From contig CAZUKA010000002.1 of the NCBI GenBank assembly GCA_964620905.1, positions 25,496 through 89,495 on the forward strand: a stretch of DNA of 64,000 bases, written 5' to 3'. The first letter of the stretch is position 1; each line of letters begins with the position of its first letter. This DNA is from an uncultured Gammaproteobacteria bacterium. GTDB lineage: Bacteria; Patescibacteriota; Patescibacteriia; S139-126. Both the position numbers and the translations under genes were made by a program. Below, piece after piece: positions 1 to 64,000 of this stretch. The notes under the pieces were generated by a model. That model saw only the letters and a program-made list of their open reading frames with translations, ran no database searches and was not told the DNA's origin.

Positions 1-995
1 TAGCAGGTATGAATTGGGTTCGAGGAATTGAATTAAAGGATGAGGTTTTAAATTTACCACCCTTACCCAACATAAAAAGTGGCCAAGTGCGTCAAGTCGA
101 TATTTTGCCAGACTATATTAAACATATTTTATCTTTTATTGATGTTAAACAGATTAAACCGTTTAAAGTTGTAGTTGATGCTGGTAATGGTATGGCTGGT
201 AAAATTGTGCCGTTGTTGGCAAAACATCTACCAATTGAGATTGTACCATTGAATTTTGATCTGGATGGCAGTTTTCCGGCTCATCCTTCAAATCCGCTTT
301 TACCGGAAAGTCAAAAGGAGATAAGCAAAAAAACAGTTGCCACCGAAGCGGATTTTGGTGTTATTTTTGATGGCGATACTGATCGACTGTTTTTTGTTGA
401 TGAGCAAGGAAAATTTATTAGAGCCGATGTCACTTTATTATTATTGGCTAAAATGTTTTTAACTAGAGAACCAGGGGCAGGTATAGTTTATAATGTAATA
501 TGTTCAAAAATAGTACCAGAGAAAATTTTAGAATGGGGGGGGCGACCTATAAAATCACCAGCAGGGTACATTAATATTGCCAATAACATGCGTTCCCAAC
601 AAGGAATAATGGGAGGAGAGCTGTCTGCTCATTATTCTTTTCGAGATAATGCTTATAGTGATTCCGGTTTTATTGCTTGGTTAATTTTATTGCAACTTTT
701 ATCTGAATATAATCAGCCTTTATCGGAAATTGTTAAACCTTTTTATAAGTATGCTAAAAACGCAGAAATTAATTTGGCTGTTAGTGATAGTGAGGAAAAA
801 ATTGAAGCCATAAAAAAATATTTTGTTGATGGTCGTCAAGATTTTACTGACGGTGTAACAGTAGAATATGCTGATTGGTGGGTTAATGTTCGACCGTCAA
901 ATACCGAACCGCTTTTACGGGTAACCGTGGAAGCAAACAATGAAGATTTACTGCGGAGAAAATCAGATTTAGTTTTAAAGATAATTGCCGGTTAA
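1..995 (+). CDS. phosphohexomutase family protein (GlmM/ManB-like), 5'-truncated by window edge
   Basis: Reading frame is open to window start. The translated region begins in domain II (KVVVDAGNGMAG) and the catalytic domain I is missing, so the N-terminus lies upstream. Domain II-IV motifs (FGVIFDGDTDR, C-terminal TEPLLRV) are present. Confidence 0.7.
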   Translation, partial: AGMNWVRGIELKDEVLNLPPLPNIKSGQVRQVDILPDYIKHILSFIDVKQIKPFKVVVDAGNGMAGKIVPLLAKHLPIEIVPLNFDLDGSFPAHPSNPLLPESQKEISKKTVATEADFGVIFDGDTDRLFFVDEQGKFIRADVTLLLLAKMFLTREPGAGIVYNVICSKIVPEKILEWGGRPIKSPAGYINIANNMRSQQGIMGGELSAHYSFRDNAYSDSGFIAWLILLQLLSEYNQPLSEIVKPFYKYAKNAEINLAVSDSEEKIEAIKKYFVDGRQDFTDGVTVEYADWWVNVRPSNTEPLLRVTVEANNEDLLRRKSDLVLKIIAG

Positions 996-1052
996 AAAAA
1001 TTAAGATGATAGATATAATAGCCCAATAAGATTTATTTTATATTTTTTAATT

Positions 1053-1925
1053 ATGATTGGAGTTTTTGATTCAGGAATTGGCGGTTTGACCGTGGTCAAA
1101 CAAATAAAAAGAATTTTACCCCAGTATGATCTGATTTATTTTGGTGATACGGCGCGCGTGCCTTATGGTAATAAATCAGAAGCCTTGATTAAACAATACG
1201 CCTTGCAGGATGCAAAATTTTTGATCAAGCATGGCGCCAAAGTGATTGTGGTTGCTTGCAATACTGTTTCAGCTGTAGCTTTAGAAAAATTACGTTCTGA
1301 TCTAGCGGTACCATTTTTTGGGGTGATTGAACCGGCTTGGCAGGCAGCAGTCGCAGCGACTGTTTCGGGGCGGATTGGTGTGATTGGTACAAGGGCTACT
1401 ATCAACTCCAATGTTTTTTTAAAACAGTTGAAAGCTATGAAGAACGATTCGCCAATTGAAGTTAATTCGGCATTAAACGAACCAGCCTTTTTGAGAAAAA
1501 ACAGAGCACTGCCCAAAAAATTAAAATTCAAGCTCAAACTGTTTTCTCAAACCGCGCCTTTGCTAGTACCATTGATTGAAGAAAACTATTTCGATAAACC
1601 AGAGACTGTAAAGATATTGAAGCAGTATCTTTATCCTTTAAAGCAAGCACAAATTGATACTTTGATTTTAGGTTGTACCCATTATCCCATTATTTATGAT
1701 TTGATTGCTAAAAAAATGAAACAGGTCAGAATTATTGATTCGGCCGCCAGTGTAGCTAGACAATTGAGTGATTATTTAGACACCAATCAAGATTTAGCTC
1801 GGAGTCTTTCGCGGCGCGGTCAAACCAGGTTTTTTGTGTCTGATTTAACTCCGCATCTGAATATTGTCGCCCGTAATTTTATGGGTAAAAGTATCAATTT
1901 AGAATCAACCGAGACAGAGTTTTGA
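1053..1925 (+). CDS. murI: glutamate racemase
   Basis: MIGVFDSGIGGLTV N-terminus, VVACNTVSAV and LGCTHYP catalytic cysteine motifs, 290 aa. Confidence 0.9.
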   Translation: MIGVFDSGIGGLTVVKQIKRILPQYDLIYFGDTARVPYGNKSEALIKQYALQDAKFLIKHGAKVIVVACNTVSAVALEKLRSDLAVPFFGVIEPAWQAAVAATVSGRIGVIGTRATINSNVFLKQLKAMKNDSPIEVNSALNEPAFLRKNRALPKKLKFKLKLFSQTAPLLVPLIEENYFDKPETVKILKQYLYPLKQAQIDTLILGCTHYPIIYDLIAKKMKQVRIIDSAASVARQLSDYLDTNQDLARSLSRRGQTRFFVSDLTPHLNIVARNFMGKSINLESTETEF

Positions 1926-2004
1926 TCCGAACAAAAAATTTATCCAACTATCTTTTTTTTCTGCGCCAGATTTGATATACTTGTCAGGTGATATTGACTG
2001 CTTT

Positions 2005-4224
2005 ATGAAAAAAAGAAAATATAATATCAATCAAAAATTAAACGCCTGGAAAGAAAGTTTTCATTTGACCGCGGAAACAAAAAAATCCATTGGCGTAGTT
2101 TTGTTGTTATTGTTGGCGTTACTTTTAATTTTAAGTTTATTTGCCAAAGCCGGACCGCTAGGGATATATTTGTTGAAGTTTTTACAATTTTCATTTGGGA
2201 AAATTTATTTTTTGATGCCTTTTTTATTTTTATTTTTTGGACTGGTGGCTATTGGTGGCCAACGTTTTGGTGTCAAAGCCAATCATTATTTTGGGTTAGT
2301 CTTGTTGTTTTTATCATTACTGGGTTTGTTGCATCTCCGTCGCGATATTTCCGCTATGTCATTTTTCAGTCTTACTGTTGCTGATGGTGGTGGATTTTTT
2401 GGCTGGTTGGTGGTTTTGCCACTTTTTAAGTTGATAGGTTTTTGGGGTAGCGGCGTGATGCTTTCGGCTCTACTTCTTATTTCTCTATTTTTGACTTTTA
2501 ACACTTCTTTCCAATCAATTTTAAATAAGTTTGATAGTTTATTTTTAGGTTGGCAAAAAATAACTTCTTGGTGGCAGCATTTTAGGCATTCTGACCGACA
2601 AGTAGTAACGACTTGGGAGAATGAGGATGATATAAATATTGAGAAGGATACAGAGACAGAAGAACCATTGTCCGAGACCGTAGATTTTTCTCGTCGTGAA
2701 TTAGAGGAGAAAAATGGCCAGCAAGCCGAACTATTATCAGTACCCAAAGCAGTGGTAAAAATAGAATTGCCCATTCAATTGTTAAATCCAACCAGAAGTA
2801 AACCAACCAGTGGTGATATTCAAGCAAATAAAGAAAAAATCAGAAAAGCCTTGCAAAATTTTGGTATTGAAGTCGAAATGGGAGAAGTGAGCGTTGGTCC
2901 AACCGTAACCCAATACACCCTGCGACCGATTGAAGGAGTAAAACTTGCTAGTATCACGGCGTTGCACAATGATTTAGCTTTGGCCTTGGCCGCTCATCCC
3001 ATCAGAATTGAGGCGCCGATTCCTGGCAAAGCTTTGGTTGGGATTGAAGTTCCCAACCAATCAATTGCTACTGTGGCTTTACGGGAGGTAGTTGACTCTC
3101 AAGAATTTAGAAACCGATCAAACAATCTAACTATTGGTTTAGGTAAAGACGTAGCTGGTAAGGTTTGGTTGGCCAGTTTGGAAAAAATGCCCCATTTATT
3201 GATTGCTGGTGCAACGGGTAGCGGTAAATCAGTTTGCATCAATACTATTATTGTCAGTTTACTGTATCAAAATAATCCGGAAGATCTACGTTTTATTTTA
3301 GTTGATCCAAAACGAGTGGAATTATCAGCTTATAATGACTTACCGTATTTGTATACACCAGTGATTACTGATGTTCAAAAAACTATCAATGCTCTGAAAT
3401 GGGCTGTGGGTGAGATGGATCAGCGTTATATCAAACTGTCACAAACTCGCCACAAAAACATTGCTGGTTACAATTTAGATTTTCCCAAGGAAAAAATGCC
3501 TTATATTATCATTATTATTGATGAGTTGGCAGACTTGATGTCAATTGCCGCTCAAGAAGTGGAGGCAGCTATTATCAGACTGGCTCAAATGGCCAGAGCC
3601 GTGGGCATTCATTTGGTACTAGCAACTCAGCGCCCGTCGGTAAATGTGATTACTGGTTTGATCAAGGCAAATATAACCACTAGAATCGCTTTTGCCGTAG
3701 CTTCACAAACTGACTCGCGAACTATTTTAGATAGCGCGGGAGCAGAGAAATTATTAGGTAAAGGCGATATGCTTTATATTTCTGCTGATATTTCCAAACC
3801 CAAACGTTTACAATCAGCTTTTGTTTCTGATGAAGAAATTGGTAGAATTACCGATTATATCAAAAAACAGACTGGTACTAGCGTTGACTATGATGAGTCA
3901 ATCACAGAAAAGAAAACAAAAAATATAAATGGTGTCGACTATGGCGGTGGCGGAGAAGATGATATGTTGGATGAGGCTAGGCATTTAGTGATTAGCACCC
4001 AAAAAGCCTCAGCGTCCTATTTGCAACGGCGTTTGCGGGTTGGTTATGCTCGGGCAGCGAGACTACTTGATTTATTGGAAGAAGAAGGAGTGATTGGACC
4101 GGGCGACGGTGCTAAACCGCGAGAGGTCTTGATTGCTCGTGACGAGTATGATTCTATCGGTCAGACTGATTTTGCCAGTGATGATTATGATCAAAATTCA
4201 GAATCAGAAGCGGAAGATAAATAA
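2005..4224 (+). CDS. ftsK: DNA translocase FtsK/SpoIIIE
   Basis: N-terminal multi-TM region, Walker A GATGSGKSVCIN, FtsK motor and C-terminal gamma-domain-like region (YLQRRLRVGYARAARLLDLLEEEGVIGP). Start chosen at MKKRKYN; the ORF track extends to 1972. Confidence 0.85.
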   Translation: MKKRKYNINQKLNAWKESFHLTAETKKSIGVVLLLLLALLLILSLFAKAGPLGIYLLKFLQFSFGKIYFLMPFLFLFFGLVAIGGQRFGVKANHYFGLVLLFLSLLGLLHLRRDISAMSFFSLTVADGGGFFGWLVVLPLFKLIGFWGSGVMLSALLLISLFLTFNTSFQSILNKFDSLFLGWQKITSWWQHFRHSDRQVVTTWENEDDINIEKDTETEEPLSETVDFSRRELEEKNGQQAELLSVPKAVVKIELPIQLLNPTRSKPTSGDIQANKEKIRKALQNFGIEVEMGEVSVGPTVTQYTLRPIEGVKLASITALHNDLALALAAHPIRIEAPIPGKALVGIEVPNQSIATVALREVVDSQEFRNRSNNLTIGLGKDVAGKVWLASLEKMPHLLIAGATGSGKSVCINTIIVSLLYQNNPEDLRFILVDPKRVELSAYNDLPYLYTPVITDVQKTINALKWAVGEMDQRYIKLSQTRHKNIAGYNLDFPKEKMPYIIIIIDELADLMSIAAQEVEAAIIRLAQMARAVGIHLVLATQRPSVNVITGLIKANITTRIAFAVASQTDSRTILDSAGAEKLLGKGDMLYISADISKPKRLQSAFVSDEEIGRITDYIKKQTGTSVDYDESITEKKTKNINGVDYGGGGEDDMLDEARHLVISTQKASASYLQRRLRVGYARAARLLDLLEEEGVIGPGDGAKPREVLIARDEYDSIGQTDFASDDYDQNSESEAEDK

Positions 4225-4225
4225 T

Positions 4226-4912
4226 ATGGTTTCATTCACAGTTCGAAAAATAAATACCCCCATCGGTGAGTTAGGAGAACTTTTGGCCAAAAAAAGACAA
4301 ATTGCTGGTTGGAGTTTGTCACAATTGAGCCGACGCTTGTCTATTGCCGAAAGATATCTAGCAGCTATAGAAGCGGAAGATTGGCAGCGTTTACCCGGTG
4401 AGGTTTATATTTTGAATTTTTTACGTCGTTATGCTTTGGCAGTCGGTTTGGATCCAGTGCGGGTAGAAAAAAAATTTCAGCAACAAAAACCAAACTTAAA
4501 TTCAAGTAGTATTCATAGTTTACAAAAAACATTACCACTGCCAGCTAGACAATTTATAAATTTACCTAAATTTGTCAGGAATTTTTTTATTTTTTCTTTA
4601 CTGTTAGTACTTTTTGGTTATATTAGCTGGCAGACTAAAGCTTATTTTACGCCTCCCCAGTTGAGGATTTTTTACCCAACTGATAACCTAATTGTAGCAG
4701 AGCCTAATATTGTTTTATCCGGGCAGACTGATTCTGAAGCAGAAGTGATGATCAATGACATTTTAACAGCAGTAAATAATGGGCAGTTTGCTGAGGAAAT
4801 AGATTTACAACCCGGCATAAACATTTTAAAAATTACTGCCACCAAAAAAAATGGACCAGCTCAAGAAGTTTTTATACGAGTTTGGTGGCGTTCAGCTAAT
4901 GAAAATAATTAA
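4226..4912 (+). CDS. RodZ-like cytoskeleton protein (N-terminal XRE-type HTH, single TM, C-terminal domain)
   Basis: HTH ([60 protein letters not shown]) matches the RodZ N-terminal pattern, followed by a TM helix. ATG lies immediately after the ftsK stop. Confidence 0.6.
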
Positions 4913-4929
4913 TAATTTATAAAAAATAT

Positions 4930-5952
4930 ATGGTAAAAAACGAAACAACTAACGATCAAAAGCACCAAGCTACCGCCAGCGCAATAGAACAAATAAAAAG
5001 CAAATTTGGTGAGGGTTCAATCATGAAATTTGGACAAGCAAAAACCATGGTGGTAGATGCAGTTTCTACTGGTTGTTTATCTTTGGATATAGCTTTAGGT
5101 GTTGGTGGTGTGCCACGGGGACGGATAATAGAAATATTTGGTCCCGAAGCTTCTGGTAAAACAACCTTAGCTCAACACATTGTTGCTGAAGTACAAAAGT
5201 TAGGTGGTACAGCTGCTTTTGTGGATGCGGAACATGCTTTAGATCCCGAATACGCACAAAAGATAGGGGTAAATGTAAATGAATTACTAATCTCACAGCC
5301 CGATACTGGTGAACAGGCTTTAGAAATTGTCGAAACCTTAGTACGTTCCAACGGAGTTGATGTTATTGTTATTGATTCAGTTGCAGCTTTAGTGCCACGA
5401 GCAGAAATCGAAGGTGAGATGGGCGATTCGCATATGGGATTGCAAGCTAGATTAATGTCGCAAGCTTTGCGCAAATTGACTGGAATCGTATCAAAGACTA
5501 AAACCGTAGTTGTTTTTATCAATCAGACTAGACAGAAAATCGGCGTTTTTTTTGGTAATCCAGAAACAACTACCGGCGGTACGGCTTTGAAGTTTTATTG
5601 TTCGGTACGAATTGAAGTTAGACGTAGTGCCCAGATCAAACAAGGTGATAAGATTATTGGTAATCGAGTCAAAGCTAAGGTAGTGAAAAATAAAGTCTCA
5701 GCTCCTTTTCGAGCTACGGAATTTGACATCATGTACAATGAAGGAATTTCCCGCGCTGGTGATATGATAGATACCGGGGTAGAGTGGGGAGTGATAAAAA
5801 AAAGTGGCAATACTTATGCTTTTGCTGAGGAAAAATTGGGAGTAGGTAGAGAAAATGCCAAGGTTTATTTACGCCAAAATACAAAATTGATGGATAAAAT
5901 ATATAGGGCAGTTTGGGATGCGGTTAAGGAAAAACGTAAAACAGAAAATTAA
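4930..5952 (+). CDS. recA: recombinase RecA
   Basis: [23 protein letters not shown] Walker A and full-length RecA similarity, 340 aa. Confidence 0.95.
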
Positions 5953-5963
5953 TTTTTTAAATA

Positions 5964-5995
5964 AAAAAATCGTTCCTATTGAGAACGGTTTTTTT
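5964..5995. terminator. bidirectional rho-independent terminator between recA and efp
   Basis: Hairpin cgttcctattgagaacg flanked by an A-run and a T-run. Confidence 0.7.
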
Positions 5996-6002
5996 ATTTA
6001 AT

Positions 6003-6560
6003 TTATACCCTTTCGACGTATTCGCCAGTTTCCGTATTAACTCGAATCTTGTCGCCCGAATTGATAAACATTGGTGCTTGGATTGTCAGACCATTTTCCA
6101 AAGTGATTTGTTTGGTCACTGATCCAGCTGAATCACCTCGGACACCAGGTGGCGCTTCGGTAACAGTATACTCTACTTTGGTTGGCAAAGAAATTGTGAC
6201 TGGTTTATTGTTATATAAAAGTACATCAACTTCCAGACCTTCTTTTAGGAATTTAATCATTTCCGAAATTTCATTTTTAGTTAAAGAAAATTGTTCGTAG
6301 GTTGTACCATCCATAAAATGATAACCATCACCATCAGCATATAAAAAAGCCGCTCGCCGTCTTTGAATATCCGCTTCATCGACTTTATCACCGCCGTTAA
6401 ATGATTTTTCTATCACTTGTCCAGTGATAAGATTTTTTAATTTAGTGCGCAAAGTAGCACCGCTTCGGGCTACTTTGATATGTTGAGTGAATTGTACCAC
6501 ATAAGGTGCTCCGTCTATTTCCAGTACACGCCCAAGCTTAATTTCTGACATTTCTAACAT
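6003..6560 (-). CDS. efp: elongation factor P
   Basis: 185 aa, EF-P KOW/OB domains (KLGRVLEIDGAPYVV...KPVTISLPTKVEYTVTEAPPGVRGDSA). Confidence 0.9.
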   Translation of the reverse strand: MLEMSEIKLGRVLEIDGAPYVVQFTQHIKVARSGATLRTKLKNLITGQVIEKSFNGGDKVDEADIQRRRAAFLYADGDGYHFMDGTTYEQFSLTKNEISEMIKFLKEGLEVDVLLYNNKPVTISLPTKVEYTVTEAPPGVRGDSAGSVTKQITLENGLTIQAPMFINSGDKIRVNTETGEYVERV

Positions 6561-6646
6561 AAATATAAAATCTAGAATTAAGAAAAATTAAAAAGAAAAT
6601 TAATAAATAATTTTAAGCTAAAAGTTGTAAGCTAATTACCCTAATA

Positions 6647-6874
6647 TTATCTGGTAGTGTAGGGCAGCAATGCCATGAAGCGAGCCCGTTTGATGGCTTG
6701 GGCTAGTTTTCTTTGGTGACCGGTACAAACTCCAGATTTGCGCCGCGGTACAATTTTCCCATACGAGGAAGTAAAGCGTCGGATTGACTCGGCGTGTTTG
6801 TAATCAATCACCTGAATATTGTGTAAACAAAAATAACAATTTTTTGGTTTTTCAACTGTAGTTTTTTTATTCAT
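6647..6874 (-). CDS. rpsR: 30S ribosomal protein S18
   Basis: 75 aa, CYFCLHN...SGVCTGHQRKLAQAIKRARFMALLPY. Confidence 0.9.
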   Translation of the reverse strand: MNKKTTVEKPKNCYFCLHNIQVIDYKHAESIRRFTSSYGKIVPRRKSGVCTGHQRKLAQAIKRARFMALLPYTTR

Positions 6875-6880
6875 ATGGTT

Positions 6881-7321
6881 TTAAAAAGGAATTTCATCAA
6901 CATTTATTTCTTCTTCCGCAGGATTAGTTGGGGCTGGTTGTTCGTAGTTATCGGTTTGATTGTTTCTCGTTGGTGGTTGATTTTGTCCGCCACCAATTCT
7001 ATCCAACATAATCATATTTTCGGCGACAATTTCCGTACGATACCTTTTGTTGCCTTGTTGGTCATCCCAACTGCGGGTTTGTAATCGGCCCTCGATATAA
7101 ACTTTACTACCTTTGGTTAGATACTGGGCACAAATTTCACCCAGTTTTCGCCAAGCCACGATGTTATGATATTCTACTTTTTCTTGGCGATTGCCATTGG
7201 CATCATTCCAAACCAGATTGGTGGCAACACTGAAAGTAGTAACATTGGTACCTTGGGGGGTGGTTCTTGTTTCAGGATCACGGGTTAAGTTACCTATGAT
7301 CATCGCTTTGTTGAGGTTCAT
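6881..7321 (-). CDS. ssb: single-stranded DNA-binding protein
   Basis: OB fold (MNLNKAMIIGNLTRDPETRTTPQGTNVTTFSVATN), acidic C-terminal tail DEIPF. Confidence 0.9.
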   Translation of the reverse strand: MNLNKAMIIGNLTRDPETRTTPQGTNVTTFSVATNLVWNDANGNRQEKVEYHNIVAWRKLGEICAQYLTKGSKVYIEGRLQTRSWDDQQGNKRYRTEIVAENMIMLDRIGGGQNQPPTRNNQTDNYEQPAPTNPAEEEINVDEIPF

Positions 7322-7341
7322 ATATTTAGAAAGATAAATTT

Positions 7342-7797
7342 TTAAATTTTTTCGTCAGCTAAAATTTCATCTAATTTTTTATCTAATTCTTCCAAAGAAA
7401 TTTTGTTTTGCGTATTTTCAATTTTGTTGTATTCTTTCTTTTCCCGTTTGTCCTTATCCGGTGGAGTTTGCATACGGGTTTTTTCTTTCTCTCGTTCTTC
7501 TCTACTTTTTGGTTTAGTTTTAATTATTAAAAAACGCAATAAATTTTCTTCCAATCTTAATTTTTTTTCTGTACTCACCAATTTTTCTGGAGCTAAAATA
7601 AGTTCCAAGAGAAAATAGTAACCATAACGAAGGTGTTTGACCGGGTAAGCCATCCTTTTGCGGCCAAAATTATCTTGGTAAGAAATTTCACCGTCTTGGG
7701 CAATAAAAAAATCTGTAATTTTTTTAATTACAGCTGGTACTTCATTCTCAGCTAGGGTGCCGGGAATAATACCTAAAAATTCGTAATATTGTTTCAT
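7342..7797 (-). CDS. rpsF: 30S ribosomal protein S6 with ~50-aa lysine/glutamate-rich C-terminal extension
   Basis: S6 core (MKQYYEFLGII...GRKRMAYPVKH) in the conserved rpsF-ssb-rpsR arrangement. Confidence 0.85.
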   Translation of the reverse strand: MKQYYEFLGIIPGTLAENEVPAVIKKITDFFIAQDGEISYQDNFGRKRMAYPVKHLRYGYYFLLELILAPEKLVSTEKKLRLEENLLRFLIIKTKPKSREEREKEKTRMQTPPDKDKREKKEYNKIENTQNKISLEELDKKLDEILADEKI

Positions 7798-7923
7798 AAA
7801 TTTTCCTTTGGTTCCTACCTGTGACCAATGGTCAAAGGTTGGACTGCCTGTTATTGGGCAGAGGTTGGTTAATTATTAATATTTTGGGTACAATTTAGGT
7901 ATTGATAAATTATCATAAAACCC

Positions 7924-9132
7924 ATGAAACAGTCAAGTATCAATAAATATTTTTTTATTTTAGGTAGCCATCCAGCTTTATCCGTAGCAGAAATTTTAGC
8001 TTATTTAAATACAAAAAAATGCCAATTTTCTGTTACTCAGGCTGTAAAGGACTGTCTAACAATAACTAGCAACAATATTTTATCCTCTGATATTTTACAG
8101 TTTATTGGTGGCAGTATAAAATTTGGGCAAATAGAAAAAAGTATATTTAACCAACCAACCGAAAACGATTTGATTGATTTATTGCCGCTTACCGATAAGA
8201 TATTTTTTGGACTATCATATTATTCAGATAAGTTAGATAGAAAAAATTTACCTGATTTATTGCGTCTGGGCTTGGGAGTGAAAAGAATGTTGAAAAACAA
8301 AGGTAAAAATTGCCGATTGGTTACTAGTCGACAGACAAATCTTTCGGCAGTGGTAATTAGTAAAAATAAATTGTTGAGTACTTCTGGAGTAGAAATAGTA
8401 ATTGTGGTTGCTAAGCAAGGTTATTTATTGGGAAAAACTTTGGCCGTACAACCATTTGAACAATTAAGTCAGAGAGATTATGGTCGTCCCCAGCGAGATG
8501 ATCACAGCGGCCTGTTGCCACCCAAGTTAGCTCAAATCATGTTGAATTTAAGTCAAACAATTCCTGACGAACTAATTTTAGACCCTTTTTGTGGTTCTGG
8601 TACTATACTGCAAGAAGCTTTATGGCAAGGTCGGCGGCAGATTATTGGTTCTGATATCTCAACTAAGGCAGTGGCTGATAGTAAAAAAAATTTAGCTTGG
8701 TTGCAAAGTCAGTATGGTTTGTCATTAAATGAGGTAAAATTTTTTCAATCATCAGTTAAAGAATTAACCAAGACAATAAAGTTAGAGAGCATAGCGGCAA
8801 TTGTCACTGAGCCAGATTTGGGTCGGCCGGATATTAGTCAAAAAAATTTATTAACGGAAAAAGTCAGGTTGGAAAAATTATATTTAGAGGCTTATCAAGT
8901 TTTTTTTAAATTATTGAAAAAAAGCGGCCGAGTAGTAATGGTCTGGCCGGTTTTTTTCCAAGATAATTTTTTAGATATTGAGCAGCAAGTTGAAAAGATA
9001 GGTTTTAAAAAGATTAGGCTGTTGCCGACCGAATTATTAAATATTTATAAGTTAAATAAAAGAAATAATTTACAATATGCCAGAGCAGAACAAAAAGTGG
9101 CTAGAGAAATTACTAGTTGGCAAAAAATTTAA
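7924..9132 (+). CDS. putative SAM-dependent nucleic-acid methyltransferase (UPF0020/Trm11-like)
   Basis: DPFCGSGTILQEA motif-I-like SAM-binding signature; 402 aa. Family assignment is approximate. Confidence 0.5.
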   Translation: MKQSSINKYFFILGSHPALSVAEILAYLNTKKCQFSVTQAVKDCLTITSNNILSSDILQFIGGSIKFGQIEKSIFNQPTENDLIDLLPLTDKIFFGLSYYSDKLDRKNLPDLLRLGLGVKRMLKNKGKNCRLVTSRQTNLSAVVISKNKLLSTSGVEIVIVVAKQGYLLGKTLAVQPFEQLSQRDYGRPQRDDHSGLLPPKLAQIMLNLSQTIPDELILDPFCGSGTILQEALWQGRRQIIGSDISTKAVADSKKNLAWLQSQYGLSLNEVKFFQSSVKELTKTIKLESIAAIVTEPDLGRPDISQKNLLTEKVRLEKLYLEAYQVFFKLLKKSGRVVMVWPVFFQDNFLDIEQQVEKIGFKKIRLLPTELLNIYKLNKRNNLQYARAEQKVAREITSWQKI

Positions 9133-10213
9133 ATTTTTATTAATTTTTTTATTATTGAATACATTGGGGCTGTGTGTTTATACGGTATTTTATTTTTTAC
9201 AGGTTAAAAGCCATTCCTTTTTTTATCCTGGAGTTTTGACTAGCTACAACCAATTAAAATCAGCCCAAACTATTGACAGGCAAGAAGTAGTAAATAGTCG
9301 GGAACTTATTTTTGGCGGTGATGTGATGTTATCCCGCCATGTACAAACTTTACAAGAAAAACAAGGTTCTTATTTGTCAGCTTGGGAAAATATTTATAAA
9401 AAATTTAATCAAGCTGATTTAGCAATTATCAACCTTGAATCTCCTTTTGCTAATATTGGTCCTTATCCTACCGAAGGTATGACTTTTCGAGCTAAACCAG
9501 AAAACATGAAAGCTTTACTGCAGGCTGGGATTGATGTGGTACATCTGGCTAATAATCACTTTGGCAACGCAGGTCAAGAAGGCATGGAATATACTTTAAA
9601 ATTATTAGCTGAAAATAATATTTCATTTGTTGGTGCTGGTTTAAATAAGCAAGAAGCTTATCAAGGGAAAATTATTGAAATTGAAGATTGGCGAGTTGGG
9701 GTAGTTGGACAAAGTTATGATGTACCTTGGTATGCGGTTGGAGAAAATTCTCCTGGTATTGCGGTTTATGATTTAGAGAAATTGCGTTTCGCTATTGGAG
9801 AGCTGAAGGCCAACCAAGCTGATTTTATTGTAACTATGTTTCATGGTGGGATAGAGTATACCCATACTCCCAATCAAGAACAAATAAATTTTGCTCATAC
9901 AGCCATTGAGGCGGGGGCTGATGTGGTAATTGGTCATCATCCGCACTGGATTCAGGACGCAGAAGAATATCAGGGTAAATATATTTTTTATTCTTTGGGC
10001 AATCTGATTTTTGATCAAAACTGGTCTCAAGAGACCAGTCAAGGATTGGTAGTCAGTCTAGAGATTGTTGATAATAAAGTAACTAAGGTAATTTTAAGGC
10101 CGGTTATTATTGAAGAAAATTTTCGTCCGCGCTTTACCACTTTGACTGAAAGTGAAAATATTTTGCACAACGTCAAATTACCTTTTGCTTATGAACTATC
10201 AGTTGACAATTAA
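9077..10213 (+). CDS. CapA/PGA-capsule-synthesis family metallophosphatase, membrane anchored
   Basis: N-terminal TM, GGDVMLSRHV and GHHPHW metallophosphoesterase motifs. The start overlaps the upstream gene by ~56 nt, so the start is uncertain. Confidence 0.6.
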   Translation: MPEQNKKWLEKLLVGKKFKFLLIFLLLNTLGLCVYTVFYFLQVKSHSFFYPGVLTSYNQLKSAQTIDRQEVVNSRELIFGGDVMLSRHVQTLQEKQGSYLSAWENIYKKFNQADLAIINLESPFANIGPYPTEGMTFRAKPENMKALLQAGIDVVHLANNHFGNAGQEGMEYTLKLLAENNISFVGAGLNKQEAYQGKIIEIEDWRVGVVGQSYDVPWYAVGENSPGIAVYDLEKLRFAIGELKANQADFIVTMFHGGIEYTHTPNQEQINFAHTAIEAGADVVIGHHPHWIQDAEEYQGKYIFYSLGNLIFDQNWSQETSQGLVVSLEIVDNKVTKVILRPVIIEENFRPRFTTLTESENILHNVKLPFAYELSVDN

Positions 10214-10261
10214 TCCAATACTAAGTAAGATACTCTAATTAATAATTTACAGGAGGTAATT

Positions 10262-10804
10262 TTGAGTTCTTTTAAAAAAAATATTCCCAATTTATTGAGT
10301 TTATCTCGTATTTTTCCTTTTACACTATTACTAGTTTATGTTATCACTCTGGGTGATAAATGGTTATTTTCTTTGGTGGCAGTTTTTGCTTCGTTAACTG
10401 ATTGGCTTGATGGTTATTTGGCCAGACGTTGGCAAGTGGTTTCCCAATTAGGTATTATTTTAGATCCTATTGCCGATAAAGTTATTATTGGCGCTGGTGT
10501 TATTGCCTTATATGTTTTGGCTTATGTACCTTTGTGGTTGTTGCTAACCATTATTGTCAAAGATTTTTTTATATTGTTGGGAGGGTTGTTACTAACCTAT
10601 AAGTACACAATCGAAATTCCGCCGTCCAATTGGTCGGGAAAATCTGCAACCGTCATAATCACTATTACCTTGTTTTTACATTTTTATTTTTCTAGTGATG
10701 ATTTATTAGTTTTTCAGTTAATGACAGTTCTAAGTGTAGTAGTAGTTATATTCAATTATTCTCAAAGATTTTTCATTTTGAAGAATCATTTGTCAGGGGT
10801 CTAA
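10262..10804 (+). CDS. CDP-alcohol phosphatidyltransferase family protein
   Basis: DGYLARRW...LDPIADK signature and multiple TM helices. TTG start 7 nt after a GGAGG RBS. Confidence 0.75.
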   Translation: MSSFKKNIPNLLSLSRIFPFTLLLVYVITLGDKWLFSLVAVFASLTDWLDGYLARRWQVVSQLGIILDPIADKVIIGAGVIALYVLAYVPLWLLLTIIVKDFFILLGGLLLTYKYTIEIPPSNWSGKSATVIITITLFLHFYFSSDDLLVFQLMTVLSVVVVIFNYSQRFFILKNHLSGV

Positions 10805-10824
10805 ATTTAGACCTCTTTTTATTA

Positions 10825-10853
10825 TTGACAAATTGGCAAAAAAGGTGTATAAT
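10825..10853 (+). promoter_or_regulatory. consensus sigma70-type promoter (TTGACA-17 bp-TATAAT) driving the DGR target gene
   Basis: Perfect -35 TTGACA, 17-nt spacer and perfect -10 TATAAT. An 8-bp inverted repeat (ttggtaaa/tttaccaa) follows in the leader. Confidence 0.7.
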
Positions 10854-10924
10854 GAATGGTTGGTAAAATAAATAATTGTCTTTACCAACAAGTACTTTAT
10901 CAAAAATAAAGAAAGGAACTGCTC

Positions 10925-11638
10925 ATGAAAAAGCATGAGACATCGGTCCTGACCGCTGGTCAGATGAAAGAGCTTTCCAGTGCTATATTGGAAGCAATCC
11001 CTGCCAATTTACCAACCAGTACTGCCCAGTACTGGATAGGCAACAAAAAAAAGTTGCAAAAAATTTTACGTGAAGCACTTGGCGTTCAACCTTTTTTTGA
11101 TTATCTTGCCGACTGGCAAGATTTCTACCGGGATGTGTTTAACCTGGAGTTTGATTTTTCTGAAATCTCTATTCCTGATAAAAAATCAGGTTTTGACAGA
11201 TTAATAATTGTTGCTCCCGGCATGACACCCCAAGTCTTATTCAATAAATGTTCCGAGTTGTTTTCAACTTGGAAATACACTGATAAATCTTTGGATGAGG
11301 TAATAACCTCTGACCGCACTTCTGCAAACGGCGCTTATGCCGTCTGGTTCCGCGATAGAGTGGAAGCAGATGAGGAGATGAAAAACATCTACGCCAATCA
11401 GCTTAAAAAGCAAAAAGTAATCAGCATTACCTTAGAAGAACGTCTCTTAATGGAACTTAAGTTCTATCAAGAGACTGGGAAACATTTAGATGTTTCCAAT
11501 ATTACTTTATGTGCAGGTTCTCGCCATGACGGCGGCAACGTCCCGGGCGTCGACTGGCTCGATAGTGAGCTCGAGGTCAGCTGGTATGACCCTGACAATC
11601 AGCACGACGATCTGCGTTGTCGTGTAGCAGTGGTCTAA
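10925..11638 (+). CDS. DGR variable (target) protein, 237 aa, VR in the C-terminal 38 codons
   Basis: The last ~118 nt of the CDS are a GC-rich repeat of the TR. Variable positions fall in codons corresponding to TR AAC/AAT/AAG/GAC. C-terminus WYDPDNQHDDLRCRVAVV. Confidence 0.85.
   Translation: MKKHETSVLTAGQMKELSSAILEAIPANLPTSTAQYWIGNKKKLQKILREALGVQPFFDYLADWQDFYRDVFNLEFDFSEISIPDKKSGFDRLIIVAPGMTPQVLFNKCSELFSTWKYTDKSLDEVITSDRTSANGAYAVWFRDRVEADEEMKNIYANQLKKQKVISITLEERLLMELKFYQETGKHLDVSNITLCAGSRHDGGNVPGVDWLDSELEVSWYDPDNQHDDLRCRVAVV
11515..11632 (+). repeat. DGR variable repeat (VR)
   Basis: Aligned by eye to 11900-12017. It differs only where the TR has A. Confidence 0.85.
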
Positions 11639-11658
11639 CTCTTTTCTTTTCTCTCTTT

Positions 11659-11690
11659 AACCCTTTCATAAAAATGAAAGGGTTTTAATT
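11659..11690 (+). terminator. hairpin/terminator ~25 nt downstream of VR (aaccctttcat-aaaaa-tgaaagggtt + T-rich)
   Basis: 10-bp perfect stem. The position matches the stem-loop commonly found downstream of DGR VRs. Confidence 0.6.
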
Positions 11691-11899
11691 TATGTAAAAA
11701 TATTTTATATTGTTTAAGGCTGTAAAATCGATTTCGCAGATGCGGGATAACGATTTGCCGTTTTTTTTAGACACTGCTTGTCTGTTTTTGATAAAGATGT
11801 ATAAGATACTACTTTATAAAAAAAGTCCGAACTCGCGTCGGTTAACTCAGATAACTTTGTTAAAGGTTGTCGGTGTAAGGGATGAAAACAGGCAAAATA

Positions 11900-12017
11900 A
11901 GGTTCTCGCAATGACGACGACAACGTCCCGAACGTCAACTGGAACGATAGTAAGCTCAAGGTCAACTGGTATAACCCTGACAATCAGAACGACAATCTGC
12001 GTTGTCGTGTAGAAGTG
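11900..12017 (+). repeat. DGR template repeat (TR), non-coding, Asn-codon (AAC) rich
   Basis: Translated in the VR frame it reads RNDDDNVPNVNWNDSKLKVNWYNPDNQNDNLRCRV. 7 AAC codons, 6 of them diversified in the VR. Confidence 0.85.
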
Positions 12018-12023
12018 TCTTTT

Positions 12024-12050
12024 AAACCCGCTCTTTATTGGAGCGGGTTT
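12024..12050 (+). other. GC-rich hairpin immediately 3' of TR (aaacccgctc-tttattg-gagcgggttt)
   Basis: 10-bp stem. It overlaps the stop of the minus-strand Avd-like ORF. Confidence 0.5.
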
Positions 12051-12390
12051 ATTTATAAAGAGATTTTATCCAACCATTAGTCATTTTTGACATTTCTTGC
12101 AAAATGGAGATTAATTCTAGATATTGTTTTTGGGAAATAATTGTTAGTTCTTGGCAAATTCTTAGTAATCGTTTTGTAATTTCAATATTAATTCGTGATT
12201 TTTCTAAAATATTAATCTTGGTTGATTTGTTTGACAGAGCGGCTTCAATCAGTAGAGTAATAATGTTTAAACATATGTTTTCAATTTTAAGAAAAATTCC
12301 CAACTTATCTTTTTTTGCTAGTCTGGATGAAATTTGGTATATTTTTTTATATAATTCAAAACTTCTATGTACCAACGGCACATTTTGCAA
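12049..12390 (-). CDS. Avd-like accessory variability determinant (four-helix-bundle protein, 23S-rRNA-IVS protein family)
   Basis: 113 aa amphipathic helical protein. Pattern (HRSFELYKKIYQIS...IENICLNIITLLIEAALSNKS...LEKSRINIEITKRLLRICQEL...MTNGWIKSLYK) matches the PF05635/TIGR02436 family that includes DGR Avd. It is encoded antiparallel to TR and RT. The start is TTG or GTG; there is no ATG. Confidence 0.65.
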   Translation of the reverse strand: MQNVPLVHRSFELYKKIYQISSRLAKKDKLGIFLKIENICLNIITLLIEAALSNKSTKINILEKSRINIEITKRLLRICQELTIISQKQYLELISILQEMSKMTNGWIKSLYK

Positions 12391-13432
12391 AAACTCGTCG
12401 GGGGGGGGGATTAAAGGACATAATTTATTTGAGCAAATTATTAGTTTAGATAATTTGTTTTGCGCCTGGCGCGAGTTTCAGTGCGGAAAAATGAAAAAAC
12501 CCGATGTGCGTGAGTTTGCTTTTGCTTTGGAAGATAATATTTTTTCCTTGCACGACGAATTAAAAAATAAAACTTACCGACACTCTCATTATACTTCATT
12601 TTATGTATCTGACCCAAAGCTAAGGCATATTCATAAGGCCTGTGTCAGGGACAGGGTATTGCACCATGCGATATTTAGAGTTTTATATCCTGTGTTTGAT
12701 AAGTCATTTATTTTTGATTCTTATTCCTGTCGGTTAAAAAAAGGCACGCACAGGGCAGTTGATAGGTTAGAGAGATTTTGCCTTATGGTCAGTCAGAATA
12801 ATAATTACAACTTTTACTATCTAAAATGTGATATTAAGAAATTTTTTGTTTCGGTTGATCAGGAGATTTTAGTTTGTCTTATCAAGAAAAAAATTGTTGA
12901 TCCAGACGCACTCTGGTTGATACAAGAAATTACTAATAGTTTTCAGACTAGCAATAACAAAGGATTACCGTTGGGTAATGTCACTAGCCAGCTTTTAGCT
13001 AACATTTATTTAAACAAACTTGATCAGTTTATAAAACATCAGCTAAAGGCTAAATATTATCTCAGATATTGCGATGATTTTTTGCTATTATCACCTGATA
13101 AAAATTTATTGGTTGATTATGTCGGGTTGATTGATGATTTTTTACAGAACCATTTAAAACTCAATCTCCATCCTGACAAAATAATCATAAAAAAATACAA
13201 CCAGGGAATTGACTGGTTGGGCTATGTGGTTTTGCCGCATTACCGGCTACTGCGCACCAAAACCAGGCACAGGATTATTGAGCGGATTAAGAATAAACAA
13301 AGAGATTTTAAGTCAGGAGTTGTCAGTCAAGAGCATTTTTGCCAGTCAGTCCAGTCGTATCTGGGAGTGCTTGAGCATTGTTCCGGGTATAAAATAGAGC
13401 GAGAGATGCTGCGCCTTGTGAGTAATGATTAG
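12367..13432 (+). CDS. DGR-type reverse transcriptase (frame interrupted by the G10 tract at 12400-12409 in this assembly)
   Basis: RT motifs: CRLKKGTHRAV (motif 2), YYLKCDIKKFF (motif 3/A), GLPLGNVTSQLLANIY (motif 4 with DGR-specific SQ), RYCDDFLLL (motif 5/C, YxDD), LGYVV (motif 6). The co-linear frame is open from 12104 but its first ATG is at 12491, inside the conserved N-terminal region. The ATG at 12367 is in frame only if the G-run is 9 rather than 10. Confidence 0.85.
12400..12409. repeat. G10 homopolymer at the 5' end of the RT gene / 5' UTR of the Avd-like gene
   Basis: Ten consecutive G in a ~35 % GC genome. It sits 31 nt after the ATG at 12367 and 10 nt upstream of the minus-strand Avd-like start. 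Confidence 0.8.
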
Positions 13433-13503
13433 ATTTTATTGACAAGGTTGGTATTTTTTATTAAACTTGGAAAAATATTTGTACCTAAAAAAATGGAGAG
13501 AAA

Positions 13504-13806
13504 ATGAACAATTTAGAAAAATTGATTTTTAAGATCAATCAACAGCAGACGGTTTTTAAAATAGAGCATGAACAAATAACCAATAGTCTTATATTGACTA
13601 TTAGTGTTAATAAAACCGACAAAGAAGATTTAAAAAAATTACTCAAAAAAATAAGAAAGAATTACCAGTGTGAAAATCTCACCGGCACAAATGAGCCAAC
13701 CTCACCTGTTTTTGGTCAAAATACCAATCTAGCTATTTACAGTTTAATTTTTCATTCGCAAAAAGAAATAGAAAAAGTCATTAAATTTATCGGGACTCAT
13801 TGTTGA
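13504..13806 (+). CDS. hypothetical protein (100 aa)
   Basis: ORF with a GGAGAG RBS and an upstream TTGACA box, followed by the hairpin gggactcattgttgagtccc. Confidence 0.45.
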   Translation: MNNLEKLIFKINQQQTVFKIEHEQITNSLILTISVNKTDKEDLKKLLKKIRKNYQCENLTGTNEPTSPVFGQNTNLAIYSLIFHSQKEIEKVIKFIGTHC

Positions 13807-13825
13807 GTCCCGTTTCGATGTGTTG

Positions 13826-13860
13826 GAAATAAAATAAAAAAGACACTATATTACTGTCTT
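13826..13860 (-). terminator. rho-independent terminator for the ychF-yfiH minus-strand unit
   Basis: Hairpin agacactatattactgtct preceded on plus by an A-run (T-run on minus). Confidence 0.55.
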
Positions 13861-13897
13861 ACATAGTGTTGTTTTTTTTCCGACTTAGTTTTTTATT

Positions 13898-14653
13898 TTA
13901 TCTATCAAACCCAATAATAGAAGCAAATCTTCCTTGATCTTTTAAACCAGCTTTTTTATCACGATAGTGAGAAAAAAATTTTTTATCATGGCCGGTACAA
14001 ATATTACTTGTGAATAAATTCTGTGGTTGAATTCCGGATGCTAATAATTGTTTGGTAATATATTTTATATTATCAATATGATATAAACCTGATTGATCTT
14101 GCTTTAAATAAGGTTGCCAGTTTTCCTTTGTTAAAACTTCATGATCAGGGTAAGCATAACAACAATCATGTAGGGCCGGACCAATACCAATTAGTAGATT
14201 CATCGGATCAGAATGAAAATTATTTTTGAACGCATCAATAACTTTGATAGGTAAAGCAAGGTCGGTATTACGCCAACCGCAATGAGCTAAGCCCACTGCT
14301 TTATAAATTGGATCAAATATTAATAGCGAAGCACAGTCGGCAACGATATGAAATATAAATAAATTTGGTTGATTGGTAATTAGGGCGTCAGCTTTAAGTT
14401 TATAGTCATTATTTAAAATACTACCATCAGCTTCATTGGTAGTTACAATTAAAATTTTATCATTGTGTTCAAGTTGTGTTGTTACAACTTGCGAGGGTTT
14501 AATATTATACAATTTTAGAAAATTGATCCGATTATTCTGTACAGTCCTGGTCTTACCCCAGCGGAAAGACATATTACCTTCATTGACTGTTGAAAAGGCA
14601 TGAATAAATTTAGTCAGTTTATTCAATTCTTTTATTTGGTAAAGCATAATCAA
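13898..14653 (-). CDS. YfiH/PgeF family (laccase-domain, DUF152) protein
   Basis: Conserved HCGWRN motif and 251-aa length typical of the family. Confidence 0.75.
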   Translation of the reverse strand: MIMLYQIKELNKLTKFIHAFSTVNEGNMSFRWGKTRTVQNNRINFLKLYNIKPSQVVTTQLEHNDKILIVTTNEADGSILNNDYKLKADALITNQPNLFIFHIVADCASLLIFDPIYKAVGLAHCGWRNTDLALPIKVIDAFKNNFHSDPMNLLIGIGPALHDCCYAYPDHEVLTKENWQPYLKQDQSGLYHIDNIKYITKQLLASGIQPQNLFTSNICTGHDKKFFSHYRDKKAGLKDQGRFASIIGFDR

Positions 14654-15714
14654 ACACTAAATCGAAAATGCATCACATCCCCGTCTTGTACCACATAGTC
14701 CTTGCCTTCCAGTCGTAGTTTGCCAGCTTCACGTGCTCCCAATTCACCCTGGTAAACAACAAAATCATTATAAGAAATAGTTTCTGCTCTGATAAAACCG
14801 TGCTCAAAGTCTGTATGAATTACTCCCGCTGCTTGGGGGGCTTTGGTGCCAGCCGTTACTGTCCAAGCGCGGGATTCTTTGGGACCAGAGGTAAAATAAG
14901 TGATTAAGTTTAGAATTTGATAACTAGCATTAATCAATTTATCAAGTCCGGTTTCTTTAATACCACTGTCTGCTAAATATTTTCTCATTTCTTCATCAGT
15001 TAATTCAGTCAGATCAGCCTCCAGTTTGGCACAAATTTTTATGGTATTGGGTGGTAAGTTTATTTCCTTACTTATATCCTCTTCGGAAACATTGTAAACA
15101 TAAAGCAGGGGTTTATTGGTCAAGAGATTTAATGATTTAATCATTTTTTTTTCTTCTTCAGAAAATTCTAGGGAACTCACCCAGCGACCCTGTTCTAAAG
15201 ATAATTTTATTTTTTCAAGCAATATTTTTTCTTGATCAAGCAACTTATCGTGAGGCCCTTTCAATTGGGAAATAGTTTTATCTAGACGTTTGTTAACTGT
15301 TTCTAGATCAGCGAAGACCAGTTCCAAATTGATAGTCTCTTTGTCAGCTTCTGGATCAATTTTACCATTTACATGAATAATATTTGAGTCAGAAAAATTT
15401 CTCACTACTTCTACGATCGCATCAACTTCTCTGATATGAGATAAGAATTTATTGCCCAAACCCTCACCTTTGTGAGCGTCTTTAACTAAACCAGCAATAT
15501 CCACAAATTCAATTATGGTCGGTATGGTTTTTTGTGACTTAGAAATTTCAGTTAATTTGTTTAAACGTTGATCAGGAACTTCTACTACGCCGACATTGGG
15601 GTCAATTGTACAGAAAGGATAATTTTGCGCATCAGCTTGGTTTCTGGTCAAGGCGTTAAACAAGGTTGATTTGCCGACATTAGGTAGGCCGACAATTCCG
15701 ATTTGGAAGGACAT
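14650..15714 (-). CDS. ychF: ribosome-binding ATPase YchF
   Basis: GIVGLPNVGKSTLFNALT G1 motif, TGS-like C-terminus (DGDVMHFRF), 354 aa. Confidence 0.9.
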   Translation of the reverse strand: MSFQIGIVGLPNVGKSTLFNALTRNQADAQNYPFCTIDPNVGVVEVPDQRLNKLTEISKSQKTIPTIIEFVDIAGLVKDAHKGEGLGNKFLSHIREVDAIVEVVRNFSDSNIIHVNGKIDPEADKETINLELVFADLETVNKRLDKTISQLKGPHDKLLDQEKILLEKIKLSLEQGRWVSSLEFSEEEKKMIKSLNLLTNKPLLYVYNVSEEDISKEINLPPNTIKICAKLEADLTELTDEEMRKYLADSGIKETGLDKLINASYQILNLITYFTSGPKESRAWTVTAGTKAPQAAGVIHTDFEHGFIRAETISYNDFVVYQGELGAREAGKLRLEGKDYVVQDGDVMHFRFSV

Positions 15715-15850
15715 ATTGATGGGCTAATGAATTATAAATTTTAAATTTTAAATTATAAATCAATTTTTAAATTTTTAATTTTATAAATAAATCCAAATTT
15801 TTAAACGTTTAAAAATTATTTAAAAATTCAAAAATTACAAAATTAAAAAT
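15715..15850. repeat. AT-rich low-complexity tract with taaatttt-type microrepeats in a divergent promoter region
   Basis: aattataaattttaaattttaaattataaatcaatttttaaatttttaattttataaa. Similar tracts occur at 58590-58680 and 59920-59950. Confidence 0.6.
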
Positions 15851-15998
15851 TAATAACCGAGTCCAAGTAGGTAATTGTGTGGTTAGTATCGCCCGGTAGT
15901 CCCGGTAATTCATATTTCCATTCGGAGGTAATTGTAGCGGCAAATATATTATCAGTCAATTGGCTAGTAAATAATATTTACTATGCTAAAATTATTAT

Positions 15999-16334
15999 AT
16001 GTCAAAATATTTTTATATTTTTATAGTTGTATTGATGAGTGCGTTTGGTGTCTGGGGAGACTATTTTATAAAACTTTCCGGCAATACTCAGAAATATATT
16101 TTGGTCAAATGGTTTATTATAGGTTTGCTGATCTATTCATTTTCAGCATTTGGATGGTTTTTTGTCATGAAACATATCAAATTGTCTACCTTGGGAGTTT
16201 ACTACGCTTTAACCACAGTTATTTTGTTGGTAGGGGTTGGCGTGGTTGTATTTAAAGAAACGCTAAACGTATTTGAAGTTATTGGCGTATTGTTAGCGGT
16301 AGCTTCGTTGATACTTTTGGCTCGTTTTACCTGA
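15999..16334 (+). CDS. small 4-TM membrane protein, SMR/ArnE-like (DMT superfamily)
   Basis: 111 aa, four predicted TM helices, length and topology typical of SMR/ArnE proteins. Confidence 0.55.
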   Translation: MSKYFYIFIVVLMSAFGVWGDYFIKLSGNTQKYILVKWFIIGLLIYSFSAFGWFFVMKHIKLSTLGVYYALTTVILLVGVGVVVFKETLNVFEVIGVLLAVASLILLARFT

Positions 16335-16395
16335 GTAAGTTATTTGTTTATTGTTCAATAAATTGTTATAATTAATCTCGCTATTAATCAAATTT

Positions 16396-16644
16396 ATGAT
16401 CACCAAAGAATTTTTCAATCATCTGACCAAAACGATTGACGCGGTATTTTGGGGATTGTTTTTGCAAGGTGTTACTTTATTTTTACTGGCACTGCTTATA
16501 TTTATTTTTCCTAAAGCTTTGATAGTCTTGGCAGTAGTATTTTTCTTGTGGTTGTCATTTATATCATTGTTACTGGCATATCGGGTCTGGAGTTCAAAAA
16601 AGAAATATCATAAGTATTGGCGTTGGTTGGAAGACAAAAAATGA
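16396..16644 (+). CDS. small membrane protein (82 aa), hypothetical
   Basis: Two hydrophobic helices. It abuts the next gene. Confidence 0.45.
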   Translation: MITKEFFNHLTKTIDAVFWGLFLQGVTLFLLALLIFIFPKALIVLAVVFFLWLSFISLLLAYRVWSSKKKYHKYWRWLEDKK

Positions 16645-16645
16645 T

Positions 16646-17428
16646 ATGGGTAAAAAAATAGTTTTTGATTTGGAAACAAAAAAAACTTTTGAGGAAGTCG
16701 GTGGGCACCAAAATGCCCATCTTTTAGGTATGTCGGTCTGTGGAGTGTATGATTATGAGTCAGGCAAGTACCGGGCATATAGAGAATCAAATATTAAAGA
16801 ATTGGAAGATTTATTTAGACAAGCGGAGTTGTTGATCGGATTTAATTCCAAACATTTTGACAATACGGTTTTACAACCTTATTTTAATTTTGATTTAAAA
16901 ATTTTGCCGCATTTGGATATTTTGGAAGAAGTAGTCAAAAAATTGGGTTTTCGTATTCGTTTGGAAAGCTTAGCACAGAGTACTTTGCTGTCCGGTAAAT
17001 CTGGTAGTGGATTGGATGCTATCAATTATTATCGCAGCAACAATTGGGATAAGTTGATAAAATATTGTTTGGATGATGTACGGGTTACTAAAAATTTGTA
17101 CGAATACGGTCAAAGACACGGTCGGCTCTGGTATTCGTCCAGCGGTAAATTGGTACCGTTTGTTGCTTCCTGGGGAGAATCACCCACAATTGTTGATATA
17201 TTAAAAAACGCTCTTCGTAAACACGAGCAGGTGGAAGTTGAATATTTACATCCAGTTGAAAATAACGTCCATCAACTTACCAAGCAACTTGATTTACGAG
17301 AAGTTGATCAGGAAAAAATAAAAGCTTATGATATAACTGACAAAATAGAAAGAGTTTTTGTTGTTGCCAGAGTTTTGTCAGTAAAAGTTGTTGGGGAAAT
17401 GTCATCCTTTCAGCCCTCGCTGTTTTAA
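16646..17428 (+). CDS. 3'-5' exonuclease, DEDDy (DnaQ-like/RNase D-like) family
   Basis: IVFDLETKK (Exo I), FNSKHFD (Exo II-like), YCLDDV (Y-x3-D Exo III). Confidence 0.6.
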   Translation: MGKKIVFDLETKKTFEEVGGHQNAHLLGMSVCGVYDYESGKYRAYRESNIKELEDLFRQAELLIGFNSKHFDNTVLQPYFNFDLKILPHLDILEEVVKKLGFRIRLESLAQSTLLSGKSGSGLDAINYYRSNNWDKLIKYCLDDVRVTKNLYEYGQRHGRLWYSSSGKLVPFVASWGESPTIVDILKNALRKHEQVEVEYLHPVENNVHQLTKQLDLREVDQEKIKAYDITDKIERVFVVARVLSVKVVGEMSSFQPSLF

Positions 17429-17454
17429 TTTTATTTTTTTGTTATGATTAGAAT

Positions 17455-18534
17455 ATGAAAACTATTGGTATTATTTGTGGCGGTCGCAGCACTGAACACG
17501 AAATTTCTCTGCAATCAGCCAAAAACATATTGCAAGCACTTCCAGCTGATAAATATCAGGCGGTGCTTTTAGGTATAGATAAAATGGGCAATTGGCGACT
17601 TTATGATAGTCAGACCGCATTTATCAATACCGATGATCACAAAGCCATAGCTTTATCCGATCAAGGCATAAATATTGCTCTCAGTCAGGGTGGAGAGATA
17701 ATTGGTTTAGTTGATGGTCAAATAATAAATCAGTTGGATGTGGTTTTTCCGGTAGTCCATGGTACTGGCGGAGAAGATGGAACTCTACAAGGATTATTGC
17801 AAATGTTGGATATACCTTATGTTGGTCCAGGAGTTTTGTCATCAGCTGTTTGCATGGATAAAGATTTTGCCAAAAAAATTTTGGTAGGCAATAATTTGCC
17901 AGTAGTGCCCTATCGGGTGTATTTTACCACAGCAACTGCAATTGCTGATTTTGAAATATTGGTCAAAGATTTATCCTTACCTTTTTTTGTTAAACCTTCT
18001 GCTCAAGGATCATCTGTTGGTATTCATAAGGTTAGTGATTTTAAAGATTTTCAAACAGCTATCAAAGACGCTTTTCAGTTTGATAGCAAAATTTTGGTAG
18101 AGAAGTTTATTCGCGGACGAGAGGTAGAATGTTCTGTGTTGGGTAATGATCAACCCCGAGCATCACTTCCCGGGGAGATTATACCGCAACATGAGTTTTA
18201 TTCTTATGAAGCAAAATATCTTGATGATCAAGGCGCAGTTTTGGTTGCGCCGGCGCAACTGACCGATATTCAAGTTAAAAAAATTCAAGATTTGGCCGTA
18301 AAAACATTTTTGGCATTGGCGTGCGAGGGCATGGCGCGAGTTGATTTTTTCTTGACGGAAACTGAGATTTTTATCAACGAAATAAATACTATTCCGGGTT
18401 TTACTAAAATCAGTATGTATCCAAGATTGTGGCAGGTGAGCGGTCTGTCTTATAGCGATTTAATCCATGAGTTAATTCAGTTGGCAGTCCAGCGACAACA
18501 AGCTCAGAAAAAAATTAAAACTTCTTATGTTTAA
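17455..18534 (+). CDS. ddl: D-alanine--D-alanine ligase
   Basis: MKTIGIICGGRSTEHEISLQSA N-terminus and ATP-grasp motifs, 359 aa. Confidence 0.9.
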   Translation: MKTIGIICGGRSTEHEISLQSAKNILQALPADKYQAVLLGIDKMGNWRLYDSQTAFINTDDHKAIALSDQGINIALSQGGEIIGLVDGQIINQLDVVFPVVHGTGGEDGTLQGLLQMLDIPYVGPGVLSSAVCMDKDFAKKILVGNNLPVVPYRVYFTTATAIADFEILVKDLSLPFFVKPSAQGSSVGIHKVSDFKDFQTAIKDAFQFDSKILVEKFIRGREVECSVLGNDQPRASLPGEIIPQHEFYSYEAKYLDDQGAVLVAPAQLTDIQVKKIQDLAVKTFLALACEGMARVDFFLTETEIFINEINTIPGFTKISMYPRLWQVSGLSYSDLIHELIQLAVQRQQAQKKIKTSYV

Positions 18535-19027
18535 TCACGCTTTCAATAAACAACAAAAATTTTTTTTGTTTTTTTTGCGAATATTTTTAGGTTTTATTTT
18601 TTTGTGGGCTTTTTTGGATAAAACTTTTGGCCTGGGTTTATCTACGCCAAAAAATCGTGCCTGGATTAGTGGCGGTTCTCCGACCGCCGGGTATCTGGGC
18701 AATTTACAAGGCTCACTAGCTAATGTTTTTAGTAATATGTCAGAAAGTTCAGTGGTTGCTTGGCTGTTTATGCTCGGGCTTTTGGGGGTGGGACTGGCTT
18801 TGCTGTTGGGCATTGGTATGAAAATAGCAGCTGCCGCGGGCAGTCTGATGATGTTTTTTATTTATTTATCGCAACTACCACTCAAAACCAACCCCTTTAT
18901 TGATCAACATTTGATTTATATTTTAGTTTTATGGATCTTGTTATTTTTTCAGGCCGGTGATTGTTTTGGTTTGGCTAAATGGTGGTCAGAATTGAAATTT
19001 ATAAAGAAGAATAATTGGTTAAAATAA
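18527..19027 (+). CDS. DoxX family membrane protein
   Basis: LRIFLGFIFLWAFLDK motif, 4 TM helices. Confidence 0.6.
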   Translation: MFNHAFNKQQKFFLFFLRIFLGFIFLWAFLDKTFGLGLSTPKNRAWISGGSPTAGYLGNLQGSLANVFSNMSESSVVAWLFMLGLLGVGLALLLGIGMKIAAAAGSLMMFFIYLSQLPLKTNPFIDQHLIYILVLWILLFFQAGDCFGLAKWWSELKFIKKNNWLK

Positions 19028-19028
19028 T

Positions 19029-19622
19029 ATGGATCAATTGGAAAAAGATTTAATGTTTATTTATGAGATTGGTACTTTGCGACATATTAAAAGAGCTTGG
19101 GAACAATTTTTAGCCCCTGGCTTTGCTAATATCACTGAGCATATTTTTCGTGTCACTTGGTTAGCTTTGTTGATAGCTAAACACGAACAAACGGGCGATG
19201 AAAACAAAATTATAAAAATGAGTTTAGTACATGATTTGCCAGAAGTACGTTGTGGTGATAGTCATCATATTTCTCGTCGTTACACTAAACGTGATGAACA
19301 AAAAGCAGCTAATGATTTATTTAGTAGTTTATCCGGGGGTGACCAATGGCAGAAATTATATGATGAATATGAACTTAGACAATGTATTGAAGCAAAAATA
19401 GTTAAAGATGCTGATAATTTGGACGTTGATTTAGAAATTGCTGAGCAGGATGCTAAGGGCAATAGTTTTAGAGAATTATATAAAGATAATCGTGAAACTG
19501 TGGCGCGTGATTACTTTACTGATACAGCAAAAAATTTATATCGTTTGATTATTTCCTCCAACCCTCACCAATGGCAAAAATTTTCTCGTAGTCGTTTTAA
19601 TGATGGTGATTGGAAACAGTAA
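19029..19622 (+). CDS. HD-domain phosphohydrolase (YfbR-like)
   Basis: H...HDLPE...D metal-binding pattern (VHDLPEVRCGD). Confidence 0.7.
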   Translation: MDQLEKDLMFIYEIGTLRHIKRAWEQFLAPGFANITEHIFRVTWLALLIAKHEQTGDENKIIKMSLVHDLPEVRCGDSHHISRRYTKRDEQKAANDLFSSLSGGDQWQKLYDEYELRQCIEAKIVKDADNLDVDLEIAEQDAKGNSFRELYKDNRETVARDYFTDTAKNLYRLIISSNPHQWQKFSRSRFNDGDWKQ

Positions 19623-19664
19623 AAGCAAAAGACAATTTTTAACTTATCAGACTGTTTTTTAGTT

Positions 19665-20936
19665 TTATAATTCTTGATAAAGAGGAAATTTAGTCGTTAA
19701 ATCAGTGACGATTTTTTTGACTTTGTTTTTGGTAACTTCATCGCCAATATTTTTTATAACCTCTACTATCAATTCGCCCACTAGTTTTGTTTCCTCTTCT
19801 TTTAAACCGCGGGTGGTGATTGCTGGAGTGCCCAGTCTTAAACCCGATGGGTCAGTTGGTTTTCTCTGTTCACCCGGGATACTATTTTTATTGGTATAAA
19901 TTCCCACTTCATCCAGAACAGTCTCTACCTCGCGACCGCTATGCCCGGTATTTGTTAGATCGATCAGTAATAAATGGTTGTCAGTTCCGCCACTGACTAA
20001 TTCCAAACCATTATCTTGTAAAGTTTGGGCCAATGTTTGGGCGTTGTTTATGACTTGTTGCTGATAGTTTTTGAATTCAGGCAACAGTACTTCTTTGAAA
20101 GCCACAGCTTTGGCAGCAATAATATGTTCTAGAGGGCCTCCTTGGGTGCCAGGAAAGACCGCACTGTCTACGCTCTGCGCCAAATCTTTTTTGGCCATTG
20201 GTTCTAAGCGATTTTTATTTTTACTTAAAATAATTGCCCCTCTAGGACCGCGTAAGGTTTTGTGAGTAGTAGCTGTTACTATATCAGCTAGGGGAATAGG
20301 ATCAGGATGAAGTCCAGTAGCAACAAGGCCAGCAATGTGAGCCATATCTACCATAAAATAAGCTCTGATTTCATCAGCAATTTCTTTGAAAGCAGAAAAA
20401 TTTATAGTTCGAGGATAGGCGGAAGCACCGGCTAAAATAAGTTTTGGTCGATGACGAAGAGCTAAATCTCTGACATCATCAAAGTCAATTAGTCCATTTT
20501 TAGTATTTACACCATAGTGAATAAAATGATAAAATTTTCCAGAAAAATTTACTTTATGTCCATGCGTCAAATGTCCCCCTTCAGATAAACTCATTGACAA
20601 TACCGTATCACCCACTTCAAGTAAAGCAAGATAAGCAGCCGCATTGGCTTGAGAGCCAGAGTGTGGCTGGACATTGACATGTTCAGCTTGAAAAATTTCT
20701 TGCGCTCGAGCAATAGCTAATTTTTCTATTTGGTCAATAAATTCATTGCCACCATAATATCTTTTGTCTGGATATCCTTCCGCATATTTATTGGTAAGTA
20801 TGCTACCGACTGCTTCCAATACTGCCTGGGAGACATAATTTTCCGAAGCAATCATTTCCAACCCCTTTCGTTGTCTAGATAACTCTTGGCTGATAATTTT
20901 GTATATTTCTGAGTCAAATTGTTGTAGGTGTTTCAT
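19665..20936 (-). CDS. glyA: serine hydroxymethyltransferase
   Basis: Full-length SHMT similarity including the PLP-lysine region ([12 protein letters not shown]). Start placed at MKHLQQFD; the ORF track extends to 20972. Confidence 0.9.
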
Positions 20937-20995
20937 GTAGGTAATTTTAATCATTGCCATCACATTTGGCAAATAAAAAACCCCCTTAGAGAGGG

Positions 20996-21337
20996 TTATA
21001 TTTTGATTCTGAGTCTTTTAAGACTTGGTTTTTTTATTGTTGGAAATTTTTCCAATAATTTCTTTATTTTTATATAGTCGCTAGGATTAATGTATATGAC
21101 ACTATAAAAACATTCGTCTTGATATCTGAACTCATTTTTCATGTAGCAGTTTGGGTTATCGGGAATTTTTTGTTTGCTATTTTTACTCCAGCCATTTTTT
21201 TTAAAGTCTTCATGCTTGACTGTTCTATCGCGATATTTTTTATTGATGTTTTGTTCAAATAAAGATTCAAACTCTGAAAAAAATTTTCTTGGTATGATTA
21301 GAGGTATTTGCAAAAAAGCAATAATTCTTAGTTCCAT
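20996..21337 (-). CDS. hypothetical protein (113 aa)
   Basis: ORF only; no recognisable motif. Confidence 0.4.
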
Positions 21338-21430
21338 TTTATTTCCCTTTTTAATGAATGAATGTCTTAGTGTAGATTATTTTTGTTTAATTGTCAACTC
21401 AGTTTTTAGTTTAAGATCCAATTTAACTAT

Positions 21431-21454
21431 AAAACCGCCTTTGGAGCGGTTTTT
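21431..21454. terminator. bidirectional terminator (aaaaccgcctttggagcggttttt)
   Basis: Perfect 8-bp stem with a T-run, placed at the 3' end of the elp3-like gene. Confidence 0.7.
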
Positions 21455-23066
21455 ATAGTTTTTTTACCATATAGGTGCCTTGCAGATGATAACCCAATTT
21501 TTTACGATAGTATTCTCTGACTCCAATGCCGGCAATAACAGCCATTTTTTTAAAGCCATTTTTTTGAGCAATATTTTCCGCTTCTTGCATCAATCTTTTA
21601 CCTAAGCCTCGATGTTGAACTTTGTCAGAGTTATTACTATCATGACGAACCAATTCACCATAAACATGTAGTTCTCTGACTAGGGCAGCATTTTTTATTT
21701 CTGGAAACAAAACTTTGTTTTGTTTTGCATTTAGACGCAAACGCACAAAACCATAGATGGCAGTACGGTTTTTATTTTCCAAAGAAATAAAAAATTCTTT
21801 ACCCCCGCCAGCTTCATATTCATCAAGAAACAATTGGGCTTTATCCAAGTCATTACTTTGGTAGCGGGCTTCGCGACAACGAATACAGTGGCAGCGCAAG
21901 TTTCTTTTTTTTAGTTCCGCCTGTAGCATTTCGCGCAGATTGGTTATTTTATTACCAGCGCGGATACTTTGTTCAGGAAAATCACGAATCAGCCGATTGA
22001 TGCGACAGTAGAAAGGAACAATTTGTTTTAATTCTAGTAGTAGGTCAAATAGTTTTTTTTCAGGGTAAGGTTGGTATTTACCAGATTGATACCATTCATA
22101 AAGTGGGGCAAATTCACTGACAATGGTTGGATAAATTTTGATTTGGTCGGGACGAAAATTTGGGTCGGCGAAAATTTGCCATAAAGTTTTTTTGTCTTTT
22201 GCCAAAGTTGCACCCGGTAGGTTCTGCATAACATGATGATCAATTTTAAAACCATTTTCACGCAAGCGTCTGGTAGCAATAATTGAATCTTTGATCAAAT
22301 GTCCGCGAACTATTAAATCCAAAATTTTATCATCCAGTATTTGAATGCCAAGTTGTACTCTAGTGCAACCCAAAGTGCGTAGTCTTTTGGTTTCTTTTTC
22401 GGTCACCCAATCTGGCCTAGTTTCCAAAGTAATACCAATGATGCGGTAGGTTGCGGTTTCATTTATTTTTTGAGCTTGGGATAAACTGTAAGAACGGTAT
22501 TTTTTTGGAATGGATTTATTAGCAAAGACATAGGGGAAATAGTTGGCTGCTTCAAAACAACGTTTGATGAACCATTGTTGGTAAGACCAAGGATAAGCTG
22601 ACCAAGTGCCACCTAACACCAAAAGTTCTATTTTGTCTGGTTCATGACCATTGAGAAAAAGTGCTCGCATGCGATTGTGGACTTGCCAGTAAGGATCAAA
22701 TTTATTAGCAACAGCCCGCATCGCTCCTGGTTCAGTAGAGAGATAACTCTTGGGCATCCCAGGTTCCAACGGACAATAGATACATTTTCCTGGACAGGGA
22801 TAGGGTTTGGTAAGCACAGTAATAGGTGTTACCCCGGACAAGGTTCGGGTAGCCCTAACTTTTAGTAGTTCATTGATTTTTTGTTGCGGTTTTACTTTTT
22901 TATTTTTTATAAGCTTTTGATATACTAAACGTAGCTCGTTTTTTGGTTGAGGCGGTAGTTTATAATGAGTGGAAATTTTTCTGTTAATAGCTAAAAATTG
23001 CTCTTCGGTAGTAGTCGGATGAGCAAGTAGAGCATTGATAATTTCTTGTTGGGCAACTTGTTTCAT
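21453..23066 (-). CDS. Elp3-like radical-SAM/GNAT acetyltransferase (tRNA wobble-uridine modification)
   Basis: Radical-SAM cysteine cluster (CPGKCIYCP), Elp3 central region, C-terminal GNAT (QHRGLGKRLMQEAE). Start placed at MKQVAQQ. Confidence 0.8.
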   Translation of the reverse strand: MKQVAQQEIINALLAHPTTTEEQFLAINRKISTHYKLPPQPKNELRLVYQKLIKNKKVKPQQKINELLKVRATRTLSGVTPITVLTKPYPCPGKCIYCPLEPGMPKSYLSTEPGAMRAVANKFDPYWQVHNRMRALFLNGHEPDKIELLVLGGTWSAYPWSYQQWFIKRCFEAANYFPYVFANKSIPKKYRSYSLSQAQKINETATYRIIGITLETRPDWVTEKETKRLRTLGCTRVQLGIQILDDKILDLIVRGHLIKDSIIATRRLRENGFKIDHHVMQNLPGATLAKDKKTLWQIFADPNFRPDQIKIYPTIVSEFAPLYEWYQSGKYQPYPEKKLFDLLLELKQIVPFYCRINRLIRDFPEQSIRAGNKITNLREMLQAELKKRNLRCHCIRCREARYQSNDLDKAQLFLDEYEAGGGKEFFISLENKNRTAIYGFVRLRLNAKQNKVLFPEIKNAALVRELHVYGELVRHDSNNSDKVQHRGLGKRLMQEAENIAQKNGFKKMAVIAGIGVREYYRKKLGYHLQGTYMVKKL

Positions 23067-23069
23067 AAT

Positions 23070-23810
23070 ATGAAAAAAAACAAAGCGGAAAAAATAATTA
23101 AGCAACTAGCAGTTGGCTATGATCTCATTGCGGACGATTTTTCCGAATCAAGATACAAAATCTGGCCGGAAATGACTGTTTGGCAAAAGCATATTCTGGC
23201 GGGACAAAAAATTTTAGATATTGGCTGTGGTAATGGTCGGATGATGCAACTTTTGACTGATAAAAATATTGAATATGTTGGTTTTGATATTTCCGGTAAA
23301 CTCATCAATATCGCGCGCGACAAGTGTCAGCAGTATAGCTTTAAAACAGTTGATTTTCAAGTCGGTGATATGAGGAATCTGCCTTATCAGGAAAATATAT
23401 TTGATATCATATTGGCCGTAGCGGTACTACATCATTTACCTCATCCTGATAATCGTTGGCAAGCGTTACAGGAGATTTATCGGGTTTTAAAACCGGGTGG
23501 TTTGTTACTTATGAATAATTGGTATTTTTGGAACGCTTATGCCAATAAAAAATATCAAATAAAAAAACAGATCTTAGTCAATTGGTGGCGGGGATTGGAA
23601 AAGCAAGGGTTGTTTATCCCTTGGAAAAATACAAACGGACAACCAATAATGAATCGTTATTACTATGCTTACAAAAAAAAAGAATTAGCCCACCTTTTAA
23701 ATCAATCTGGATTTTTAGTTGTTAGCCACCAAGTAGTTGGACGTCAAATAATAGAAAATAAAACCGCCAAGTTTGAAAGTTTATTGACAGTAGCTCAAAA
23801 ACCCAACTGA
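23070..23810 (+). CDS. class I SAM-dependent methyltransferase
   Basis: ILDIGCGNGRMMQLL (motif I) and LKPGGLLL (post-I/II). Start placed at MKKNKAEK. Confidence 0.7.
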   Translation: MKKNKAEKIIKQLAVGYDLIADDFSESRYKIWPEMTVWQKHILAGQKILDIGCGNGRMMQLLTDKNIEYVGFDISGKLINIARDKCQQYSFKTVDFQVGDMRNLPYQENIFDIILAVAVLHHLPHPDNRWQALQEIYRVLKPGGLLLMNNWYFWNAYANKKYQIKKQILVNWWRGLEKQGLFIPWKNTNGQPIMNRYYYAYKKKELAHLLNQSGFLVVSHQVVGRQIIENKTAKFESLLTVAQKPN

Positions 23811-23855
23811 TTTATTTTTTTCTTTTAAAATGTTAAAATAAGAAAAACAACAACT

Positions 23856-25010
23856 ATGAAAAAAATATTATTATTTATTGTTATTGTAATATTTTTTGGG
23901 GGTAGTACAGCTAGTGCCCAAACTATCAATGATAACCATTTTGCCAGCGGTGAAAATTTAGTAATTGAGGGTAATTATCAAAAAGATTTATTTTTATTTG
24001 GTACCAATATAAATTTTGCCGGTACGGTTAGAGGTGATTTATTTTTATTTGGACAAAATATTAAAATCAGAGGAGATGTTGAAGGCAACGTTTTTTTCTT
24101 AGCTGGAAATATTGAATCTGATACTTATATCGGTGGATCACTTAGAGGGGTTGCGCAACAAGTGAGTTTGAAAAATAGGATAGGAAAAAATGTCACCTTG
24201 GTTGCCCAAACGATTGATTCTACTGCTCTGGTTGGTTGGCATGGCTATTTTACCGCCACCAATATGAATATTGGCGGTGAATTTGAACGTTTAGATGTTA
24301 AGGCAGTTAAGGCTGAGCTTGGACCAAGGGTATATTCGGCATTGGTTATTTCCAGCCCAACCCCTAATAGTCGAATAGTTATTAGTAAAACAGCCGAAAT
24401 TGATGGTAATCTTGACTATCAAGGACCAAATAAATTGCAGGTAGATGAGGGAGCGGTAATCCACGGTCAAGTAAGTGAAAATTTATTGACTGTAAAAAAA
24501 TATCAGCAATTTTCTTTTGACAAGATTTTTTGGTGGCTAGTGTTTTTGTTTGGCTTATTGGCGGTTGGTTTGGTTCTTATTAATTTTTTGGATGTAAAAA
24601 TTTTAACTTTCAATAACATTATCACCACGGAAAAATTTAGTTTGCTAACTTCGGGTCTGGCGATATTTTTTCTGGTGCCATTGTTGATAATAATATTATT
24701 TGTCAGTTTTATTGGCATCCCCTTGTCTTTGCTATTATTGTTTATTTATTTTGCCTTGTTTTACTTAGTACAGGTTTTATTGGCAATTTGGTTGGGTGAT
24801 TTATTATTGAGTAAAGTAAGCAATAAACCAAAATTGACTCCAATAAATAAAAAATATTTATTTTGGTGTCTAGTAGTAGGAGCAGTAATTTGGCGGCTAT
24901 TGCTGATTGTTCCGGTGTTTGGTAGTTTGTTGCATTTATTATTCTTTTTACTTTTATTGGGCGCCATTTGGCGAAAATATAAGTTGAGTCTTAAAGAAAC
25001 GAAAATATGA
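23856..25010 (+). CDS. secreted/membrane protein with bactofilin-like beta-helical repeats and C-terminal multi-TM region
   Basis: Signal peptide, repeated G-x-V/I-x-G-D/N-hydrophobic units (GTVRGDLFLFGQNIKIRGDVEGNVFFLAGNIESD), 4 C-terminal TM helices. Confidence 0.5.
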   Translation: MKKILLFIVIVIFFGGSTASAQTINDNHFASGENLVIEGNYQKDLFLFGTNINFAGTVRGDLFLFGQNIKIRGDVEGNVFFLAGNIESDTYIGGSLRGVAQQVSLKNRIGKNVTLVAQTIDSTALVGWHGYFTATNMNIGGEFERLDVKAVKAELGPRVYSALVISSPTPNSRIVISKTAEIDGNLDYQGPNKLQVDEGAVIHGQVSENLLTVKKYQQFSFDKIFWWLVFLFGLLAVGLVLINFLDVKILTFNNIITTEKFSLLTSGLAIFFLVPLLIIILFVSFIGIPLSLLLLFIYFALFYLVQVLLAIWLGDLLLSKVSNKPKLTPINKKYLFWCLVVGAVIWRLLLIVPVFGSLLHLLFFLLLLGAIWRKYKLSLKETKI

Positions 25011-25855
25011 GTTTAGATATTAAAGTCAGAAAAAAAACCAACCCTTCCAATTCAAAAAATATGGTGGCAAATCCCATCAAACCAGAAATTGTTAAATCAA
25101 ATAAAACTACCAATCAACCGCCTCCACCAGAAAAAAAATCCAAACAGAAAAAGTACAAGAATTTCTGGTGGTGGTTTTTGTTTTTGATTTTATTTTTTGT
25201 TTTTGTCATTATTTTATTTTTTATCTGGCAACAAAGTAAGGAAGGCATATTAAATACAGGACAGTCAAAACAGGCAACACCTGGTATTGTTTCAACTTTT
25301 ACTCCACCAGTGGTGTTAGATGATTCTACTTCCCCAAACAACCAGACAAGTGAAGATTTTGATTTTGATCTCTTGACTGGTAGAGTTGATGATTTTGATC
25401 AGGTATTTACGGAAGTAAGTTATAATTTATCTGCTACTAGTACTGGTTTCGCTACTGGTAGTGCTAAAGTTTTAGAAACTGAAGAAATCAATAAGCGTTT
25501 TGTTGATTTATTTAAACAAGCTAAAGAGTTATATATTTTTTTGGATAAACAAGTGATGCAATTGAAAGATAAACTTGAAGAAAATAACTTGAATGGTGAT
25601 AGTATTGATGATTATTTAAATAATAGTGATGATTTTTTATCGCGTATTTCCGGTGAATTGCAAGTGATGGAGGCATTTTTAGAACTTGATGAAAATCAAA
25701 ATTTTGCCAATGAAATTATGATATCTTTCAAAAATATGAATGATTATTTTAAACAAATCAGAAATATGACCAAATTAATCAATCAGCAGATTACAGAAAA
25801 TTTAAACATTGATTCCGATATTTCTACTAGTACAGCTACCTCTACTTTAAATTAG
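25007..25855 (+). CDS. hypothetical membrane-anchored protein (282 aa)
   Basis: Single TM after a Pro/Lys-rich N-terminus; acidic low-complexity C-terminal half. Confidence 0.45.
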   Translation: MSLDIKVRKKTNPSNSKNMVANPIKPEIVKSNKTTNQPPPPEKKSKQKKYKNFWWWFLFLILFFVFVIILFFIWQQSKEGILNTGQSKQATPGIVSTFTPPVVLDDSTSPNNQTSEDFDFDLLTGRVDDFDQVFTEVSYNLSATSTGFATGSAKVLETEEINKRFVDLFKQAKELYIFLDKQVMQLKDKLEENNLNGDSIDDYLNNSDDFLSRISGELQVMEAFLELDENQNFANEIMISFKNMNDYFKQIRNMTKLINQQITENLNIDSDISTSTATSTLN

Positions 25856-25957
25856 AAATTATATTTTACCAGTGATTGATGGTTATTTGTTATTTTGAGA
25901 GTAATAGATTATTTTTTAAATTTTGCTATAATTATATTATTAAATAATAAACATTTT

Positions 25958-26185
25958 ATGGCCGACAAAGTCAAAAAAATTGAGGTCGATCGTGAGTTAT
26001 GTATTGGTGCTGCTTCATGTGTTGGTATTGCGCCGGAGGCTTATGAGTTAGATGAAGAAAACATTGCTATTGTTAAGCAGGGCTGGGAATCATTATCAGA
26101 CGAAACGCTAATTGCTTCAGCAGAAAGTTGTCCGACTAAAGCTATTTTTGTTTACGGTGCCAACAACGAACAAATTTTTCCTTAA
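25958..26185 (+). CDS. 4Fe-4S single-cluster ferredoxin
   Basis: CIGAASCVGIAPEAY ... ESCPTKAI cysteine pattern. Start placed at MADKV. Confidence 0.7.
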   Translation: MADKVKKIEVDRELCIGAASCVGIAPEAYELDEENIAIVKQGWESLSDETLIASAESCPTKAIFVYGANNEQIFP

Positions 26186-26224
26186 GTTCGTAAGGTTAAA
26201 TTTCGTAAGGTTAAATATTTTTTT

Positions 26225-26566
26225 ATGAGATTTATTTTCCGTTGGTTAATTAATGCCTTATTACTTTTATTGGTGGCATATGTTTTTCCAGGTATAGAAG
26301 TGACTAGTTTTTATATTGCTCTAATTACCGCGGCTGTTTTGGGATTGGTAAATGCTTTGATTCGACCAATTATTATACTAATTACTTTACCTATAAATTT
26401 ACTTACCTTGGGGTTATTTATCTTAGTTATCAATGCCTTATTGTTTTTATTTGTTGCTTCTTTTATTGATGGTTTCACGATTACTGATTTTTGGTCGGCT
26501 TTTTGGGGAGCGCTATTTTTGAGTTTAGGTTCTTGGTTTTCCAATAAATTTATTGCCAAAAATTAA
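26225..26566 (+). CDS. YvlD/DUF360 (phage-holin-4-like) membrane protein
   Basis: LLVAYVFPGIEV...LGLVNALIRPIIILITLPINLLTLGLFILVINALLF pattern characteristic of DUF360. Confidence 0.6.
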   Translation: MRFIFRWLINALLLLLVAYVFPGIEVTSFYIALITAAVLGLVNALIRPIIILITLPINLLTLGLFILVINALLFLFVASFIDGFTITDFWSAFWGALFLSLGSWFSNKFIAKN

Positions 26567-26568
26567 TT

Positions 26569-27180
26569 ATGGGCAATTTTTTTAACAAATTAATTCCAAA
26601 ATTGAGACAAGAATTTATCCTGGTAATTTTTTTATTGGCCGGTTATGCCGTTGCCCAACTAGATCTAAATCAAATTCAGGTTTCAATGATTTACAGTGCT
26701 TTATTGTTTTTGTTGGTGGTATGGTTGATAAAGATTTTTATCAGAGAAGATTTTACTAGGTATTATAAAAGTTTTATTATTTTGGTGTCTGGCATAGCGA
26801 TGTTGGCAATAGGTTTATATTCTTTTATTAGTTATTATTTACAAATTATTGCCAATCAAACCTATTCAATCATTGAATATTTTTATCTTTTTTTTCCAGG
26901 GTGGGTAATGTTGGAAGGTGCGCTAATGTTATTTATATTAAATTTTGATAGTGCTATCAAAAGTTTTGATTTAGCTGGTAAGGTAGAAATTACCGAACCG
27001 TTATTAGGTGATTATTTGACGGTAGCCCTAGCTACCGTAGTATTGATTATTTTGGGAGATTTTATTCTTGATTTTCCTTGGCATTTGAATATCTGTTTAG
27101 TGCTCACGGTTAATTTGATAGTTATTAACCAATTTGCTGGACAAGTTGATCAACCCAAAAAAATTAAAGAAAAAAAATAA
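26569..27180 (+). CDS. hypothetical polytopic membrane protein (203 aa)
   Basis: Five hydrophobic segments. Confidence 0.4.
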   Translation: MGNFFNKLIPKLRQEFILVIFLLAGYAVAQLDLNQIQVSMIYSALLFLLVVWLIKIFIREDFTRYYKSFIILVSGIAMLAIGLYSFISYYLQIIANQTYSIIEYFYLFFPGWVMLEGALMLFILNFDSAIKSFDLAGKVEITEPLLGDYLTVALATVVLIILGDFILDFPWHLNICLVLTVNLIVINQFAGQVDQPKKIKEKK

Positions 27181-27242
27181 TGTGGCAGAATATTTTAAAT
27201 TTTATTTTAATGTTATTTGAGCAGATTATAGATCTTCGAAAG

Positions 27243-27270
27243 TAAAAATCCGCATGTTGTGCGGATTTTT
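27243..27270 (+). terminator. rho-independent terminator (aaaaatccgcatgttgtgcggatttttt)
   Basis: 8-bp stem with a T-run. Confidence 0.7.
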
Positions 27271-27353
27271 TAAAATTAAAAAAATTTAGTTAATAAAGTT
27301 TAAATTCTAACTTTTCCTAAATTATCTCATTTAAATCACTTCAACCCTAAATT

Positions 27354-28016
27354 TTAGGTTTTATTTATTTTGTGCCATAACCACCACGAATAGCCCATAG
27401 TAAAAAAAACAGTTAAAAAAATTGTTAGTCCAAAAATCCAAATATAAATTTTAGGATCAAATAAAATTCCTAAGATCATCAATAAGCCAGATAGAAAAAA
27501 TATTTTTCCACCTAGACGGTGAGTTTTATTCCAGATCTCTTCGTTGGCCAGAGTCCAAGGCGTACGAATACCTACAAACCAGTTTTTTTTCACTTTAGGT
27601 AGCAGATTCCCAATTACCATAAACAATAAACCAATACTCAAAGGAACAATTTTAGCGATTGGTACATTGTAACCGAGACAGTTGCAGGAGCTTGCTAAAT
27701 AAAGCAGAGTAAAAAGAGTTACTAAAGATAAGCGAATAGATTGGTAAGCCGTGGAAAATTCCTCATAACGTTTTTTAAAAGGATCAAATAAAGGTAAATA
27801 TAAAAGTAATAAATATAAAAATAGAATAAGCCCGGGGAAGAAAAAAGCAGCAAAAGTTTTATTTGACCAACCATCTGGTTGTCCGGCTAAATTCCAATGG
27901 ACTGGAACAGAATCGGGAAAATTAGAAAAAAAATAAATACTAGCCAGGAAGTTTATAATTATTAAAATTACTGCCCATTGTTCTTTTTGCCAATTGATCT
28001 GGTAAGGTAATTTCAT
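27354..28016 (-). CDS. SdpI/YhfL-family membrane protein (DUF1648)
   Basis: N-terminal DUF1648-like VPVHWNLAGQPDGWSNK motif and multiple TM helices. Located downstream of an ArsR-type regulator gene. Confidence 0.6.
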   Translation of the reverse strand: MKLPYQINWQKEQWAVILIIINFLASIYFFSNFPDSVPVHWNLAGQPDGWSNKTFAAFFFPGLILFLYLLLLYLPLFDPFKKRYEEFSTAYQSIRLSLVTLFTLLYLASSCNCLGYNVPIAKIVPLSIGLLFMVIGNLLPKVKKNWFVGIRTPWTLANEEIWNKTHRLGGKIFFLSGLLMILGILFDPKIYIWIFGLTIFLTVFFTMGYSWWLWHKINKT

Positions 28017-28024
28017 ATAGTAAG

Positions 28025-28291
28025 TTAATATTTAGTAAATATTTTTGTCAGTTGGCTGATAATTTCTTCTAGCACCGATAGGTTAAGACTATAAATAATA
28101 TTTTTTCCTTGACGTCGACGGGAAATAAGACCGACAGTATATAGAATATTTAGATGGTAAGAAAGTGAAGCTCCACTTATACTAAAATGAGATAACAGTT
28201 CGCTGACCGACAAATCCTTTTTTTTGAGCAAGTTTAGGATTTTTTGTCGATTGCTGTCGGCTAGAGCCCAAATGATATTTTTGGTGGACAT
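28025..28291 (-). CDS. ArsR/SmtB-family transcriptional repressor (SdpR-like)
   Basis: Winged HTH (LSVSELLSHFSISGASLSYHLNILYTVGLISRRRQGKNIIYSL). The ORF track start is 9 nt further upstream at 28300. Confidence 0.7.
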   Translation of the reverse strand: MSTKNIIWALADSNRQKILNLLKKKDLSVSELLSHFSISGASLSYHLNILYTVGLISRRRQGKNIIYSLNLSVLEEIISQLTKIFTKY

Positions 28292-28325
28292 AAATAACAT
28301 TTAGATATATATCTAAATGTTATTT
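28292..28325. promoter_or_regulatory. perfect 34-bp palindrome (17-bp arms) at the 5' end of the ArsR-family gene; putative autoregulatory operator
   Basis: aaataacatttagatat|atatctaaatgttattt. Confidence 0.55.
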
Positions 28326-28403
28326 TATTTAGACTTATTTGTCAATAGATGTTTTTTAAAGTAGTGTTTTTTGTGTTATAATAATTATGAATTTTAAAAC
28401 CCT

Positions 28404-31064
28404 ATGTCGTTTTCGGTAGACAAAAATAGTCAAGCCAAACAAAAAAATTTTTTTGTTTTTTTGTCCGTTTTTGGGTTAACATTTTTTTTATTATTATTAG
28501 GTTATAGTTTACGAGCCCAAAATATCGTTTACCCGATAGAAATTTTAAATTTGTTTGATGGTCAAACAATTTCTTCAACAACTTATAAATTTAAATTTGA
28601 AGCAAAAAATGAGATTGAATTTTTGGAATTGCGTTTTATCCCTTTAGGTAGTGCTGATGCAAAAGGACGTCAGGCTTATGCTAAAAGAGAGAGCGGGAGT
28701 AGCAATATTTGGATTTTTGATTTAGAGACTACTCAATTGGGCAGTGGTAATTTTCGTTTGGAAACCGTGGCAATTTATTCTGATCAAACAACAGTTGCTG
28801 GACAAACTAAAAATTTTACCATTGCTCAAAATCTGACCTTTGATACAAAAATAAAAATCGCTAGCCCTGTATCAGGACAAATAATAAATGAACCAATTTA
28901 TTTTACAGCTGAAACAAATATTCCTGTTGCGGAAATAGTTTTTTCAATTTTTGACAGCAATAAAATCTTGCAAGATCAACTAATAAGTAGCACTTCCACC
29001 CCGACTTTATATCATCAAGTCAAATTTTTACCATCAACAATATCCAGAGATGGGAAGTATCTACTACAAGCAGAGTATATTAGTCCAACTAGCACTTTCT
29101 CTTCCCTGGCAGTGGATTTTTATATAGCCAATTCTGTAGCTGATATTAATACTTCCACAACAAGCATTTTTCTAGTTTCTCCTGTTGAGCAGGCAACTAT
29201 TGTGGGTAATGTTTTATTGCAAGCAAAGGTTTCCACTTCGGTTGATGAAGTTTATTTTCGTTTGGATAGTGATTTTATTCCTGCCAGAAGGTTTGATCAG
29301 AATATTTGGCAAGAATATATTTTGACCAATAATTATACTACCGGTACCAAAGATTTATTGGCTGTAGCTCGTCTGAGTGAGAAGGAGTATTACAGTAACC
29401 GTGTGCAAGTAAAAATAGGTAATGATGATTCTATCAGACCAAATCAAGATTTACCAAAACAGCCCAGCTATATAATTACCACGCCGTTGGTTGATAATAG
29501 TAATACCAATTCCCTGAATTCCACGACAACAGTAAATATTTTAGATGAAAGTACCACCACCAGCCCAATAGAACCAACAAATTTATCAGAATCAGAGCAG
29601 AGATTAATTGAATGTCAAAATCAGGACATAAAAAATATCAGTTGTGGGGTTTATTTAAAAAATAAAGATAGTTTTACAGCTGAGTGTATCAATAAGGTTT
29701 TAAATGTGGATGAATGTTTGACCGGATTTTCTAAATGTCAAGTTGGCGGTATTGTTGATATTGATTTATGTCAAAAATATCTGACCGAACCGCGGGCAGC
29801 GCGCTGGTGTGATTTGGTTGAATTTAAAAATCAACCATTATGTCAAAATTATTTATTAGAGAAAAGAACGTCTGGTTTAATCAGACCAGAGGTTGATTTA
29901 ATTTGTTTACAACAATCAATTTTCAATTCCCAAGCTTGTCAGCGTTTTAAGGAATATATTAGCTTGTCTACTGAATGTCAACAAGCCGGTTTTAAACGAT
30001 TAGCTGATTGCCGTCAGTTTTTGCAAGCCAATATCTTACCCGCGGCTTGTAGACTTATTGGTCAAAGTGATTTAGCTCTGTGTCAGCAAAATATTTTACA
30101 AAAATATCAGACCGGCGGTTATTGCCAAGATGAAAACTGCCGTGAGGATTTAAAAAAATTTATTGGTGAATTGTCGGCTCGTGAAATTTCTTTGCATATT
30201 CTAAAAGAAGTACAGCAGAAAAAGACCAATGGTTTTCTAACGAATGATGATCTGGGTTGGTCGCCCGTTCAAGCTTTACAATCTCGTTTGGCAGTTTCTT
30301 TGCAGCCAAATTTTTCTTATCAGTTGCTACCGGCTGATGATCAAATCAAAATATCTCAAGGTTTTATTTCTCAACCGCTGCCAGCAATGGTAGTCAAAGA
30401 CTCTGATCAAGATGGCTTGCCTGATGATATGGAGCGGAGAATCGGTTCGGATCTTACCAGCTCAGATACTGACGATGATGGTTATAATGATTTAACTGAA
30501 GTTTTAAATGGTTATGATCCTTTACTTGCAGGAGCTAAGTGGTCAAGATTACTGTCGGCAGTAGAAAAAGCTATCATCAATAGGCAAACATTCCAACATC
30601 CTGTGGTTGGTGGTCAGGAGACAGACGAATTGCAAATTGAATCAATAACCAATTCACCAGCCGAAGTAAATGCCAACTTATTACTACGTGGTACAGGACC
30701 GGCTTACGGGGTTTTGAGTCTTTATTTTTATTCTGATTTACCATTGTTGGCTACCGTTCAGGTTGATGAATACGGTCGTTGGCAATATGATTTGTCAGAT
30801 AGTTTGACTGACGGATCACATCAAGTATATTTGGTAATCAATGATGAAACTGGTAAGGTGCAAAAAAAATCAACGCCACAAGTATTTTTTATCAATCAAG
30901 CCAAAGCCGCAGCCGTAGGTGAATTTATTGATTTGACTGTTTCCGAAGAAACTACTGCACTTGAGAAGTATTATATTTGGGGTGCGACAGTTCCGATACT
31001 TTTAGCTTTGGGTCTATTTTTATTTTTGCGTCGCCGCCATAAAGATGAAATTCAATTATCATGA
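28404..31064 (+). CDS. large cell-surface protein (886 aa) with signal peptide, Cys-rich central region, thrombospondin-3-like Ca-binding repeat, C-terminal TM anchor
   Basis: N-terminal hydrophobic signal. DSDQDGLPDDMERRIGSDLTSSDTDDDGYNDLTEVLNGYDPL motif. C-terminal hydrophobic helix followed by RRRHK. Confidence 0.55.
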   Translation: MSFSVDKNSQAKQKNFFVFLSVFGLTFFLLLLGYSLRAQNIVYPIEILNLFDGQTISSTTYKFKFEAKNEIEFLELRFIPLGSADAKGRQAYAKRESGSSNIWIFDLETTQLGSGNFRLETVAIYSDQTTVAGQTKNFTIAQNLTFDTKIKIASPVSGQIINEPIYFTAETNIPVAEIVFSIFDSNKILQDQLISSTSTPTLYHQVKFLPSTISRDGKYLLQAEYISPTSTFSSLAVDFYIANSVADINTSTTSIFLVSPVEQATIVGNVLLQAKVSTSVDEVYFRLDSDFIPARRFDQNIWQEYILTNNYTTGTKDLLAVARLSEKEYYSNRVQVKIGNDDSIRPNQDLPKQPSYIITTPLVDNSNTNSLNSTTTVNILDESTTTSPIEPTNLSESEQRLIECQNQDIKNISCGVYLKNKDSFTAECINKVLNVDECLTGFSKCQVGGIVDIDLCQKYLTEPRAARWCDLVEFKNQPLCQNYLLEKRTSGLIRPEVDLICLQQSIFNSQACQRFKEYISLSTECQQAGFKRLADCRQFLQANILPAACRLIGQSDLALCQQNILQKYQTGGYCQDENCREDLKKFIGELSAREISLHILKEVQQKKTNGFLTNDDLGWSPVQALQSRLAVSLQPNFSYQLLPADDQIKISQGFISQPLPAMVVKDSDQDGLPDDMERRIGSDLTSSDTDDDGYNDLTEVLNGYDPLLAGAKWSRLLSAVEKAIINRQTFQHPVVGGQETDELQIESITNSPAEVNANLLLRGTGPAYGVLSLYFYSDLPLLATVQVDEYGRWQYDLSDSLTDGSHQVYLVINDETGKVQKKSTPQVFFINQAKAAAVGEFIDLTVSEETTALEKYYIWGATVPILLALGLFLFLRRRHKDEIQLS

Positions 31065-32425
31065 AGAAATTATTTTTACATAAAAATTTTCAGCTTATTT
31101 ATGGATTGATTTTGGTAATTTTGGTACCGGTGGTAATAATTGTCAACACCCTTTCGCTCAATCGAAATTTTAGACACAATTTAGATATTCAATTACAACG
31201 ACAAGCTTTATCCTTTGGTCGATTATTTAATGTATCTTTGTATAATTCTACTTGGCAACCAAATGAAGTTCAGGCAGTAATTGATGCCACTCTAGACAAA
31301 CAAAAAGATATTAGATTGATATCGGTTTTAACTGCTGATAATGATAATTTTCGCGTGGTTGCTAGTTCAGTTGTTGGTCAGGTAAATCAACAAGTTTTTT
31401 CCACCCATTATTTTTTTTCTTGGCAGCGCAGTGAAGCCATTGCCAGTTTAGTAAGCAAGGAGAGTTTATTTGAGTTATTTCCTCAATCTGATCAAATTAT
31501 CAGTTCTGATAGTCGTTTTTGGTTGGTAGTAATGCCATTGGTTGACCAGGAAAATCAAAAAAAATTATTACTCACCATGGTCGTGTCTTTAGATGTCATG
31601 GATCAACTTATCACTTCAACCTTGTTAAGAAGCTATATATTTTTGACCATTACTGTATTAATCCTCATTTTATTATTGTCAGCCAATACTAGATTGTTTA
31701 CCTATGCTTCACTTTATCGTAAAATTAAAGAAGTTGATGAGATGAAAGATGAATTTATATCCATCGCTTCACATGAATTACGTACACCTCTGACAGTGAT
31801 CAAGGGATACATTTCTATGTTGATAGCCGATGGCAAGAATATATTGACTGCCGAACTGCGTGGTTATTTAGACACTATCAATAATTCCGCTGACCGTTTG
31901 TCAGCTTTGGTTGAAGATTTATTGAATGTTTCTCGGATTGAACAGGGACGCTTGCAAATGGAAATACAGTCATTGGATCCCTTACCGGTGATTAAAGAAG
32001 TATTAGCTGAATTGCAAGTTGAGGCGGAACGGAAAAGTATAATGTTGTCCTGTGAATGTAGCAGTAATTATTTAATAAAAGTTGATCCAGCTAGATTGAA
32101 GCAAGTGTTGATCAATATAGTTGGTAACGCGATTAAATATACAATTACTGGTACGGTCAAAGTCAAACTGACAGTAAAAAATGGACAGTTGGAAATCAGA
32201 ACAATTGATTCCGGTATTGGTATGTCAGCAGTAGAGCGGGAACGACTCTTTCAAAAATTTTATCGCATCAAAAATGATAAAACAAAAAACATTGTTGGTA
32301 CTGGTCTAGGCTTGTGGATTACCAAGGCGGTTGTGGAGTTGATGGGCGGACAGATATATATTGATAGTATCGAAGGGGTGGGTACACAAGTGAGTATTAA
32401 TTTTCCTCTAATAAAAAACAATTAA
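31061..32425 (+). CDS. sensor histidine kinase
   Basis: Two N-terminal TM segments, H-box SHELRTPLTVIKGY, N/G1/G2 boxes (GTGLGLWI). Confidence 0.8.
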   Translation: MKKLFLHKNFQLIYGLILVILVPVVIIVNTLSLNRNFRHNLDIQLQRQALSFGRLFNVSLYNSTWQPNEVQAVIDATLDKQKDIRLISVLTADNDNFRVVASSVVGQVNQQVFSTHYFFSWQRSEAIASLVSKESLFELFPQSDQIISSDSRFWLVVMPLVDQENQKKLLLTMVVSLDVMDQLITSTLLRSYIFLTITVLILILLLSANTRLFTYASLYRKIKEVDEMKDEFISIASHELRTPLTVIKGYISMLIADGKNILTAELRGYLDTINNSADRLSALVEDLLNVSRIEQGRLQMEIQSLDPLPVIKEVLAELQVEAERKSIMLSCECSSNYLIKVDPARLKQVLINIVGNAIKYTITGTVKVKLTVKNGQLEIRTIDSGIGMSAVERERLFQKFYRIKNDKTKNIVGTGLGLWITKAVVELMGGQIYIDSIEGVGTQVSINFPLIKNN

Positions 32426-32434
32426 TTTTAATTT

Positions 32435-32797
32435 ATGATAAAAAAAATATTGATAGCAGAAGATGAGCCGGACATACTGAAAATGTTGCAAGATATGTTG
32501 CAAACAGCCGGTTGGCAGGTAACCGCTGCTGCTGACGGTGAAGAAGCTTTGCAAAAGTTGTCAGCGGATAATTTTGATCTACTATTGCTTGATATGCAGA
32601 TGCCCAATAAAGATGGTTTTGCAGTTTTGGAGATTCTGCAAAGCGAGGGCAAATTACCCAAACAAAAAGTGGTAATCTTATCCAATATTGACAATGAGAA
32701 ATGGGTTAAGCGTGCCAAAGAATTGGGAGCGATCGATTATTGGTTGAAAGTCGAAGTCCACCTCACAGAATTGATAGAAAAAATAAAAAAATTATAA
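32435..32797 (+). CDS. single-domain response regulator (CheY-like receiver)
   Basis: ILIAEDEPD...LLLDMQMP...K motif, 120 aa, no output domain. Confidence 0.8.
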   Translation: MIKKILIAEDEPDILKMLQDMLQTAGWQVTAAADGEEALQKLSADNFDLLLLDMQMPNKDGFAVLEILQSEGKLPKQKVVILSNIDNEKWVKRAKELGAIDYWLKVEVHLTELIEKIKKL

Positions 32798-34549
32798 ACT
32801 CTTAGTAAAGTTTTTTTCGCTCTGTTGTTGCCACAGCAGCGCATAAAGCTGGCTATGCTTGAGTAATTCTGCGTGACTACCTTGGGCAGAAATTTTGCCA
32901 TTTTGTAAAACATAAATTATATCAGCATGCTGGATAGTGGCTAGTCGATGGGCTACTAAAATCCTTATTAAGTTGGGATTTGTTTTTTCAATATCTTTGA
33001 TAGTTTTGGTAATTGCTTGTTCAGTAATCGAGTCAAGACTACTAGTAGCTTCATCAAAAATTATTATTTCTGGTTGTCGTAGCAAAGCACGAGCTATTGC
33101 TAAACGTTGTTTTTCTCCACCCGAAAGTTTAAGCCCTCCTTCACCAATTTTTGTATTCAAGCCATACTGACTTCGGTTGATGATACTGTCGGCCGCAGCG
33201 GCTTGCAATGCTTCTAGACACTGCTGGTCGGTCGCCTGAGGATTTATAAAATTCAGATTATCTTTGATTGTGCCAGCAAAAAGTTGAGTATCTTGGGAAA
33301 CCAAACCGATTTTTTTTCGTAAATGACTAAAATCAATCTCGTCGTGCTTTATTTGATTATAAAAAATTTCACCGCTGGTTGGTTTGTAAAGTCCGACTAA
33401 TAGTTTGATCAATGTAGTTTTACCCGAGCCACTAGGTCCAACCAAAGCCACAGTCTGACCAGCAGTGATTTTTATATTTATATTTTTTACTGACGGATCC
33501 TGACTGGATTGATAAATAAAATCAACTTGGTTGAAAGTGATAGTTGTCAGACGTTTGATATCTTTGGGATTTAGTGGTTTGATTTCGGCTGGCAATTCCA
33601 ATATTTTTTTTAATTGTTCACCGCTAGCTTCTGCTTCTCGGTATTCTGTCACCAACTGACCCAAGTCAGTCAAAGGAGTAAAGATTAAAAAAGAATAAAA
33701 TAGCAAAGTAAAAAATTCACCCAAAGTGATGATTTGTATATAAATCAACCACAACATTAAAAGCAACATACCTGACCGCAAAAAATTTATGAGGGTACCT
33801 TGAATGAAACTCATCGTTCTTACCAACTTTATTTTTTTTAGTTCCAACTGCAAAATTTGTTCATTGACTAAATTCAGCCGATCAATTTCTTGTTTTTCCA
33901 ATCCTAGGCTTTTGACCAGTTCTACATTTCTAATGGTTTCTGTGGTTGAACCGGCCAAGTCGGCTTTTTGTTTGATAATTTCCGTTTGGGCTTGTTTGAT
34001 TTTACGACTAATATAAAAAGTTACACCAGCCAAAGAGGGAATAATCGTCAGGAAAGTGAGCCCCAAAGACCAGTGCACAAAAAAAGCGTAAATCAAAACA
34101 AACAGAATACCAATTAGTGAGAAAAATAAAATATCAATAAGGCTACGGATCAATTTTTCTGCGTCTTGCCGAGCTTTATTTAAATTTTGTAGCAGTTCGC
34201 CACTGCGTTGATCTTCAAAATTTACATAAGGCAGGGAAAATGAATGCTTGATACTGTCAGCGTAAAGACTGGTGCCAAGTTTTTGAGCAATCATACTGAC
34301 ATAATAATCCTGGAAATTTTTAGCAAGGCGTGAAATCAAAGCTACCGCAATCGCCAAAAGCAAAAGCGTTAGAACGCCAAATAAAAATTCGTGACTAGCT
34401 AGTCCATTGAATTTAGTGGCATAGCGATCAATAATCAAGCGAAAAATTTGTGGATCCAACAGTGAAAAAACACGGTTAATAAGCGCTAAAAAAAGAGATA
34501 AAATAAATATCCCCTTATAATTTTTTAAATACTGCCAAAATAATTTCAT
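32792..34549 (-). CDS. ABC exporter, fused permease/ATPase (MsbA-like)
   Basis: Six TM helices, Walker A GPSGSGKTT, signature LSGGEKQRLAIARA, Walker B IIFDEATS. Confidence 0.85.
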   Translation of the reverse strand: MKLFWQYLKNYKGIFILSLFLALINRVFSLLDPQIFRLIIDRYATKFNGLASHEFLFGVLTLLLLAIAVALISRLAKNFQDYYVSMIAQKLGTSLYADSIKHSFSLPYVNFEDQRSGELLQNLNKARQDAEKLIRSLIDILFFSLIGILFVLIYAFFVHWSLGLTFLTIIPSLAGVTFYISRKIKQAQTEIIKQKADLAGSTTETIRNVELVKSLGLEKQEIDRLNLVNEQILQLELKKIKLVRTMSFIQGTLINFLRSGMLLLMLWLIYIQIITLGEFFTLLFYSFLIFTPLTDLGQLVTEYREAEASGEQLKKILELPAEIKPLNPKDIKRLTTITFNQVDFIYQSSQDPSVKNINIKITAGQTVALVGPSGSGKTTLIKLLVGLYKPTSGEIFYNQIKHDEIDFSHLRKKIGLVSQDTQLFAGTIKDNLNFINPQATDQQCLEALQAAAADSIINRSQYGLNTKIGEGGLKLSGGEKQRLAIARALLRQPEIIIFDEATSSLDSITEQAITKTIKDIEKTNPNLIRILVAHRLATIQHADIIYVLQNGKISAQGSHAELLKHSQLYALLWQQQSEKNFTKSL

Positions 34550-34614
34550 AAATTTAGTCTAGCCAATAGTGTAGCATAAAAAACAATAATATAAAATTAA
34601 TTGAATTTGAAATC

Positions 34615-35052
34615 TTAAGATTTATCTTTCATATTTTTCAATTTATTGATGGTTTTTTTAATTTGTTGAACGCTAAGTATTTTTCTTGGTTGACCTCGGT
34701 GATTGAGATTGCCAATGTGAGTATTGGGTATGATATGGTAGTGTAAATGTAAAATACTTTTGCCCGAACCTGCTAGACTACCATCTCTGACTAAAACACT
34801 TATATTTTTTATTTTCAATTGATGTAATTTACTTATACCTTGGCGAATCAATTTATCAATATTCTCTCGTTCCTTGGTTTTTAAATGCAAAAAAGATACA
34901 ATATGTCTTTTGGGTATAACTAGTAAATGATAAGGATGATAGGGAGCTAAAGCAAAAGTCAGAAAAGCAGTTTTATTTTGATAAATTATTTCTTGTTGGC
35001 AATGACAAAAAGGACATTTTCTGATTTTTTTTATAAAGTTACTATAAAGCAT
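34615..35052 (-). CDS. HIT-family hydrolase
   Basis: HLHYHIIP histidine triad, CxxC at the N-terminus. Confidence 0.7.
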   Translation of the reverse strand: MLYSNFIKKIRKCPFCHCQQEIIYQNKTAFLTFALAPYHPYHLLVIPKRHIVSFLHLKTKERENIDKLIRQGISKLHQLKIKNISVLVRDGSLAGSGKSILHLHYHIIPNTHIGNLNHRGQPRKILSVQQIKKTINKLKNMKDKS

Positions 35053-35149
35053 AAAAATTATTAAAATATTATAATATTATAACATTTTTTAAGTTTTTCT
35101 GGTTTATCCACAGGTTATTAAATTAAGGCACTTGACCATAAAATATTGG

Positions 35150-35462
35150 TAGTGTAAGTTAATCAGTACCGAAACTTAAATTTTGAATCTTGCTCTTTAA
35201 ACTCCCTATTAGGGAAACACAAACTCCCAATAAGGGAAAATTAATTCGCGGTGCGGAAATAGATGTAAGTGATCATATGATCAAAAAATAAAACGAAATG
35301 TTATGCGCAAGCAAAACGTCTTCCGAAGAAGAAACACTATACATCAAGCTAAAAGCAAACATTTTCCGCAAGGAGACTCCAAAGACAAGATTCACCCTAA
35401 CCCGTCCCATTGGACATTTTCTATACCCTAATTTAGAAAACTGTCTACGGACGGGTTTTTTT
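35150..35462 (+). other. structured non-coding region upstream of plsY: two tandem 16-nt hairpin units plus a long terminator-like stem-loop (candidate sRNA/attenuator)
   Basis: ctccctattagggaaa (35202-35217) and ctcccaataagggaaaa (35224-35240). Long stem cccgtcc...ggacggg + T7 at 35401-35462. A GNRA hairpin ttttccGCAAggagac is also present. Confidence 0.35.
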
Positions 35463-35534
35463 CTTGCCAAAAAAACAAATTGGATATAAAATAATTTAAT
35501 TCATTTTCTTTAATAATTTAAAAGGAGTAGTAAA

Positions 35535-36215
35535 ATGATCTTATATAGTTTATATTGGTTACCCAGATTAAATTTTGAATTACCAATTAGTTTGCCGTCA
35601 GAAACAGTAAATTTTGTTTGCCTAATCATTTTGTCTTATCTTTTAGGTTCAATTCCTTTTGGCTATCTGATTGCTAAGCGCAAACATATTAACATCCAAA
35701 AAGTTGGTAGTGGCAACATTGGCGCTACCAATGTATTTAGAACTATGGGTGCTAAATGGGGTGCTCTGACATTGATTTTGGATATGGCCAAAGGTTTTTT
35801 GGCTATCAGCTTAGCAAATATTTTTTTTGACCAGCCCCAAGATGGTCATTATATATTAGCTGGGAGTCTGGCTATCATTGGCCACTTTAAACCAATCTGG
35901 TTGAACTTCAAAGGCGGCAAAGTTGTTGCCACCTCACTGGGGGTATTGTTGGGACTTAGTCCGGCTTGGTTTATTGTTACTATTGTGTTGGTTTTTACCG
36001 CCACAATACTATTTGCCAAAAAGTTTGGCTCAAAAAAAATTGCTTCCCAGAAAGTGGCTTTGGGATCTATGTTTGGAGCTATTTCAGCAGTCTTAGTAAA
36101 AATAATTTTTGGTGGTGGTTTTAATCAACAAAATTTTGAGATTACCTTATTTATAATTGGTATTACTATCATTATTTTACTTGCTCATAAAGACAACATC
36201 AAAAAAATAATCTGA
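35535..36215 (+). CDS. plsY: glycerol-3-phosphate acyltransferase PlsY
   Basis: LLGSIPFGYLIAK...GSGNIGATNVFR motifs. The N-terminal extension relative to typical PlsY makes the start uncertain. Confidence 0.8.
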   Translation: MILYSLYWLPRLNFELPISLPSETVNFVCLIILSYLLGSIPFGYLIAKRKHINIQKVGSGNIGATNVFRTMGAKWGALTLILDMAKGFLAISLANIFFDQPQDGHYILAGSLAIIGHFKPIWLNFKGGKVVATSLGVLLGLSPAWFIVTIVLVFTATILFAKKFGSKKIASQKVALGSMFGAISAVLVKIIFGGGFNQQNFEITLFIIGITIIILLAHKDNIKKII

Positions 36216-36217
36216 CT

Positions 36218-36245
36218 TTGCCCTCTATTTAGAGGGCTTTTTTTA
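36218..36245 (+). terminator. rho-independent terminator after plsY
   Basis: gccctctatttagagggc + T8. Confidence 0.75.
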
Positions 36246-36288
36246 TTGAAGGCGGTATGATAAGCTGGGTAAGATAAAAGGAGGATTT

Positions 36289-36579
36289 ATGTTCGTTTTA
36301 AAAATTGATTTAGCTTATTTGCATATTCATGCCGGTATGTATACCGATAAAAAATCTCTCCACAGCTCAATGTATTGGCGCTGTCTGTATACAGAAGAAA
36401 TTATTGAATGGTTAGATGTTGAGATATTGATAGTTGATAAAAATAAAATATATCAGGAAATAATCAGTCGGCCGTTTTGTCCAAAATGTAAACCAAAGGC
36501 AGTAAAATATTCTCATCTAAATTTTCCTGACATTAAAGAGCCAATACCAAAACACCAACTAATTGAAGTACTGTGGTAA
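36289..36579 (+). CDS. hypothetical protein (96 aa) with CxxC pair
   Basis: ORF with RBS AAAGGAGG 6 nt upstream, CPKCKPK motif. Confidence 0.45.
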   Translation: MFVLKIDLAYLHIHAGMYTDKKSLHSSMYWRCLYTEEIIEWLDVEILIVDKNKIYQEIISRPFCPKCKPKAVKYSHLNFPDIKEPIPKHQLIEVLW

Positions 36580-36582
36580 TAT

Positions 36583-36610
36583 AAAAACCCGCCCTAGAGA
36601 GCGGGTTTTT
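36583..36610. terminator. bidirectional terminator between convergent genes
   Basis: aaaaacccgccctagagagcgggttttt. Confidence 0.75.
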
Positions 36611-36629
36611 AATTTTAGCAAAATTTTGC

Positions 36630-36971
36630 TTAGTTCCAGTTTCGTTGACGATTGCCACCGCCGCCACCACCAAAACCGCGTCCGCGACTACCAAAATCTC
36701 GGCGAGGACGATCAGTCATTGGGCGAGCTTCGCTAACTCTGATAGTGCGACCATCAAGTTCTTTGCCGTCAAACATCTCAATGGCTTTTTGCGCTTCGTC
36801 TTCAGTAGCCATTTCCACAAAACCAAAACCCTTGGACCGGCCTGACATTTTGTCAGTGATCACTGTGGCAGATTCTACAGTACCGGCTTGAGCGAAAGCT
36901 TCTTGTAGGCTTTCCTGGGTAGTATCATAAGATAAGCTACCGATGTAAAGTTTTTTGTTCATAATATACAC
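36630..36971 (-). CDS. RRM-type RNA-binding protein with Gly/Arg-rich C-terminal tail
   Basis: RNP-2 KLYIGSLSY and RNP-1 KGFGFVEM; RGRGFGGGGGG tail. Confidence 0.85.
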   Translation of the reverse strand: MYIMNKKLYIGSLSYDTTQESLQEAFAQAGTVESATVITDKMSGRSKGFGFVEMATEDEAQKAIEMFDGKELDGRTIRVSEARPMTDRPRRDFGSRGRGFGGGGGGNRQRNWN

Positions 36972-37192
36972 TTACACAAATAAAATTCGCAAGAGCGACC
37001 TAACTATTTTTTTGGGACTTACACTCCTTTAAATTTGTGTAAGCAAATATAAAATAGAAACACTTGCTGAAAATAAGTATTTCATATTTTGCTGTTTTTG
37101 TCAACAGCTGTCTTGACAGTTGAGCAAAAATAAGATAATTTAATATATTCGTTTATTAAAATAAATTTTTCAACAAACAAAAGGAGACAAAA

Positions 37193-37531
37193 ATGAGCAC
37201 ACCCCAGGAATTAAAAGACCAAGAAGAATTAGAACAAACCGGAAAAATTGCTGGCCAAAGACCAGTTGATATTATCAGACAAATGAATCCAAAAATTCAC
37301 ATTCCTACCGGTGCGGAATTGGCTGGTATGATAAAAAAACAAACCGAAGAAGATCTGGATAAATCGGTTGGTTTAGACCGACAACAAGTTTTTGAGTATG
37401 CCCAAGGTTTGGGCTATACCGGTTCTGATGATTTTAATAAAATTTCAGAATTTATGGTGGCCGCCCAAGGTTTGCAGCCGATCTATGACGATCGGGAAAA
37501 GAAGTATTTTATTGAAGCTATAAGTTTTTAA
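37193..37531 (+). CDS. hypothetical protein (112 aa)
   Basis: AGGAG RBS, upstream TTGACA-17-TAATTT promoter, terminator at 37548-37573. Confidence 0.5.
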   Translation: MSTPQELKDQEELEQTGKIAGQRPVDIIRQMNPKIHIPTGAELAGMIKKQTEEDLDKSVGLDRQQVFEYAQGLGYTGSDDFNKISEFMVAAQGLQPIYDDREKKYFIEAISF

Positions 37532-37547
37532 TTTCAAATAAAAACAT

Positions 37548-37573
37548 TAAACCGCATCAAGAGTATGCGGTTT
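37548..37573 (+). terminator. rho-independent terminator
   Basis: aaaccgcatcaagagtatgcggtttt. Confidence 0.7.
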
Positions 37574-37674
37574 TACTATTGATTTTTTGTAAAAATTATG
37601 CTATAATTAAATATATAGGTTAAAAATCCTCAATATTTTGAGGTAAAAATAAAAATAAAAATTAAAAAAATTCT

Positions 37675-40626
37675 ATGAAAAAAACAATTTTTACACTTTT
37701 GATTTTTGCTTTGGGATTTGGATTAATTCCAAATTATTTTATTTTTAACAAAGTCAGCGTTAATGTAGCTAATGCAGAAGCAAGCTGTCCTACAGTTACT
37801 ATTGACAATTCAACCTATCGCCTAGAACCATGTAACATGAATTTTGAAATGGTTGATGGTGAAGGTAATAAAGATTTCCAAGTAAAAATAGTTCAAGGCG
37901 GTCAATCAACTTTGTATGGTTTTCAGAGATATGGGTATGGCGTAGGATTTCCAACCTATGCGATTTTAGGCGATAGTAGTGGAGGAGTAAACGGAACTGA
38001 TAAAATTTTGTCATTTAGTTTACAAGATAGTGTATTGAACAGTGATGGTAATCAAAATAAAGTATATTCAGGTTATCTACCCATACAAATTTTTCATGGA
38101 TCATGGAATGGGGTATATGAGGAGTTAAAATTAAATTTAACTGTTACAGTCAAACCAGAATCATTTGTTGAACCTTTTGTTTACAATGTGGGTCCGGAGT
38201 GGAAATTTATTTCACCAGTCACCAATTTAATGATAGGCCAACCGATTTTAAACTTTTTTCCAAATTTGGAAAATGTTTATTATTATGATAACGGTTATAA
38301 ACAAGCAAATAATTTTGAAATGGGCAAGGGTTATTGGTTGAAAAATAAAACCAGTCAGACAATTTATGCTACTGGTACACCAATTACTTCCGTAACTTAC
38401 AATCTACCTGCTCAAGGTCAACATCTGATTGGCGCGCCGTTTCTAATGAATTTATCAGATGTACCTTGTGTGATTGATGTGTTGCATTACAACAGTCAAA
38501 CCAATACTTATGATTCAAATTTTGAAATAGCCAAAGGTTCAGCTGCGTTTGTCAAAACAAATGGAAGCTGTAGTTTTACCAAATTAATTGATCGGGTAAA
38601 GGTGGTTATATCAGCACCAACCGTCACTGATATTACTTCAAGTTCTGCTAAAGTTTCCTATAGTATCAGTGGTACCAATAGTACCAATCCGACAATGTGT
38701 TTTGGTACCATTGACTCATCAGTCAATAATTGTTCTGGTATGTCGGTAGTGGCCAAACCAGATGGAACTTTCGAAACTAGTTATAATTTTAGTGGTTTAC
38801 AACCCAATACCAAATATTTTTATCAATTGATTTTGGATAAAAGTACCGGTTTTGAAATCAAAGATAAGGTTTATTCATTTGTTACATCCAATAATTCATC
38901 TTACAATTTGTTTGTAACTTCACCAGTTAAGGGTATAAAGTGGTATTTGGGTGAAAAATATTCAATAAATTGGAAGGCAACTGATGTTCCAGCTGATTAC
39001 ATGGTTGGTATAATGCTCTCAAACAACGGATTGGATAAGGAAATAATAAATTGTTTTGCAAAAATTCCTGTTTCACAAAATTCTTTTGAATGGGTAGTGC
39101 CAAAAGATCAATTGATAGGTGAAAAATATACTATCAAGCTTGGTATTTATAAAGTTGATTCACCTCAAAATGCCTGTGTTGGTCAAGTCCCAATGGTAGA
39201 AAGTGATTATTTTAGTATTTTAAAAGAAAAACCAGTTGTGGGTGATAATAATATTACCTCCCCCTACCTTTTTGCTTTAAATGGCCAAGAAGACAAAGAA
39301 GGAAAAGTAAATTCTGATATTTATGCTAGTTTCAATCGGATGATATTAGGTGGTAGGGTCGGTAAGGGCGTGGAAAAAGTTAAGATCAATTTGATATTAC
39401 CAACAATGGGACCCACCGAAGTCAGTGATGATTGTGAATTGGATTTAATAAAGAATAGTAATACTTGCCAAAGTTTGGAAGCAGTCGGCTTGGTGAATAA
39501 TCAAGCCAACAATCAGGCCGTGTTGAAGATTGATATGAGTAAAAATAATTACGAAAGCCTAAGGTTTGATGTAACTTATAGTTCAGCTGCCAATCCTACT
39601 GACTATACGGTAGATATTGGTGATTCAATTAGTAATGATGGTTGGGGTGGAGATGCTGGTCATCAAACTAACGATGCCGAAGTCCAAATTTACAATACCC
39701 ATCTATCAATTTTTGGTAATGACAATACTGTTGGTGAAAGAAGATTATACAATCTGGGTTATTATGTATCAGCTGGTGATACTGTGAGTATTACAGTTAG
39801 AAATAATTCCGTGCAATGGTCAAAAGTGAAATCGGCTATTGCTGATGTAGTTGTTCCAGATTCTGTATCAGTTGAAAAACCAATCGCCGAGATAAAAGAA
39901 AAAGCCACTTTGCTTTATGAAGGAGAAATTTCTAGCATTTTATCCGAACTCAACACTGTCAGAGACACAGTAAGAGAGCAAGAGATTGAAATCAAATATT
40001 TGAGAGCTTTGATTCAAAACCTTGCTCAGGTAAATGAAAGTATGAAAGAGATGATAAATCATTTTATTACCTACGGTGTTGATACCAATAGTATGAAATT
40101 GGGTGAAGGGGAAAGAGCAGCAGTGGTATATTCCTTTAAGGAAGCCTTTGGCAAATTGCCAGAAAGTGAAGTTGATTTTGAAGATGTGATCAAAATTGCC
40201 AATGGTCGGTGGCCGGAAAAGAAAAGTGATCAAGCTTTAGCTTCTGCCCGAGCAGAATTTGCCAAAATTTATCAGCGTGCCGACAATGCCAACAACCCCA
40301 ATGACCAAGCAGCTGTTACTATCATGGCTTATGGTTTAAGGCAAAAAGCTGAAAATAGAAATTTGTTGAGTGAACAGAACGGTTTGAAAATCTTTGCTGA
40401 ACTTTATGACAAAAATCCACAAACAACCACTGACTGGAATATATTGCAAGCCATCACTTATTCTGGTGCAACTAGAGAAGTGATAGATACTGATAAGGAT
40501 GGTTTGTCAGATGAAATGGAGAAGCGACTAGGTACTGATCCAAAAAATTCTGACACTGACGGCGATAGTTATTTGGATGGGCAAGAAGTAGTCCATGGTT
40601 ATAACCCCCTGCAAAAAGCTCAATAA
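37675..40626 (+). CDS. large secreted surface protein (983 aa) with FN3-like segment and C-terminal thrombospondin-3-like Ca-binding repeat
   Basis: Signal peptide. DTDKDGLSDEMEKRLGTDPKNSDTDGDSYLDGQEVVHGYNPL at the C-terminus. FN3-like ITSSSAKVSYSISG region. Confidence 0.55.
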   Translation: MKKTIFTLLIFALGFGLIPNYFIFNKVSVNVANAEASCPTVTIDNSTYRLEPCNMNFEMVDGEGNKDFQVKIVQGGQSTLYGFQRYGYGVGFPTYAILGDSSGGVNGTDKILSFSLQDSVLNSDGNQNKVYSGYLPIQIFHGSWNGVYEELKLNLTVTVKPESFVEPFVYNVGPEWKFISPVTNLMIGQPILNFFPNLENVYYYDNGYKQANNFEMGKGYWLKNKTSQTIYATGTPITSVTYNLPAQGQHLIGAPFLMNLSDVPCVIDVLHYNSQTNTYDSNFEIAKGSAAFVKTNGSCSFTKLIDRVKVVISAPTVTDITSSSAKVSYSISGTNSTNPTMCFGTIDSSVNNCSGMSVVAKPDGTFETSYNFSGLQPNTKYFYQLILDKSTGFEIKDKVYSFVTSNNSSYNLFVTSPVKGIKWYLGEKYSINWKATDVPADYMVGIMLSNNGLDKEIINCFAKIPVSQNSFEWVVPKDQLIGEKYTIKLGIYKVDSPQNACVGQVPMVESDYFSILKEKPVVGDNNITSPYLFALNGQEDKEGKVNSDIYASFNRMILGGRVGKGVEKVKINLILPTMGPTEVSDDCELDLIKNSNTCQSLEAVGLVNNQANNQAVLKIDMSKNNYESLRFDVTYSSAANPTDYTVDIGDSISNDGWGGDAGHQTNDAEVQIYNTHLSIFGNDNTVGERRLYNLGYYVSAGDTVSITVRNNSVQWSKVKSAIADVVVPDSVSVEKPIAEIKEKATLLYEGEISSILSELNTVRDTVREQEIEIKYLRALIQNLAQVNESMKEMINHFITYGVDTNSMKLGEGERAAVVYSFKEAFGKLPESEVDFEDVIKIANGRWPEKKSDQALASARAEFAKIYQRADNANNPNDQAAVTIMAYGLRQKAENRNLLSEQNGLKIFAELYDKNPQTTTDWNILQAITYSGATREVIDTDKDGLSDEMEKRLGTDPKNSDTDGDSYLDGQEVVHGYNPLQKAQ

Positions 40627-40636
40627 ATATTTTATT

Positions 40637-40666
40637 ACCACCCTGGCAATTAGGCCAGGGTGGTTT
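40637..40666 (+). terminator. rho-independent terminator
   Basis: accaccctggcaattaggccagggtggttttt. Confidence 0.75.
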
Positions 40667-40752
40667 TTGATCAAAAATAAATTGCTTCATTTTTTTAAAA
40701 TAAAGAGTAAAATTAGTATAGATAGTATCTAAATTAAATAATATATTTAATT

Positions 40753-41793
40753 ATGTTTTTACCACTTTTGCTTTTAGTCGTTGGTTTGGGGGTTTTATTA
40801 CTGGGGGCTGAAATTTTGGTCAAAGGCGCTTCGTCAATCTCTAAAAAACTTGGCATTCCTTCAATAGTGATAGGACTGACGATTGTGTCTTTTGGTACCT
40901 CTGCCCCGGAACTAATCGTCAATTTTCTATCTGCCTTCAAAGGCAGTACTGATTTGGCCTTGGGAAATATTATTGGTAGTAACATTGCCAATATTTTACT
41001 TATTTTGGGAGCATCGGCTTTACTTATAGATTTACGGGTGCAAAAAAATACTACTTGGAAAGAGATTCCCTTTGCCGCGCTAGCGGTATTGGCTGTGTTT
41101 GTGATGGCCAATGACCGGTTGTTTGATCACGAGGCGGCGGATGTAATTACCCGTGCTGACGGTTGGGTGTTGTTGATGTTTTTTGCTATTTTTATGTACT
41201 ATACTTTTGAGTTGACTCGTTCGGGTGGAGGGAACAGAGAAATAGAAAAAACTATTGGTTCAGTTTCGGTACAAAAATATACTTTGAAGCTTTCTCGCAA
41301 AGGTACTGGCAATGCTGGTGAAGGTGAGATTAAAATCTATCCAGTATATATTTCTTCTCTGATGGTATTGGGAGGTATTTTGGCATTATTTTTGGGAGGT
41401 AAATTGTTGGTGGATAATGCTATTAGTCTTGCTCAGTCAGCCGGTTGGTCAGAAATGCTGATTGGTTTGACGATCGTAGCGGTTGGCACTTCTTTGCCGG
41501 AACTAGCTACTTCGGTATTAGCTGCACGTAAAGGCCAGTCAGACATTGCAATTGGCAACGTAGTGGGATCAAATATTTTCAATATTTTTTGGATTCTTGG
41601 TGTCACCAGTGTAATCAGTCCGATACCAGTTAGTTTGTCGGCAAATTTTGATATTATTTTTTGTTTGATAGCTACAATAGTTTTGTTTATCACGATGTTT
41701 ATTGGTAAGCGGCATTTATTGCAAAGATGGCAAGGCGGAGTTTTTTTGCTAGTTTATGTATTGTATATAGTATATTTGATTATCCGAGGGTAA
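40753..41793 (+). CDS. Ca2+/cation antiporter (CaCA family, YrbG-like)
   Basis: Two alpha-repeat signatures (GNIIGSNIANILLILG and GNVVGSNIFNIFWILG) and 10 TM helices. Confidence 0.8.
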   Translation: MFLPLLLLVVGLGVLLLGAEILVKGASSISKKLGIPSIVIGLTIVSFGTSAPELIVNFLSAFKGSTDLALGNIIGSNIANILLILGASALLIDLRVQKNTTWKEIPFAALAVLAVFVMANDRLFDHEAADVITRADGWVLLMFFAIFMYYTFELTRSGGGNREIEKTIGSVSVQKYTLKLSRKGTGNAGEGEIKIYPVYISSLMVLGGILALFLGGKLLVDNAISLAQSAGWSEMLIGLTIVAVGTSLPELATSVLAARKGQSDIAIGNVVGSNIFNIFWILGVTSVISPIPVSLSANFDIIFCLIATIVLFITMFIGKRHLLQRWQGGVFLLVYVLYIVYLIIRG

Positions 41794-41818
41794 AAATTAT
41801 TTTCTGATTGATATAATT

Positions 41819-42547
41819 TTGCTAGATAAAAATTCAAACATCATGAATTTAAAAAGTGATTTACCAAAAAAACCCAGTGTCTTTAATAAGATAGATTTTA
41901 AAAAAATTGGCACCGGCGCACATTTTACTGAAGGAAAGTTTAATTCCACCAGAGGTCTCGGTCTCAAGGGACAATTGGGAAATCTTAAACGCAGCGCCAG
42001 ATTTACTGCCACCGCAAATTTGTCAAAGAAAAATTTGCAAACCATGTATGATCTAATCAATGAAAGATTGAAAAATAAAGCGGTAAATTCCAAGGTAGGT
42101 ATTTCCGCTAGAGATAAAAAGATGATAATGTCAGCTGCTTATAAGCTCACCAAGCAACATGAATCAAATTTTTCTCGAGAAGACATGGAGGATTTAAGGA
42201 AGGTAGTAGATGAGTTGAAAATTGCAAGTGAAGAAAATATTTTATCAAAAAAAGAAAATAGTAGTCAAAGTGTTATTTCGCAAATAGATAAAAACAATTT
42301 TACAATTGAAAATAAAAAAAATCTTGCCACTGGCCAAGGTGCTATTCCCAATAGATCAGTTGAACTTAGCACCAATTTATCTGCGGAATTTTTATCCAAA
42401 GCAAACACTGATCAGCCTGCTTTGAAAGAAAATCCAAAAAATATTACTGATGAGCCAATAGTTTTTGAAAATATCAATCGTAAAAAGATTGATCAAGATC
42501 AGGATAAAATTCCCAGTCCGTCAGAAGCAAAAGATTTGCCAATTTAA
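41819..42547 (+). CDS. hypothetical low-complexity protein (242 aa)
   Basis: ORF only; the start could be the internal Met at 41843. Confidence 0.4.
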   Translation: MLDKNSNIMNLKSDLPKKPSVFNKIDFKKIGTGAHFTEGKFNSTRGLGLKGQLGNLKRSARFTATANLSKKNLQTMYDLINERLKNKAVNSKVGISARDKKMIMSAAYKLTKQHESNFSREDMEDLRKVVDELKIASEENILSKKENSSQSVISQIDKNNFTIENKKNLATGQGAIPNRSVELSTNLSAEFLSKANTDQPALKENPKNITDEPIVFENINRKKIDQDQDKIPSPSEAKDLPI

Positions 42548-42553
42548 TTTTTT

Positions 42554-43300
42554 ATGAGTTTAGATTATATCAAGTATAAATGGGAAGAGTTGGGTCGGAG
42601 AGACCCTTTGTGGTCGGTTTTGACTTGGGAGGATAAAAAAGATATGCAGTGGGATAGAAACTTTTTTTATCACACCGGAGAAGTGGAAATAGATAAACTT
42701 TTTTTGGATATTGAAAATTTGCCTAGCAAATTGCAATATGATGAAGCTTTGGATTTTGGTTGTGGAGTAGGGAGACTGACCTTTCCTTTGACCAAAAAAT
42801 TTAATCGGGTAATTGGCGTAGATATTGCTTCTGCCATGATCGATTATGCCAAAGCAGCCAATAATCAGCGGGCATCCTTTTTGGTAAATAACCGTGCTGA
42901 TCTAAAAATTTTTGCTGACAATAAATTTGATTTTGTTTTATCATTGATTACTCTGCAACATCTACCCACAAGTTTAGTGAAGAAATATATAAAAGAATTT
43001 ATTAGAGTTGTCAAACCCGGAGGACTAGTAGTTTTTGAAATGCCTGATCACCCGCTGGAGATTGAAAAAAATTTTAGCAAGAAAATTAAATATCAATTCA
43101 AACAATTTTTGCCTTATTCCTGGTTGTCTCAATACGAAGCCAAACAAGAAAACAACGCTTTATATATAGATATGCATGGGTTGAGCCAAAAAAGAGTTAA
43201 AAAGATTATAAAAAATAGTCATGGTGAATTGCTGGATTGTAAGATCAGTGCTAATGCCGGAAAAGAGTGGGTTTGTTTTAAATATTTTGTAACCAAGTGA
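42554..43300 (+). CDS. class I SAM-dependent methyltransferase
   Basis: LDFGCGVGRLTFPL (motif I), VKPGGLVVF. Confidence 0.7.
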   Translation: MSLDYIKYKWEELGRRDPLWSVLTWEDKKDMQWDRNFFYHTGEVEIDKLFLDIENLPSKLQYDEALDFGCGVGRLTFPLTKKFNRVIGVDIASAMIDYAKAANNQRASFLVNNRADLKIFADNKFDFVLSLITLQHLPTSLVKKYIKEFIRVVKPGGLVVFEMPDHPLEIEKNFSKKIKYQFKQFLPYSWLSQYEAKQENNALYIDMHGLSQKRVKKIIKNSHGELLDCKISANAGKEWVCFKYFVTK

Positions 43301-43310
43301 TTTTTAGATT

Positions 43311-43925
43311 ATGAAAAGCAGAGAAAGAATTGAATCAAGAAAAAATATTAAAGAAGTCAATGAGAAAAAAGTATTAGCTTTTGCTAAATTGTGGCAAGAG
43401 ACGATTGGGCCCAATGCGACCGACCAGACATTAAATATTAAATACAATTTACCATATCCCAAGGAAGATTTTTTGGACTATTTATTGAAAAAAAATCAAG
43501 TTTTATTACACGGTTCTTGTAGAACAGATATTGAAACTTTAGAACCTCATCAGGCCAATGATAGAGAAAAGGAGTTTGGCAATAAAAATGGAGTGTATGC
43601 GGTAAAAGATCCTCTTTTACCGATTTTTTATGCTATCCAGAATAGAGAAAAAATTGATGGTTTGATTGTCAGTGGTGTAAAAACTGATCCCGAAACAGAA
43701 GAAAATAAATATGAATTTAAAATGTCAAAAAATATTCTTGCTGCTCAACCTTGGACCAATGGTATGGTTTATATTTTGGATAAAAAAAGTTTTTTGCAAG
43801 GCCAAGATGATGATGGGGAGTTTGGTCGTGAGTGGGTATCGGAAAAACCTGTTAAACCACTAGCTAAACTTGAGGTTGGACCAAAAGACTTTCGATTTTT
43901 AAAAGAGATAGAATCCTTAGAATAA
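43311..43925 (+). CDS. hypothetical protein (204 aa)
   Basis: ORF only. Confidence 0.4.
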   Translation: MKSRERIESRKNIKEVNEKKVLAFAKLWQETIGPNATDQTLNIKYNLPYPKEDFLDYLLKKNQVLLHGSCRTDIETLEPHQANDREKEFGNKNGVYAVKDPLLPIFYAIQNREKIDGLIVSGVKTDPETEENKYEFKMSKNILAAQPWTNGMVYILDKKSFLQGQDDDGEFGREWVSEKPVKPLAKLEVGPKDFRFLKEIESLE

Positions 43926-43932
43926 AATATTT

Positions 43933-44382
43933 ATGAAGTTCACAACTAAAATTAATATCAATTGGCCAGTGACAAAAACTTTTACTGCTCTCAATAGTCC
44001 CGCAATGATGCAGCGGGTTGCTTGGCCAGTGGTGATATTTAAACCAGTTAAACTTAGTATTTTTCCCGAACAATGGGAACAGGGAATTGTTTATCGTATG
44101 AATATGTATTTATTCGGATTTTTACCCATGGGTTGGCAAGAGCTAAAAATTTCATCACAGACAGATGAAATAAATAAAATATATATTTTAAAAGATGTTG
44201 GTCCAGGTTGGGCAGTTAAATGGTGGGACCATAAAGTTATACTCAAACCAGTTACAGAAAATATTACTAGTTATGATGAAATTTTAGAACTTAAAACTGG
44301 ATTCTTAGGACCGATTATATGGCTTGGGATGAAGTTACTTTTTGTTTGGCGTAAGTATAGATGGTTGAAATTGACTGAATAA
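43933..44382 (+). CDS. hypothetical protein (149 aa)
   Basis: ORF only. Confidence 0.4.
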   Translation: MKFTTKININWPVTKTFTALNSPAMMQRVAWPVVIFKPVKLSIFPEQWEQGIVYRMNMYLFGFLPMGWQELKISSQTDEINKIYILKDVGPGWAVKWWDHKVILKPVTENITSYDEILELKTGFLGPIIWLGMKLLFVWRKYRWLKLTE

Positions 44383-44552
44383 AACATACCATTATCAGTG
44401 AGGTTTATATATCTAATAAATCAAAAAAATAATATAATCTTAATAATTCTAAGTCTAACAAATTGTATTATTGTGATTAGAGCCAAGGTGATAATTGGTT
44501 TAGTTGTAGAAACACTTGTTTTGTATAAAAATTATTATATATAAATACTTTT

Positions 44553-45713
44553 ATGTTAATCAAACATTTTAAAACTATTATCCCAGTAGCTATTTTAATT
44601 ATGATACTTCTGTTGAGTTATATTTTTTGGCAAAGTAGCCAAGAAAGTAAACAAATACAAATCTTACCACCAAAACCTCCTTCACAGCCGAGTGTAGCTA
44701 TTGATCAAGGTATTGAAACCACATTCAGTCAATCTGAATATTCAAACGATGGAGCTACCAGCGAGACGGTTAAATTGACCATAAGAAATACAACCGAGGA
44801 AACTTATTATTTATATACCCCCGCTTGTGCCGCAGGTTGGCCGCAAGTACAGTATTTTTTTGAATCTGATAAAGGTGAACCAGAACCGCAATTTGTTAAA
44901 CAAACTATTGCTATATCACCACCTTGTAACATGGTTCCATACTTAGATGAGTTTAAATCGGGCGCAATACATACTTTTGAGTGGGACCAAGTCAATTATT
45001 CAGAATCAGAAGATGATCATGATGATTGGAGGCCAAAATTTGTTCCCGCAGGAGATTACCGTATGATTATTAGTTTATTTAAGAATAAAGAAGGTGATGA
45101 TAGGTATGCTCAAGGGGTTGAATCGTTTGTAGTTTTTACTCAACCATTTAAAATAAAATATAATAAACCAAGTGAACGAATAAGTATAATATCTCCTGAC
45201 AAAGGTGATTTCTTAAAGAGTGGCGAAACCTACACTATCCAGTGGCAAGGTGCTAAGAGTGATAAGGTTAATTTATATTATGGGGTTGATTGGCGGATGG
45301 ATTTAAATCCTCAACAAAAGCAAGAACTTGTCTTAAACGTTGCTAACACAGGAAGTTATGATTGGCAAGTGCCAAACCTTTTCGACACTTATTCTTATGG
45401 CAATGATTATGTTATAAAAATAGAAGAAGTTGGCGGAGATGGCATTGGGTACAGTGAGGTATTTAAATTTAGAGCTGTTGCCAAACCAGCAATAATAGAT
45501 TATCGGGGTCCTAGAGAAGACAGACACAATTTTAGTCCAGCAGAAACTGGATGTAATGAGCTTATGGCTAAGTATACTTCTAGTCAAGCTTTTAGTAATA
45601 ACGGATTTAGTAGTTGTGAGTTGATTGAATTTAGTATTGGTACAACACTTAAAGAGTGTGATGCTTTTAATACTCCCTTAGGATGTAATATCTGTAAGTT
45701 TGATTGTAAATAA
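44553..45713 (+). CDS. secreted protein with N-terminal signal-anchor (paralogous family) and Cys-rich C-terminus
   Basis: N-terminus MLIKHFKTIIPVAILIMILLLSYIFWQS, related to the next three genes. C-terminal CNELMAKY...CELIEF...CDAFNTPLGCNICKFDCK. Confidence 0.5.
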   Translation: MLIKHFKTIIPVAILIMILLLSYIFWQSSQESKQIQILPPKPPSQPSVAIDQGIETTFSQSEYSNDGATSETVKLTIRNTTEETYYLYTPACAAGWPQVQYFFESDKGEPEPQFVKQTIAISPPCNMVPYLDEFKSGAIHTFEWDQVNYSESEDDHDDWRPKFVPAGDYRMIISLFKNKEGDDRYAQGVESFVVFTQPFKIKYNKPSERISIISPDKGDFLKSGETYTIQWQGAKSDKVNLYYGVDWRMDLNPQQKQELVLNVANTGSYDWQVPNLFDTYSYGNDYVIKIEEVGGDGIGYSEVFKFRAVAKPAIIDYRGPREDRHNFSPAETGCNELMAKYTSSQAFSNNGFSSCELIEFSIGTTLKECDAFNTPLGCNICKFDCK

Positions 45714-45726
45714 AATTCAAATTTAT

Positions 45727-46092
45727 ATGAACAAATCATTGAAAGTTACATTCTTAGTGATAGTAATATTAATAGCGGGTGGTGTTTTTTTATTTGGTTA
45801 TTTAAATAATTTTTTTGTAAGTTTTGGTATATGTAGACCCGGCAATATTTTAGTCAGCAATAATCAATTTAGTGGTGCACCTGATTATTGCTATAAGCCA
45901 AGTGGTTGGGAAGGTAAATTTTGTGATAAAAAATCTGACTGTGGTAGCCATCCATTATCAGAATGTGTGTTAAATAATAAAGATGCGATAAATAACAAAG
46001 GGGTTTGTAAAGATATGGTCAAACAAGGTTGTTATGTTTTGATAGATGAAGGTGGTAATTTTGGTGAGGAGACCACAGTTTGTTATGATTGA
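45727..46092 (+). CDS. small secreted Cys-rich protein (paralogous family)
   Basis: MNKSLKVTFLVIVILIAGGVFLFGYLNNFF, then 8 Cys. Confidence 0.5.
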   Translation: MNKSLKVTFLVIVILIAGGVFLFGYLNNFFVSFGICRPGNILVSNNQFSGAPDYCYKPSGWEGKFCDKKSDCGSHPLSECVLNNKDAINNKGVCKDMVKQGCYVLIDEGGNFGEETTVCYD

Positions 46093-46128
46093 TCAATTTA
46101 ATACATAGATTTTTATTTGATTTGTTAT

Positions 46129-46419
46129 ATGAAGAGAAGAAATATAATTATTTTAGTAGTTATTATTTTAGTAAGCGTTGTATTGATTTTATGGTTTTTA
46201 TATAATCCAAGAACTAGGCCACAAACAAACAAAGATTATGGTTGTTTTTTGCGATGTAAACAATCCGGATACAATAGAGGTATTTGTTTAAATGGGGGAA
46301 GTGGAATAGGAAGCGGTTGTGAGCAAGCCGGAGGCACGCAAGTTTTTGACCGTGATAACCCAATTCCTGGATGTGATTTTGAATCTATTGGTTCTTGGGA
46401 AGAATGTTGTTGTTTCTAA
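46129..46419 (+). CDS. small secreted Cys-rich protein (paralogous family)
   Basis: MKRRNIIILVVIILVSVVLILWFLYNP, then 8 Cys ending EECCCF. Confidence 0.5.
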   Translation: MKRRNIIILVVIILVSVVLILWFLYNPRTRPQTNKDYGCFLRCKQSGYNRGICLNGGSGIGSGCEQAGGTQVFDRDNPIPGCDFESIGSWEECCCF

Positions 46420-46462
46420 TATAAATATCGGCACTGGTAATAATAAATAAAATATAAAATCT

Positions 46463-46888
46463 ATGAATAAGTCATTAAAAAATATTATCCCAATTGTATT
46501 AGTATTAATTGCAGGTGTTGTTAGTATAGGTTATTTTATTTGGCAGAGTAGAATTGATAATAAATTACCTATTTCTAATGGAAGAAATTGTTTTAATGAA
46601 AATGTGTCAAAAAGTTATGACGGTGTTGGTTGTGTAGAGAAATATGAAATGTTTGATGGAATAAATTTTAAAGATGCCGTTTGCTGTGAGGGATTAGTAG
46701 AAATAAAACCAGACCTTGAACCAAAATCTTGTCTTCCATATAAGGTCGAAACTAAAGGCAGTGATGGGTTAGGAGAAGATTGTTATTTTGGAGCGATGCA
46801 TCCCTTGGGCTTATGCATGCCTTGTGGCGACGGAGTCTGTGAGCCATTAGAGAATTGGTGCAATTGCCCAGCAGACTGTAATAAATGA
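46463..46888 (+). CDS. small secreted Cys-rich protein (paralogous family)
   Basis: MNKSLKNIIPIVLVLIAGVVSIGYFIWQS, then 12 Cys. Confidence 0.5.
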   Translation: MNKSLKNIIPIVLVLIAGVVSIGYFIWQSRIDNKLPISNGRNCFNENVSKSYDGVGCVEKYEMFDGINFKDAVCCEGLVEIKPDLEPKSCLPYKVETKGSDGLGEDCYFGAMHPLGLCMPCGDGVCEPLENWCNCPADCNK

Positions 46889-47099
46889 TTTTTATGAGAG
46901 ATTTTATTAAAAAGCATCCTTTCGTATTTTATATTGTGGTATTCTTTATAGTAGTTGTTTAATTATTTGTCTTAGACTATATAATAAAAATAAAACCGGA
47001 TATTATATAAATTGATTAAGTAGATTTATTAAGTATAAATACAAAAATCGCTCCTTAGCAGAGCGATTTTTTTATTAAATAAGATATAAATTATATTTT

Positions 47100-48080
47100 T
47101 TATATTTTTGTTCTGACAATTATACTAATAGCAATTAAAACAACAATAGCCCCTACCCATTGTTCGATTGAAAATATATTATCATGAAAAATAAATTCCA
47201 ATACCACCGCACTCACCGGGAACGTCATTTCATAAATTGTGGATTGGGAAGCAAGGATTTTTTTTAAACCCCAATAATATAGCAAAATAGAGGTACCACC
47301 AGTAGTTAGAGCCACTACTATAAAAGCTCCGATCAAACTCCAATTGATAGCATCAAAACCATTAATTCCTTGATAGTTGGTATTAACACCTACTGAATTT
47401 AGAATTGAGATTACAATTATTATTATAGCCATGATCCCAGTTGTCAGATAAAATCGTAAGGCAGTACCTAAGCTATGACTAATTTTAGTGACTGCCTTTT
47501 TGGAGAAAACTGTGGAAGATCCAAAAGAAAATGCTGCTAAAATGGCTAGCATAGCTGGGATAAACATACTAGTCGTATCAAAGTCTGGTTGACTGAATCC
47601 AAAGGTTAGGATATAACTGCCAATCAAGGCTACAAAAGCCCAAAAGTAGAACATTTTTTTTGGTCGTTCTTTTAACCACAGAAGTGCTAACAGAATAGCA
47701 AAAATAGGCTGCAGTTTTTGTAATAGAAGAACAACGGAAATATTTAGATGCCCAGTATGGACAATTACGATAGCAGCGATGATTGCCATAGTACCAATTG
47801 CACCGCCAAATAAACTAGTTAAAATCAAGGCCAACCAATCTTTTTTGTCTAAATTTTTAAGCTGACTTCTTTTTTTGAAAAAGAAATATGATAGAAAAAT
47901 GGAGGCTACGGCGTGTAACATAAAAACAAAAGTAGGCACATCTGATAGTCCCAAATCAACAATCCAAGGTGTTAGTACCACTCCATCAAAGGCCCATAAA
48001 AATGCCGCCAACATAACGGCCAATACAGAAAAAATTTCAATATGTTTTTTCATATAAGAAATTATAACAGAAATAAACAT
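47100..48080 (-). CDS. EamA/DMT-family transporter
   Basis: 10 TM helices in two EamA-like halves. Confidence 0.7.
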   Translation of the reverse strand: MFISVIISYMKKHIEIFSVLAVMLAAFLWAFDGVVLTPWIVDLGLSDVPTFVFMLHAVASIFLSYFFFKKRSQLKNLDKKDWLALILTSLFGGAIGTMAIIAAIVIVHTGHLNISVVLLLQKLQPIFAILLALLWLKERPKKMFYFWAFVALIGSYILTFGFSQPDFDTTSMFIPAMLAILAAFSFGSSTVFSKKAVTKISHSLGTALRFYLTTGIMAIIIIVISILNSVGVNTNYQGINGFDAINWSLIGAFIVVALTTGGTSILLYYWGLKKILASQSTIYEMTFPVSAVVLEFIFHDNIFSIEQWVGAIVVLIAISIIVRTKI

Positions 48081-48390
48081 ATTATTCTATTTATATTAAA
48101 TATACAAAATATCTTTGGAATATTAAGATTGTTTGAAAAAAATTTATAGGTAAGACATAAATTTAAAATATAAACTACTCCATATTCGGAGCGTTTTTTT
48201 CTTATCTAAACAAACTGTCAAATTTTGTAAAATAATGAGGTGCTTAAGTGAATTACATTAAAACTAAGGTGATTTTTGGCTTTGTTAATGAAGTTGAATT
48301 ATAACCAATTAGTATTGACTTTTTCCTAAAAATTTGCTATTATTTAATGTTTAGTAATAATTAACAATCAAAAAATTACTGGAGAAAAAA

Positions 48391-48606
48391 ATGAAAAAGG
48401 ATGTTGGTCCCACTATCTTATTAATTGTTGGATTTTGTATATGTATTATGTCAGTTTTGAGCTGGCAGATGACTTGGTACATTAATCCATGGATTGGAAC
48501 AATTGGTTTATTATTTGGTTTAGTTCTAATTTTTTTATCTTTAATTTTTTCATTTATTATAAAAATAATAAATGGTATATTGAAAACAATAATCAATTTT
48601 TTTTAA
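48391..48606 (+). CDS. small 2-TM membrane protein (71 aa)
   Basis: GGAG RBS at -8, two hydrophobic helices, terminator hairpin downstream. Confidence 0.45.
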   Translation: MKKDVGPTILLIVGFCICIMSVLSWQMTWYINPWIGTIGLLFGLVLIFLSLIFSFIIKIINGILKTIINFF

Positions 48607-48745
48607 CCTAAAAAATATAAATTTTTTATAACTGCTCTCTTATAGAGCGGTTTTTTATTAACTAAGGTGTCTGGATTTTTGAGGAGAAGGTAGTATTTCA
48701 GGTGAAATTTTGATAAAATAAAAGTAATATAATTTACTAAAATAT

Positions 48746-48928
48746 ATGTATAAAATAAACAAACATATGTATAAGGAAATTGATAAGTACAATTATAAAG
48801 GTTGGTTAAACTCTGATAGCTTTATAAAAAGAGTAATCGCCGTCAATGGTTATTTTTTAACAGGGCAATTACTCCTTTTATTTATTGCTAGTATTGTCAC
48901 TTTCATTTTAGTTTCTAATTTTATTTAG
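48746..48928 (+). CDS. small membrane protein (60 aa)
   Basis: Short ORF with a C-terminal TM, located between repeat modules. Confidence 0.3.
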   Translation: MYKINKHMYKEIDKYNYKGWLNSDSFIKRVIAVNGYFLTGQLLLLFIASIVTFILVSNFI

Positions 48929-48963
48929 TTACTAAATTTATTTTATTTTAAGTTGTTAGTTTT

Positions 48964-49100
48964 AAAACCACTCCTCTCGGAGCGGTTTTTTCTATGTCAA
49001 AATATGTAAAATGGGGTCCCACCAGGTGCGATTTTGGAACCCCTTGATTGAGGAGTTGAAGTTGTGGATGGAGGGGTTGGAGATGGTGGTTTAGATTAGA
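48964..49100 (+). repeat. terminator + conserved block module, copy (tRNA-His-proximal repeat family)
   Basis: aaaaccactcctctcggagcggttttttctatgtcaaaatatgtaaaatggggtcccaccaggtgcgattttggaaccccttgattgaggagttgaagttgtgg... Confidence 0.8.
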
Positions 49101-49157
49101 TAGCAAATAAAAAAGGTCTACTAAAATTAGCAGACCTAAATTTTTTAAAAATTTTAA

Positions 49158-49400
49158 CTAATCTGTATCAGCTTTTATGCATCCACCAATAACTATACCG
49201 ATTCCAGCAATTGCCGCTACAATAAAAAGAGGTGATTGATGCCCCTCTAATGGCAAAAATACTTGTACAATTGATGCAAATCCACAAACACTTATTATTG
49301 CCCCAGTAAACCTAGGAAGAATTTTTGCTAATATGATAAGTACCAGACCAATTATTTGTAGACCCGCACAGATGATTGATAAAGTTTCCAAGTTAAACAT
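49158..49400 (-). CDS. small 3-TM membrane protein (80 aa)
   Basis: ORF on the minus strand inside the repeat-delimited array. Confidence 0.4.
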   Translation of the reverse strand: MFNLETLSIICAGLQIIGLVLIILAKILPRFTGAIISVCGFASIVQVFLPLEGHQSPLFIVAAIAGIGIVIGGCIKADTD

Positions 49401-49477
49401 TTTAACCCCACTATTTATTTGTATTGTTAATGTGAATTAATGGAGTATAATAGCATAAGTATATTGAATTGTCAATA

Positions 49478-49630
49478 TAAAACCGCTCCTTTCGGAGCGG
49501 TTTTTTCTATGTAAAAATATGTAAAATGGGGTGGCACCAGGTGCGATTTTGGAATCCCTTGATTGAGGAGTTGAAGTTGTGGGTAAGTGGTATTAGAGAT
49601 TGCTGTTTAGGTAGGATTTTGGTAGAATTA
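49478..49630 (+). repeat. terminator + conserved block + extended -10 (TGGTAGAAT) module, copy
   Basis: Near-identical to the 48964-49100 and 56382-56532 copies. ATG of the downstream gene is 6 nt after TAGAAT. Confidence 0.8.
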
Positions 49631-49634
49631 AAGT

Positions 49635-50003
49635 ATGAATGAATATATAATGCCATCAGAATTTTCTAATTTTTTTAAGCCAACTAAACGTAAAGTACTA
49701 GTATCTTTACTAATACCGTTTATAATATTAGGACTGCCTTTATTATTTTTAGTAATCAGAGCCTTTTTGTGTTTTAACTGGAATGGTTATAATTGTTCAG
49801 GTGCCACAGATGCAATATTTGAGATTCTTTCATATCCTTTCTTATTATTATTTATTGTACCATTAGAAAAACTAGAATTATTTTTTTCACCAAAAACATT
49901 TAGTGGCGAAGTTATATTATTTATAAGTTTAATTATTTTTTATTTATTTTTGAGTTATCTTTTTGTTTCATTTTATTATCATAAAAGGAATAAAAATATT
50001 TAA
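49635..50003 (+). CDS. membrane protein (122 aa)
   Basis: ORF immediately downstream of a module promoter; 3 TM helices. Confidence 0.45.
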   Translation: MNEYIMPSEFSNFFKPTKRKVLVSLLIPFIILGLPLLFLVIRAFLCFNWNGYNCSGATDAIFEILSYPFLLLFIVPLEKLELFFSPKTFSGEVILFISLIIFYLFLSYLFVSFYYHKRNKNI

Positions 50004-50025
50004 ATTTTTATATAATAAATAAAAA

Positions 50026-50170
50026 TTGCCCCCTCTCGGAGCGGTTTTTTCTTATCTAAATCTACTGTCAAATTATGTAAAATGGGGTGCCTTCGTAGAC
50101 GCTATTAGAACTAAGATTATTTATAGTTTTGAGGAAGAGATGGCTCAATAGGTAAGTTTTTGGTAGAATT
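50026..50170 (+). repeat. repeat module, variant copy
   Basis: ccccctctcggagcggttttttcttatctaaatctactgtcaaattatgtaaaatggggtgcc ... tttttggtagaatt. Confidence 0.75.
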
Positions 50171-50175
50171 AGTAT

Positions 50176-50802
50176 ATGATTAGATTTTTCAGTAAAATAT
50201 TTTTACCATTTAAAGTGGCTGGCGGATATGCAATAGTATTAACATTATTTGTTGTTGGAGTTTCAGCATTTGTTTATTCTGGTGGATTTCTAGATTTGCC
50301 CTTAATTTTTATTTTTTTACCACCATTTCCGGCAATAATTACACTTCCAATTACAATTGTAATATGTTGGTTTATTGCATCATTATTAATTAAATTACAA
50401 AGAAAAATATTACCAAATAAAGAACGTTTATTTACCTATTCAATTATCATAATTCTAGTTTTAATTATATTTATATTTTCTGTTCCTGTTTATGCAACAC
50501 GTATAATTAAAATAATTCCAACCTCTCAGATTTGTTGGATTGCGGATAACTGGGATAATTGGGCGCCTAGTAATAAATACGAAGGTACTAAATGTTATAC
50601 TGCGTTAGCAATTAAAAAAAACGATTTAGATCTATGTGGTGATCTTAATTATGAATTCTTGAGAGAGGGATGTTATGTACAGATGGCAATTTTTAATAAT
50701 GATATCACTATTTGTGAAAAGTATATTCATAAAGTTCCTAATTATATATATCCCGATACTAATATTAATGATTGTAAAAAAAGAGTTCAACGAGGAAAAT
50801 AA
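50176..50802 (+). CDS. membrane protein with Cys-rich C-terminal domain (208 aa)
   Basis: Multi-TM N-terminal half; C-terminus with 8 Cys (CWIADNW...CYTALA...CGDLNYEFLREGCYVQ...CEKY...CKK). Confidence 0.45.
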   Translation: MIRFFSKIFLPFKVAGGYAIVLTLFVVGVSAFVYSGGFLDLPLIFIFLPPFPAIITLPITIVICWFIASLLIKLQRKILPNKERLFTYSIIIILVLIIFIFSVPVYATRIIKIIPTSQICWIADNWDNWAPSNKYEGTKCYTALAIKKNDLDLCGDLNYEFLREGCYVQMAIFNNDITICEKYIHKVPNYIYPDTNINDCKKRVQRGK

Positions 50803-50819
50803 TTTTAATTTAATAATTA

Positions 50820-50900
50820 CAAACCGCCCCCTCTCGGAGCGGTTTTTTCTTATCTAAATCTACTGTCAAATTTTGTAAAATGGGGTCGCTTGGGAACTTA
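50820..50900 (+). repeat. repeat module, partial copy (terminator + proximal block)
   Basis: aaaccgccccctctcggagcggttttttcttatctaaatctactgtcaaattttgtaaaatggggtcgc. Confidence 0.75.
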
Positions 50901-51048
50901 AGTTATAACTTTAAAATGATTAGTGATATATCACACCCCTAATGAATTTAAAATGGTTAAAATAAATTTTTGTATAAATACTATGCCAGGCAAGAATATA
51001 AATTACCGATCTAAGATTGTTTGATGCCCCTATATTTTTTATTTGCAA

Positions 51049-54000
51049 TTATTTTTTAAACCAAGGGGAATGGGTATAACCTTCTTTACCCGACCAGAGG
51101 TAGAGAGTGGGAATATCGGAATAAAGTTCTTGATGAATATCGCTTGAATAAGTCCAAAAAATAATATTTTTAAATTCTTTTTTAAGAGCTTCGGATTCAA
51201 TTTTTCTCATCACATAATATCTCTTGGCTTCATTTTTATAATCCTTAAATCCTCTATGTTTGGCTGATTTTTCTAGCTCGGCACTGTTTTTTAAATCTCG
51301 CCACTCTCTTTCTGTTAATAATTTAAGATTATTTTTTATTATAATGTCAGATAATTTTTGTCTTTTCCATAGTTCACTTAAATATTTACTGGTATATCCA
51401 GCTTTTTTAATAAGTTTTTTTATTTCTTTTAGATATTGTTCATAAGTATTTTTATTATACTTATTCAACCTTGCATGTTCGTTAGCTAAAATAAAAATAA
51501 AATTAAGACCCGGCTTATAAATGTTTTTAATTTGATTATTTAACTGTTGAAATTTTTTTAATGCCGCTAAGTCTTTTTCGTCTATTTTTAATTTATCAGA
51601 TGCTCCCCAGAAACCAACTAAATCAATCGGTTTATTTTTTAAAACAAACTGATTGATTGCAAAGGCGATCTCGTCCTCCTTATAGGGGACATCTCTTGAA
51701 ATATTTCTTTGATTGAATAATTTTAAAATTTCATCAGCTATAGATGGTTTAATAAATTGTGGCAAACTCGCCCTCATTAACCAAGGATAGATTTTATACC
51801 ACGCTTGTCTAGCATTTTCTATACCCGCACTATTGATTTTTAATTTTTTATCCCAAAATTTTATTAATTCATTAAACATAACATCATGATTTAGCATAGT
51901 TGGAAATTCATTTGTAAAATATTTCAAAGCCTTAATTTTGTTTTTCTTTATAAAATTTATTGTTTCTTTTAAAGCCGAAACAAAAGATATGATTGCGGGT
52001 TGAAATTTTGGATCAAGATTATCGCAGATTGTAATACCTGTAAATAAATAATCTCTAAAATAATCTTCAAAAGAATAAACAATATGTCCCCCGCGACCAA
52101 CTAAGTCTAATGCATAATCTACAGTCATAATACCAATATCCACCTTTCTTTCTTTTAATGCCTTAACTAAGGCATTAGATTTAATAGGAATAAATTTTTT
52201 ATTGGGTAATATTTTTTTAGCAAGTGTATTGGTTGTTGAAAATTCTTGATAGGTACCAATTTTGTAATTATAAAAATCATCTAATTTTTTAATTTTTATA
52301 TTTGGGTCTAATGTAACTGCGACCACGGGAACACGACCGATTAATTGTCCAACAATTTTTCCTTTGGTTTTAAAATTTGAAGCAAAAGAAAAAACTGGAT
52401 CAGCGATACCTATTTGAGCAGAGCCTGACATTAAGGAATTATAAGTTAAATCATCGCCCCCCGAAGAAATAAAATCTATATCTAGTTTGTGTTTTTTATA
52501 ATAACCTAATTTGGCTGCTAAGTAGGCCGGAAAATAAAGGGGCATTCTTGAAAATTCAGCCACCAACATTCTGTATTCTCCCGGCTTATCATCGATAGTA
52601 CTTAATGTTTCTTTAGTGATTATTCGATGATAATTTTTATGTAGTTTATTAAATTTAAGATTTTTGTACTTGTTGAAATAAACTAATTCTTCTTCGGTTA
52701 AAAAACCATATCTCTGTTTAGTTGGATAATCTAGTTTACCTTTATTTTCTGATAATACTGCCTTGGCCACATCGCCATCTTGTGTTCTAAAATTAAAACC
52801 AACATTCATACCTGCACCATTGGAAAATGGAACTTTGTAACGCCAGGCAATATAATCGGGCAAGAATTCTTCGGCTACCTTTCTTAAAATATATTTAGTA
52901 GTAACTTGATGATTTTCTCTTTTAATTTTTAGACTACCATCAATTTGTAGGGCAAATTCTGCGACTTTGGTATCAAAAAATGGAGCTCGAGTTTCCAATG
53001 TATGTTTCATAGACATTCTATCCACGCGCATATTATGGCTTCGTTCCAAATCATTAGTGATTAGATAGCAACCCTTATTTACATGTTCATCACTTAATCT
53101 TGAAAACTCATTATAGCCCCCAAATAGTTCATCTGCTGCTTCACCAACTAATGCTATACGATAACCAGCTCGAACCACTTCTTTTGAAAGGATGTCTAGC
53201 GCAAAAGATTGTCTTATAACTTGAGCCTCATACATTTCTAGATGATAGATTAAGTTTTCAAATTCTTTTGCATAATCAACATTCGGATAAACAATATGAT
53301 ATTTATAATTATTGTCTTTGCATAACTTTAAAGAAGCTTCATAATCAGAAGAGCCTGGGAAGCCAAGTATAAAGGCAGTTACGTTTTTATGAAATCTTGT
53401 AGCTATCTCCATTATAAGACTACTGTCAACACCACCGCTTAATAAAACTGCGATTGGCAAATCAGTATCAACTCTTTTTTTTACTGCTTCGACCATTAAT
53501 TCAGTTAATTTTGTTTTTGCAAAATCTAAATCTTTAATTTTGTTGTTGTAATTTATTTTGTGATAAGCTTTTATTCTCCCATTATACATATAACATCCTT
53601 TGGGGAAAATTTTTACTTCTTTTATAAAATCGAATTGTACTAGCTGTTTTATTTCCGAACCAAAATAAAAGTTTTTATTTTTATCTCTAGCATAAAATAA
53701 AGGTTTTACACCAAAACGATCTCTAGCTACAAAAAAATTATTTTTCTTAGTATCATAAATTACAAAGGCATACATTTCCGAATCAATTTTTTCGATCATT
53801 TTTTCTCCGTACTCCTCATACAAATGTGCTAATACTTCCGTGTCACAATCCGTTTTGAATTTATGCTTCTTTTTTTCTAATTGAGATCGTAATTCTTTAT
53901 AATTAAATATTTCACCGTTTTGGGCAGCAAAAATAGTACCATCTTCATTAGATAGCGGTTGATGACCAGTATCACGACCAACAATTGGTAAGCGATTGGC

Positions 54001-54132
54001 TCCTAAGGCACCTTTCTCAAAAACTCTTAATTCATAAAAATTAGTACCTCGATGTTTAATCTTACTTAAAGAATCTCTCATGAATAATTCTTTTTTTTGG
54101 TAATTGCCGAAAACAGCTGTAATTCCACACAT
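51049..54132 (-). CDS. asparagine-synthetase (glutamine-hydrolysing) homologue fused to an NMT1/SsuA-like periplasmic-binding-fold domain and a ~280-aa C-terminal domain of unknown function (1027 aa)
   Basis: Ntn amidotransferase MCGITAVFG, PP-loop SGGVDSS, AsnB C-domain. Residues ~520-760 resemble NMT1/THI5/SsuA binding proteins. The C-terminal third has no recognisable family. Confidence 0.75.
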   Translation of the reverse strand: MCGITAVFGNYQKKELFMRDSLSKIKHRGTNFYELRVFEKGALGANRLPIVGRDTGHQPLSNEDGTIFAAQNGEIFNYKELRSQLEKKKHKFKTDCDTEVLAHLYEEYGEKMIEKIDSEMYAFVIYDTKKNNFFVARDRFGVKPLFYARDKNKNFYFGSEIKQLVQFDFIKEVKIFPKGCYMYNGRIKAYHKINYNNKIKDLDFAKTKLTELMVEAVKKRVDTDLPIAVLLSGGVDSSLIMEIATRFHKNVTAFILGFPGSSDYEASLKLCKDNNYKYHIVYPNVDYAKEFENLIYHLEMYEAQVIRQSFALDILSKEVVRAGYRIALVGEAADELFGGYNEFSRLSDEHVNKGCYLITNDLERSHNMRVDRMSMKHTLETRAPFFDTKVAEFALQIDGSLKIKRENHQVTTKYILRKVAEEFLPDYIAWRYKVPFSNGAGMNVGFNFRTQDGDVAKAVLSENKGKLDYPTKQRYGFLTEEELVYFNKYKNLKFNKLHKNYHRIITKETLSTIDDKPGEYRMLVAEFSRMPLYFPAYLAAKLGYYKKHKLDIDFISSGGDDLTYNSLMSGSAQIGIADPVFSFASNFKTKGKIVGQLIGRVPVVAVTLDPNIKIKKLDDFYNYKIGTYQEFSTTNTLAKKILPNKKFIPIKSNALVKALKERKVDIGIMTVDYALDLVGRGGHIVYSFEDYFRDYLFTGITICDNLDPKFQPAIISFVSALKETINFIKKNKIKALKYFTNEFPTMLNHDVMFNELIKFWDKKLKINSAGIENARQAWYKIYPWLMRASLPQFIKPSIADEILKLFNQRNISRDVPYKEDEIAFAINQFVLKNKPIDLVGFWGASDKLKIDEKDLAALKKFQQLNNQIKNIYKPGLNFIFILANEHARLNKYNKNTYEQYLKEIKKLIKKAGYTSKYLSELWKRQKLSDIIIKNNLKLLTEREWRDLKNSAELEKSAKHRGFKDYKNEAKRYYVMRKIESEALKKEFKNIIFWTYSSDIHQELYSDIPTLYLWSGKEGYTHSPWFKK

Positions 54133-54222
54133 AAATTATGATTTTAATAAATAATTTATTTTGTAAAAAATAAAATTTTAAAAGAGTTATATAAATATTT
54201 TTTAATAGTCTAATTATATCAC

Positions 54223-54375
54223 AAAACCGCCCCATCTCGGAGCGGTTTTTTTAATGTTATAAATCGGCCTGAATGGCTGTGCCATCTGAAGCTTTAGCGT
54301 AGGATGGGGTGGCACCAGGTGCTATTTTTGAACCCCTTGATTGAGGAGTTAAAGTTGTGGGTGGAGTCAATGGTA
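54223..54375 (+). repeat. repeat module copy (upstream of the AsnB-fusion start)
   Basis: aaaaccgccccatctcggagcggttttttt ... ggatggggtggcaccaggtgctatttttgaaccccttgattgaggagttaaagttgtgggtggag. Confidence 0.75.
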
Positions 54376-54518
54376 ACGTGTTAATATTGACTTTTTCGTA
54401 AAAATATGCTACAATTCAATATTCTAAATCGTACATACACAATAAAAAATAAGCCATCGAGAGGATGGCGATGTTCAAAAAACATTGACACGAGAAGTGT
54501 CAGAAAGGATTCAACATC

Positions 54519-54920
54519 GTGAAGGCAAAACAAATTATAACAGCTTTACAGTTCGCAGCCAGCGAACTTGTCATCGAACTCTGTTCAGATTTACGCCTCG
54601 TATTCCGAGAGAATGCACCATTACCAAGGCAGGGTTTAAATTTGAAAATATTATACAGAGCAAACGCTAGTGTACTAAAAGATGGATTTCCTGAATTAGG
54701 ACTTACTCACTACTCTAACGCATATCTGTTCCAAGTCGAAATAGAAGTTGTAGGATGGGAAAAGAAAAATAAACTACGTTGTTGGTTTGCTAAAAGCCAA
54801 ACGCAAGAGCATCCAGGCTGGTGGCCTCTTAAAGGGGAATTGAATTATAATCGTACAAAAATTGAATTTCATTGCCGTGCCAAAGAAAATAATGCAATAG
54901 AAATTTTTGAACATCGATAG
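54519..54920 (+). CDS. hypothetical protein (133 aa), locally GC-elevated
   Basis: ORF preceded by the palindrome TGACAC-N5-GTGTCA (54485-54501), which overlaps a TTGACA box. Confidence 0.4.
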   Translation: MKAKQIITALQFAASELVIELCSDLRLVFRENAPLPRQGLNLKILYRANASVLKDGFPELGLTHYSNAYLFQVEIEVVGWEKKNKLRCWFAKSQTQEHPGWWPLKGELNYNRTKIEFHCRAKENNAIEIFEHR

Positions 54921-54952
54921 CCCAAAGAACAAACGTTAATTTCGTTTCCTAT

Positions 54953-54980
54953 AAAACCGCTCCTCATCTGAGCGGTTTTT
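54953..54980 (+). terminator. family terminator hairpin (aaaaccgctcctcatctgagcggttttt)
   Basis: Same hairpin family as the module terminators. Confidence 0.7.
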
Positions 54981-55063
54981 AAATTTATATTTTTTAATTC
55001 AATTGGGGTCAATTCAAAATCACCAAACCTGGCAAACCAAGTTTTTTAGCTTATATAAAACAA

Positions 55064-55196
55064 AAGCACCTCCTCGGTAGAGGAGATGTTCTTATGGGGT
55101 GGCACCAGGTGCGATTTTGGAACTCTTTGATTGAGGAATTGAAAAAGTGGGTGGAGGGGTTAGAGATGGTTGTTTAGGTAGGATTTTGGTAGAATT
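55064..55196 (+). repeat. repeat module conserved block + extended -10, copy
   Basis: ttatggggtggcaccaggtgcgattttggaactctttgattgaggaattgaaaaagtgggtggaggggttagagatggttgtttaggtaggattttggtagaatt. Confidence 0.8.
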
Positions 55197-55212
55197 AAAT
55201 TGAATTTATCAT

Positions 55213-55917
55213 TTGACTATGTCTAAAAGGTATTATCCAAATATTAAGTTTAGTGTTAGTTTAGCGAGAGAAAAAAAGATTTTTTTAGAGAGAAAAAGAA
55301 ATTTGCAAAAGTTTTTGCCCGCAGAAATAAGTTTTGTTACAAATAGAAAATACGCAAGTTATAGAAATGAATTATTATCCTCTTATTTGGATGTTTATTA
55401 TTCAGATAAGAAAAAGTTTTTAATAGAAAGTGTTAGAAATACAAAAAGTAAATGGCAGAAAGTAGAGAAAAAATTTTTTATAAAAGTTGATAAGATTTTT
55501 AATAATTGGCCTTGGCCTAAAGGTAATTATAGGGGGTATGTTTCTATTGCCCATTCTTTTCCTCGCAACATAAAGGATAAGACTTTTTCTTTTCCAGTAA
55601 AAGATTATATACCAGGACGAGAGAACAATGATATACGTGTGATAGCACACGAGATGCTTCATTTTATAGAATATGATTATTTACAGAAAAAATTTGGATT
55701 GAAAGCAAGTGAACACGATTCATTTGATAATACCTTTTGGCAATTTACCGAAAATTTAAATGTATTAATTCAAAATACTAGTTTTTGGAAAGAATTTAGT
55801 ACAGGTGTTAAATCAAAGCCATATGACGATTGTAAAAAAATGTATAATAAGATGAAAAGCATATGGGATAGAGATAAGAGTATTGATAGACTAGTTGATA
55901 AAATTTTTTATAGTTAA
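55213..55917 (+). CDS. hypothetical protein with HExxH zinc-metallopeptidase-like motif (234 aa)
   Basis: VIAHEMLHFIEYDY. No signal peptide. Driven by a module promoter. Confidence 0.45.
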   Translation: MTMSKRYYPNIKFSVSLAREKKIFLERKRNLQKFLPAEISFVTNRKYASYRNELLSSYLDVYYSDKKKFLIESVRNTKSKWQKVEKKFFIKVDKIFNNWPWPKGNYRGYVSIAHSFPRNIKDKTFSFPVKDYIPGRENNDIRVIAHEMLHFIEYDYLQKKFGLKASEHDSFDNTFWQFTENLNVLIQNTSFWKEFSTGVKSKPYDDCKKMYNKMKSIWDRDKSIDRLVDKIFYS

Positions 55918-55926
55918 TCAATTACA

Positions 55927-55955
55927 AAAGTCGCCCCATCTTGGAGCGGTTTTTC
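55927..55955 (+). terminator. family terminator hairpin (tcgccccatcttggagcggttttt)
   Basis: Same hairpin family. Confidence 0.65.
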
Positions 55956-56079
55956 TAACTTGACTATTCTATATAAGGGTTATAGGATAGTATGTTAGTT
56001 CATTAAAAAAATGTAAATAAAACCATCAAAAAATAAATAATTATTATAAACAAATTCAAAGAAAGATTAGGGTATTTAT

Positions 56080-56367
56080 ATGTCAGAACTTCATAATATT
56101 CAAGTCAAAATGGTTAAAGAAAACAAACCAGATTTAACTTTAGATGATTTGGAAATTTTTCACGCAGATTGTGGAGGAGGTAAAATTTCAAATAAAAATC
56201 TTCTAGGTGGTAAAAATTTAAAATGCACGAGATGTCTTGAAGAAGTGTATTTTTCATACAGTGAAATAGGAACAATATATAAAACCGCCCTTACGGGTGA
56301 AAAGCTGGAACTTGTGTGTTACAGAATAAATGGTAATAGATCCCATTTTATAGAAGTTCTTAATTAA
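56080..56367 (+). CDS. small zinc-ribbon protein (95 aa)
   Basis: CGGG...CTRC and a second C pair. Confidence 0.4.
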   Translation: MSELHNIQVKMVKENKPDLTLDDLEIFHADCGGGKISNKNLLGGKNLKCTRCLEEVYFSYSEIGTIYKTALTGEKLELVCYRINGNRSHFIEVLN

Positions 56368-56381
56368 TAAATTGTTTAATT

Positions 56382-56532
56382 AAACCGCCCCATCTCGGAG
56401 CGGTTTTTTCTTTGTCAAAATATGTAAAAATGGGGTGGCACCAGGTGCGATTTTGGAACCCCTTGATTGAGGAGCTAAAGTTGTGGGTGGAGGGGTTAGA
56501 GGTGGTTGTTTAGGTGAGCATTTGGTAGAATA
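56382..56532 (+). repeat. repeat module copy (terminator + conserved block + TGGTAGAAT)
   Basis: ttaaaccgccccatctcggagcggttttttctttgtcaaaatatgtaaaaatggggtggcaccaggtgcgattttggaaccccttgattgaggagctaaagttgtgggtggaggggttagaggtggttgtttaggtgagcatttggtagaat. Confidence 0.8.
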
Positions 56533-56556
56533 TAGGTAATATTAAACATAAATTCT

Positions 56557-57396
56557 ATGAGTAAGTCATTAAAAATTATTGTCCCTGTAATATTGGTATT
56601 AGTAGTAGGTGGTGCTGTGGCAGGATATTTGTATTGGCAAAATATAAACCCTGATGTTATAGAGGAACCACTGCCCCAACAACAAGTTAAAAGTGATGAT
56701 AAACAAGTACAAAATAATGAGACTGACAGTACAACCAATACAAATATAGACCGAATTAATTATTTAAAAGAAAATGTTCCTACTGAGATTTTAAATTATA
56801 ATTCTGATAAAGATAATAATGATTCAGATTTAGATGGTTTACCAGACAATCTCGAAGATATCTTAGGGACCAACCATAATAAATCAGATTCTGATGATGA
56901 TGGTTTTAATGATATAGATGAATTAAAAGCCGGCTATAATCCGCTTGGTAATGGAACGATTTTTGATTCAACAGATGATAAAATTAAGAGTAATGGATTG
57001 TGGTATTTTATTAGATATCAGCAATCAAATGATGCACAGCGTTTTAGTAATATTAGTACAATACGTACAGCTCTAGATTTATATTATAAAGATTATGGTG
57101 TTTACCCATCTGCAGAAGGTGAAATTATTCTTGGAAAAGATGTAAAAAGTTTAACAAAGTCAGGTTGGGGTAATGAGGTAGGTAGCGGAATGAATTATAT
57201 GAACTTAGTGTATGATAATACTTCTCCTGGTGGTATTCCTTTTACATATTGCACCACTGATAATAATGATATAGAGAAGTGTTCTAAATCCATTTCTTCT
57301 TATATAATAAAATTTAAACTTGAGATTGGAGTTCAAACAGATTTTGGAGTTTTAGGTCCAGGATTGCACATCGCTACACCAAATGGTTTTCAATAA
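56557..57396 (+). CDS. membrane-anchored protein with thrombospondin-3-like Ca-binding segment and C-terminal pseudopilin/type-IV-pilin-like globular domain
   Basis: N-terminus MSKSLKIIVPVILVLVVGGAVAGYLYWQ (family signal-anchor). DSDLDGLPDNLEDILGTNHNKSDSDDDGFNDIDELKAGYNPL. The segment QRFSNISTIRTALDLYYKDYGVYPS matches the GspG/pilin alpha-beta loop motif. No canonical G-FTLIE prepilin N-terminus. Confidence 0.5.
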   Translation: MSKSLKIIVPVILVLVVGGAVAGYLYWQNINPDVIEEPLPQQQVKSDDKQVQNNETDSTTNTNIDRINYLKENVPTEILNYNSDKDNNDSDLDGLPDNLEDILGTNHNKSDSDDDGFNDIDELKAGYNPLGNGTIFDSTDDKIKSNGLWYFIRYQQSNDAQRFSNISTIRTALDLYYKDYGVYPSAEGEIILGKDVKSLTKSGWGNEVGSGMNYMNLVYDNTSPGGIPFTYCTTDNNDIEKCSKSISSYIIKFKLEIGVQTDFGVLGPGLHIATPNGFQ

Positions 57397-57426
57397 ATAT
57401 ATTTTAATAGTGTTTATTCTATTTAC

Positions 57427-57475
57427 AAAACCGCCCCCTCTCGGAGCGGTTTTTTCTATGTCAAAATATGTAAAA
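57427..57475 (+). repeat. terminal repeat-module copy (terminator + proximal block) abutting the tRNA-His 3' end
   Basis: ccgccccctctcggagcggttttttctatgtcaaaatatgtaaaa, followed directly by tggggtggc, which is the 3' end of tRNA-His. Confidence 0.8.
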
Positions 57476-57550
57476 TGGGGTGGCTAGAGGGAGTCGAACC
57501 CTCGCCAGCGGGACCACAACCCGCTGTTCTACCGTTAAACTATAGCCACC
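57476..57550 (-). tRNA. tRNA-His (anticodon GTG), encoded CCA, G-1:C73
   Basis: Reverse complement folds as G(-1)GTGGCTA acceptor, anticodon stem GCGGG/CCCGC with loop TTGTGGT, T-arm GGGTTCGACTCCC, 3' TAGCCAC-C-CCA. Confidence 0.85.
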
Positions 57551-57585
57551 ATGATAGGTTAGTATAAAGTAAAAAGTCGCAAGTA

Positions 57586-57885
57586 TCAAGCAGAGGGAGA
57601 ATTTTTTTGTTTTGATTTTTTATTTGTTAGTTTACCAATTAGCAGAATTAGTAAATATATAGTTGTTGTCCCTATTAAGCCTGCTAGTGAAGCTGATAGA
57701 TATTTATTGTTTATTCCCATGATTTGGTAATCAGGCATCAAGGAAACATAGTTTGTTTGTGGCCATGACAGACCAATAAATTCAGCACTTACTTCCAAAC
57801 CATCAGGATTGCCGGAAGCAAAAAGTGATAAACCACCAGCTATCAGTAGAGCAACTACAAAAAGAATTGTCCATTTATTTTTCAT
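57586..57885 (-). CDS. PDGLE-domain membrane protein (CbiN-like partner of CbiM)
   Basis: GNPDGLE motif, N- and C-terminal TM helices, overlaps the cbiM-like gene by 11 nt. Confidence 0.65.
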   Translation of the reverse strand: MKNKWTILFVVALLIAGGLSLFASGNPDGLEVSAEFIGLSWPQTNYVSLMPDYQIMGINNKYLSASLAGLIGTTTIYLLILLIGKLTNKKSKQKNSPSA

Positions 57886-58585
57886 TGTTTTTGATCCACA
57901 AGTTATATTTGTATTTTGCTAGTAAGAATATAATTAGCAGTGTAATTAAACCTTCACTCAAACCAATTAGTGTGTGATATTTCAACATAACCGGCACAAC
58001 TAGACCAAATTTTGTAGTTCCCGAAATTACCATGACCAAAGAAGTGCCCAGAGCTGCCAGTAAAACTGATGTTAAGGAGCTGATAAAAATTTTTCCATAA
58101 AAGAATTTTTTATTTTTTAAAATTAAATTTATACCATAAGTGGTCAAAACTGTAAGGAGACTCATATTGAAAATATTTGCTCCCAAGGCGAGCAATCCAC
58201 CGTCAGCAAAAAATATTGCTTGGATCGCGATTACTAAAGACATCGCAATAATGGCCAGCCAAGGACCTAAAATAAAAAAAGCCAGTGCTCCACCCACAAA
58301 ATGTCCGCTAGTCCCGTCAGCAATGGGAAAGTTTACCATTTGTAAGGCAAAAATTAGAGCTGCTACCGAGGCAGCGGAATAAATTTTTTCTTTGCCAGTA
58401 TCTGTGAGTTGTACTGTTTCTTGACTAGAAGTTTGTGGCTCAGTGGCAAGTTGACCAGAAAAAATTTTTACTTTTTTTAGTATCCCAGTTTTTACTTTAG
58501 CTAAAGCTAGTGAAAATGCACCAATCGCTGCACCAAACAGTGCCGAAGCTGTACCTGGGTTTAAAAAATCATTGGGAAGATGCAT
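57875..58585 (-). CDS. cbiM: CbiM/NikM-family ECF-type metal (Co/Ni) transporter substrate-capture component
   Basis: N-terminal MHLPNDFL (CbiM MHIPDG-type motif) and 6-7 TM helices. Confidence 0.7.
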   Translation of the reverse strand: MHLPNDFLNPGTASALFGAAIGAFSLALAKVKTGILKKVKIFSGQLATEPQTSSQETVQLTDTGKEKIYSAASVAALIFALQMVNFPIADGTSGHFVGGALAFFILGPWLAIIAMSLVIAIQAIFFADGGLLALGANIFNMSLLTVLTTYGINLILKNKKFFYGKIFISSLTSVLLAALGTSLVMVISGTTKFGLVVPVMLKYHTLIGLSEGLITLLIIFLLAKYKYNLWIKNNEK

Positions 58586-58725
58586 TAATTTAAATTATTA
58601 ATTACTAAATTTAAATTACTAATCAATTACAAATTATAAATTTTTAAATTTTATTTTTAGATAAAAATTAGTTATTAGTACTTTAATTTTATAATTTCAC
58701 TTCTTAATTCGTAATTCTAATTATC

Positions 58726-58800
58726 TGGTGCCCCGACCAGGACTCGAACCTGGATCTAGAGCTTAGAAGGCTCCTATTCTATCCCTTGAACTATCGGGGC
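58726..58800 (-). tRNA. tRNA-Arg (anticodon TCT), encoded CCA
   Basis: Reverse complement: GCCCCGA acceptor, anticodon arm GGAGC-CTTCTAA-GCTCT, T-arm CCAGGTTCGAGTCCTGG, 3' TCGGGGC-A-CCA. Confidence 0.85.
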
Positions 58801-58850
58801 TAAACTTTATAAAAATATCTAATAATTGAAGAAAGGTCAATAATGAATCA

Positions 58851-58880
58851 GAATTAGGAATTAAGAATTAGGAATTAAGG
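58851..58880. repeat. 4 tandem copies of an 8-mer (gaattagg/gaattaag); an inverted partial copy lies at 58703-58722 on the other side of tRNA-Arg
   Basis: gaattaggaattaagaattaggaattaagg vs cttaattcgtaattctaatta. Confidence 0.6.
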
Positions 58881-59852
58881 TTTTTTTCTATGATGGAAAT
58901 TTTTGTGAATTTCTTTGAGTTGGCGATTGGTAATGTGCGTATAAATTTGGGTAGTAGTGATAGAAGCGTGTCCGAGCATAGCCTGCACTGATCTGATATC
59001 AGCCCCGTTTTGCAAAAGATCAGTGGCAAAGGAATGTCGGAGTGTATGAGGGGTGACTTTTTTGGTGATACCAGCAGCTTTACTATAAAATTTAATAAGT
59101 CTTTCCACGCTTCTTGGTGTCAGAGCGTGGACAACTTTATTATCCTTTTTCAATCTTTTATTTTTGGCTCGATCGTGTCCGACAAAAAGCGATGGATCAA
59201 CATCTTGTCTCTTGTCCAGGTAAGTTCGCAGGGAATTTTTGGCATTGTCAGACAAAAAGACCAAACGATTTTTACCGCCTTTACCTGTTACGGTAAATTC
59301 GTCTTTTTTTAAATTGATTTGTTCACGGGTTAGATTGGTGAGTTCAGACACGCGCAGTCCGGTTGAAAAAAGCATTTCCAAAATCGCTTTATCGCGATAA
59401 CGAATGATTTCATTTTGTTCCAATTTTATTGGCGCATTGAGTAGTCTCTCCAAATCATCACCTTCGAGGAAGTCAACTTCTCTTTCTGGTTGTTTTGCCA
59501 GTTCAATCTTTTCTGACGCTAGTGTCTTAATGTCTTGCTTGGCTAGATATTTTAAAAAAGTTCGCAATGCGATAAGATGATAGTTTTGAGTTGATTTTTT
59601 CAACGGTTTTCCTTGTTTGTCGGTTTGACGATTGAGCCAAAGACGAAACTGTTTTATTTTGTGTAAAGTTATATCAGCTGGTTTAAGGTTTTTTTTACCC
59701 AACCAGGAAAAAAATCTCAATAAATAAAAACTATAATTTCTAATTGTGCGTAATGACCGTCCCTTTTCAATTTCCAAATAGTTTAAAAAATCTTTGGCCC
59801 ACCGACCCAAAGAATTAAAACTGTCCAGTTTTTTGATAGCGTTGTCTGACAT
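58875..59852 (-). CDS. tyrosine site-specific recombinase, XerC/XerD-like
   Basis: N-terminal SAM-like core-binding domain; catalytic R...HTLRHSFAT...LGHASITTTQIYTH with Tyr. Confidence 0.8.
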   Translation of the reverse strand: MSDNAIKKLDSFNSLGRWAKDFLNYLEIEKGRSLRTIRNYSFYLLRFFSWLGKKNLKPADITLHKIKQFRLWLNRQTDKQGKPLKKSTQNYHLIALRTFLKYLAKQDIKTLASEKIELAKQPEREVDFLEGDDLERLLNAPIKLEQNEIIRYRDKAILEMLFSTGLRVSELTNLTREQINLKKDEFTVTGKGGKNRLVFLSDNAKNSLRTYLDKRQDVDPSLFVGHDRAKNKRLKKDNKVVHALTPRSVERLIKFYSKAAGITKKVTPHTLRHSFATDLLQNGADIRSVQAMLGHASITTTQIYTHITNRQLKEIHKNFHHRKKP

Positions 59853-60094
59853 AAGGTAAATTTATTTTACGACACCAAAGTAAATAATGCAAATTAATTA
59901 GAATATAAAATATTGAATCTCAAATTTAAAATTTTAAATTTTAAATTTATAATTATCTTTTGACGCTTGTCAAAAAATAATATTTATGTTAGAATAAGCC
60001 TGCTCTATTATTTTAAGGAGCAGATTAATAAGTAATTACGATTTTCTTGGTTTGAGGTTTTTCCTTTTACTATGAAAATCGCGAAAGGATTTAT

Positions 60095-60451
60095 ATGTTG
60101 GATAAGAAAAAAAAGGAGGAGATAATAAAGAAATATCGTACTCACAAAAGTGATACTGGTTCTAGTGAGGTACAGATAGCTATTTTGACAGCCGAAATTG
60201 AAGATCTTACTAAACATTTAAAAAAACACAAGAAAGATCATTCTTCCCGTCGAGGTTTAATCAAAAAAGTCATCCAACGCAAGCGTTTGTTGCGTTATTT
60301 GGAAAAGGAAAATCAGGAAAGTTTCAGCAAGCTGTGCAAGAAATTGGGTATCAAAATGACACCATTAACCACAGCTGAAGAAGAGGAAGACTTTTTGAAA
60401 ACCGTGGAAGAAGAGGAGACAGAAACAGAGCCAGTTAATGAAGAAGAATAA
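60095..60451 (+). CDS. rpsO: 30S ribosomal protein S15 with ~30-aa acidic C-terminal extension
   Basis: KSDTGSSEVQIAILTAEIEDLTKHLKKHKKDHSSRRGLIKKVIQRKRLLRYL. Confidence 0.85.
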   Translation: MLDKKKKEEIIKKYRTHKSDTGSSEVQIAILTAEIEDLTKHLKKHKKDHSSRRGLIKKVIQRKRLLRYLEKENQESFSKLCKKLGIKMTPLTTAEEEEDFLKTVEEEETETEPVNEEE

Positions 60452-60462
60452 ATTTTAGTTTT

Positions 60463-60969
60463 ATGAAAAACACAGAGCAACGAGTGGCGATTTTAGTGGA
60501 TGTGGCCAATATGTATCATTCGGCTAAAAGTTTGTATCACAGCCGGGTGAATTTTCAAGAAATATTGAAAGCCGCTGTGGCTGAGCGTAAATTGGTGCGA
60601 GCGATCGCCTATGTAGTGCAATCATATAGTCCAGAAGAAAAAAATTTTTTTGAAGCTTTGGATAAACAGGGTTTTGCCATCAAGATAAAAGATTTACAGG
60701 TTTTTCCAGGGGGAATGAAAAAAGGTGATTGGGATGTAGGATTGACTATTGATGCGGTAAAATTTGCTTCCCGAGTCGATGTGATAGTTTTGGTAACTGG
60801 TGATGGCGATTATGAACCATTGGTTGAGTATTTACAAAATCAGGGTGTGCAAGTGGAAGTAGTGGCTTTTGGTCAAAGCGCTTCGCAACGATTGATTGAT
60901 CGGGCTGATATTTTTTTGGATATCTCTTCTCAAGTTAAGAAGTATCTGATCTTGAGAAAAGGAAAATAA
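60463..60969 (+). CDS. NYN-domain (LabA-like, PIN-fold) protein
   Basis: VAILVDVANMYHS...VLVTGDGDYEPLVEYLQNQGVQVEVVAF. Confidence 0.75.
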   Translation: MKNTEQRVAILVDVANMYHSAKSLYHSRVNFQEILKAAVAERKLVRAIAYVVQSYSPEEKNFFEALDKQGFAIKIKDLQVFPGGMKKGDWDVGLTIDAVKFASRVDVIVLVTGDGDYEPLVEYLQNQGVQVEVVAFGQSASQRLIDRADIFLDISSQVKKYLILRKGK

Positions 60970-61111
60970 TTTAATAAATTAATATTTGATCGAAAGATAG
61001 TTAGGCAGTCAGAGGTTATTTGAAGCATTTTGAAAATCACCATTTTTCAGAATAGTTCAAATAACTCAAGTAATTTGCCTAATATTTTTGGTCAATAAGA
61101 AAGGCAAAAAT

Positions 61112-63319
61112 ATGCGACAAAATTTTGAGACCGAATGGGCCGGTCGCAATTTGTATGTGGAAGTCGGCAAGTTAGCCGGACAAGCACATGGTGCTTGCAC
61201 AGTACGATATGGTGACACAGTGGTTTTAGCCACTGTGGTGCGCGGTGCCCAACCGCGAGAGGGAGTGGATTATTTCCCCTTGATGGTTGATTACGAAGAG
61301 AAAATGTATGCCGCGGGCAAGATAAAAGGATCACGTTTTATCAAACGTGAAGGCCGTGCGTCTGACGAAGCGGTACTAACTGCGCGTTTGATTGATCGCT
61401 CAATCAGACCTTTATTTAAGGAAACTGAACGTAAAGATGTTCAGGTAGTTTTGACCATATTATCAGTGGACAATGAAAATGATCCTGATGTACCTTCGTT
61501 GTTGGCAGCGGCTATTGCTTTACATATTTCTAGTGTACCTTGGAGCGGCCCGGTTGCTGGATTACGGATTGGACGTATTAACAATGAGTGGGTTCTGAAT
61601 CCAACTTATCAAGCACGGGAAAAATCCGAATTGGATTTGGTTTTAGTTGGTACCAATGAGGAAGTGGTGATGATCGAAGCTGGGGCTAAACAGGTGTCGG
61701 AAGAAGTGATGATTGAAGCACTGGAATTTGGTCATAAACATATAAAAAAGATTTTTCCTTTTTTTGATCAAATTAGAACAGCAGTGGGACGACCAAAAGA
61801 CGAAGAAGCACCAGTGAGCGAAGAAGTACAAAAAGAAAATAAGTTGATTGAGGACAAGGTAAATAAATTTTTACAGGCAGCCGATCTTAATAAGCTTTTT
61901 CCTTATCAATCAAAAATTGAGTATGCACAAAAAGTGCAGAGTTTAGAAGAAAAGTTAAACGAAGTTTTAAAAGCTGACAATGAAGTTTCCAAAGAAATGC
62001 GCAGTCGAGGGTTGGCTAAATTTTTATTGTATTTGGAAGCAGCGGCTAGAGATTTTGTTTTACAAAATAATCAGCGAGTTGACGGACGGGCGCTTGATGA
62101 AGTGAGAAAATTGGACGTGGAAGTTGGTTTGCTACCCCGTACCCATGGTAGCGGTTTGTTTACGCGCGGTGAGACCCAAGTCTTATCAGTCGTGACTTTA
62201 GGCGCACCGGGTGATGAGCAACTACTTGATACTATGGAGATGGAGGGTAAAAAACGCTATATGCATCATTATAATTTTCCACCTTTTAGTGTTGGTGAAA
62301 TATCCCCAATGCGTGGTCCCGGACGACGAGAGATTGGTCATGGGGCTTTAGCGGAAAAGGCACTGGAACCAGTTATTCCCAATAAAGAAGTTTTTCCTTA
62401 TACTATCAGGGTTGTTTCTGAGGTTTTATCTTCCAATGGCTCTTCTTCCCAGGCTTCAGTTTGTGGTTCAACTTTGGCTTTGATGGATGCGGGTGTACCA
62501 ATTATTGCGCCAGTTGCGGGTATTGCCATTGGGATGATGTCAAATCCAAAGGACAAAAATGATTATCGGATTTTGACTGATATACAAGGGGTAGAAGACC
62601 ATGCTGGTGATATGGATTTTAAAGTATCGGGTACCACTCAGGGCATAACTGCCATTCAACTAGATATTAAATTAGGTGGTATTAGTTATCAGGTCTGTCG
62701 CGAAGCAATTAGCCAAGCAAGATCAGCTCGTTTGCAGATACTTTCAAAAATGGCAGAAGTCATCCCAGTTCACCGTAGTGAATTATCACCTTATGCACCG
62801 CGGATAGTTACAATTAAAATTAGCCCTGACAAGATAAGAGAAGTGATCGGCACCGGTGGCAAAGTTATCAATGAAATTATTGATCAGACCGGTACCACGA
62901 TTGATATTGAACAGGATGGCACAGTGCTGGTGACTGGCAATGATCCAGTCCAAGTAAAAAAAGCAGTGGAATGGATACAAAATATTGTGCGTGAAGTAGA
63001 AGTGGGTGAAATTTTTGAAGGAACAGTTACTAGACTTATGGATTTTGGCGCTTTTGTTCAAATTTTACCTGGTAAAGAGGGAATGGTGCACATTAGTGAG
63101 TTAGAATGGCATCGGGTCAATACGGTTGAAGATGTTCTCCAGGTTGGAGATCAGGTCAAGGTAAAAGTAATTGAAATAGATGACCTAGGTAGAATAAATC
63201 TGTCGCGCAAGGTGTTGTTACCAAAACCGGAAGGATTTGTTGAATTGCCGCCGCGTACTTCTAGACCAGCTCGTCCACCCCAAAGATCAAACCGACATAA
63301 TAATAATTATCGTCGTTAA
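61112..63319 (+). CDS. pnp: polynucleotide phosphorylase (polyribonucleotide nucleotidyltransferase)
   Basis: Two RNase PH domains, KH and S1 domains (GEIFEGTVTRLMDFGAFVQILPGKEGMVHISEL). Start placed at MRQNFETEW. Confidence 0.9.
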   Translation: MRQNFETEWAGRNLYVEVGKLAGQAHGACTVRYGDTVVLATVVRGAQPREGVDYFPLMVDYEEKMYAAGKIKGSRFIKREGRASDEAVLTARLIDRSIRPLFKETERKDVQVVLTILSVDNENDPDVPSLLAAAIALHISSVPWSGPVAGLRIGRINNEWVLNPTYQAREKSELDLVLVGTNEEVVMIEAGAKQVSEEVMIEALEFGHKHIKKIFPFFDQIRTAVGRPKDEEAPVSEEVQKENKLIEDKVNKFLQAADLNKLFPYQSKIEYAQKVQSLEEKLNEVLKADNEVSKEMRSRGLAKFLLYLEAAARDFVLQNNQRVDGRALDEVRKLDVEVGLLPRTHGSGLFTRGETQVLSVVTLGAPGDEQLLDTMEMEGKKRYMHHYNFPPFSVGEISPMRGPGRREIGHGALAEKALEPVIPNKEVFPYTIRVVSEVLSSNGSSSQASVCGSTLALMDAGVPIIAPVAGIAIGMMSNPKDKNDYRILTDIQGVEDHAGDMDFKVSGTTQGITAIQLDIKLGGISYQVCREAISQARSARLQILSKMAEVIPVHRSELSPYAPRIVTIKISPDKIREVIGTGGKVINEIIDQTGTTIDIEQDGTVLVTGNDPVQVKKAVEWIQNIVREVEVGEIFEGTVTRLMDFGAFVQILPGKEGMVHISELEWHRVNTVEDVLQVGDQVKVKVIEIDDLGRINLSRKVLLPKPEGFVELPPRTSRPARPPQRSNRHNNNYRR

Positions 63320-63325
63320 CACTAC

Positions 63326-63359
63326 AAAAACTGCCCAGAGAAAAAGATGGGCAGTTTTT
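63326..63359 (+). terminator. rho-independent terminator after pnp
   Basis: ctgcccagagaaaaagatgggcag + T5. Confidence 0.7.
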
Positions 63360-63373
63360 GCTATAATACATAT

Positions 63374-64000
63374 ATGTTGAGTAGTGAAAAAAACAAAAAT
63401 TGGCAGAGATGGTTGTTGGCAATTTTGGTTGGTTTACTGGTGGTGTTTGGTTTAGTAACTATTGTATTTGAGGAGTGGACAATCAATCTTGATAATATCG
63501 TCAATATCTTGCCTGCTGAACCGGTGGTATTTTACATGCATTTTGATCAACGAATAGATGAAGAAAAAAATTGGTCGTCAGCGCCAGCAGTTTTAAAAGA
63601 TTATTTTAGCCAACAGTTGTCAGCCGATCTTATGCCGATTGAACTGGTAAATAAAATAGCCACTCCAGAATATGCTCTGGCGGTTTTTGCGGAAAATGAT
63701 CAGTTACTTTCAGCCTGGATTATGTTTTGGCCAAAAACAGATATTCCAGCCAGTTTGTTTGATTACCAGTTTGCTACTAGTGGTCCGTGGTTAATAGTCA
63801 GTCCAGCTGCCAGTAAAATTAAGCAAAATTATTTTCAAACCAACTGGCCGGATAATAAATTATCCACAAAAGTATGGCCAAAATTTACACGTCCCACCAC
63901 CCCGATTTATTTATATGCTGATACTGATCGTTTGCCAAGAATTAACCAAACGTTCAATTTAACAGGTGCTTGGCGTTTGGAAGTATTTCCTGGCCAGATG
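63374..64000 (+). CDS. hypothetical membrane-anchored protein, 3'-truncated by window end
   Basis: ATG at 63374, N-terminal TM (WQRWLLAILVGLLVVFGLVTIVF), frame open to the window end. Confidence 0.45.
   Translation, partial: MLSSEKNKNWQRWLLAILVGLLVVFGLVTIVFEEWTINLDNIVNILPAEPVVFYMHFDQRIDEEKNWSSAPAVLKDYFSQQLSADLMPIELVNKIATPEYALAVFAENDQLLSAWIMFWPKTDIPASLFDYQFATSGPWLIVSPAASKIKQNYFQTNWPDNKLSTKVWPKFTRPTTPIYLYADTDRLPRINQTFNLTGAWRLEVFPGQM

What the first reader, a model, noticed from the sequence alone, without database searches (positions are those of the whole stretch)
51049..54132. 1027-aa fusion of an AsnB-type amidotransferase with an NMT1/SsuA-like binding-protein fold and an unknown 280-aa C-terminal domain, inside the cassette array
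The N-terminal ~500 aa are a classical class-II glutamine amidotransferase/asparagine-synthetase: nucleophile MCGI and PP-loop SGGVDSS. The region ~520-760 (LYFPAYLAAKLGYYKKHKLDIDFISSGGDDLTYNSLMSGSAQIGIADPVFSFASNFKTKGKIVGQLIG...) looks like a type-2 periplasmic-binding-protein (NMT1/THI5/SsuA) domain. No family could be assigned to the remaining C-terminal region. AsnB paralogues act as amide-forming enzymes in RiPP (lasso) and surface-glycan pathways. Covalent fusion to a substrate-binding domain suggests a self-contained ligase for a specific carboxylate substrate. The gene is bracketed by repeat modules (50820 and 54223) and reads opposite to its neighbours.
Basis: partly seen in the sequence, partly recalled or inferred. 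Interest (0 to 1): 0.6.

Follow-up and report, generated by a model that had tools for sequence, protein, structure and literature searches.

The report
Asparagine-synthetase fusion with isonitrile-synthase-like domain
A 1027-residue protein of an ultra-small (Patescibacteria) bacterium joins a complete asparagine-synthetase-type enzyme to a ligand-binding domain and to an unnamed domain distantly related to isonitrile synthases; about a hundred ultra-small bacteria and archaea keep this arrangement, which points to an undescribed small-molecule pathway.

Summary
ORF 51049..54132 (-) encodes 1027 aa in three domains.

- **Residues 1-520:** an AsnB-type glutamine amidotransferase with every core catalytic residue kept.
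- **Residues 521-794:** an NMT1/THI5/SsuA-type binding-protein fold (AF2 pLDDT 92; Foldseek THI5 E 5e-16).
- **Residues 795-1027 ("ct"):** 233 aa, not 280. This is a confidently folded Rossmann-like domain (pLDDT 96). Its best structural matches are the isonitrile synthases PIsnA/PvcA, then TyrRS/TrpRS.

The fusion is real. About 95 full-length clusters occur in CPR bacteria and DPANN archaea. About 25 shorter proteins are AsnB-ct without the binding-protein domain, so ct, not that domain, is the constant partner.

ct has no Pfam or NCBIfam model. It defines a family of at least 723 clusters (50% identity). Members stand alone or are fused to AsnB, to AMP-binding (ANL) adenylating enzymes, or to PxpB. 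ct lacks the basic signature residues of isonitrile synthases, so I treat it as a sister family.

Best reading (about 0.4): an accessory, horizontally mobile two-step enzyme that makes an amino-acid-derived amide. The chemistry of ct is unknown.

The gene has its own promoter. It lies in an array of tRNA-His-end repeats next to a tyrosine recombinase.

The parts
51049..54132 (-). Whole gene: 1027 codons plus the stop codon (51049-51051).
   Evidence: ORF listing. A 100% identical protein, P0001, sits on a 266-kb NCBI contig.
53563..54132 (-). Ntn glutaminase domain, residues 1-190. Nucleophile Cys2 (Cys1 after Met removal); R47, N72, G73, E74 and D97 correspond to E. coli AsnB R49, N74, G75, E76 and D98.
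   Evidence: Pfam GATase_7 and GATase_6. Alignment to 1ct9. All these residues are invariant in 103 complete family members.
52573..53550 (-). PP-loop synthetase (adenylating) domain, residues about 195-520. PP-loop SGGVDSS is at 232-238 (nt 53419-53439). E331, D334, E335, R369, E380, R382, D387 and K433 correspond to E. coli E348, D351, E352, R387, E398, R400, D405 and K449.
   Evidence: Pfam Asn_synthase E 5e-51. 1ct9 E 7e-61. Family conservation. Family-specific changes: T321/T322 to Q/V, S346 to V, D384 to H, K376 to I.
51751..52572 (-). Type-2 periplasmic-binding-protein-like domain (NMT1/THI5/SsuA type), residues 521-794. It is internal, so cytoplasmic.
   Evidence: Pfam NMT1 above the gathering score. 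A family profile hits THI5-like PDB chains. AF2 pLDDT 91.9. Foldseek: THI5 4h6d E 5e-16, TM 0.75; also SsuA, ThiY and TauA. Invariant residues are E, F, Y, P, Y, G, D, T, D, P, F, T, D, F, with no invariant Lys or His.
51052..51750 (-). C-terminal 'ct' domain, residues 795-1027: a Rossmann-like fold related to isonitrile synthases. Family-conserved residues are W842, K847, D884 (N in this protein), H886, N890, Y900, Y972, P1005, P1023 and W1024.
   Evidence: Alignment A1. AF2 pLDDT 96.4. Foldseek: PIsnA 9dh4 and PvcA 3e59 at E 4e-7 to 1e-6, then TyrRS/TrpRS. 25 of 38 members give weak Pfam DIT1_PvcA hits, best 2e-7. hhalign against three isocyanide synthases: Prob 91%, E 1e-6. No NCBIfam model.
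54213..54221 (-). Likely promoter of the gene: extended -10 TGATATAAT, about 80 nt upstream of the ATG and directly after the repeat hairpin.
   Evidence: Read from the sequence. Inferred only: the consensus scan, which requires a -35 box, did not list it.
54220..54250 (.). Upstream repeat hairpin (AAAACCGCCCCATCTCGGAGCGGTTTTT), part of a longer module at about 54215-54380.
   Evidence: Repeat family D3. Module alignment.
50821..50845 (.). Downstream repeat hairpin about 200 nt after the stop codon. It is terminator-like on both strands and shared with the convergent ORF 50176-50802.
   Evidence: Terminator scan: 10-bp stem on the minus strand. Repeat families D3 and D5. Sequence.

Best explanation
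The gene encodes a self-contained, two-step small-molecule enzyme, not a plain housekeeping asparagine synthetase.

Step 1 is shown at the level of conserved residues. The N-terminal Ntn domain hydrolyses glutamine to ammonia. The PP-loop domain adenylates a carboxylate with ATP, and ammonia converts the acyl-AMP into a carboxamide. The acid is most likely aspartate or a close alpha-amino-dicarboxylate. The acidic pocket for the alpha-ammonium group is largely kept (E348, D351, E352), but four pocket-lining positions carry family-specific changes.

Step 2 is inferred. The C-terminal ct domain is a divergent sister of isonitrile synthases, built on the amino-acid-binding Rossmann fold of TyrRS/TrpRS. 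It binds the same amino-acid-type molecule, or a partner amine, and carries out a second reaction on it. That reaction is probably on or near the alpha-amino group. It is not canonical ribulose-5-phosphate-dependent isonitrile formation.

The middle binding-protein-like domain is an optional ligand-capture or positioning module.

The gene is an accessory unit with its own promoter. It sits in a recombinase-associated repeat array and has been exchanged between CPR bacteria and DPANN archaea.
For: **AsnB machinery is intact and under selection.**
- Cys1, R49, N74, G75, E76, D98, the PP-loop, D279, D351, E352, R387, E398, R400, D405 and K449 are invariant in 103 members. E348 is E or D.
- The roles of the human equivalents come from PMC6748925.

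**ct is a real, independently folding, conserved domain.**
- pLDDT is 96.
- The invariant polar and aromatic residues lie at the C-terminal ends of strands 1 and 2 and on the facing helices.
- It is homologous to isonitrile synthases by fold, by profile-profile comparison and by the shared motif PG..xxSDxH...(N/D)...Y.

**ct is the constant partner of this AsnB clade.**
- All AsnB fusions with a complete C-terminus carry it.
- About 25 clusters lack the binding-protein domain.

**ct recurs with carboxylate-activating enzymes of unrelated folds.** Among the top 150 of 723 family representatives:
- 75 stand alone
- 45 are ANL-ct
- 14 are AsnB-ct
- 5 are AsnB-PBP-ct
- 9 are PBP-ct
- 2 are ct-PxpB

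ct subfamilies track their partner.

**ANL-ct genes sit in biosynthetic operons.**
- Carrier proteins are adjacent in two independent clusters.
- GNAT acyltransferases are present.
- An A domain plus a PigA/RedW-like prolyl-carrier dehydrogenase lies nearby.

**Accessory character of the AsnB fusion.**
- In 5 of 26 loci, from both archaea and bacteria, a B12-binding radical SAM gene follows directly on the same strand.
- The distribution is sporadic. Pattern-based scans, which only reach relatives matching two short motifs, confirmed 8 loci among GTDB species representatives and 15 in JGI metagenomes.
- A tyrosine recombinase is nearby in two lineages.
Against: - In about 20 of 26 loci no neighbour recurs, so most copies give no pathway context.
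- The AsnB half is closer to genuine E. coli AsnB (E 7e-61) than human ASNS is, and it passes the TIGR01536 equivalog cut-off. Plain asparagine synthesis therefore cannot be excluded.
- ct lacks the Lys, Arg and His residues that mark isonitrile synthases. Its chemistry is not defined, and a pure ligand-sensing role is possible.
- This particular copy has Asn where 110 of 114 relatives have Asp in the ADEHA motif.
- No full-length model with inter-domain contacts could be made, so physical coupling of the two sites is not shown.
- CPR and DPANN genomes are generally poor in secondary metabolism (my own knowledge).
Confidence: 0.4

Rival explanations
1. It is the cell's ordinary glutamine-dependent asparagine synthetase. 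The binding-protein-like and ct domains are non-catalytic sensor or allosteric modules. They bind an amino acid or other effector and tune activity.
For: - The best AsnB matches are true asparagine synthetases. TIGR01536 is above its cut-off, and all core catalytic residues are invariant.
- No other AsnB is present in the 64-kb window.
- Most loci have no biosynthetic neighbours.
- Both extra folds are classic ligand binders.
Against: - Half of the ct family is stand-alone. Much of the rest is fused to ANL enzymes inside carrier-protein/GNAT operons, which suits an enzyme better than a sensor.
- The fusion is rare and patchy among CPR and DPANN rather than universal.
- It lies in a repeat/recombinase island.
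- Substrate-pocket positions T321/T322, S346, D384 and K376 are never the AsnB residues in this clade.
- The NF006949 AsnB equivalog cut-off is missed: 364 bits against 499.
Confidence: 0.22
2. ct is an acyl-transfer module. It binds the acyl-adenylate made by the fused adenylating domain (AsnB or ANL), much as class-I tRNA synthetases hold aminoacyl-AMP. It then passes the acyl group to an acceptor held by ct or the binding-protein domain.
For: - ct always lies C-terminal to two unrelated AMP-forming enzyme families.
- Its fold matches the TyrRS/TrpRS catalytic domain and cyclodipeptide synthases.
- It occupies the position a carrier or acceptor domain has after the ANL C-terminal subdomain.
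Against: - The AsnB glutaminase domain is fully conserved, so ammonia, not a ct-bound acceptor, is the expected nucleophile.
- ANL-ct operons already encode separate carrier proteins.
- No HIGH or KMSKS motif is present in residues 795-1027 (read from the sequence).
- ct-PxpB and stand-alone forms have no adenylating partner in cis.
Confidence: 0.13
3. ct is a genuine isonitrile synthase. It converts the alpha-amino group of Asp or Asn into an isocyanide using ribulose 5-phosphate. The protein would then make an isocyano-asparagine-type metabolite.
For: - The top structural hits are PIsnA and PvcA.
- Pfam DIT1_PvcA and NCBIfam PvcA are the only sequence-family hits.
- One JGI relative is annotated 'L-tyrosine isonitrile synthase'.
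- Fungal isocyanide synthases fused to adenylation domains are a precedent (my own knowledge).
Against: - All hits are below the curated cut-offs: 17.4 bits against 26.4, and 19 against 600.
- In the global profile alignment the signature FPxKSPN, RLSIHPQ and TPWH residues are replaced by FWGASDK, IF.TYS and PWF.
- ct is about 80 residues shorter.
- No Fe/2OG dioxygenase partner recurs in the 26 loci.
Confidence: 0.08
4. The long ORF is an artefact: a misassembly, or a decaying fusion with no function.
For: - N884 replaces a near-invariant Asp.
- No clear Shine-Dalgarno sequence is present.
Against: - The ORF is uninterrupted and the protein is found identically on a second assembly.
- About 95 clusters share the architecture with invariant catalytic residues.
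- Both extra domains fold at pLDDT above 90.
Confidence: 0.01

Closest known systems
Glutamine-dependent asparagine synthetase B (E. coli AsnB, PDB 1ct9; human ASNS, 6gq3)
   Same: - Two-domain Ntn-glutaminase + PP-loop synthetase.
- The Cys1 nucleophile, glutamine-pocket residues and SGGxDS loop are conserved, as are E348, D351, E352, R387 and K449.
- TIGR01536 is above its cut-off.
   Different: - It carries about 500 extra C-terminal residues in two domains.
- T321/T322, S346, D384 and K376 are systematically replaced.
- It misses the stricter AsnB equivalog cut-off.
- It has a patchy, island-borne distribution.
Isonitrile (isocyanide) synthases: PvcA (3e59), PIsnA (9dh4/9dhm), IsnA, yeast Dit1 (Pfam PF05141)
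   Same: - Same overall Rossmann-like fold (Foldseek E about 4e-7, TM about 0.6).
- The N-terminal half is homologous (hhalign Prob 91%).
- Shared PG...SDxH...(N/D)...Y motif and a C-terminal PW motif.
   Different: - About 230 aa against about 310.
- It lacks the FPxKSPN Lys, the RLSIH Arg and His, and usually the PWH His.
- It has its own invariant W842, K847 and N890.
- All hits are below the family cut-offs.
- Partners are adenylating enzymes rather than Fe/2OG dioxygenases.
NMT1/THI5/SsuA/ThiY type-2 binding proteins (Pfam PF09084)
   Same: - Fold and Pfam membership.
- The conserved positions lie at the usual inter-lobe cleft.
   Different: - It is internal to a cytoplasmic enzyme, with no signal peptide.
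- The family has no invariant Lys or His, so THI5-type suicide chemistry is excluded (the THI5 residues are from my own knowledge).
- The ligand is unknown.
Fungal isocyanide-synthase / NRPS-like hybrids (e.g. CrmA of Aspergillus; family described in PMC5974471, details from my own knowledge)
   Same: An isocyanide-synthase-type domain is covalently joined to a carboxylate-adenylating domain. The logic is the same: work on both ends of one amino acid.
   Different: - The domain order is reversed.
- The adenylating partner here is AsnB (a PP-loop enzyme) or a stand-alone ANL.
- ct is not a canonical isocyanide synthase.
- The organisms are CPR and DPANN.
Class Ic aminoacyl-tRNA synthetase catalytic domains (TyrRS/TrpRS) and cyclodipeptide synthases
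   Same: Rossmann fold with an amino-acid pocket. These are the second tier of Foldseek hits (E 1e-5 to 1e-3, TM 0.5-0.6).
   Different: No HIGH or KMSKS motif, no anticodon-binding domain and no sequence similarity.

Membership tests
Class-II (Ntn) glutamine amidotransferase / asparagine synthetase B | N-terminal Cys nucleophile directly after the initiator Met | tested here: met
   MCGI. Cys2 is invariant in 103 of 103 members.
Class-II (Ntn) glutamine amidotransferase / asparagine synthetase B | Glutamine-pocket residues R49, N74, G75, E76, D98 (E. coli numbering) | tested here: met
   R47, N72, G73, E74 and D97 are all invariant.
Class-II (Ntn) glutamine amidotransferase / asparagine synthetase B | PP-loop SGGxDS and the adenylate-site residues E348, D351, K449 | tested here: met
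   SGGVDSS at 232-238. E331 is E or D across the family. D334 and K433 are invariant. Roles are from PMC6748925.
Class-II (Ntn) glutamine amidotransferase / asparagine synthetase B | Aspartate/ribose pocket residues T321/T322 (human T336), S346 (human S362), D384 (human D400) | tested here: not met
   They are replaced by Q/L/N + V/I, by V/A/C and by H/Q throughout the clade.
Class-II (Ntn) glutamine amidotransferase / asparagine synthetase B | Curated family score cut-offs | tested here: inconclusive
   TIGR01536 scores 321.7, above 267.1. NF006949 (AsnB) scores 363.6, below 499.
Class-II (Ntn) glutamine amidotransferase / asparagine synthetase B | Asparagine formed from Asp + Gln + ATP | not testable with these tools
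   Needs an enzyme assay.
NMT1/THI5/SsuA binding-protein family (PF09084) | Pfam gathering score and a type-2 binding-protein fold | tested here: met
   30.5 bits, above 20.5. Foldseek THI5 E 5e-16, TM 0.75; SsuA, ThiY and TauA also hit.
NMT1/THI5/SsuA binding-protein family (PF09084) | THI5 enzyme residues (PLP-binding Lys and donor His; from my own knowledge) | tested here: not met
   No invariant Lys or His among the 14 invariant columns of the domain family.
NMT1/THI5/SsuA binding-protein family (PF09084) | Secreted or lipoprotein component of an ABC importer | tested here: not met
   The domain is internal (residues 521-794) to a cytoplasmic enzyme. No ABC transporter genes recur next to it.
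Isonitrile synthase (DIT1_PvcA PF05141; NF045653) | Curated score cut-off | tested here: not met
   17.4 bits, below 26.4, for this protein. The best family member has E 2e-7. NCBIfam PvcA scores 19 bits, below 600.
Isonitrile synthase (DIT1_PvcA PF05141; NF045653) | Overall fold | tested here: met
   PIsnA and PvcA are the top Foldseek hits: E 4e-7 to 2e-5, TMq 0.57-0.64.
Isonitrile synthase (DIT1_PvcA PF05141; NF045653) | Signature motifs FPxKSPN, SDG[HR]VFxD, RLSIHPQ, TPWH (seen in three fetched synthases and in PIsnA) | tested here: not met
   ct has FWGASDK, ADEHAxxN (only the D and H are shared), IF.TYS and PWF.
Isonitrile synthase (DIT1_PvcA PF05141; NF045653) | Adjacent Fe/2OG dioxygenase (PvcB/IsnB type) | tested here: not met
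   The only recurrent neighbours in 26 loci are a B12 radical SAM protein and a recombinase. By contrast, the Hymenobacter isonitrile synthase has a TauD neighbour.
Class I aminoacyl-tRNA synthetase catalytic domain | HIGH and KMSKS motifs | tested here: not met
   Neither motif occurs in residues 795-1027 or in the family consensus. Only the fold is similar.
Integron gene cassette | Promoterless cassette bounded by attC sites next to an IntI integrase | tested here: inconclusive
   - A tyrosine recombinase is present at 58875-59852.
- The repeats are copies of the tRNA-His 3' end plus a terminator, not shown to be attC.
- The gene has its own -10 element and is inverted relative to its neighbours.
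- IntI-specific features were not examined.

The most novel reading that the evidence does not exclude
ct founds a new enzyme class on the TyrRS / isonitrile-synthase fold. It works in cis with AMP-forming enzymes (AsnB, ANL), taking their adenylate or amide product and an amine to build a previously unknown type of N-modified amino-acid amide. Ultra-small CPR bacteria and DPANN archaea trade this three-domain 'one-protein pathway' between the two domains of life, sometimes together with a B12 radical SAM tailoring enzyme, to make a metabolite used in their episymbiotic lifestyle.
Probability: 0.15. Interest if true: 0.8.

Novelty: new variant of a known kind. Interest (0 to 1): 0.6.

Why it matters
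CPR bacteria and DPANN archaea are thought to have almost no biosynthetic capacity of their own. A conserved 1000-residue protein that packs an amidotransferase, a ligand-binding module and a second enzyme-like domain into one chain is unusual for them, especially as it is shared across the bacteria/archaea divide. It is a candidate for a metabolite or modification specific to their lifestyle.

Independently of that, the C-terminal domain defines a sizeable protein family of at least 723 clusters at 50% identity. No Pfam or NCBIfam model covers it. It is a sister group of isonitrile synthases, and it repeatedly fuses to carboxylate-adenylating enzymes. That gives natural-product enzymologists a concrete, testable new family.

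It also corrects current annotations ('asparagine synthase-related', 'ABC transporter substrate-binding protein'), which describe only part of the protein.

Tried and rejected
- **Profile of ct against PDB sequences:** it found only chance xylanase matches, and PvcA was missed by sequence. Fold search was needed.
- **The search for related loci with the broad ct alignment:** failed for lack of a conserved stretch. A narrower alignment worked.
- **ct against plasmids (tblastn) and viral contigs:** no relatives. The viral structure library gave only tRNA-synthetase and cyclodipeptide-synthase folds.
- **Search with a stand-alone ct (P0130):** only one relative returned.
- **Literature searches** for PIsnA, isonitrile-synthase active-site residues, AsnB residue roles and CPR/DPANN asparagine synthase found nothing on this fusion or on isonitrile-synthase catalytic residues. 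Only the human ASNS paper was useful.
- **Source names for the window's own proteins:** none on record. Taxonomy came from PNPase homologues, where every hit named to a taxon below 'bacterium' is Patescibacteria.
- **THI5-like chemistry for the middle domain:** rejected, because the family has no invariant Lys or His.
- **Lasso-cyclase or exopolysaccharide-amidotransferase identity for the AsnB half:** rejected, because scores are far lower than for true AsnB.
- **Gene-fusion artefact:** rejected.
- **Rfam hit BSnc120 at 49436-49524:** 31.9 bits against a gathering score of 114, so taken as chance.


Full report
**1. The observation**

The minus-strand ORF 51049..54132 exists as described and encodes 1027 residues starting MCGI. 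Pfam finds GATase_7 (residues 46-165), Asn_synthase (from residue 209) and NMT1 (534-728; 30.5 bits, above the gathering score of 20.5). It also gives a sub-threshold DIT1_PvcA hit at 854-923. NCBIfam places the N-terminal half closest to true asparagine synthetases. NF006949 scores 364 bits and TIGR01536 scores 322 bits, the latter above its cut-off. Exopolysaccharide amidotransferases score 183-233 bits and lasso cyclase 120 bits. The best solved relative is E. coli AsnB, 1ct9 (E 4e-60).

**2. The fusion is real and conserved**

A search of 5.8 billion proteins returned about 95 clusters of 1016-1059 residues at 40-81% identity over the whole length. It also returned about 25 clusters of 720-785 residues. 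Pairwise alignments show that the short form is AsnB (1-520) joined directly to the last 233 residues, with the NMT1-like segment absent. Mapping the three segments on all 120 hits gives sharp borders at 520/521 and 794/795. The C-terminal domain ("ct") is therefore the constant partner of this AsnB clade, and the binding-protein domain is an optional insert.

Named members come from two groups:
- CPR bacteria: Falkowbacteria, Moranbacteria/Moraniibacteriota and Pacebacteria
- DPANN archaea: Micrarchaeota, Pacearchaeota, Woesearchaeota and Nanoarchaeota

The window itself is from a Patescibacteria bacterium. Every homologue of its PNPase that is named to a taxon below 'bacterium' is from that group.

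**3. The AsnB half**

I aligned the domain to 1ct9 and tabulated 103 complete family members.

Invariant:
- the Cys nucleophile
- the glutamine pocket (R49, N74, G75, E76, D98 in E. coli numbering)
- the PP-loop
- D279, D351, E352, R387, E398, R400, D405 and K449

E348 is E or D.

The human ASNS study assigns roles to the equivalents:
- K466 contacts the adenylate phosphate.
- D367 pairs with the alpha-amino group.
- E364 is essential.
- D400 is part of the ammonium pocket.
- S362 binds the ribose 2'-OH.
- T336 is needed for activity.

In this clade the equivalents of T336/T337, S362 and D400, and also E. coli K376, are never the AsnB residues. They are Q/L/N + V/I, V/A/C, H/Q and a hydrophobic residue respectively.

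So the enzyme is an active glutamine-dependent, adenylate-forming amidotransferase with a retouched acid-binding pocket. Aspartate remains the most likely acid but is not proven.

**4. The middle domain**

A profile of 19 family members hits THI5-like chains in the PDB. An AlphaFold2 model is confident (pLDDT 91.9). Foldseek places it with THI5 (E 5e-16, TM up to 0.75), AF1704, ThiY, PqqT, SsuA and TauA.

The 14 invariant positions are acidic or aromatic and include no Lys or His. THI5-type chemistry is therefore excluded. A ligand-binding cleft is likely, but the ligand is unknown.

**5. The C-terminal domain**

An alignment of 38 diverse ct sequences shows invariant W48, H92, N96, Y106 and Y178. 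K53, D90, P211, P229 and W230 are near-invariant. Add 794 for full-length numbering. The AlphaFold2 model is very confident (pLDDT 96.4) and is a five-stranded Rossmann-like fold with a helical insert.

Foldseek against the PDB gave these matches:
- isonitrile synthases PIsnA (9dh4, 9dhm) and PvcA (3e59): E 4e-7 to 2e-5, TMq about 0.6
- TyrRS and TrpRS catalytic domains: E 6e-5 and weaker

25 of the 38 members give weak Pfam DIT1_PvcA hits, best 2e-7. NCBIfam has no model for ct.

To test membership I fetched three annotated isocyanide synthases from plasmids. Profile-profile alignment gives Prob 91%, E 1e-6 over the N-terminal 125 residues. A global alignment pairs the motifs as follows:

| ct | Isonitrile synthase |
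|---|---|
| ADEHA..N | SDG[HR]VF.D |
| A..YY.MR | AY.V..RS |
| IF.TYS | VRLSIH |
| PWF | TPWH |

The fold, the D-x-H, one Tyr and the PW are shared. The Lys, Arg and His signature residues of isonitrile synthases are not. I therefore file ct as a sister family, not as an isonitrile synthase.

This particular copy has N884 where 110 of 114 relatives have Asp.

**6. The wider ct family**

An exhaustive HMM search of 1.84 billion cluster representatives found 723 proteins at E <= 1e-3 and 537 at E <= 1e-10. I classified the top 150 and confirmed the classes with Pfam:

| Architecture | Count |
|---|---|
| stand-alone ct | 75 |
| AMP-binding (ANL) - ct | 45 |
| AsnB - ct | 14 |
| binding-protein - ct | 9 |
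| AsnB - binding-protein - ct | 5 |
| ct - PxpB | 2 |

ct subfamilies follow their partner in a neighbour-joining tree.

Contexts:
- Two independent ANL-ct genes are followed by carrier proteins and accompanied by GNAT acyltransferases.
- One ANL-ct gene lies next to an amino-acid adenylation domain, a carrier protein and a PigA/RedW-like prolyl-carrier dehydrogenase.
- A stand-alone ct overlaps the end of an ORF that reads like an ANL enzyme. This rests on my reading of the motif and was not profile-tested.
- ct-PxpB is followed by PxpC and TauE.
- A binding-protein-ct protein is monocistronic, beside a GNAT and an MFS transporter.

The recurring theme is carboxylate activation and amide or acyl transfer around an amino-acid-binding fold.

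**7. Context of the AsnB fusions**

I pooled the window with 25 other loci and clustered all flanking ORFs. Only two neighbours recur:
- A B12-binding radical SAM protein lies directly downstream on the same strand in five loci: L011, L014, L040, L041 and L043. Of the two that carry organism names, L011 is archaeal and L014 bacterial.
- A tyrosine recombinase lies within about 5 kb in the window and in the L010/L032/L033 lineage.

Everywhere else the gene stands alone among unrelated genes. The window holds no paralogue, and the flanking small ORFs have no family assignment.

**8. Local anatomy**

On the minus strand, the repeat hairpin upstream of the gene is followed at once by TGATATAAT, an extended -10 element about 80 nt before the ATG. 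About 200 nt after the stop lies the next hairpin, which is terminator-like on both strands. The gene therefore looks monocistronic. Both the promoter and the terminator are inferred from sequence.

The repeats are more than terminators. Read on the minus strand, each full module consists of:
- a conserved stretch of about 60 nt
- GCCACCCCA, which is identical to the 3' end of tRNA-His (57476-57549)
- the roughly 55 nt that follow that tRNA, including its hairpin

The array ends at the real tRNA-His, and a tyrosine recombinase gene lies 1.3 kb beyond it. This looks like serial site-specific insertion at tRNA-His, or an integron-like array. It fits an accessory, mobile gene.

**9. Interpretation**

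Shown:
- three folded domains
- an intact amidotransferase
- a binding-protein fold
- a new isonitrile-synthase-like family that repeatedly accompanies adenylating enzymes
- a patchy CPR/DPANN distribution
- an island context

Inferred:
- The AsnB half amidates an aspartate-like acid.
- ct performs or directs a second step on the same amino-acid-type molecule.
- The binding-protein domain helps capture a ligand.

I put about 0.4 on this two-step biosynthetic reading, 0.22 on an ordinary asparagine synthetase with sensor domains, 0.13 on ct as an acyl-adenylate acceptor module, 0.08 on a true isonitrile synthase and about 0.01 on an artefact. The remainder is unassigned.

**10. Novelty**

None of the libraries or papers I could search describes this architecture or the ct family. 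Source annotations call the protein 'asparagine synthase-related' or 'ABC transporter substrate-binding protein'. It is a new variant built from known kinds of parts, and the chemistry of one part is unknown.

Noticed in passing
window 48900-57550 (modules at about 48960-49090, 49475-49600, 54215-54380, 55060-55170, 56375-56500; short copies near 50000-50090 and 50800-50890): The 'cassette' repeats are direct copies of the last 9 nt of tRNA-His (GCCACCCCA) plus the roughly 55 nt downstream of that tRNA, including its terminator hairpin. Each is preceded by a conserved 60-nt stretch. The array ends at the real tRNA-His (57476-57549, minus strand). This suggests serial site-specific insertion at tRNA-His, or an integron-like array.
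   Followed up: partly
window 58875-59852 (-), next to tRNA-Arg 58726-58800 (-): A 325-aa tyrosine recombinase (Phage_integrase + SAM-like N-terminal domain) lies 1.3 kb beyond the end of the repeat array. A homologous recombinase lies about 4 kb upstream of the orthologous fusion gene in a Pacearchaeota contig (L010) and in L032/L033.
   Followed up: partly
L011:8740-10467, L014:8724-10595, L040:5475-7112, L041:3267-4994, L043:7721-9634: A B12-binding radical SAM protein (546-638 aa, no specific NCBIfam family) directly follows the fusion gene on the same strand in 5 of 26 loci. L011 is a Woesearchaeota archaeon and L014 a Moraniibacteriota bacterium.
   Followed up: partly
L020:8001-10435 and L028:7722-10491: ANL-ct fusion genes are followed by small carrier proteins (PP-binding) in two unrelated clusters. 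GNAT acyltransferases are nearby. In L020 there is also an A domain, a carrier protein and a PigA/RedW-like prolyl-carrier dehydrogenase.
   Followed up: partly
L006:513-3933; L019:8001-9545: ct is also fused N-terminally to PxpB (5-oxoprolinase subunit B-like), followed by PxpC and a TauE/SafE exporter. A close stand-alone ct sits next to TauE alone, among transposases.
   Followed up: no
homologues P0088-P0090, P0093, P0094; locus L002: Several family members show Trp where the family has invariant Gly (e.g. FWWASDK, STWWD). The gene in L002 does not translate to its recorded product under table 11. These probably come from UGA-recoded CPR lineages whose gene callers read UGA as Trp.
   Followed up: no
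window 51481-51483 (residue N884): This copy has Asn in the ct motif (L-A-N-E-H-A) where 110 of 114 relatives have Asp. Three other members share the change.
   Followed up: yes
window 54387-54415 (+): A strong sigma-70-type promoter, TTGACT-17-TACAAT with TG before the -10, points away from the fusion gene towards ORF 54519-54920. It lies inside the repeat module.
   Followed up: no
window 49436-49524 (+): A weak Rfam match to Brucella sRNA BSnc120 (31.9 bits against a gathering score of 114) falls on one repeat module. It is probably chance, driven by the hairpin.
   Followed up: no
window 48100-57400: Nearly all ORFs in the array are short, hydrophobic proteins with no family assignment. 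The exceptions are a weak, sub-threshold DUF5700 (putative zinc peptidase) match at 55213-55917, and a secreted-looking protein at 56557-57396 with sub-threshold SpoIIIAH-like and TSP3-repeat matches. GC content drops to 24-31% between 48 and 52 kb.
   Followed up: no

Follow-up and report, generated by a model that had tools for sequence, protein, structure and literature searches.

Some subfamilies of integrases are known to target tRNA genes at their asymmetric 3' end, the third 'sublocation' of Williams (2002). Integrase-less cis-mobilizable elements (CIMEs) accrete in tandem with ICEs or IMEs (Pavlovic 2004; Bellanger 2011; reviewed in PMC5704250). The array described here lies beside the tRNA-His gene of a 64-kb stretch of DNA (the window), the closest named relative of which is Candidatus Paceibacter (locus L004). 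It resembles the tRNA-targeted islands and prophages of tyrosine integrases in that the extreme 3' end of the tRNA gene appears to be the target, insertion restores the tRNA gene, and its 3' fragment recurs as a short direct repeat at the far end of the inserted DNA. The repeat was present with 9 bp at the cassette boundaries, as a pair of GCCACCCCA copies in the related locus L003 and with 14 bp in locus L034. Differently occupied or empty sites were found as well, namely in L004 as compared with L003, in L065 to L067, and in L034 as compared with L040. Unlike these islands, which measure 5 to 100 kb, the array consists of at least eight single-gene units of 0.5 to 3.4 kb in tandem, carries no integrase inside or adjoining the inserted DNA, and has a repeat that is no longer than 9 bp, apart from one of 14 bp.

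With CIME accretion the array shares integrase-less, att-bounded units that lie head to tail at one att site and would be served by a recombinase in trans. CIMEs are decayed ICEs or IMEs beside a functional element, whereas the array shows neither such an element nor a remnant module, and its units share promoter and terminator arms and look purpose-built. No domains pointing to a derivation from an ICE or IME were found in the Pfam scans of the window or in the Pfam listing of L064.

A fixed insertion point and co-oriented, mostly single-gene orphan cassettes, the content of which varies among relatives, are features that the array has in common with chromosomal integrons. It differs from them by the lack of an IntI (the neighbouring recombinase scored 133.8 bits with the integron-integrase model, the cutoff of which is 265), by junctions without an attC-like single-strand fold, by cassettes that possess their own predicted promoter and terminator instead of depending on Pc, and by its anchor, which is the end of a tRNA gene. 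In the way it works the array is similar to integrons and to CIME arrays, yet defining features of both are missing from it.

Small integrase-less modules that are moved by recombinases of the host, and that may form tandem arrays, are represented by IMEX (CTX and TLC at dif) and by the pdif modules of Acinetobacter. The cassettes are comparable to these modules in being small and integrase-less and in having short recombination sites, but the sites of IMEX and pdif modules are 28-bp dif mimics that have XerC/XerD arms and lie at dif or on plasmids. The site of the array is the 3' end of a tRNA gene, and no dif-like palindrome of the 11-6-11 type extends across its core. The genomes of Patescibacteria are very small, and classical mobile elements are regarded as rare in them. 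The locus is a tRNA-His-anchored array of self-expressing cassettes which are joined through the 9-bp core and would be mobilized in trans, and its platform has been conserved in five or more lineages of a Paceibacter-like clade.

Position of the core at the 3' end of tRNA-His

The features of the locus are compiled in Table 1. The 9-mer TGGGGTGGC that was identified as the core consists of the CCA end, the discriminator C and five acceptor-stem bases of tRNA-His. According to the original prediction, the homology between the module copies extends into this 9-mer and stops there, and this was borne out by the alignment, with 81 to 90% identity on the left of the core as against 15 to 19% on its right. 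The 52 nt to the left of the tRNA core, comprising the terminator hairpin and the spacer CTATGTCAAAATATGTAAAA, were identical in 42 to 45 positions to the copies at 49527 and 49012 (81 to 87%), and an identity of about 90% was obtained with the copy at 56431 if an indel of 1 nt was allowed. Of the 52 nt to the right of the tRNA core, only 8 to 10 (15 to 19%) were identical to the internal copies. After the core, the internal copies continue with ACCAGGTGCGATTTTGGAAC and the tRNA with TAGAGGGAGTCGAACCC.

Table 1. Coordinates of the array, its junctions and the adjoining genes in the window
Feature	Position	Strand	Remarks
tRNA-His(GTG), encoded G-1 and CCA	57476-57549	minus	ARAGORN; Rfam tRNA 67 bits
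9-bp core TGGGGTGGC	57476-57484	+	homology to internal copies stops at both edges of the 9-mer
Left module LA at tRNA	57427-57475	+	profile match 71.6 bits
tRNA-proximal cassette gene, 279 aa	56557-57396	+	N-terminal transmembrane segment; TSP3-like Asp-rich repeats
Junction: terminator, LA, core (56431-56439), R1 (56440-56491), promoter-like TGGTAGAAT ending at 56531	56381-56531	+	
Two-gene cassette	55213-56367	+	234-aa HExxH protein with weak DUF5700 match; 95-aa Cys-rich protein
Junction: terminator, second hairpin (LD, ...CACCTCCTCGGTAGAGGAGATGTTCTTA), core (55095-55103), R1, TGGTAGAAT promoter	54953-55195	+	
Junction: terminator, LC (...GCCATCTGAAGCTTTAGCGTAGGA), core (54305-54313), minimal R1 (52 nt)	54223-54415	+	
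Inverted-gene cassette	50881-54222	minus	delimited by arm R5 and the core variant TGGGGTCGC (50881-50889)
Junction: terminator, spacer LB (CTTATCTAAATCTACTGTCAAATTATGTAAAA), core variant TGGGGTGCC (50083-50091), R4, TGGTAGAAT promoter	50022-50169	+	
Junction: terminator, LA, core (49527-49535), R1, promoter	49478-49628	+	
Junction: terminator, LA, core variant TGGGGTCCC (49012-49020), R1 without promoter	48963-49095	+	
Degenerate distal junction: spacer LB with a decayed terminator; TAATGAGGTGC replaces the core	48172-48243	+	28 bits
Xer-family tyrosine recombinase	58875-59852	minus	sole recombinase detected in the window; 1.3 kb from the array; syntenic in all sister loci

The exact core occurs five times in the window (at 49527, 54305, 55095, 56431 and 57476), the expected number being 0.2, and five copies were reached in none of 100 shuffles of the window, which has a G+C content of about 33%. 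Three variants of the form TGGGGT[CC/GC/CG]C were also present: TGGGGTCCC at 49012, TGGGGTGCC at 50083 and TGGGGTCGC at 50881. Every copy of the core in the window has the same orientation, and all are located between 48.1 and 57.5 kb. Searches of the 64-kb window with an nhmmer profile and with patterns detected full modules in the same region only, and in the related loci modules occurred only beside tRNA-His. A dispersed repeat of the MITE, REP or BOX type was rejected on account of this localization; terminal inverted repeats and target-site duplications of the MITE type were not seen when the sequence was judged by eye. The tRNA-His gene anchors the array in the chromosome and corresponds to attB or attI, and the core at its 3' end is the putative crossover site.

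On the plus strand the 9-mer is exactly complementary to the 3' end of tRNA-His, and its internal copies could also be elements that act at the RNA level, such as primer-binding sites of a reverse transcriptase, tRNA-sensing leaders or parts of a pseudo-tRNA or small RNA. Primer-binding sites of retroelements start with TGG, as does the core, and a reverse transcriptase is encoded in the window at 12104-13432. This enzyme, however, is part of a diversity-generating retroelement of the usual kind, which has a template and variable repeats of its own. The core is located between an upstream terminator and a downstream promoter-like element and would therefore not be expected in the cassette mRNA. 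In the region from 47.5 to 58.9 kb no Rfam family other than the tRNAs reached the threshold. The possibility that the right arm contains a pseudo-tRNA or half of a tRNA was rejected, as no T-arm pairing was found and ARAGORN and Rfam gave only two real tRNAs. A structured RNA or attC-like fold at the junction was rejected as well, because three strands folded no better than shuffled sequences (z = +1.2, +1.4 and -0.01); the only hairpin at the junction was the intrinsic terminator, 20 to 35 nt from the core. The presence of the LA flank on the tRNA gene itself would also be left unexplained, and a function at the RNA level is considered highly improbable.

Structure of the array junctions

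Each unit begins with the core, which is followed by a 5' arm, one or two ORFs, and a terminator hairpin with a spacer (LA or LB), after which the next core follows. The 5' arm is usually R1 (ACCAGGTGCGATTTTGGAACCCCTTGATTGAGGAGTTGAAGTTGTGGGTGGAG) and often runs on to a conserved extended -10 element, TGGTAGAAT. At the tRNA, LA is composed of a bidirectional terminator hairpin, AAAACCGCCCCCTCTCGGAGCGGTTTTTT (57427-57455), and a 20-nt spacer (57456-57475), which holds a tandem 10-nt TATGTMAAA repeat. The junction at 54305 has a different promoter, TTGACT-17-TACAAT at 54387-54415, and the cassette gene that follows the junction at 49012 is inverted (49158-49400, minus strand, 80 aa). As the core-proximal 52 nt of R1 were retained even with an inverted cassette gene or another promoter, this part of the arm appears to be more than a promoter. 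Alternatively, the conserved arms could be kept for transcription (promoter, terminator, phased A-tracts) and not for recombination. R1, R2 and R4 were each found upstream of unrelated genes, and a simple model of a gene plus its own site does not explain the combination of shared arms with differing genes.

In the original prediction the internal copies shared the left flank together with the 9-mer. This applied to the LA copies, but at 54305 and 55095 the 9-mer and the right arm are present and the 'ttttttctatgtcaaaatatgtaaaa' flank is missing. Three junctions with core variants (49012, 50083 and 50881) and a degenerate one at 48233 were found in addition. The description of the copies as attR-type remnants was refined: they are attP-like hybrids between cassettes, in which the 3' end of one is joined to the 5' arm of the next. 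The cassettes are complete promoter-gene-terminator units.

A small ORF starting from an ATG at the junction (MGWHQVRFWNPLIEELKLW...) was considered and rejected, as the copy in the related locus L040 contains frameshifts, a Shine-Dalgarno sequence is lacking and the promoter is located downstream.

Related loci and reassortment of the flanks

Five further lineages of the Paceibacter-like clade yielded the same locus. L003 (84% identity), L004 (75%, Candidatus Paceibacter) and L005 were obtained through the flanking CbiM protein, and L064, L065, L066 and L067 through homologues of the Xer-like protein. A search of metagenomes with the DNA pattern of R1 gave L033, L034, L040 and L042, which are real, while the other nine of the 13 loci with this pattern were chance matches in a marine coding gene.

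The tRNA side was conserved across the related loci and comprised rpsO, pnp, Xer, tRNA-Arg, usually cbiM-PDGLE, and tRNA-His; the side of tRNA-His away from Xer varied. In L004 tRNA-His is followed by the spacer LB and a terminator, which border immediately on gene X, encoding a conserved surface protein. The tRNA-His of L003 is succeeded by another terminator and by a two-gene segment of 5.36 kb between two copies of GCCACCCCA, the second of which precedes the spacer LA, a terminator and a homologue of gene X (X'). The homologue of gene X in the window (37675-40626) is located 17 kb from the tRNA. L034 contains a GC-rich insert of about 200 nt at the tRNA, bracketed by the 14-nt repeat TGGGGTGGCTACTG. 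L064 has a cassette set of its own, with cores at 12285, about 14010, 14640, 15509 and 18408. In the more distant loci L065 to L067, the Xer proteins of which are 75 to 77% identical, a plain terminator follows tRNA-His and modules are missing. The expected variation of the cassettes at tRNA-His in sister genomes was thus found, both between L004 and L003 and between L034 and L040.

About 30 junctions from the window and from L003, L004, L033, L034, L040/L042 and L064 were tabulated. The alignment of more copies had been set beforehand as a test of the predicted boundary, and in all of the tabulated junctions the homology boundary stayed at TGGGGTGGC, which was usually preceded by A. At least six unrelated types of left flank were distinguished: LA, LB, LC (...GCCATCYGAAGCTTTAGCGTAGGA), LD (with the hairpin CACCTCCTC), and LE and LF, which are other terminators. 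The right flanks were of six types, namely the tRNA body, R1, R2 (AATTCGTGGAATATGGCAAAC), the GC-rich R3, R4 and R5. LA was joined to the tRNA, R1 and R2, and LB to the tRNA, R1, R3, R4 and R5. LC, which occurs in the window at 54305, was joined to R1 and R2 also in L040 and L034, LD was joined to R1 in the window (55095) and instead to R2 in L064, and LE and LF were joined to the tRNA. Of the right arms in the window, R4 was also present in L033, before another gene, and R5 in L064; the CCC allele of R1 at junction 49012 was found in L033 and L064.

The combinations LD-core-R1 (window, 55095), LD-core-R2 (L064, 14640), LA-core-R1 and LA-core-R2 have only the core of 9 to 10 bp in common. A shared sequence of this length is too short for an exchange of the RecA type, and since the same 9-mer was reused, a site-specific reaction is suggested. 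The core is also shorter than the typical k-mer of an assembler (Logan assembles at k = 31); each junction must therefore have been read through, and assembly artefacts cannot account for the junctions.

The strongest single datum was provided by L034 and L040, both of which originate from metagenome Ga0172369. Positions 1 to 166 of L034 are 99.4% identical to L040 through the upstream cassette, LA, LC and TGGGGTGGCA. Past TGGGGTGGCA, L034 continues with R2 and L040 with R1, and unrelated cassettes follow.

In principle this difference could also have arisen by a double crossover in the shared flanks. A dedicated site would then not be required: a terminator-promoter module of about 190 bp would have been amplified locally by tandem duplication, unequal crossing-over or gene conversion, with allelic replacement through flanking homology, and the overlap of 9 nt would stem from a founding copy that was the downstream flank of the tRNA. 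The modules do hold a terminator and the promoter-like TGGTAGAAT, and the N-termini of some array proteins (family D9) are paralogous. Homologous exchange, however, predicts switch points anywhere in the shared arms of 50 to 100 nt. Instead, the unrelated flanks LC, LD, LE and LF and the unrelated right sides (tRNA, R2, R3 and R5) share only the core of 9 to 10 nt, and this repeatedly and in several lineages. Most of the cassette genes have no kinship to each other, and the 14-nt repeat around the 200-nt insert of L034 resembles the result of an insertion. Local amplification is therefore regarded as an improbable origin of the array.

Proposed mechanism of cassette insertion

The array is probably the product of site-specific recombination that took place again and again at the 3' end of tRNA-His, with the 9-bp core as crossover site. 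Serial insertion at this site had been predicted originally, and the reassortment at the core and the cassette polymorphism support it. The evidence for recombination is comparative and comes from MAG and metagenome assemblies.

According to this model, small circularizable cassettes would be inserted one by one beside tRNA-His via the core TGGGGTGGC. A cassette would comprise the core, a 5' arm (R1 to R5), usually one gene, and a 3' arm consisting of a terminator plus spacer (LA, LB, LC, LD or others). Recombination of a circular Li-core-Ri with L0-core-tRNA would yield L0-core-Ri...gene...Li-core-tRNA. Integration would thus restore the tRNA, place the newest cassette next to it and leave the 9-bp repeat at each boundary. 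In the window, L004 and L064, most exact cores were found close to the tRNA, while variant and decayed cores occupied distal positions, and this gradient fits insertion at the tRNA end. The recombinase would act in trans; inverted binding sites of the simple Cre/Xer type flanking the core were not seen on reading the sequence by eye. The outcome would be an integron-like hypervariable array containing mostly orphan genes for membrane and surface proteins. The circular form of the intermediates, the order in which the cassettes were inserted, the kind of recombinase and the role of the array in the cell are inferences.

It is possible, and proposed here only tentatively, that the locus represents a previously undescribed gene-capture platform of Patescibacteria of the Paceibacter-like clade and an analogue of integrons. 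In such a platform the part of attI would be taken by the 3' end of tRNA-His, the cassettes would be self-expressing promoter-gene-terminator units equipped with conserved bipartite arms, a recombinase encoded elsewhere (conceivably the single housekeeping Xer of the cell) would excise and insert them via the 9-bp core, and the surface and membrane proteome of these episymbionts would be diversified. If true, this would be a second, independently evolved answer to the problem solved by integrons. The locus-specific collecting and swapping of single genes at a tRNA would be a compact way of varying surface and membrane proteins, and such variation bears on the attachment to hosts and on the pressure from phages. 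The short defined core, the conserved arms and the natural variants make the system directly testable. The 9-bp core could also help to delimit hypervariable regions in MAGs, as short-read assemblies break inside the repeated modules.

Search for the recombinase

The Xer-like protein was 63 to 70% identical to the listed homologues that are named for other lineages of Patescibacteria. It matched best the XerD, XerC and XerA models. Its scores were below the equivalog cutoffs of XerD and XerC and just above the cutoff of the archaeal XerA model ('site-specific tyrosine recombinase/integron integrase'). Because of this identity across lineages, and because array-less relatives also carry Xer next to tRNA-His, the gene looks like a phylum-wide housekeeping gene of the chromosome-resolution type.

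Caution regarding the responsible integrase had already been expressed in the original prediction, and it was justified insofar as no other recombinase was detected in the window or the scanned sister loci. Motif scans for tyrosine and serine recombinases in the window, L003, L004 and L034 revealed none but Xer and, among serine recombinases, no canonical motif, and tblastn with the Xer protein against the window, L003, L004, L034, L005, L033, L040 and L042 revealed no second recombinase; both tests are of low sensitivity. The ORFs at 1 to 40 kb of the window were checked for recombinases by eye, and those of L003 and L004 were inspected and scanned for recombinase motifs. Pfam scans of the cassette ORFs of the window gave no recombinase, phage, conjugation or replication domain. 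The Pfam gene listing of L064 contained no integrase in the cassettes and no phage, conjugation or replication domain.

A donor phage or plasmid was sought in IMG/VR with the R1 arm, the GC-rich R3 insert and the spacer plus core. These scans gave no module-bearing match, and the 21 matches obtained with the spacer plus core were chance matches without module context. Blastn against phage and plasmid collections yielded no module-bearing element.

The housekeeping Xer at a distance of 1.3 kb might itself drive the array in the manner of IMEX and pdif modules, in which case the junction would be a dif mimic. No other recombinase was detected in the window, its synteny with tRNA-Arg and tRNA-His is kept wherever an array is present, and it is transcribed divergently from the cassettes, as is intI in integrons. 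Furthermore, the spacer sequence ATATGTAAAAT matches 9 of the 11 positions of TTATGTTAAAT, the XerD arm of E. coli. This dif-like Xer site was nevertheless rejected, as it is misoriented with respect to the core and missing from the LC, LD, LE and LF junctions, which have recombined at the core all the same. The absence of an 11-6-11 palindrome across the core, the occurrence of the protein throughout the phylum and its presence beside tRNA-His in array-less relatives also argue against this possibility, and Xer is judged improbable as the driving enzyme.

Cassette genes and their expression

The ORFs of the cassettes encode mostly small membrane or secreted proteins without a Pfam match, and the genes are mostly unrelated to one another. 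Genes for membrane proteins of 122 aa (49635-50003) and 208 aa (50176-50802) are located downstream of the junctions at 49527 and 50083, respectively. The inverted gene at 51049-54132 encodes a protein of 1027 aa in which an AsnB-like glutamine amidotransferase/asparagine synthase is fused to an NMT1-like domain. The two-gene cassette possesses an internal terminator at 55927-55955.

Most cassettes contain TGGTAGAAT (extended -10) or the TTGACT-17-TACAAT element, and a terminator closes each of them. The promoter calls are sequence predictions based on the conservation of TGGTAGAAT across the cassettes; in a scan with consensus promoters, sites were no commoner than in shuffled sequence.

Some of the cargo looks foreign, such as the T9SS-tail proteins of L003 and L064 and the GC-rich insert of L034. 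This would agree with a tandem accretion of integrase-bearing elements (prophages, ICEs or IMEs) at tRNA-His which decayed, with loss of the integrase and of most genes, and are now CIME-like remnants between att repeats. Integrase-less att-flanked arrays at the 3' ends of tRNA genes are documented, and the 3'-end sublocation is already known. Each of the at least eight units of 0.5 to 3.4 kb is, however, a tidy succession of promoter, gene and terminator. No integrase gene was present in the arrays of the window, L003, L004, L034 and L064, and the called genes and Pfam scans were free of phage, conjugation and replication domains. In addition, R1, LA and LB are near-identical over cassettes and lineages, so that the same precise decay would have been needed many times. 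An origin by accretion is considered unlikely.

The N-termini that were found to be paralogous (family D9) belong to only some of the array proteins. The cassette of the 279-aa gene next to the tRNA was recovered as a separate contig of 1022 bp in the short-read assembly.

Cassette cargo

Large surface proteins with a C-terminal T9SS-type (Por_Secre_tail) sorting domain are encoded by cassettes in two of the arrays, those at the related tRNA-His loci L003 and L064 (see table). This domain is characteristic of Bacteroidota and would not be expected in Patescibacteria, and its presence in cassettes of both loci suggests that the arrays take up foreign genes. The L003 record is labelled 'uncultured Gammaproteobacteria', whereas the locus is syntenic with Paceibacter.

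The stretch at window 54387-54930, part of one cassette, starts with a predicted strong promoter of consensus type (TTGACT-17-TACAAT, TG upstream), which is followed by two hairpins (54453-54502) and then by a putative, relatively GC-rich ORF of 133 aa with a GTG start. No family match was obtained for this ORF, and the product of the cassette could be either a protein or an RNA.

An orphan gene of 242 aa (window 41819-42547) lies outside the recognisable array, and no modules occur near it. Its product shares 59% identity (tblastx) with that of a gene at 1536-2009 of L040, a related metagenomic locus, where the gene sits within a module-flanked cassette. Because of this homologue, the region from 40.6 to 48.1 kb of the window may hold older cassettes, the junctions of which have decayed.

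Junctions and assembly

The spacers beside the core consist of tandem units of about 10-11 nt (TNTGTMAAAW), two in left type LA and three in LB, as seen at window 57456-57475 and in the other LA and LB spacers. Together with the T-run of the terminator, these units place A/T tracts at intervals of about one helical turn immediately beside the core. The phased tracts could represent intrinsic bending or putative arm-type protein-binding sites. For the source sample, SRR10807626, the breaks in the short-read assembly (Logan) fall within the repeated modules; short-read MAGs will systematically fragment or lose such arrays.

At the metagenomic locus L034 a GC-rich insert of about 200 nt with many hairpins (1442-1640) was found, which is also present in L042 and at the end of L040. 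In L034 it is bracketed by the 14-nt direct repeat TGGGGTGGCTACTG at the 3' end of tRNA-His, and its base composition is unlike that of the host (about 33% G+C). The insert contains no ORF, had no credible match in Rfam and matched no viral contigs. Possible identities are a small RNA gene or the remaining stub of an element of foreign origin. In place of the cbiM-PDGLE genes, a small ORF resembling GIY-YIG-type nucleases stands between tRNA-Arg and tRNA-His of the same locus (1800-2110, minus strand); it was assigned by eye from MYYVYILQS...LYTGYTANLKRRFSEHN.

Diversity-generating retroelement

The window also carries a complete diversity-generating retroelement (DGR; 10925-13432). All 15 mismatches between its variable and template repeats are at template adenines.

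Positions of cassette genes, DGR components and Logan contigs
Feature	Sequence	Position	Remark
T9SS-tail cassette gene	L003	11198-15646	
T9SS-tail cassette gene	L064	18513-19964	
DGR target gene	window	10925-11638	
DGR variable repeat	window	11515-11632	inside target gene
DGR template repeat	window	11900-12017	87% identity to variable repeat
DGR reverse transcriptase	window	12104-13432	YCDD motif
End of Logan contig L001	window	~57466	contig ends in spacer following tRNA-His
Logan contig L002	window	56445-57466	one cassette as separate 1022-bp contig
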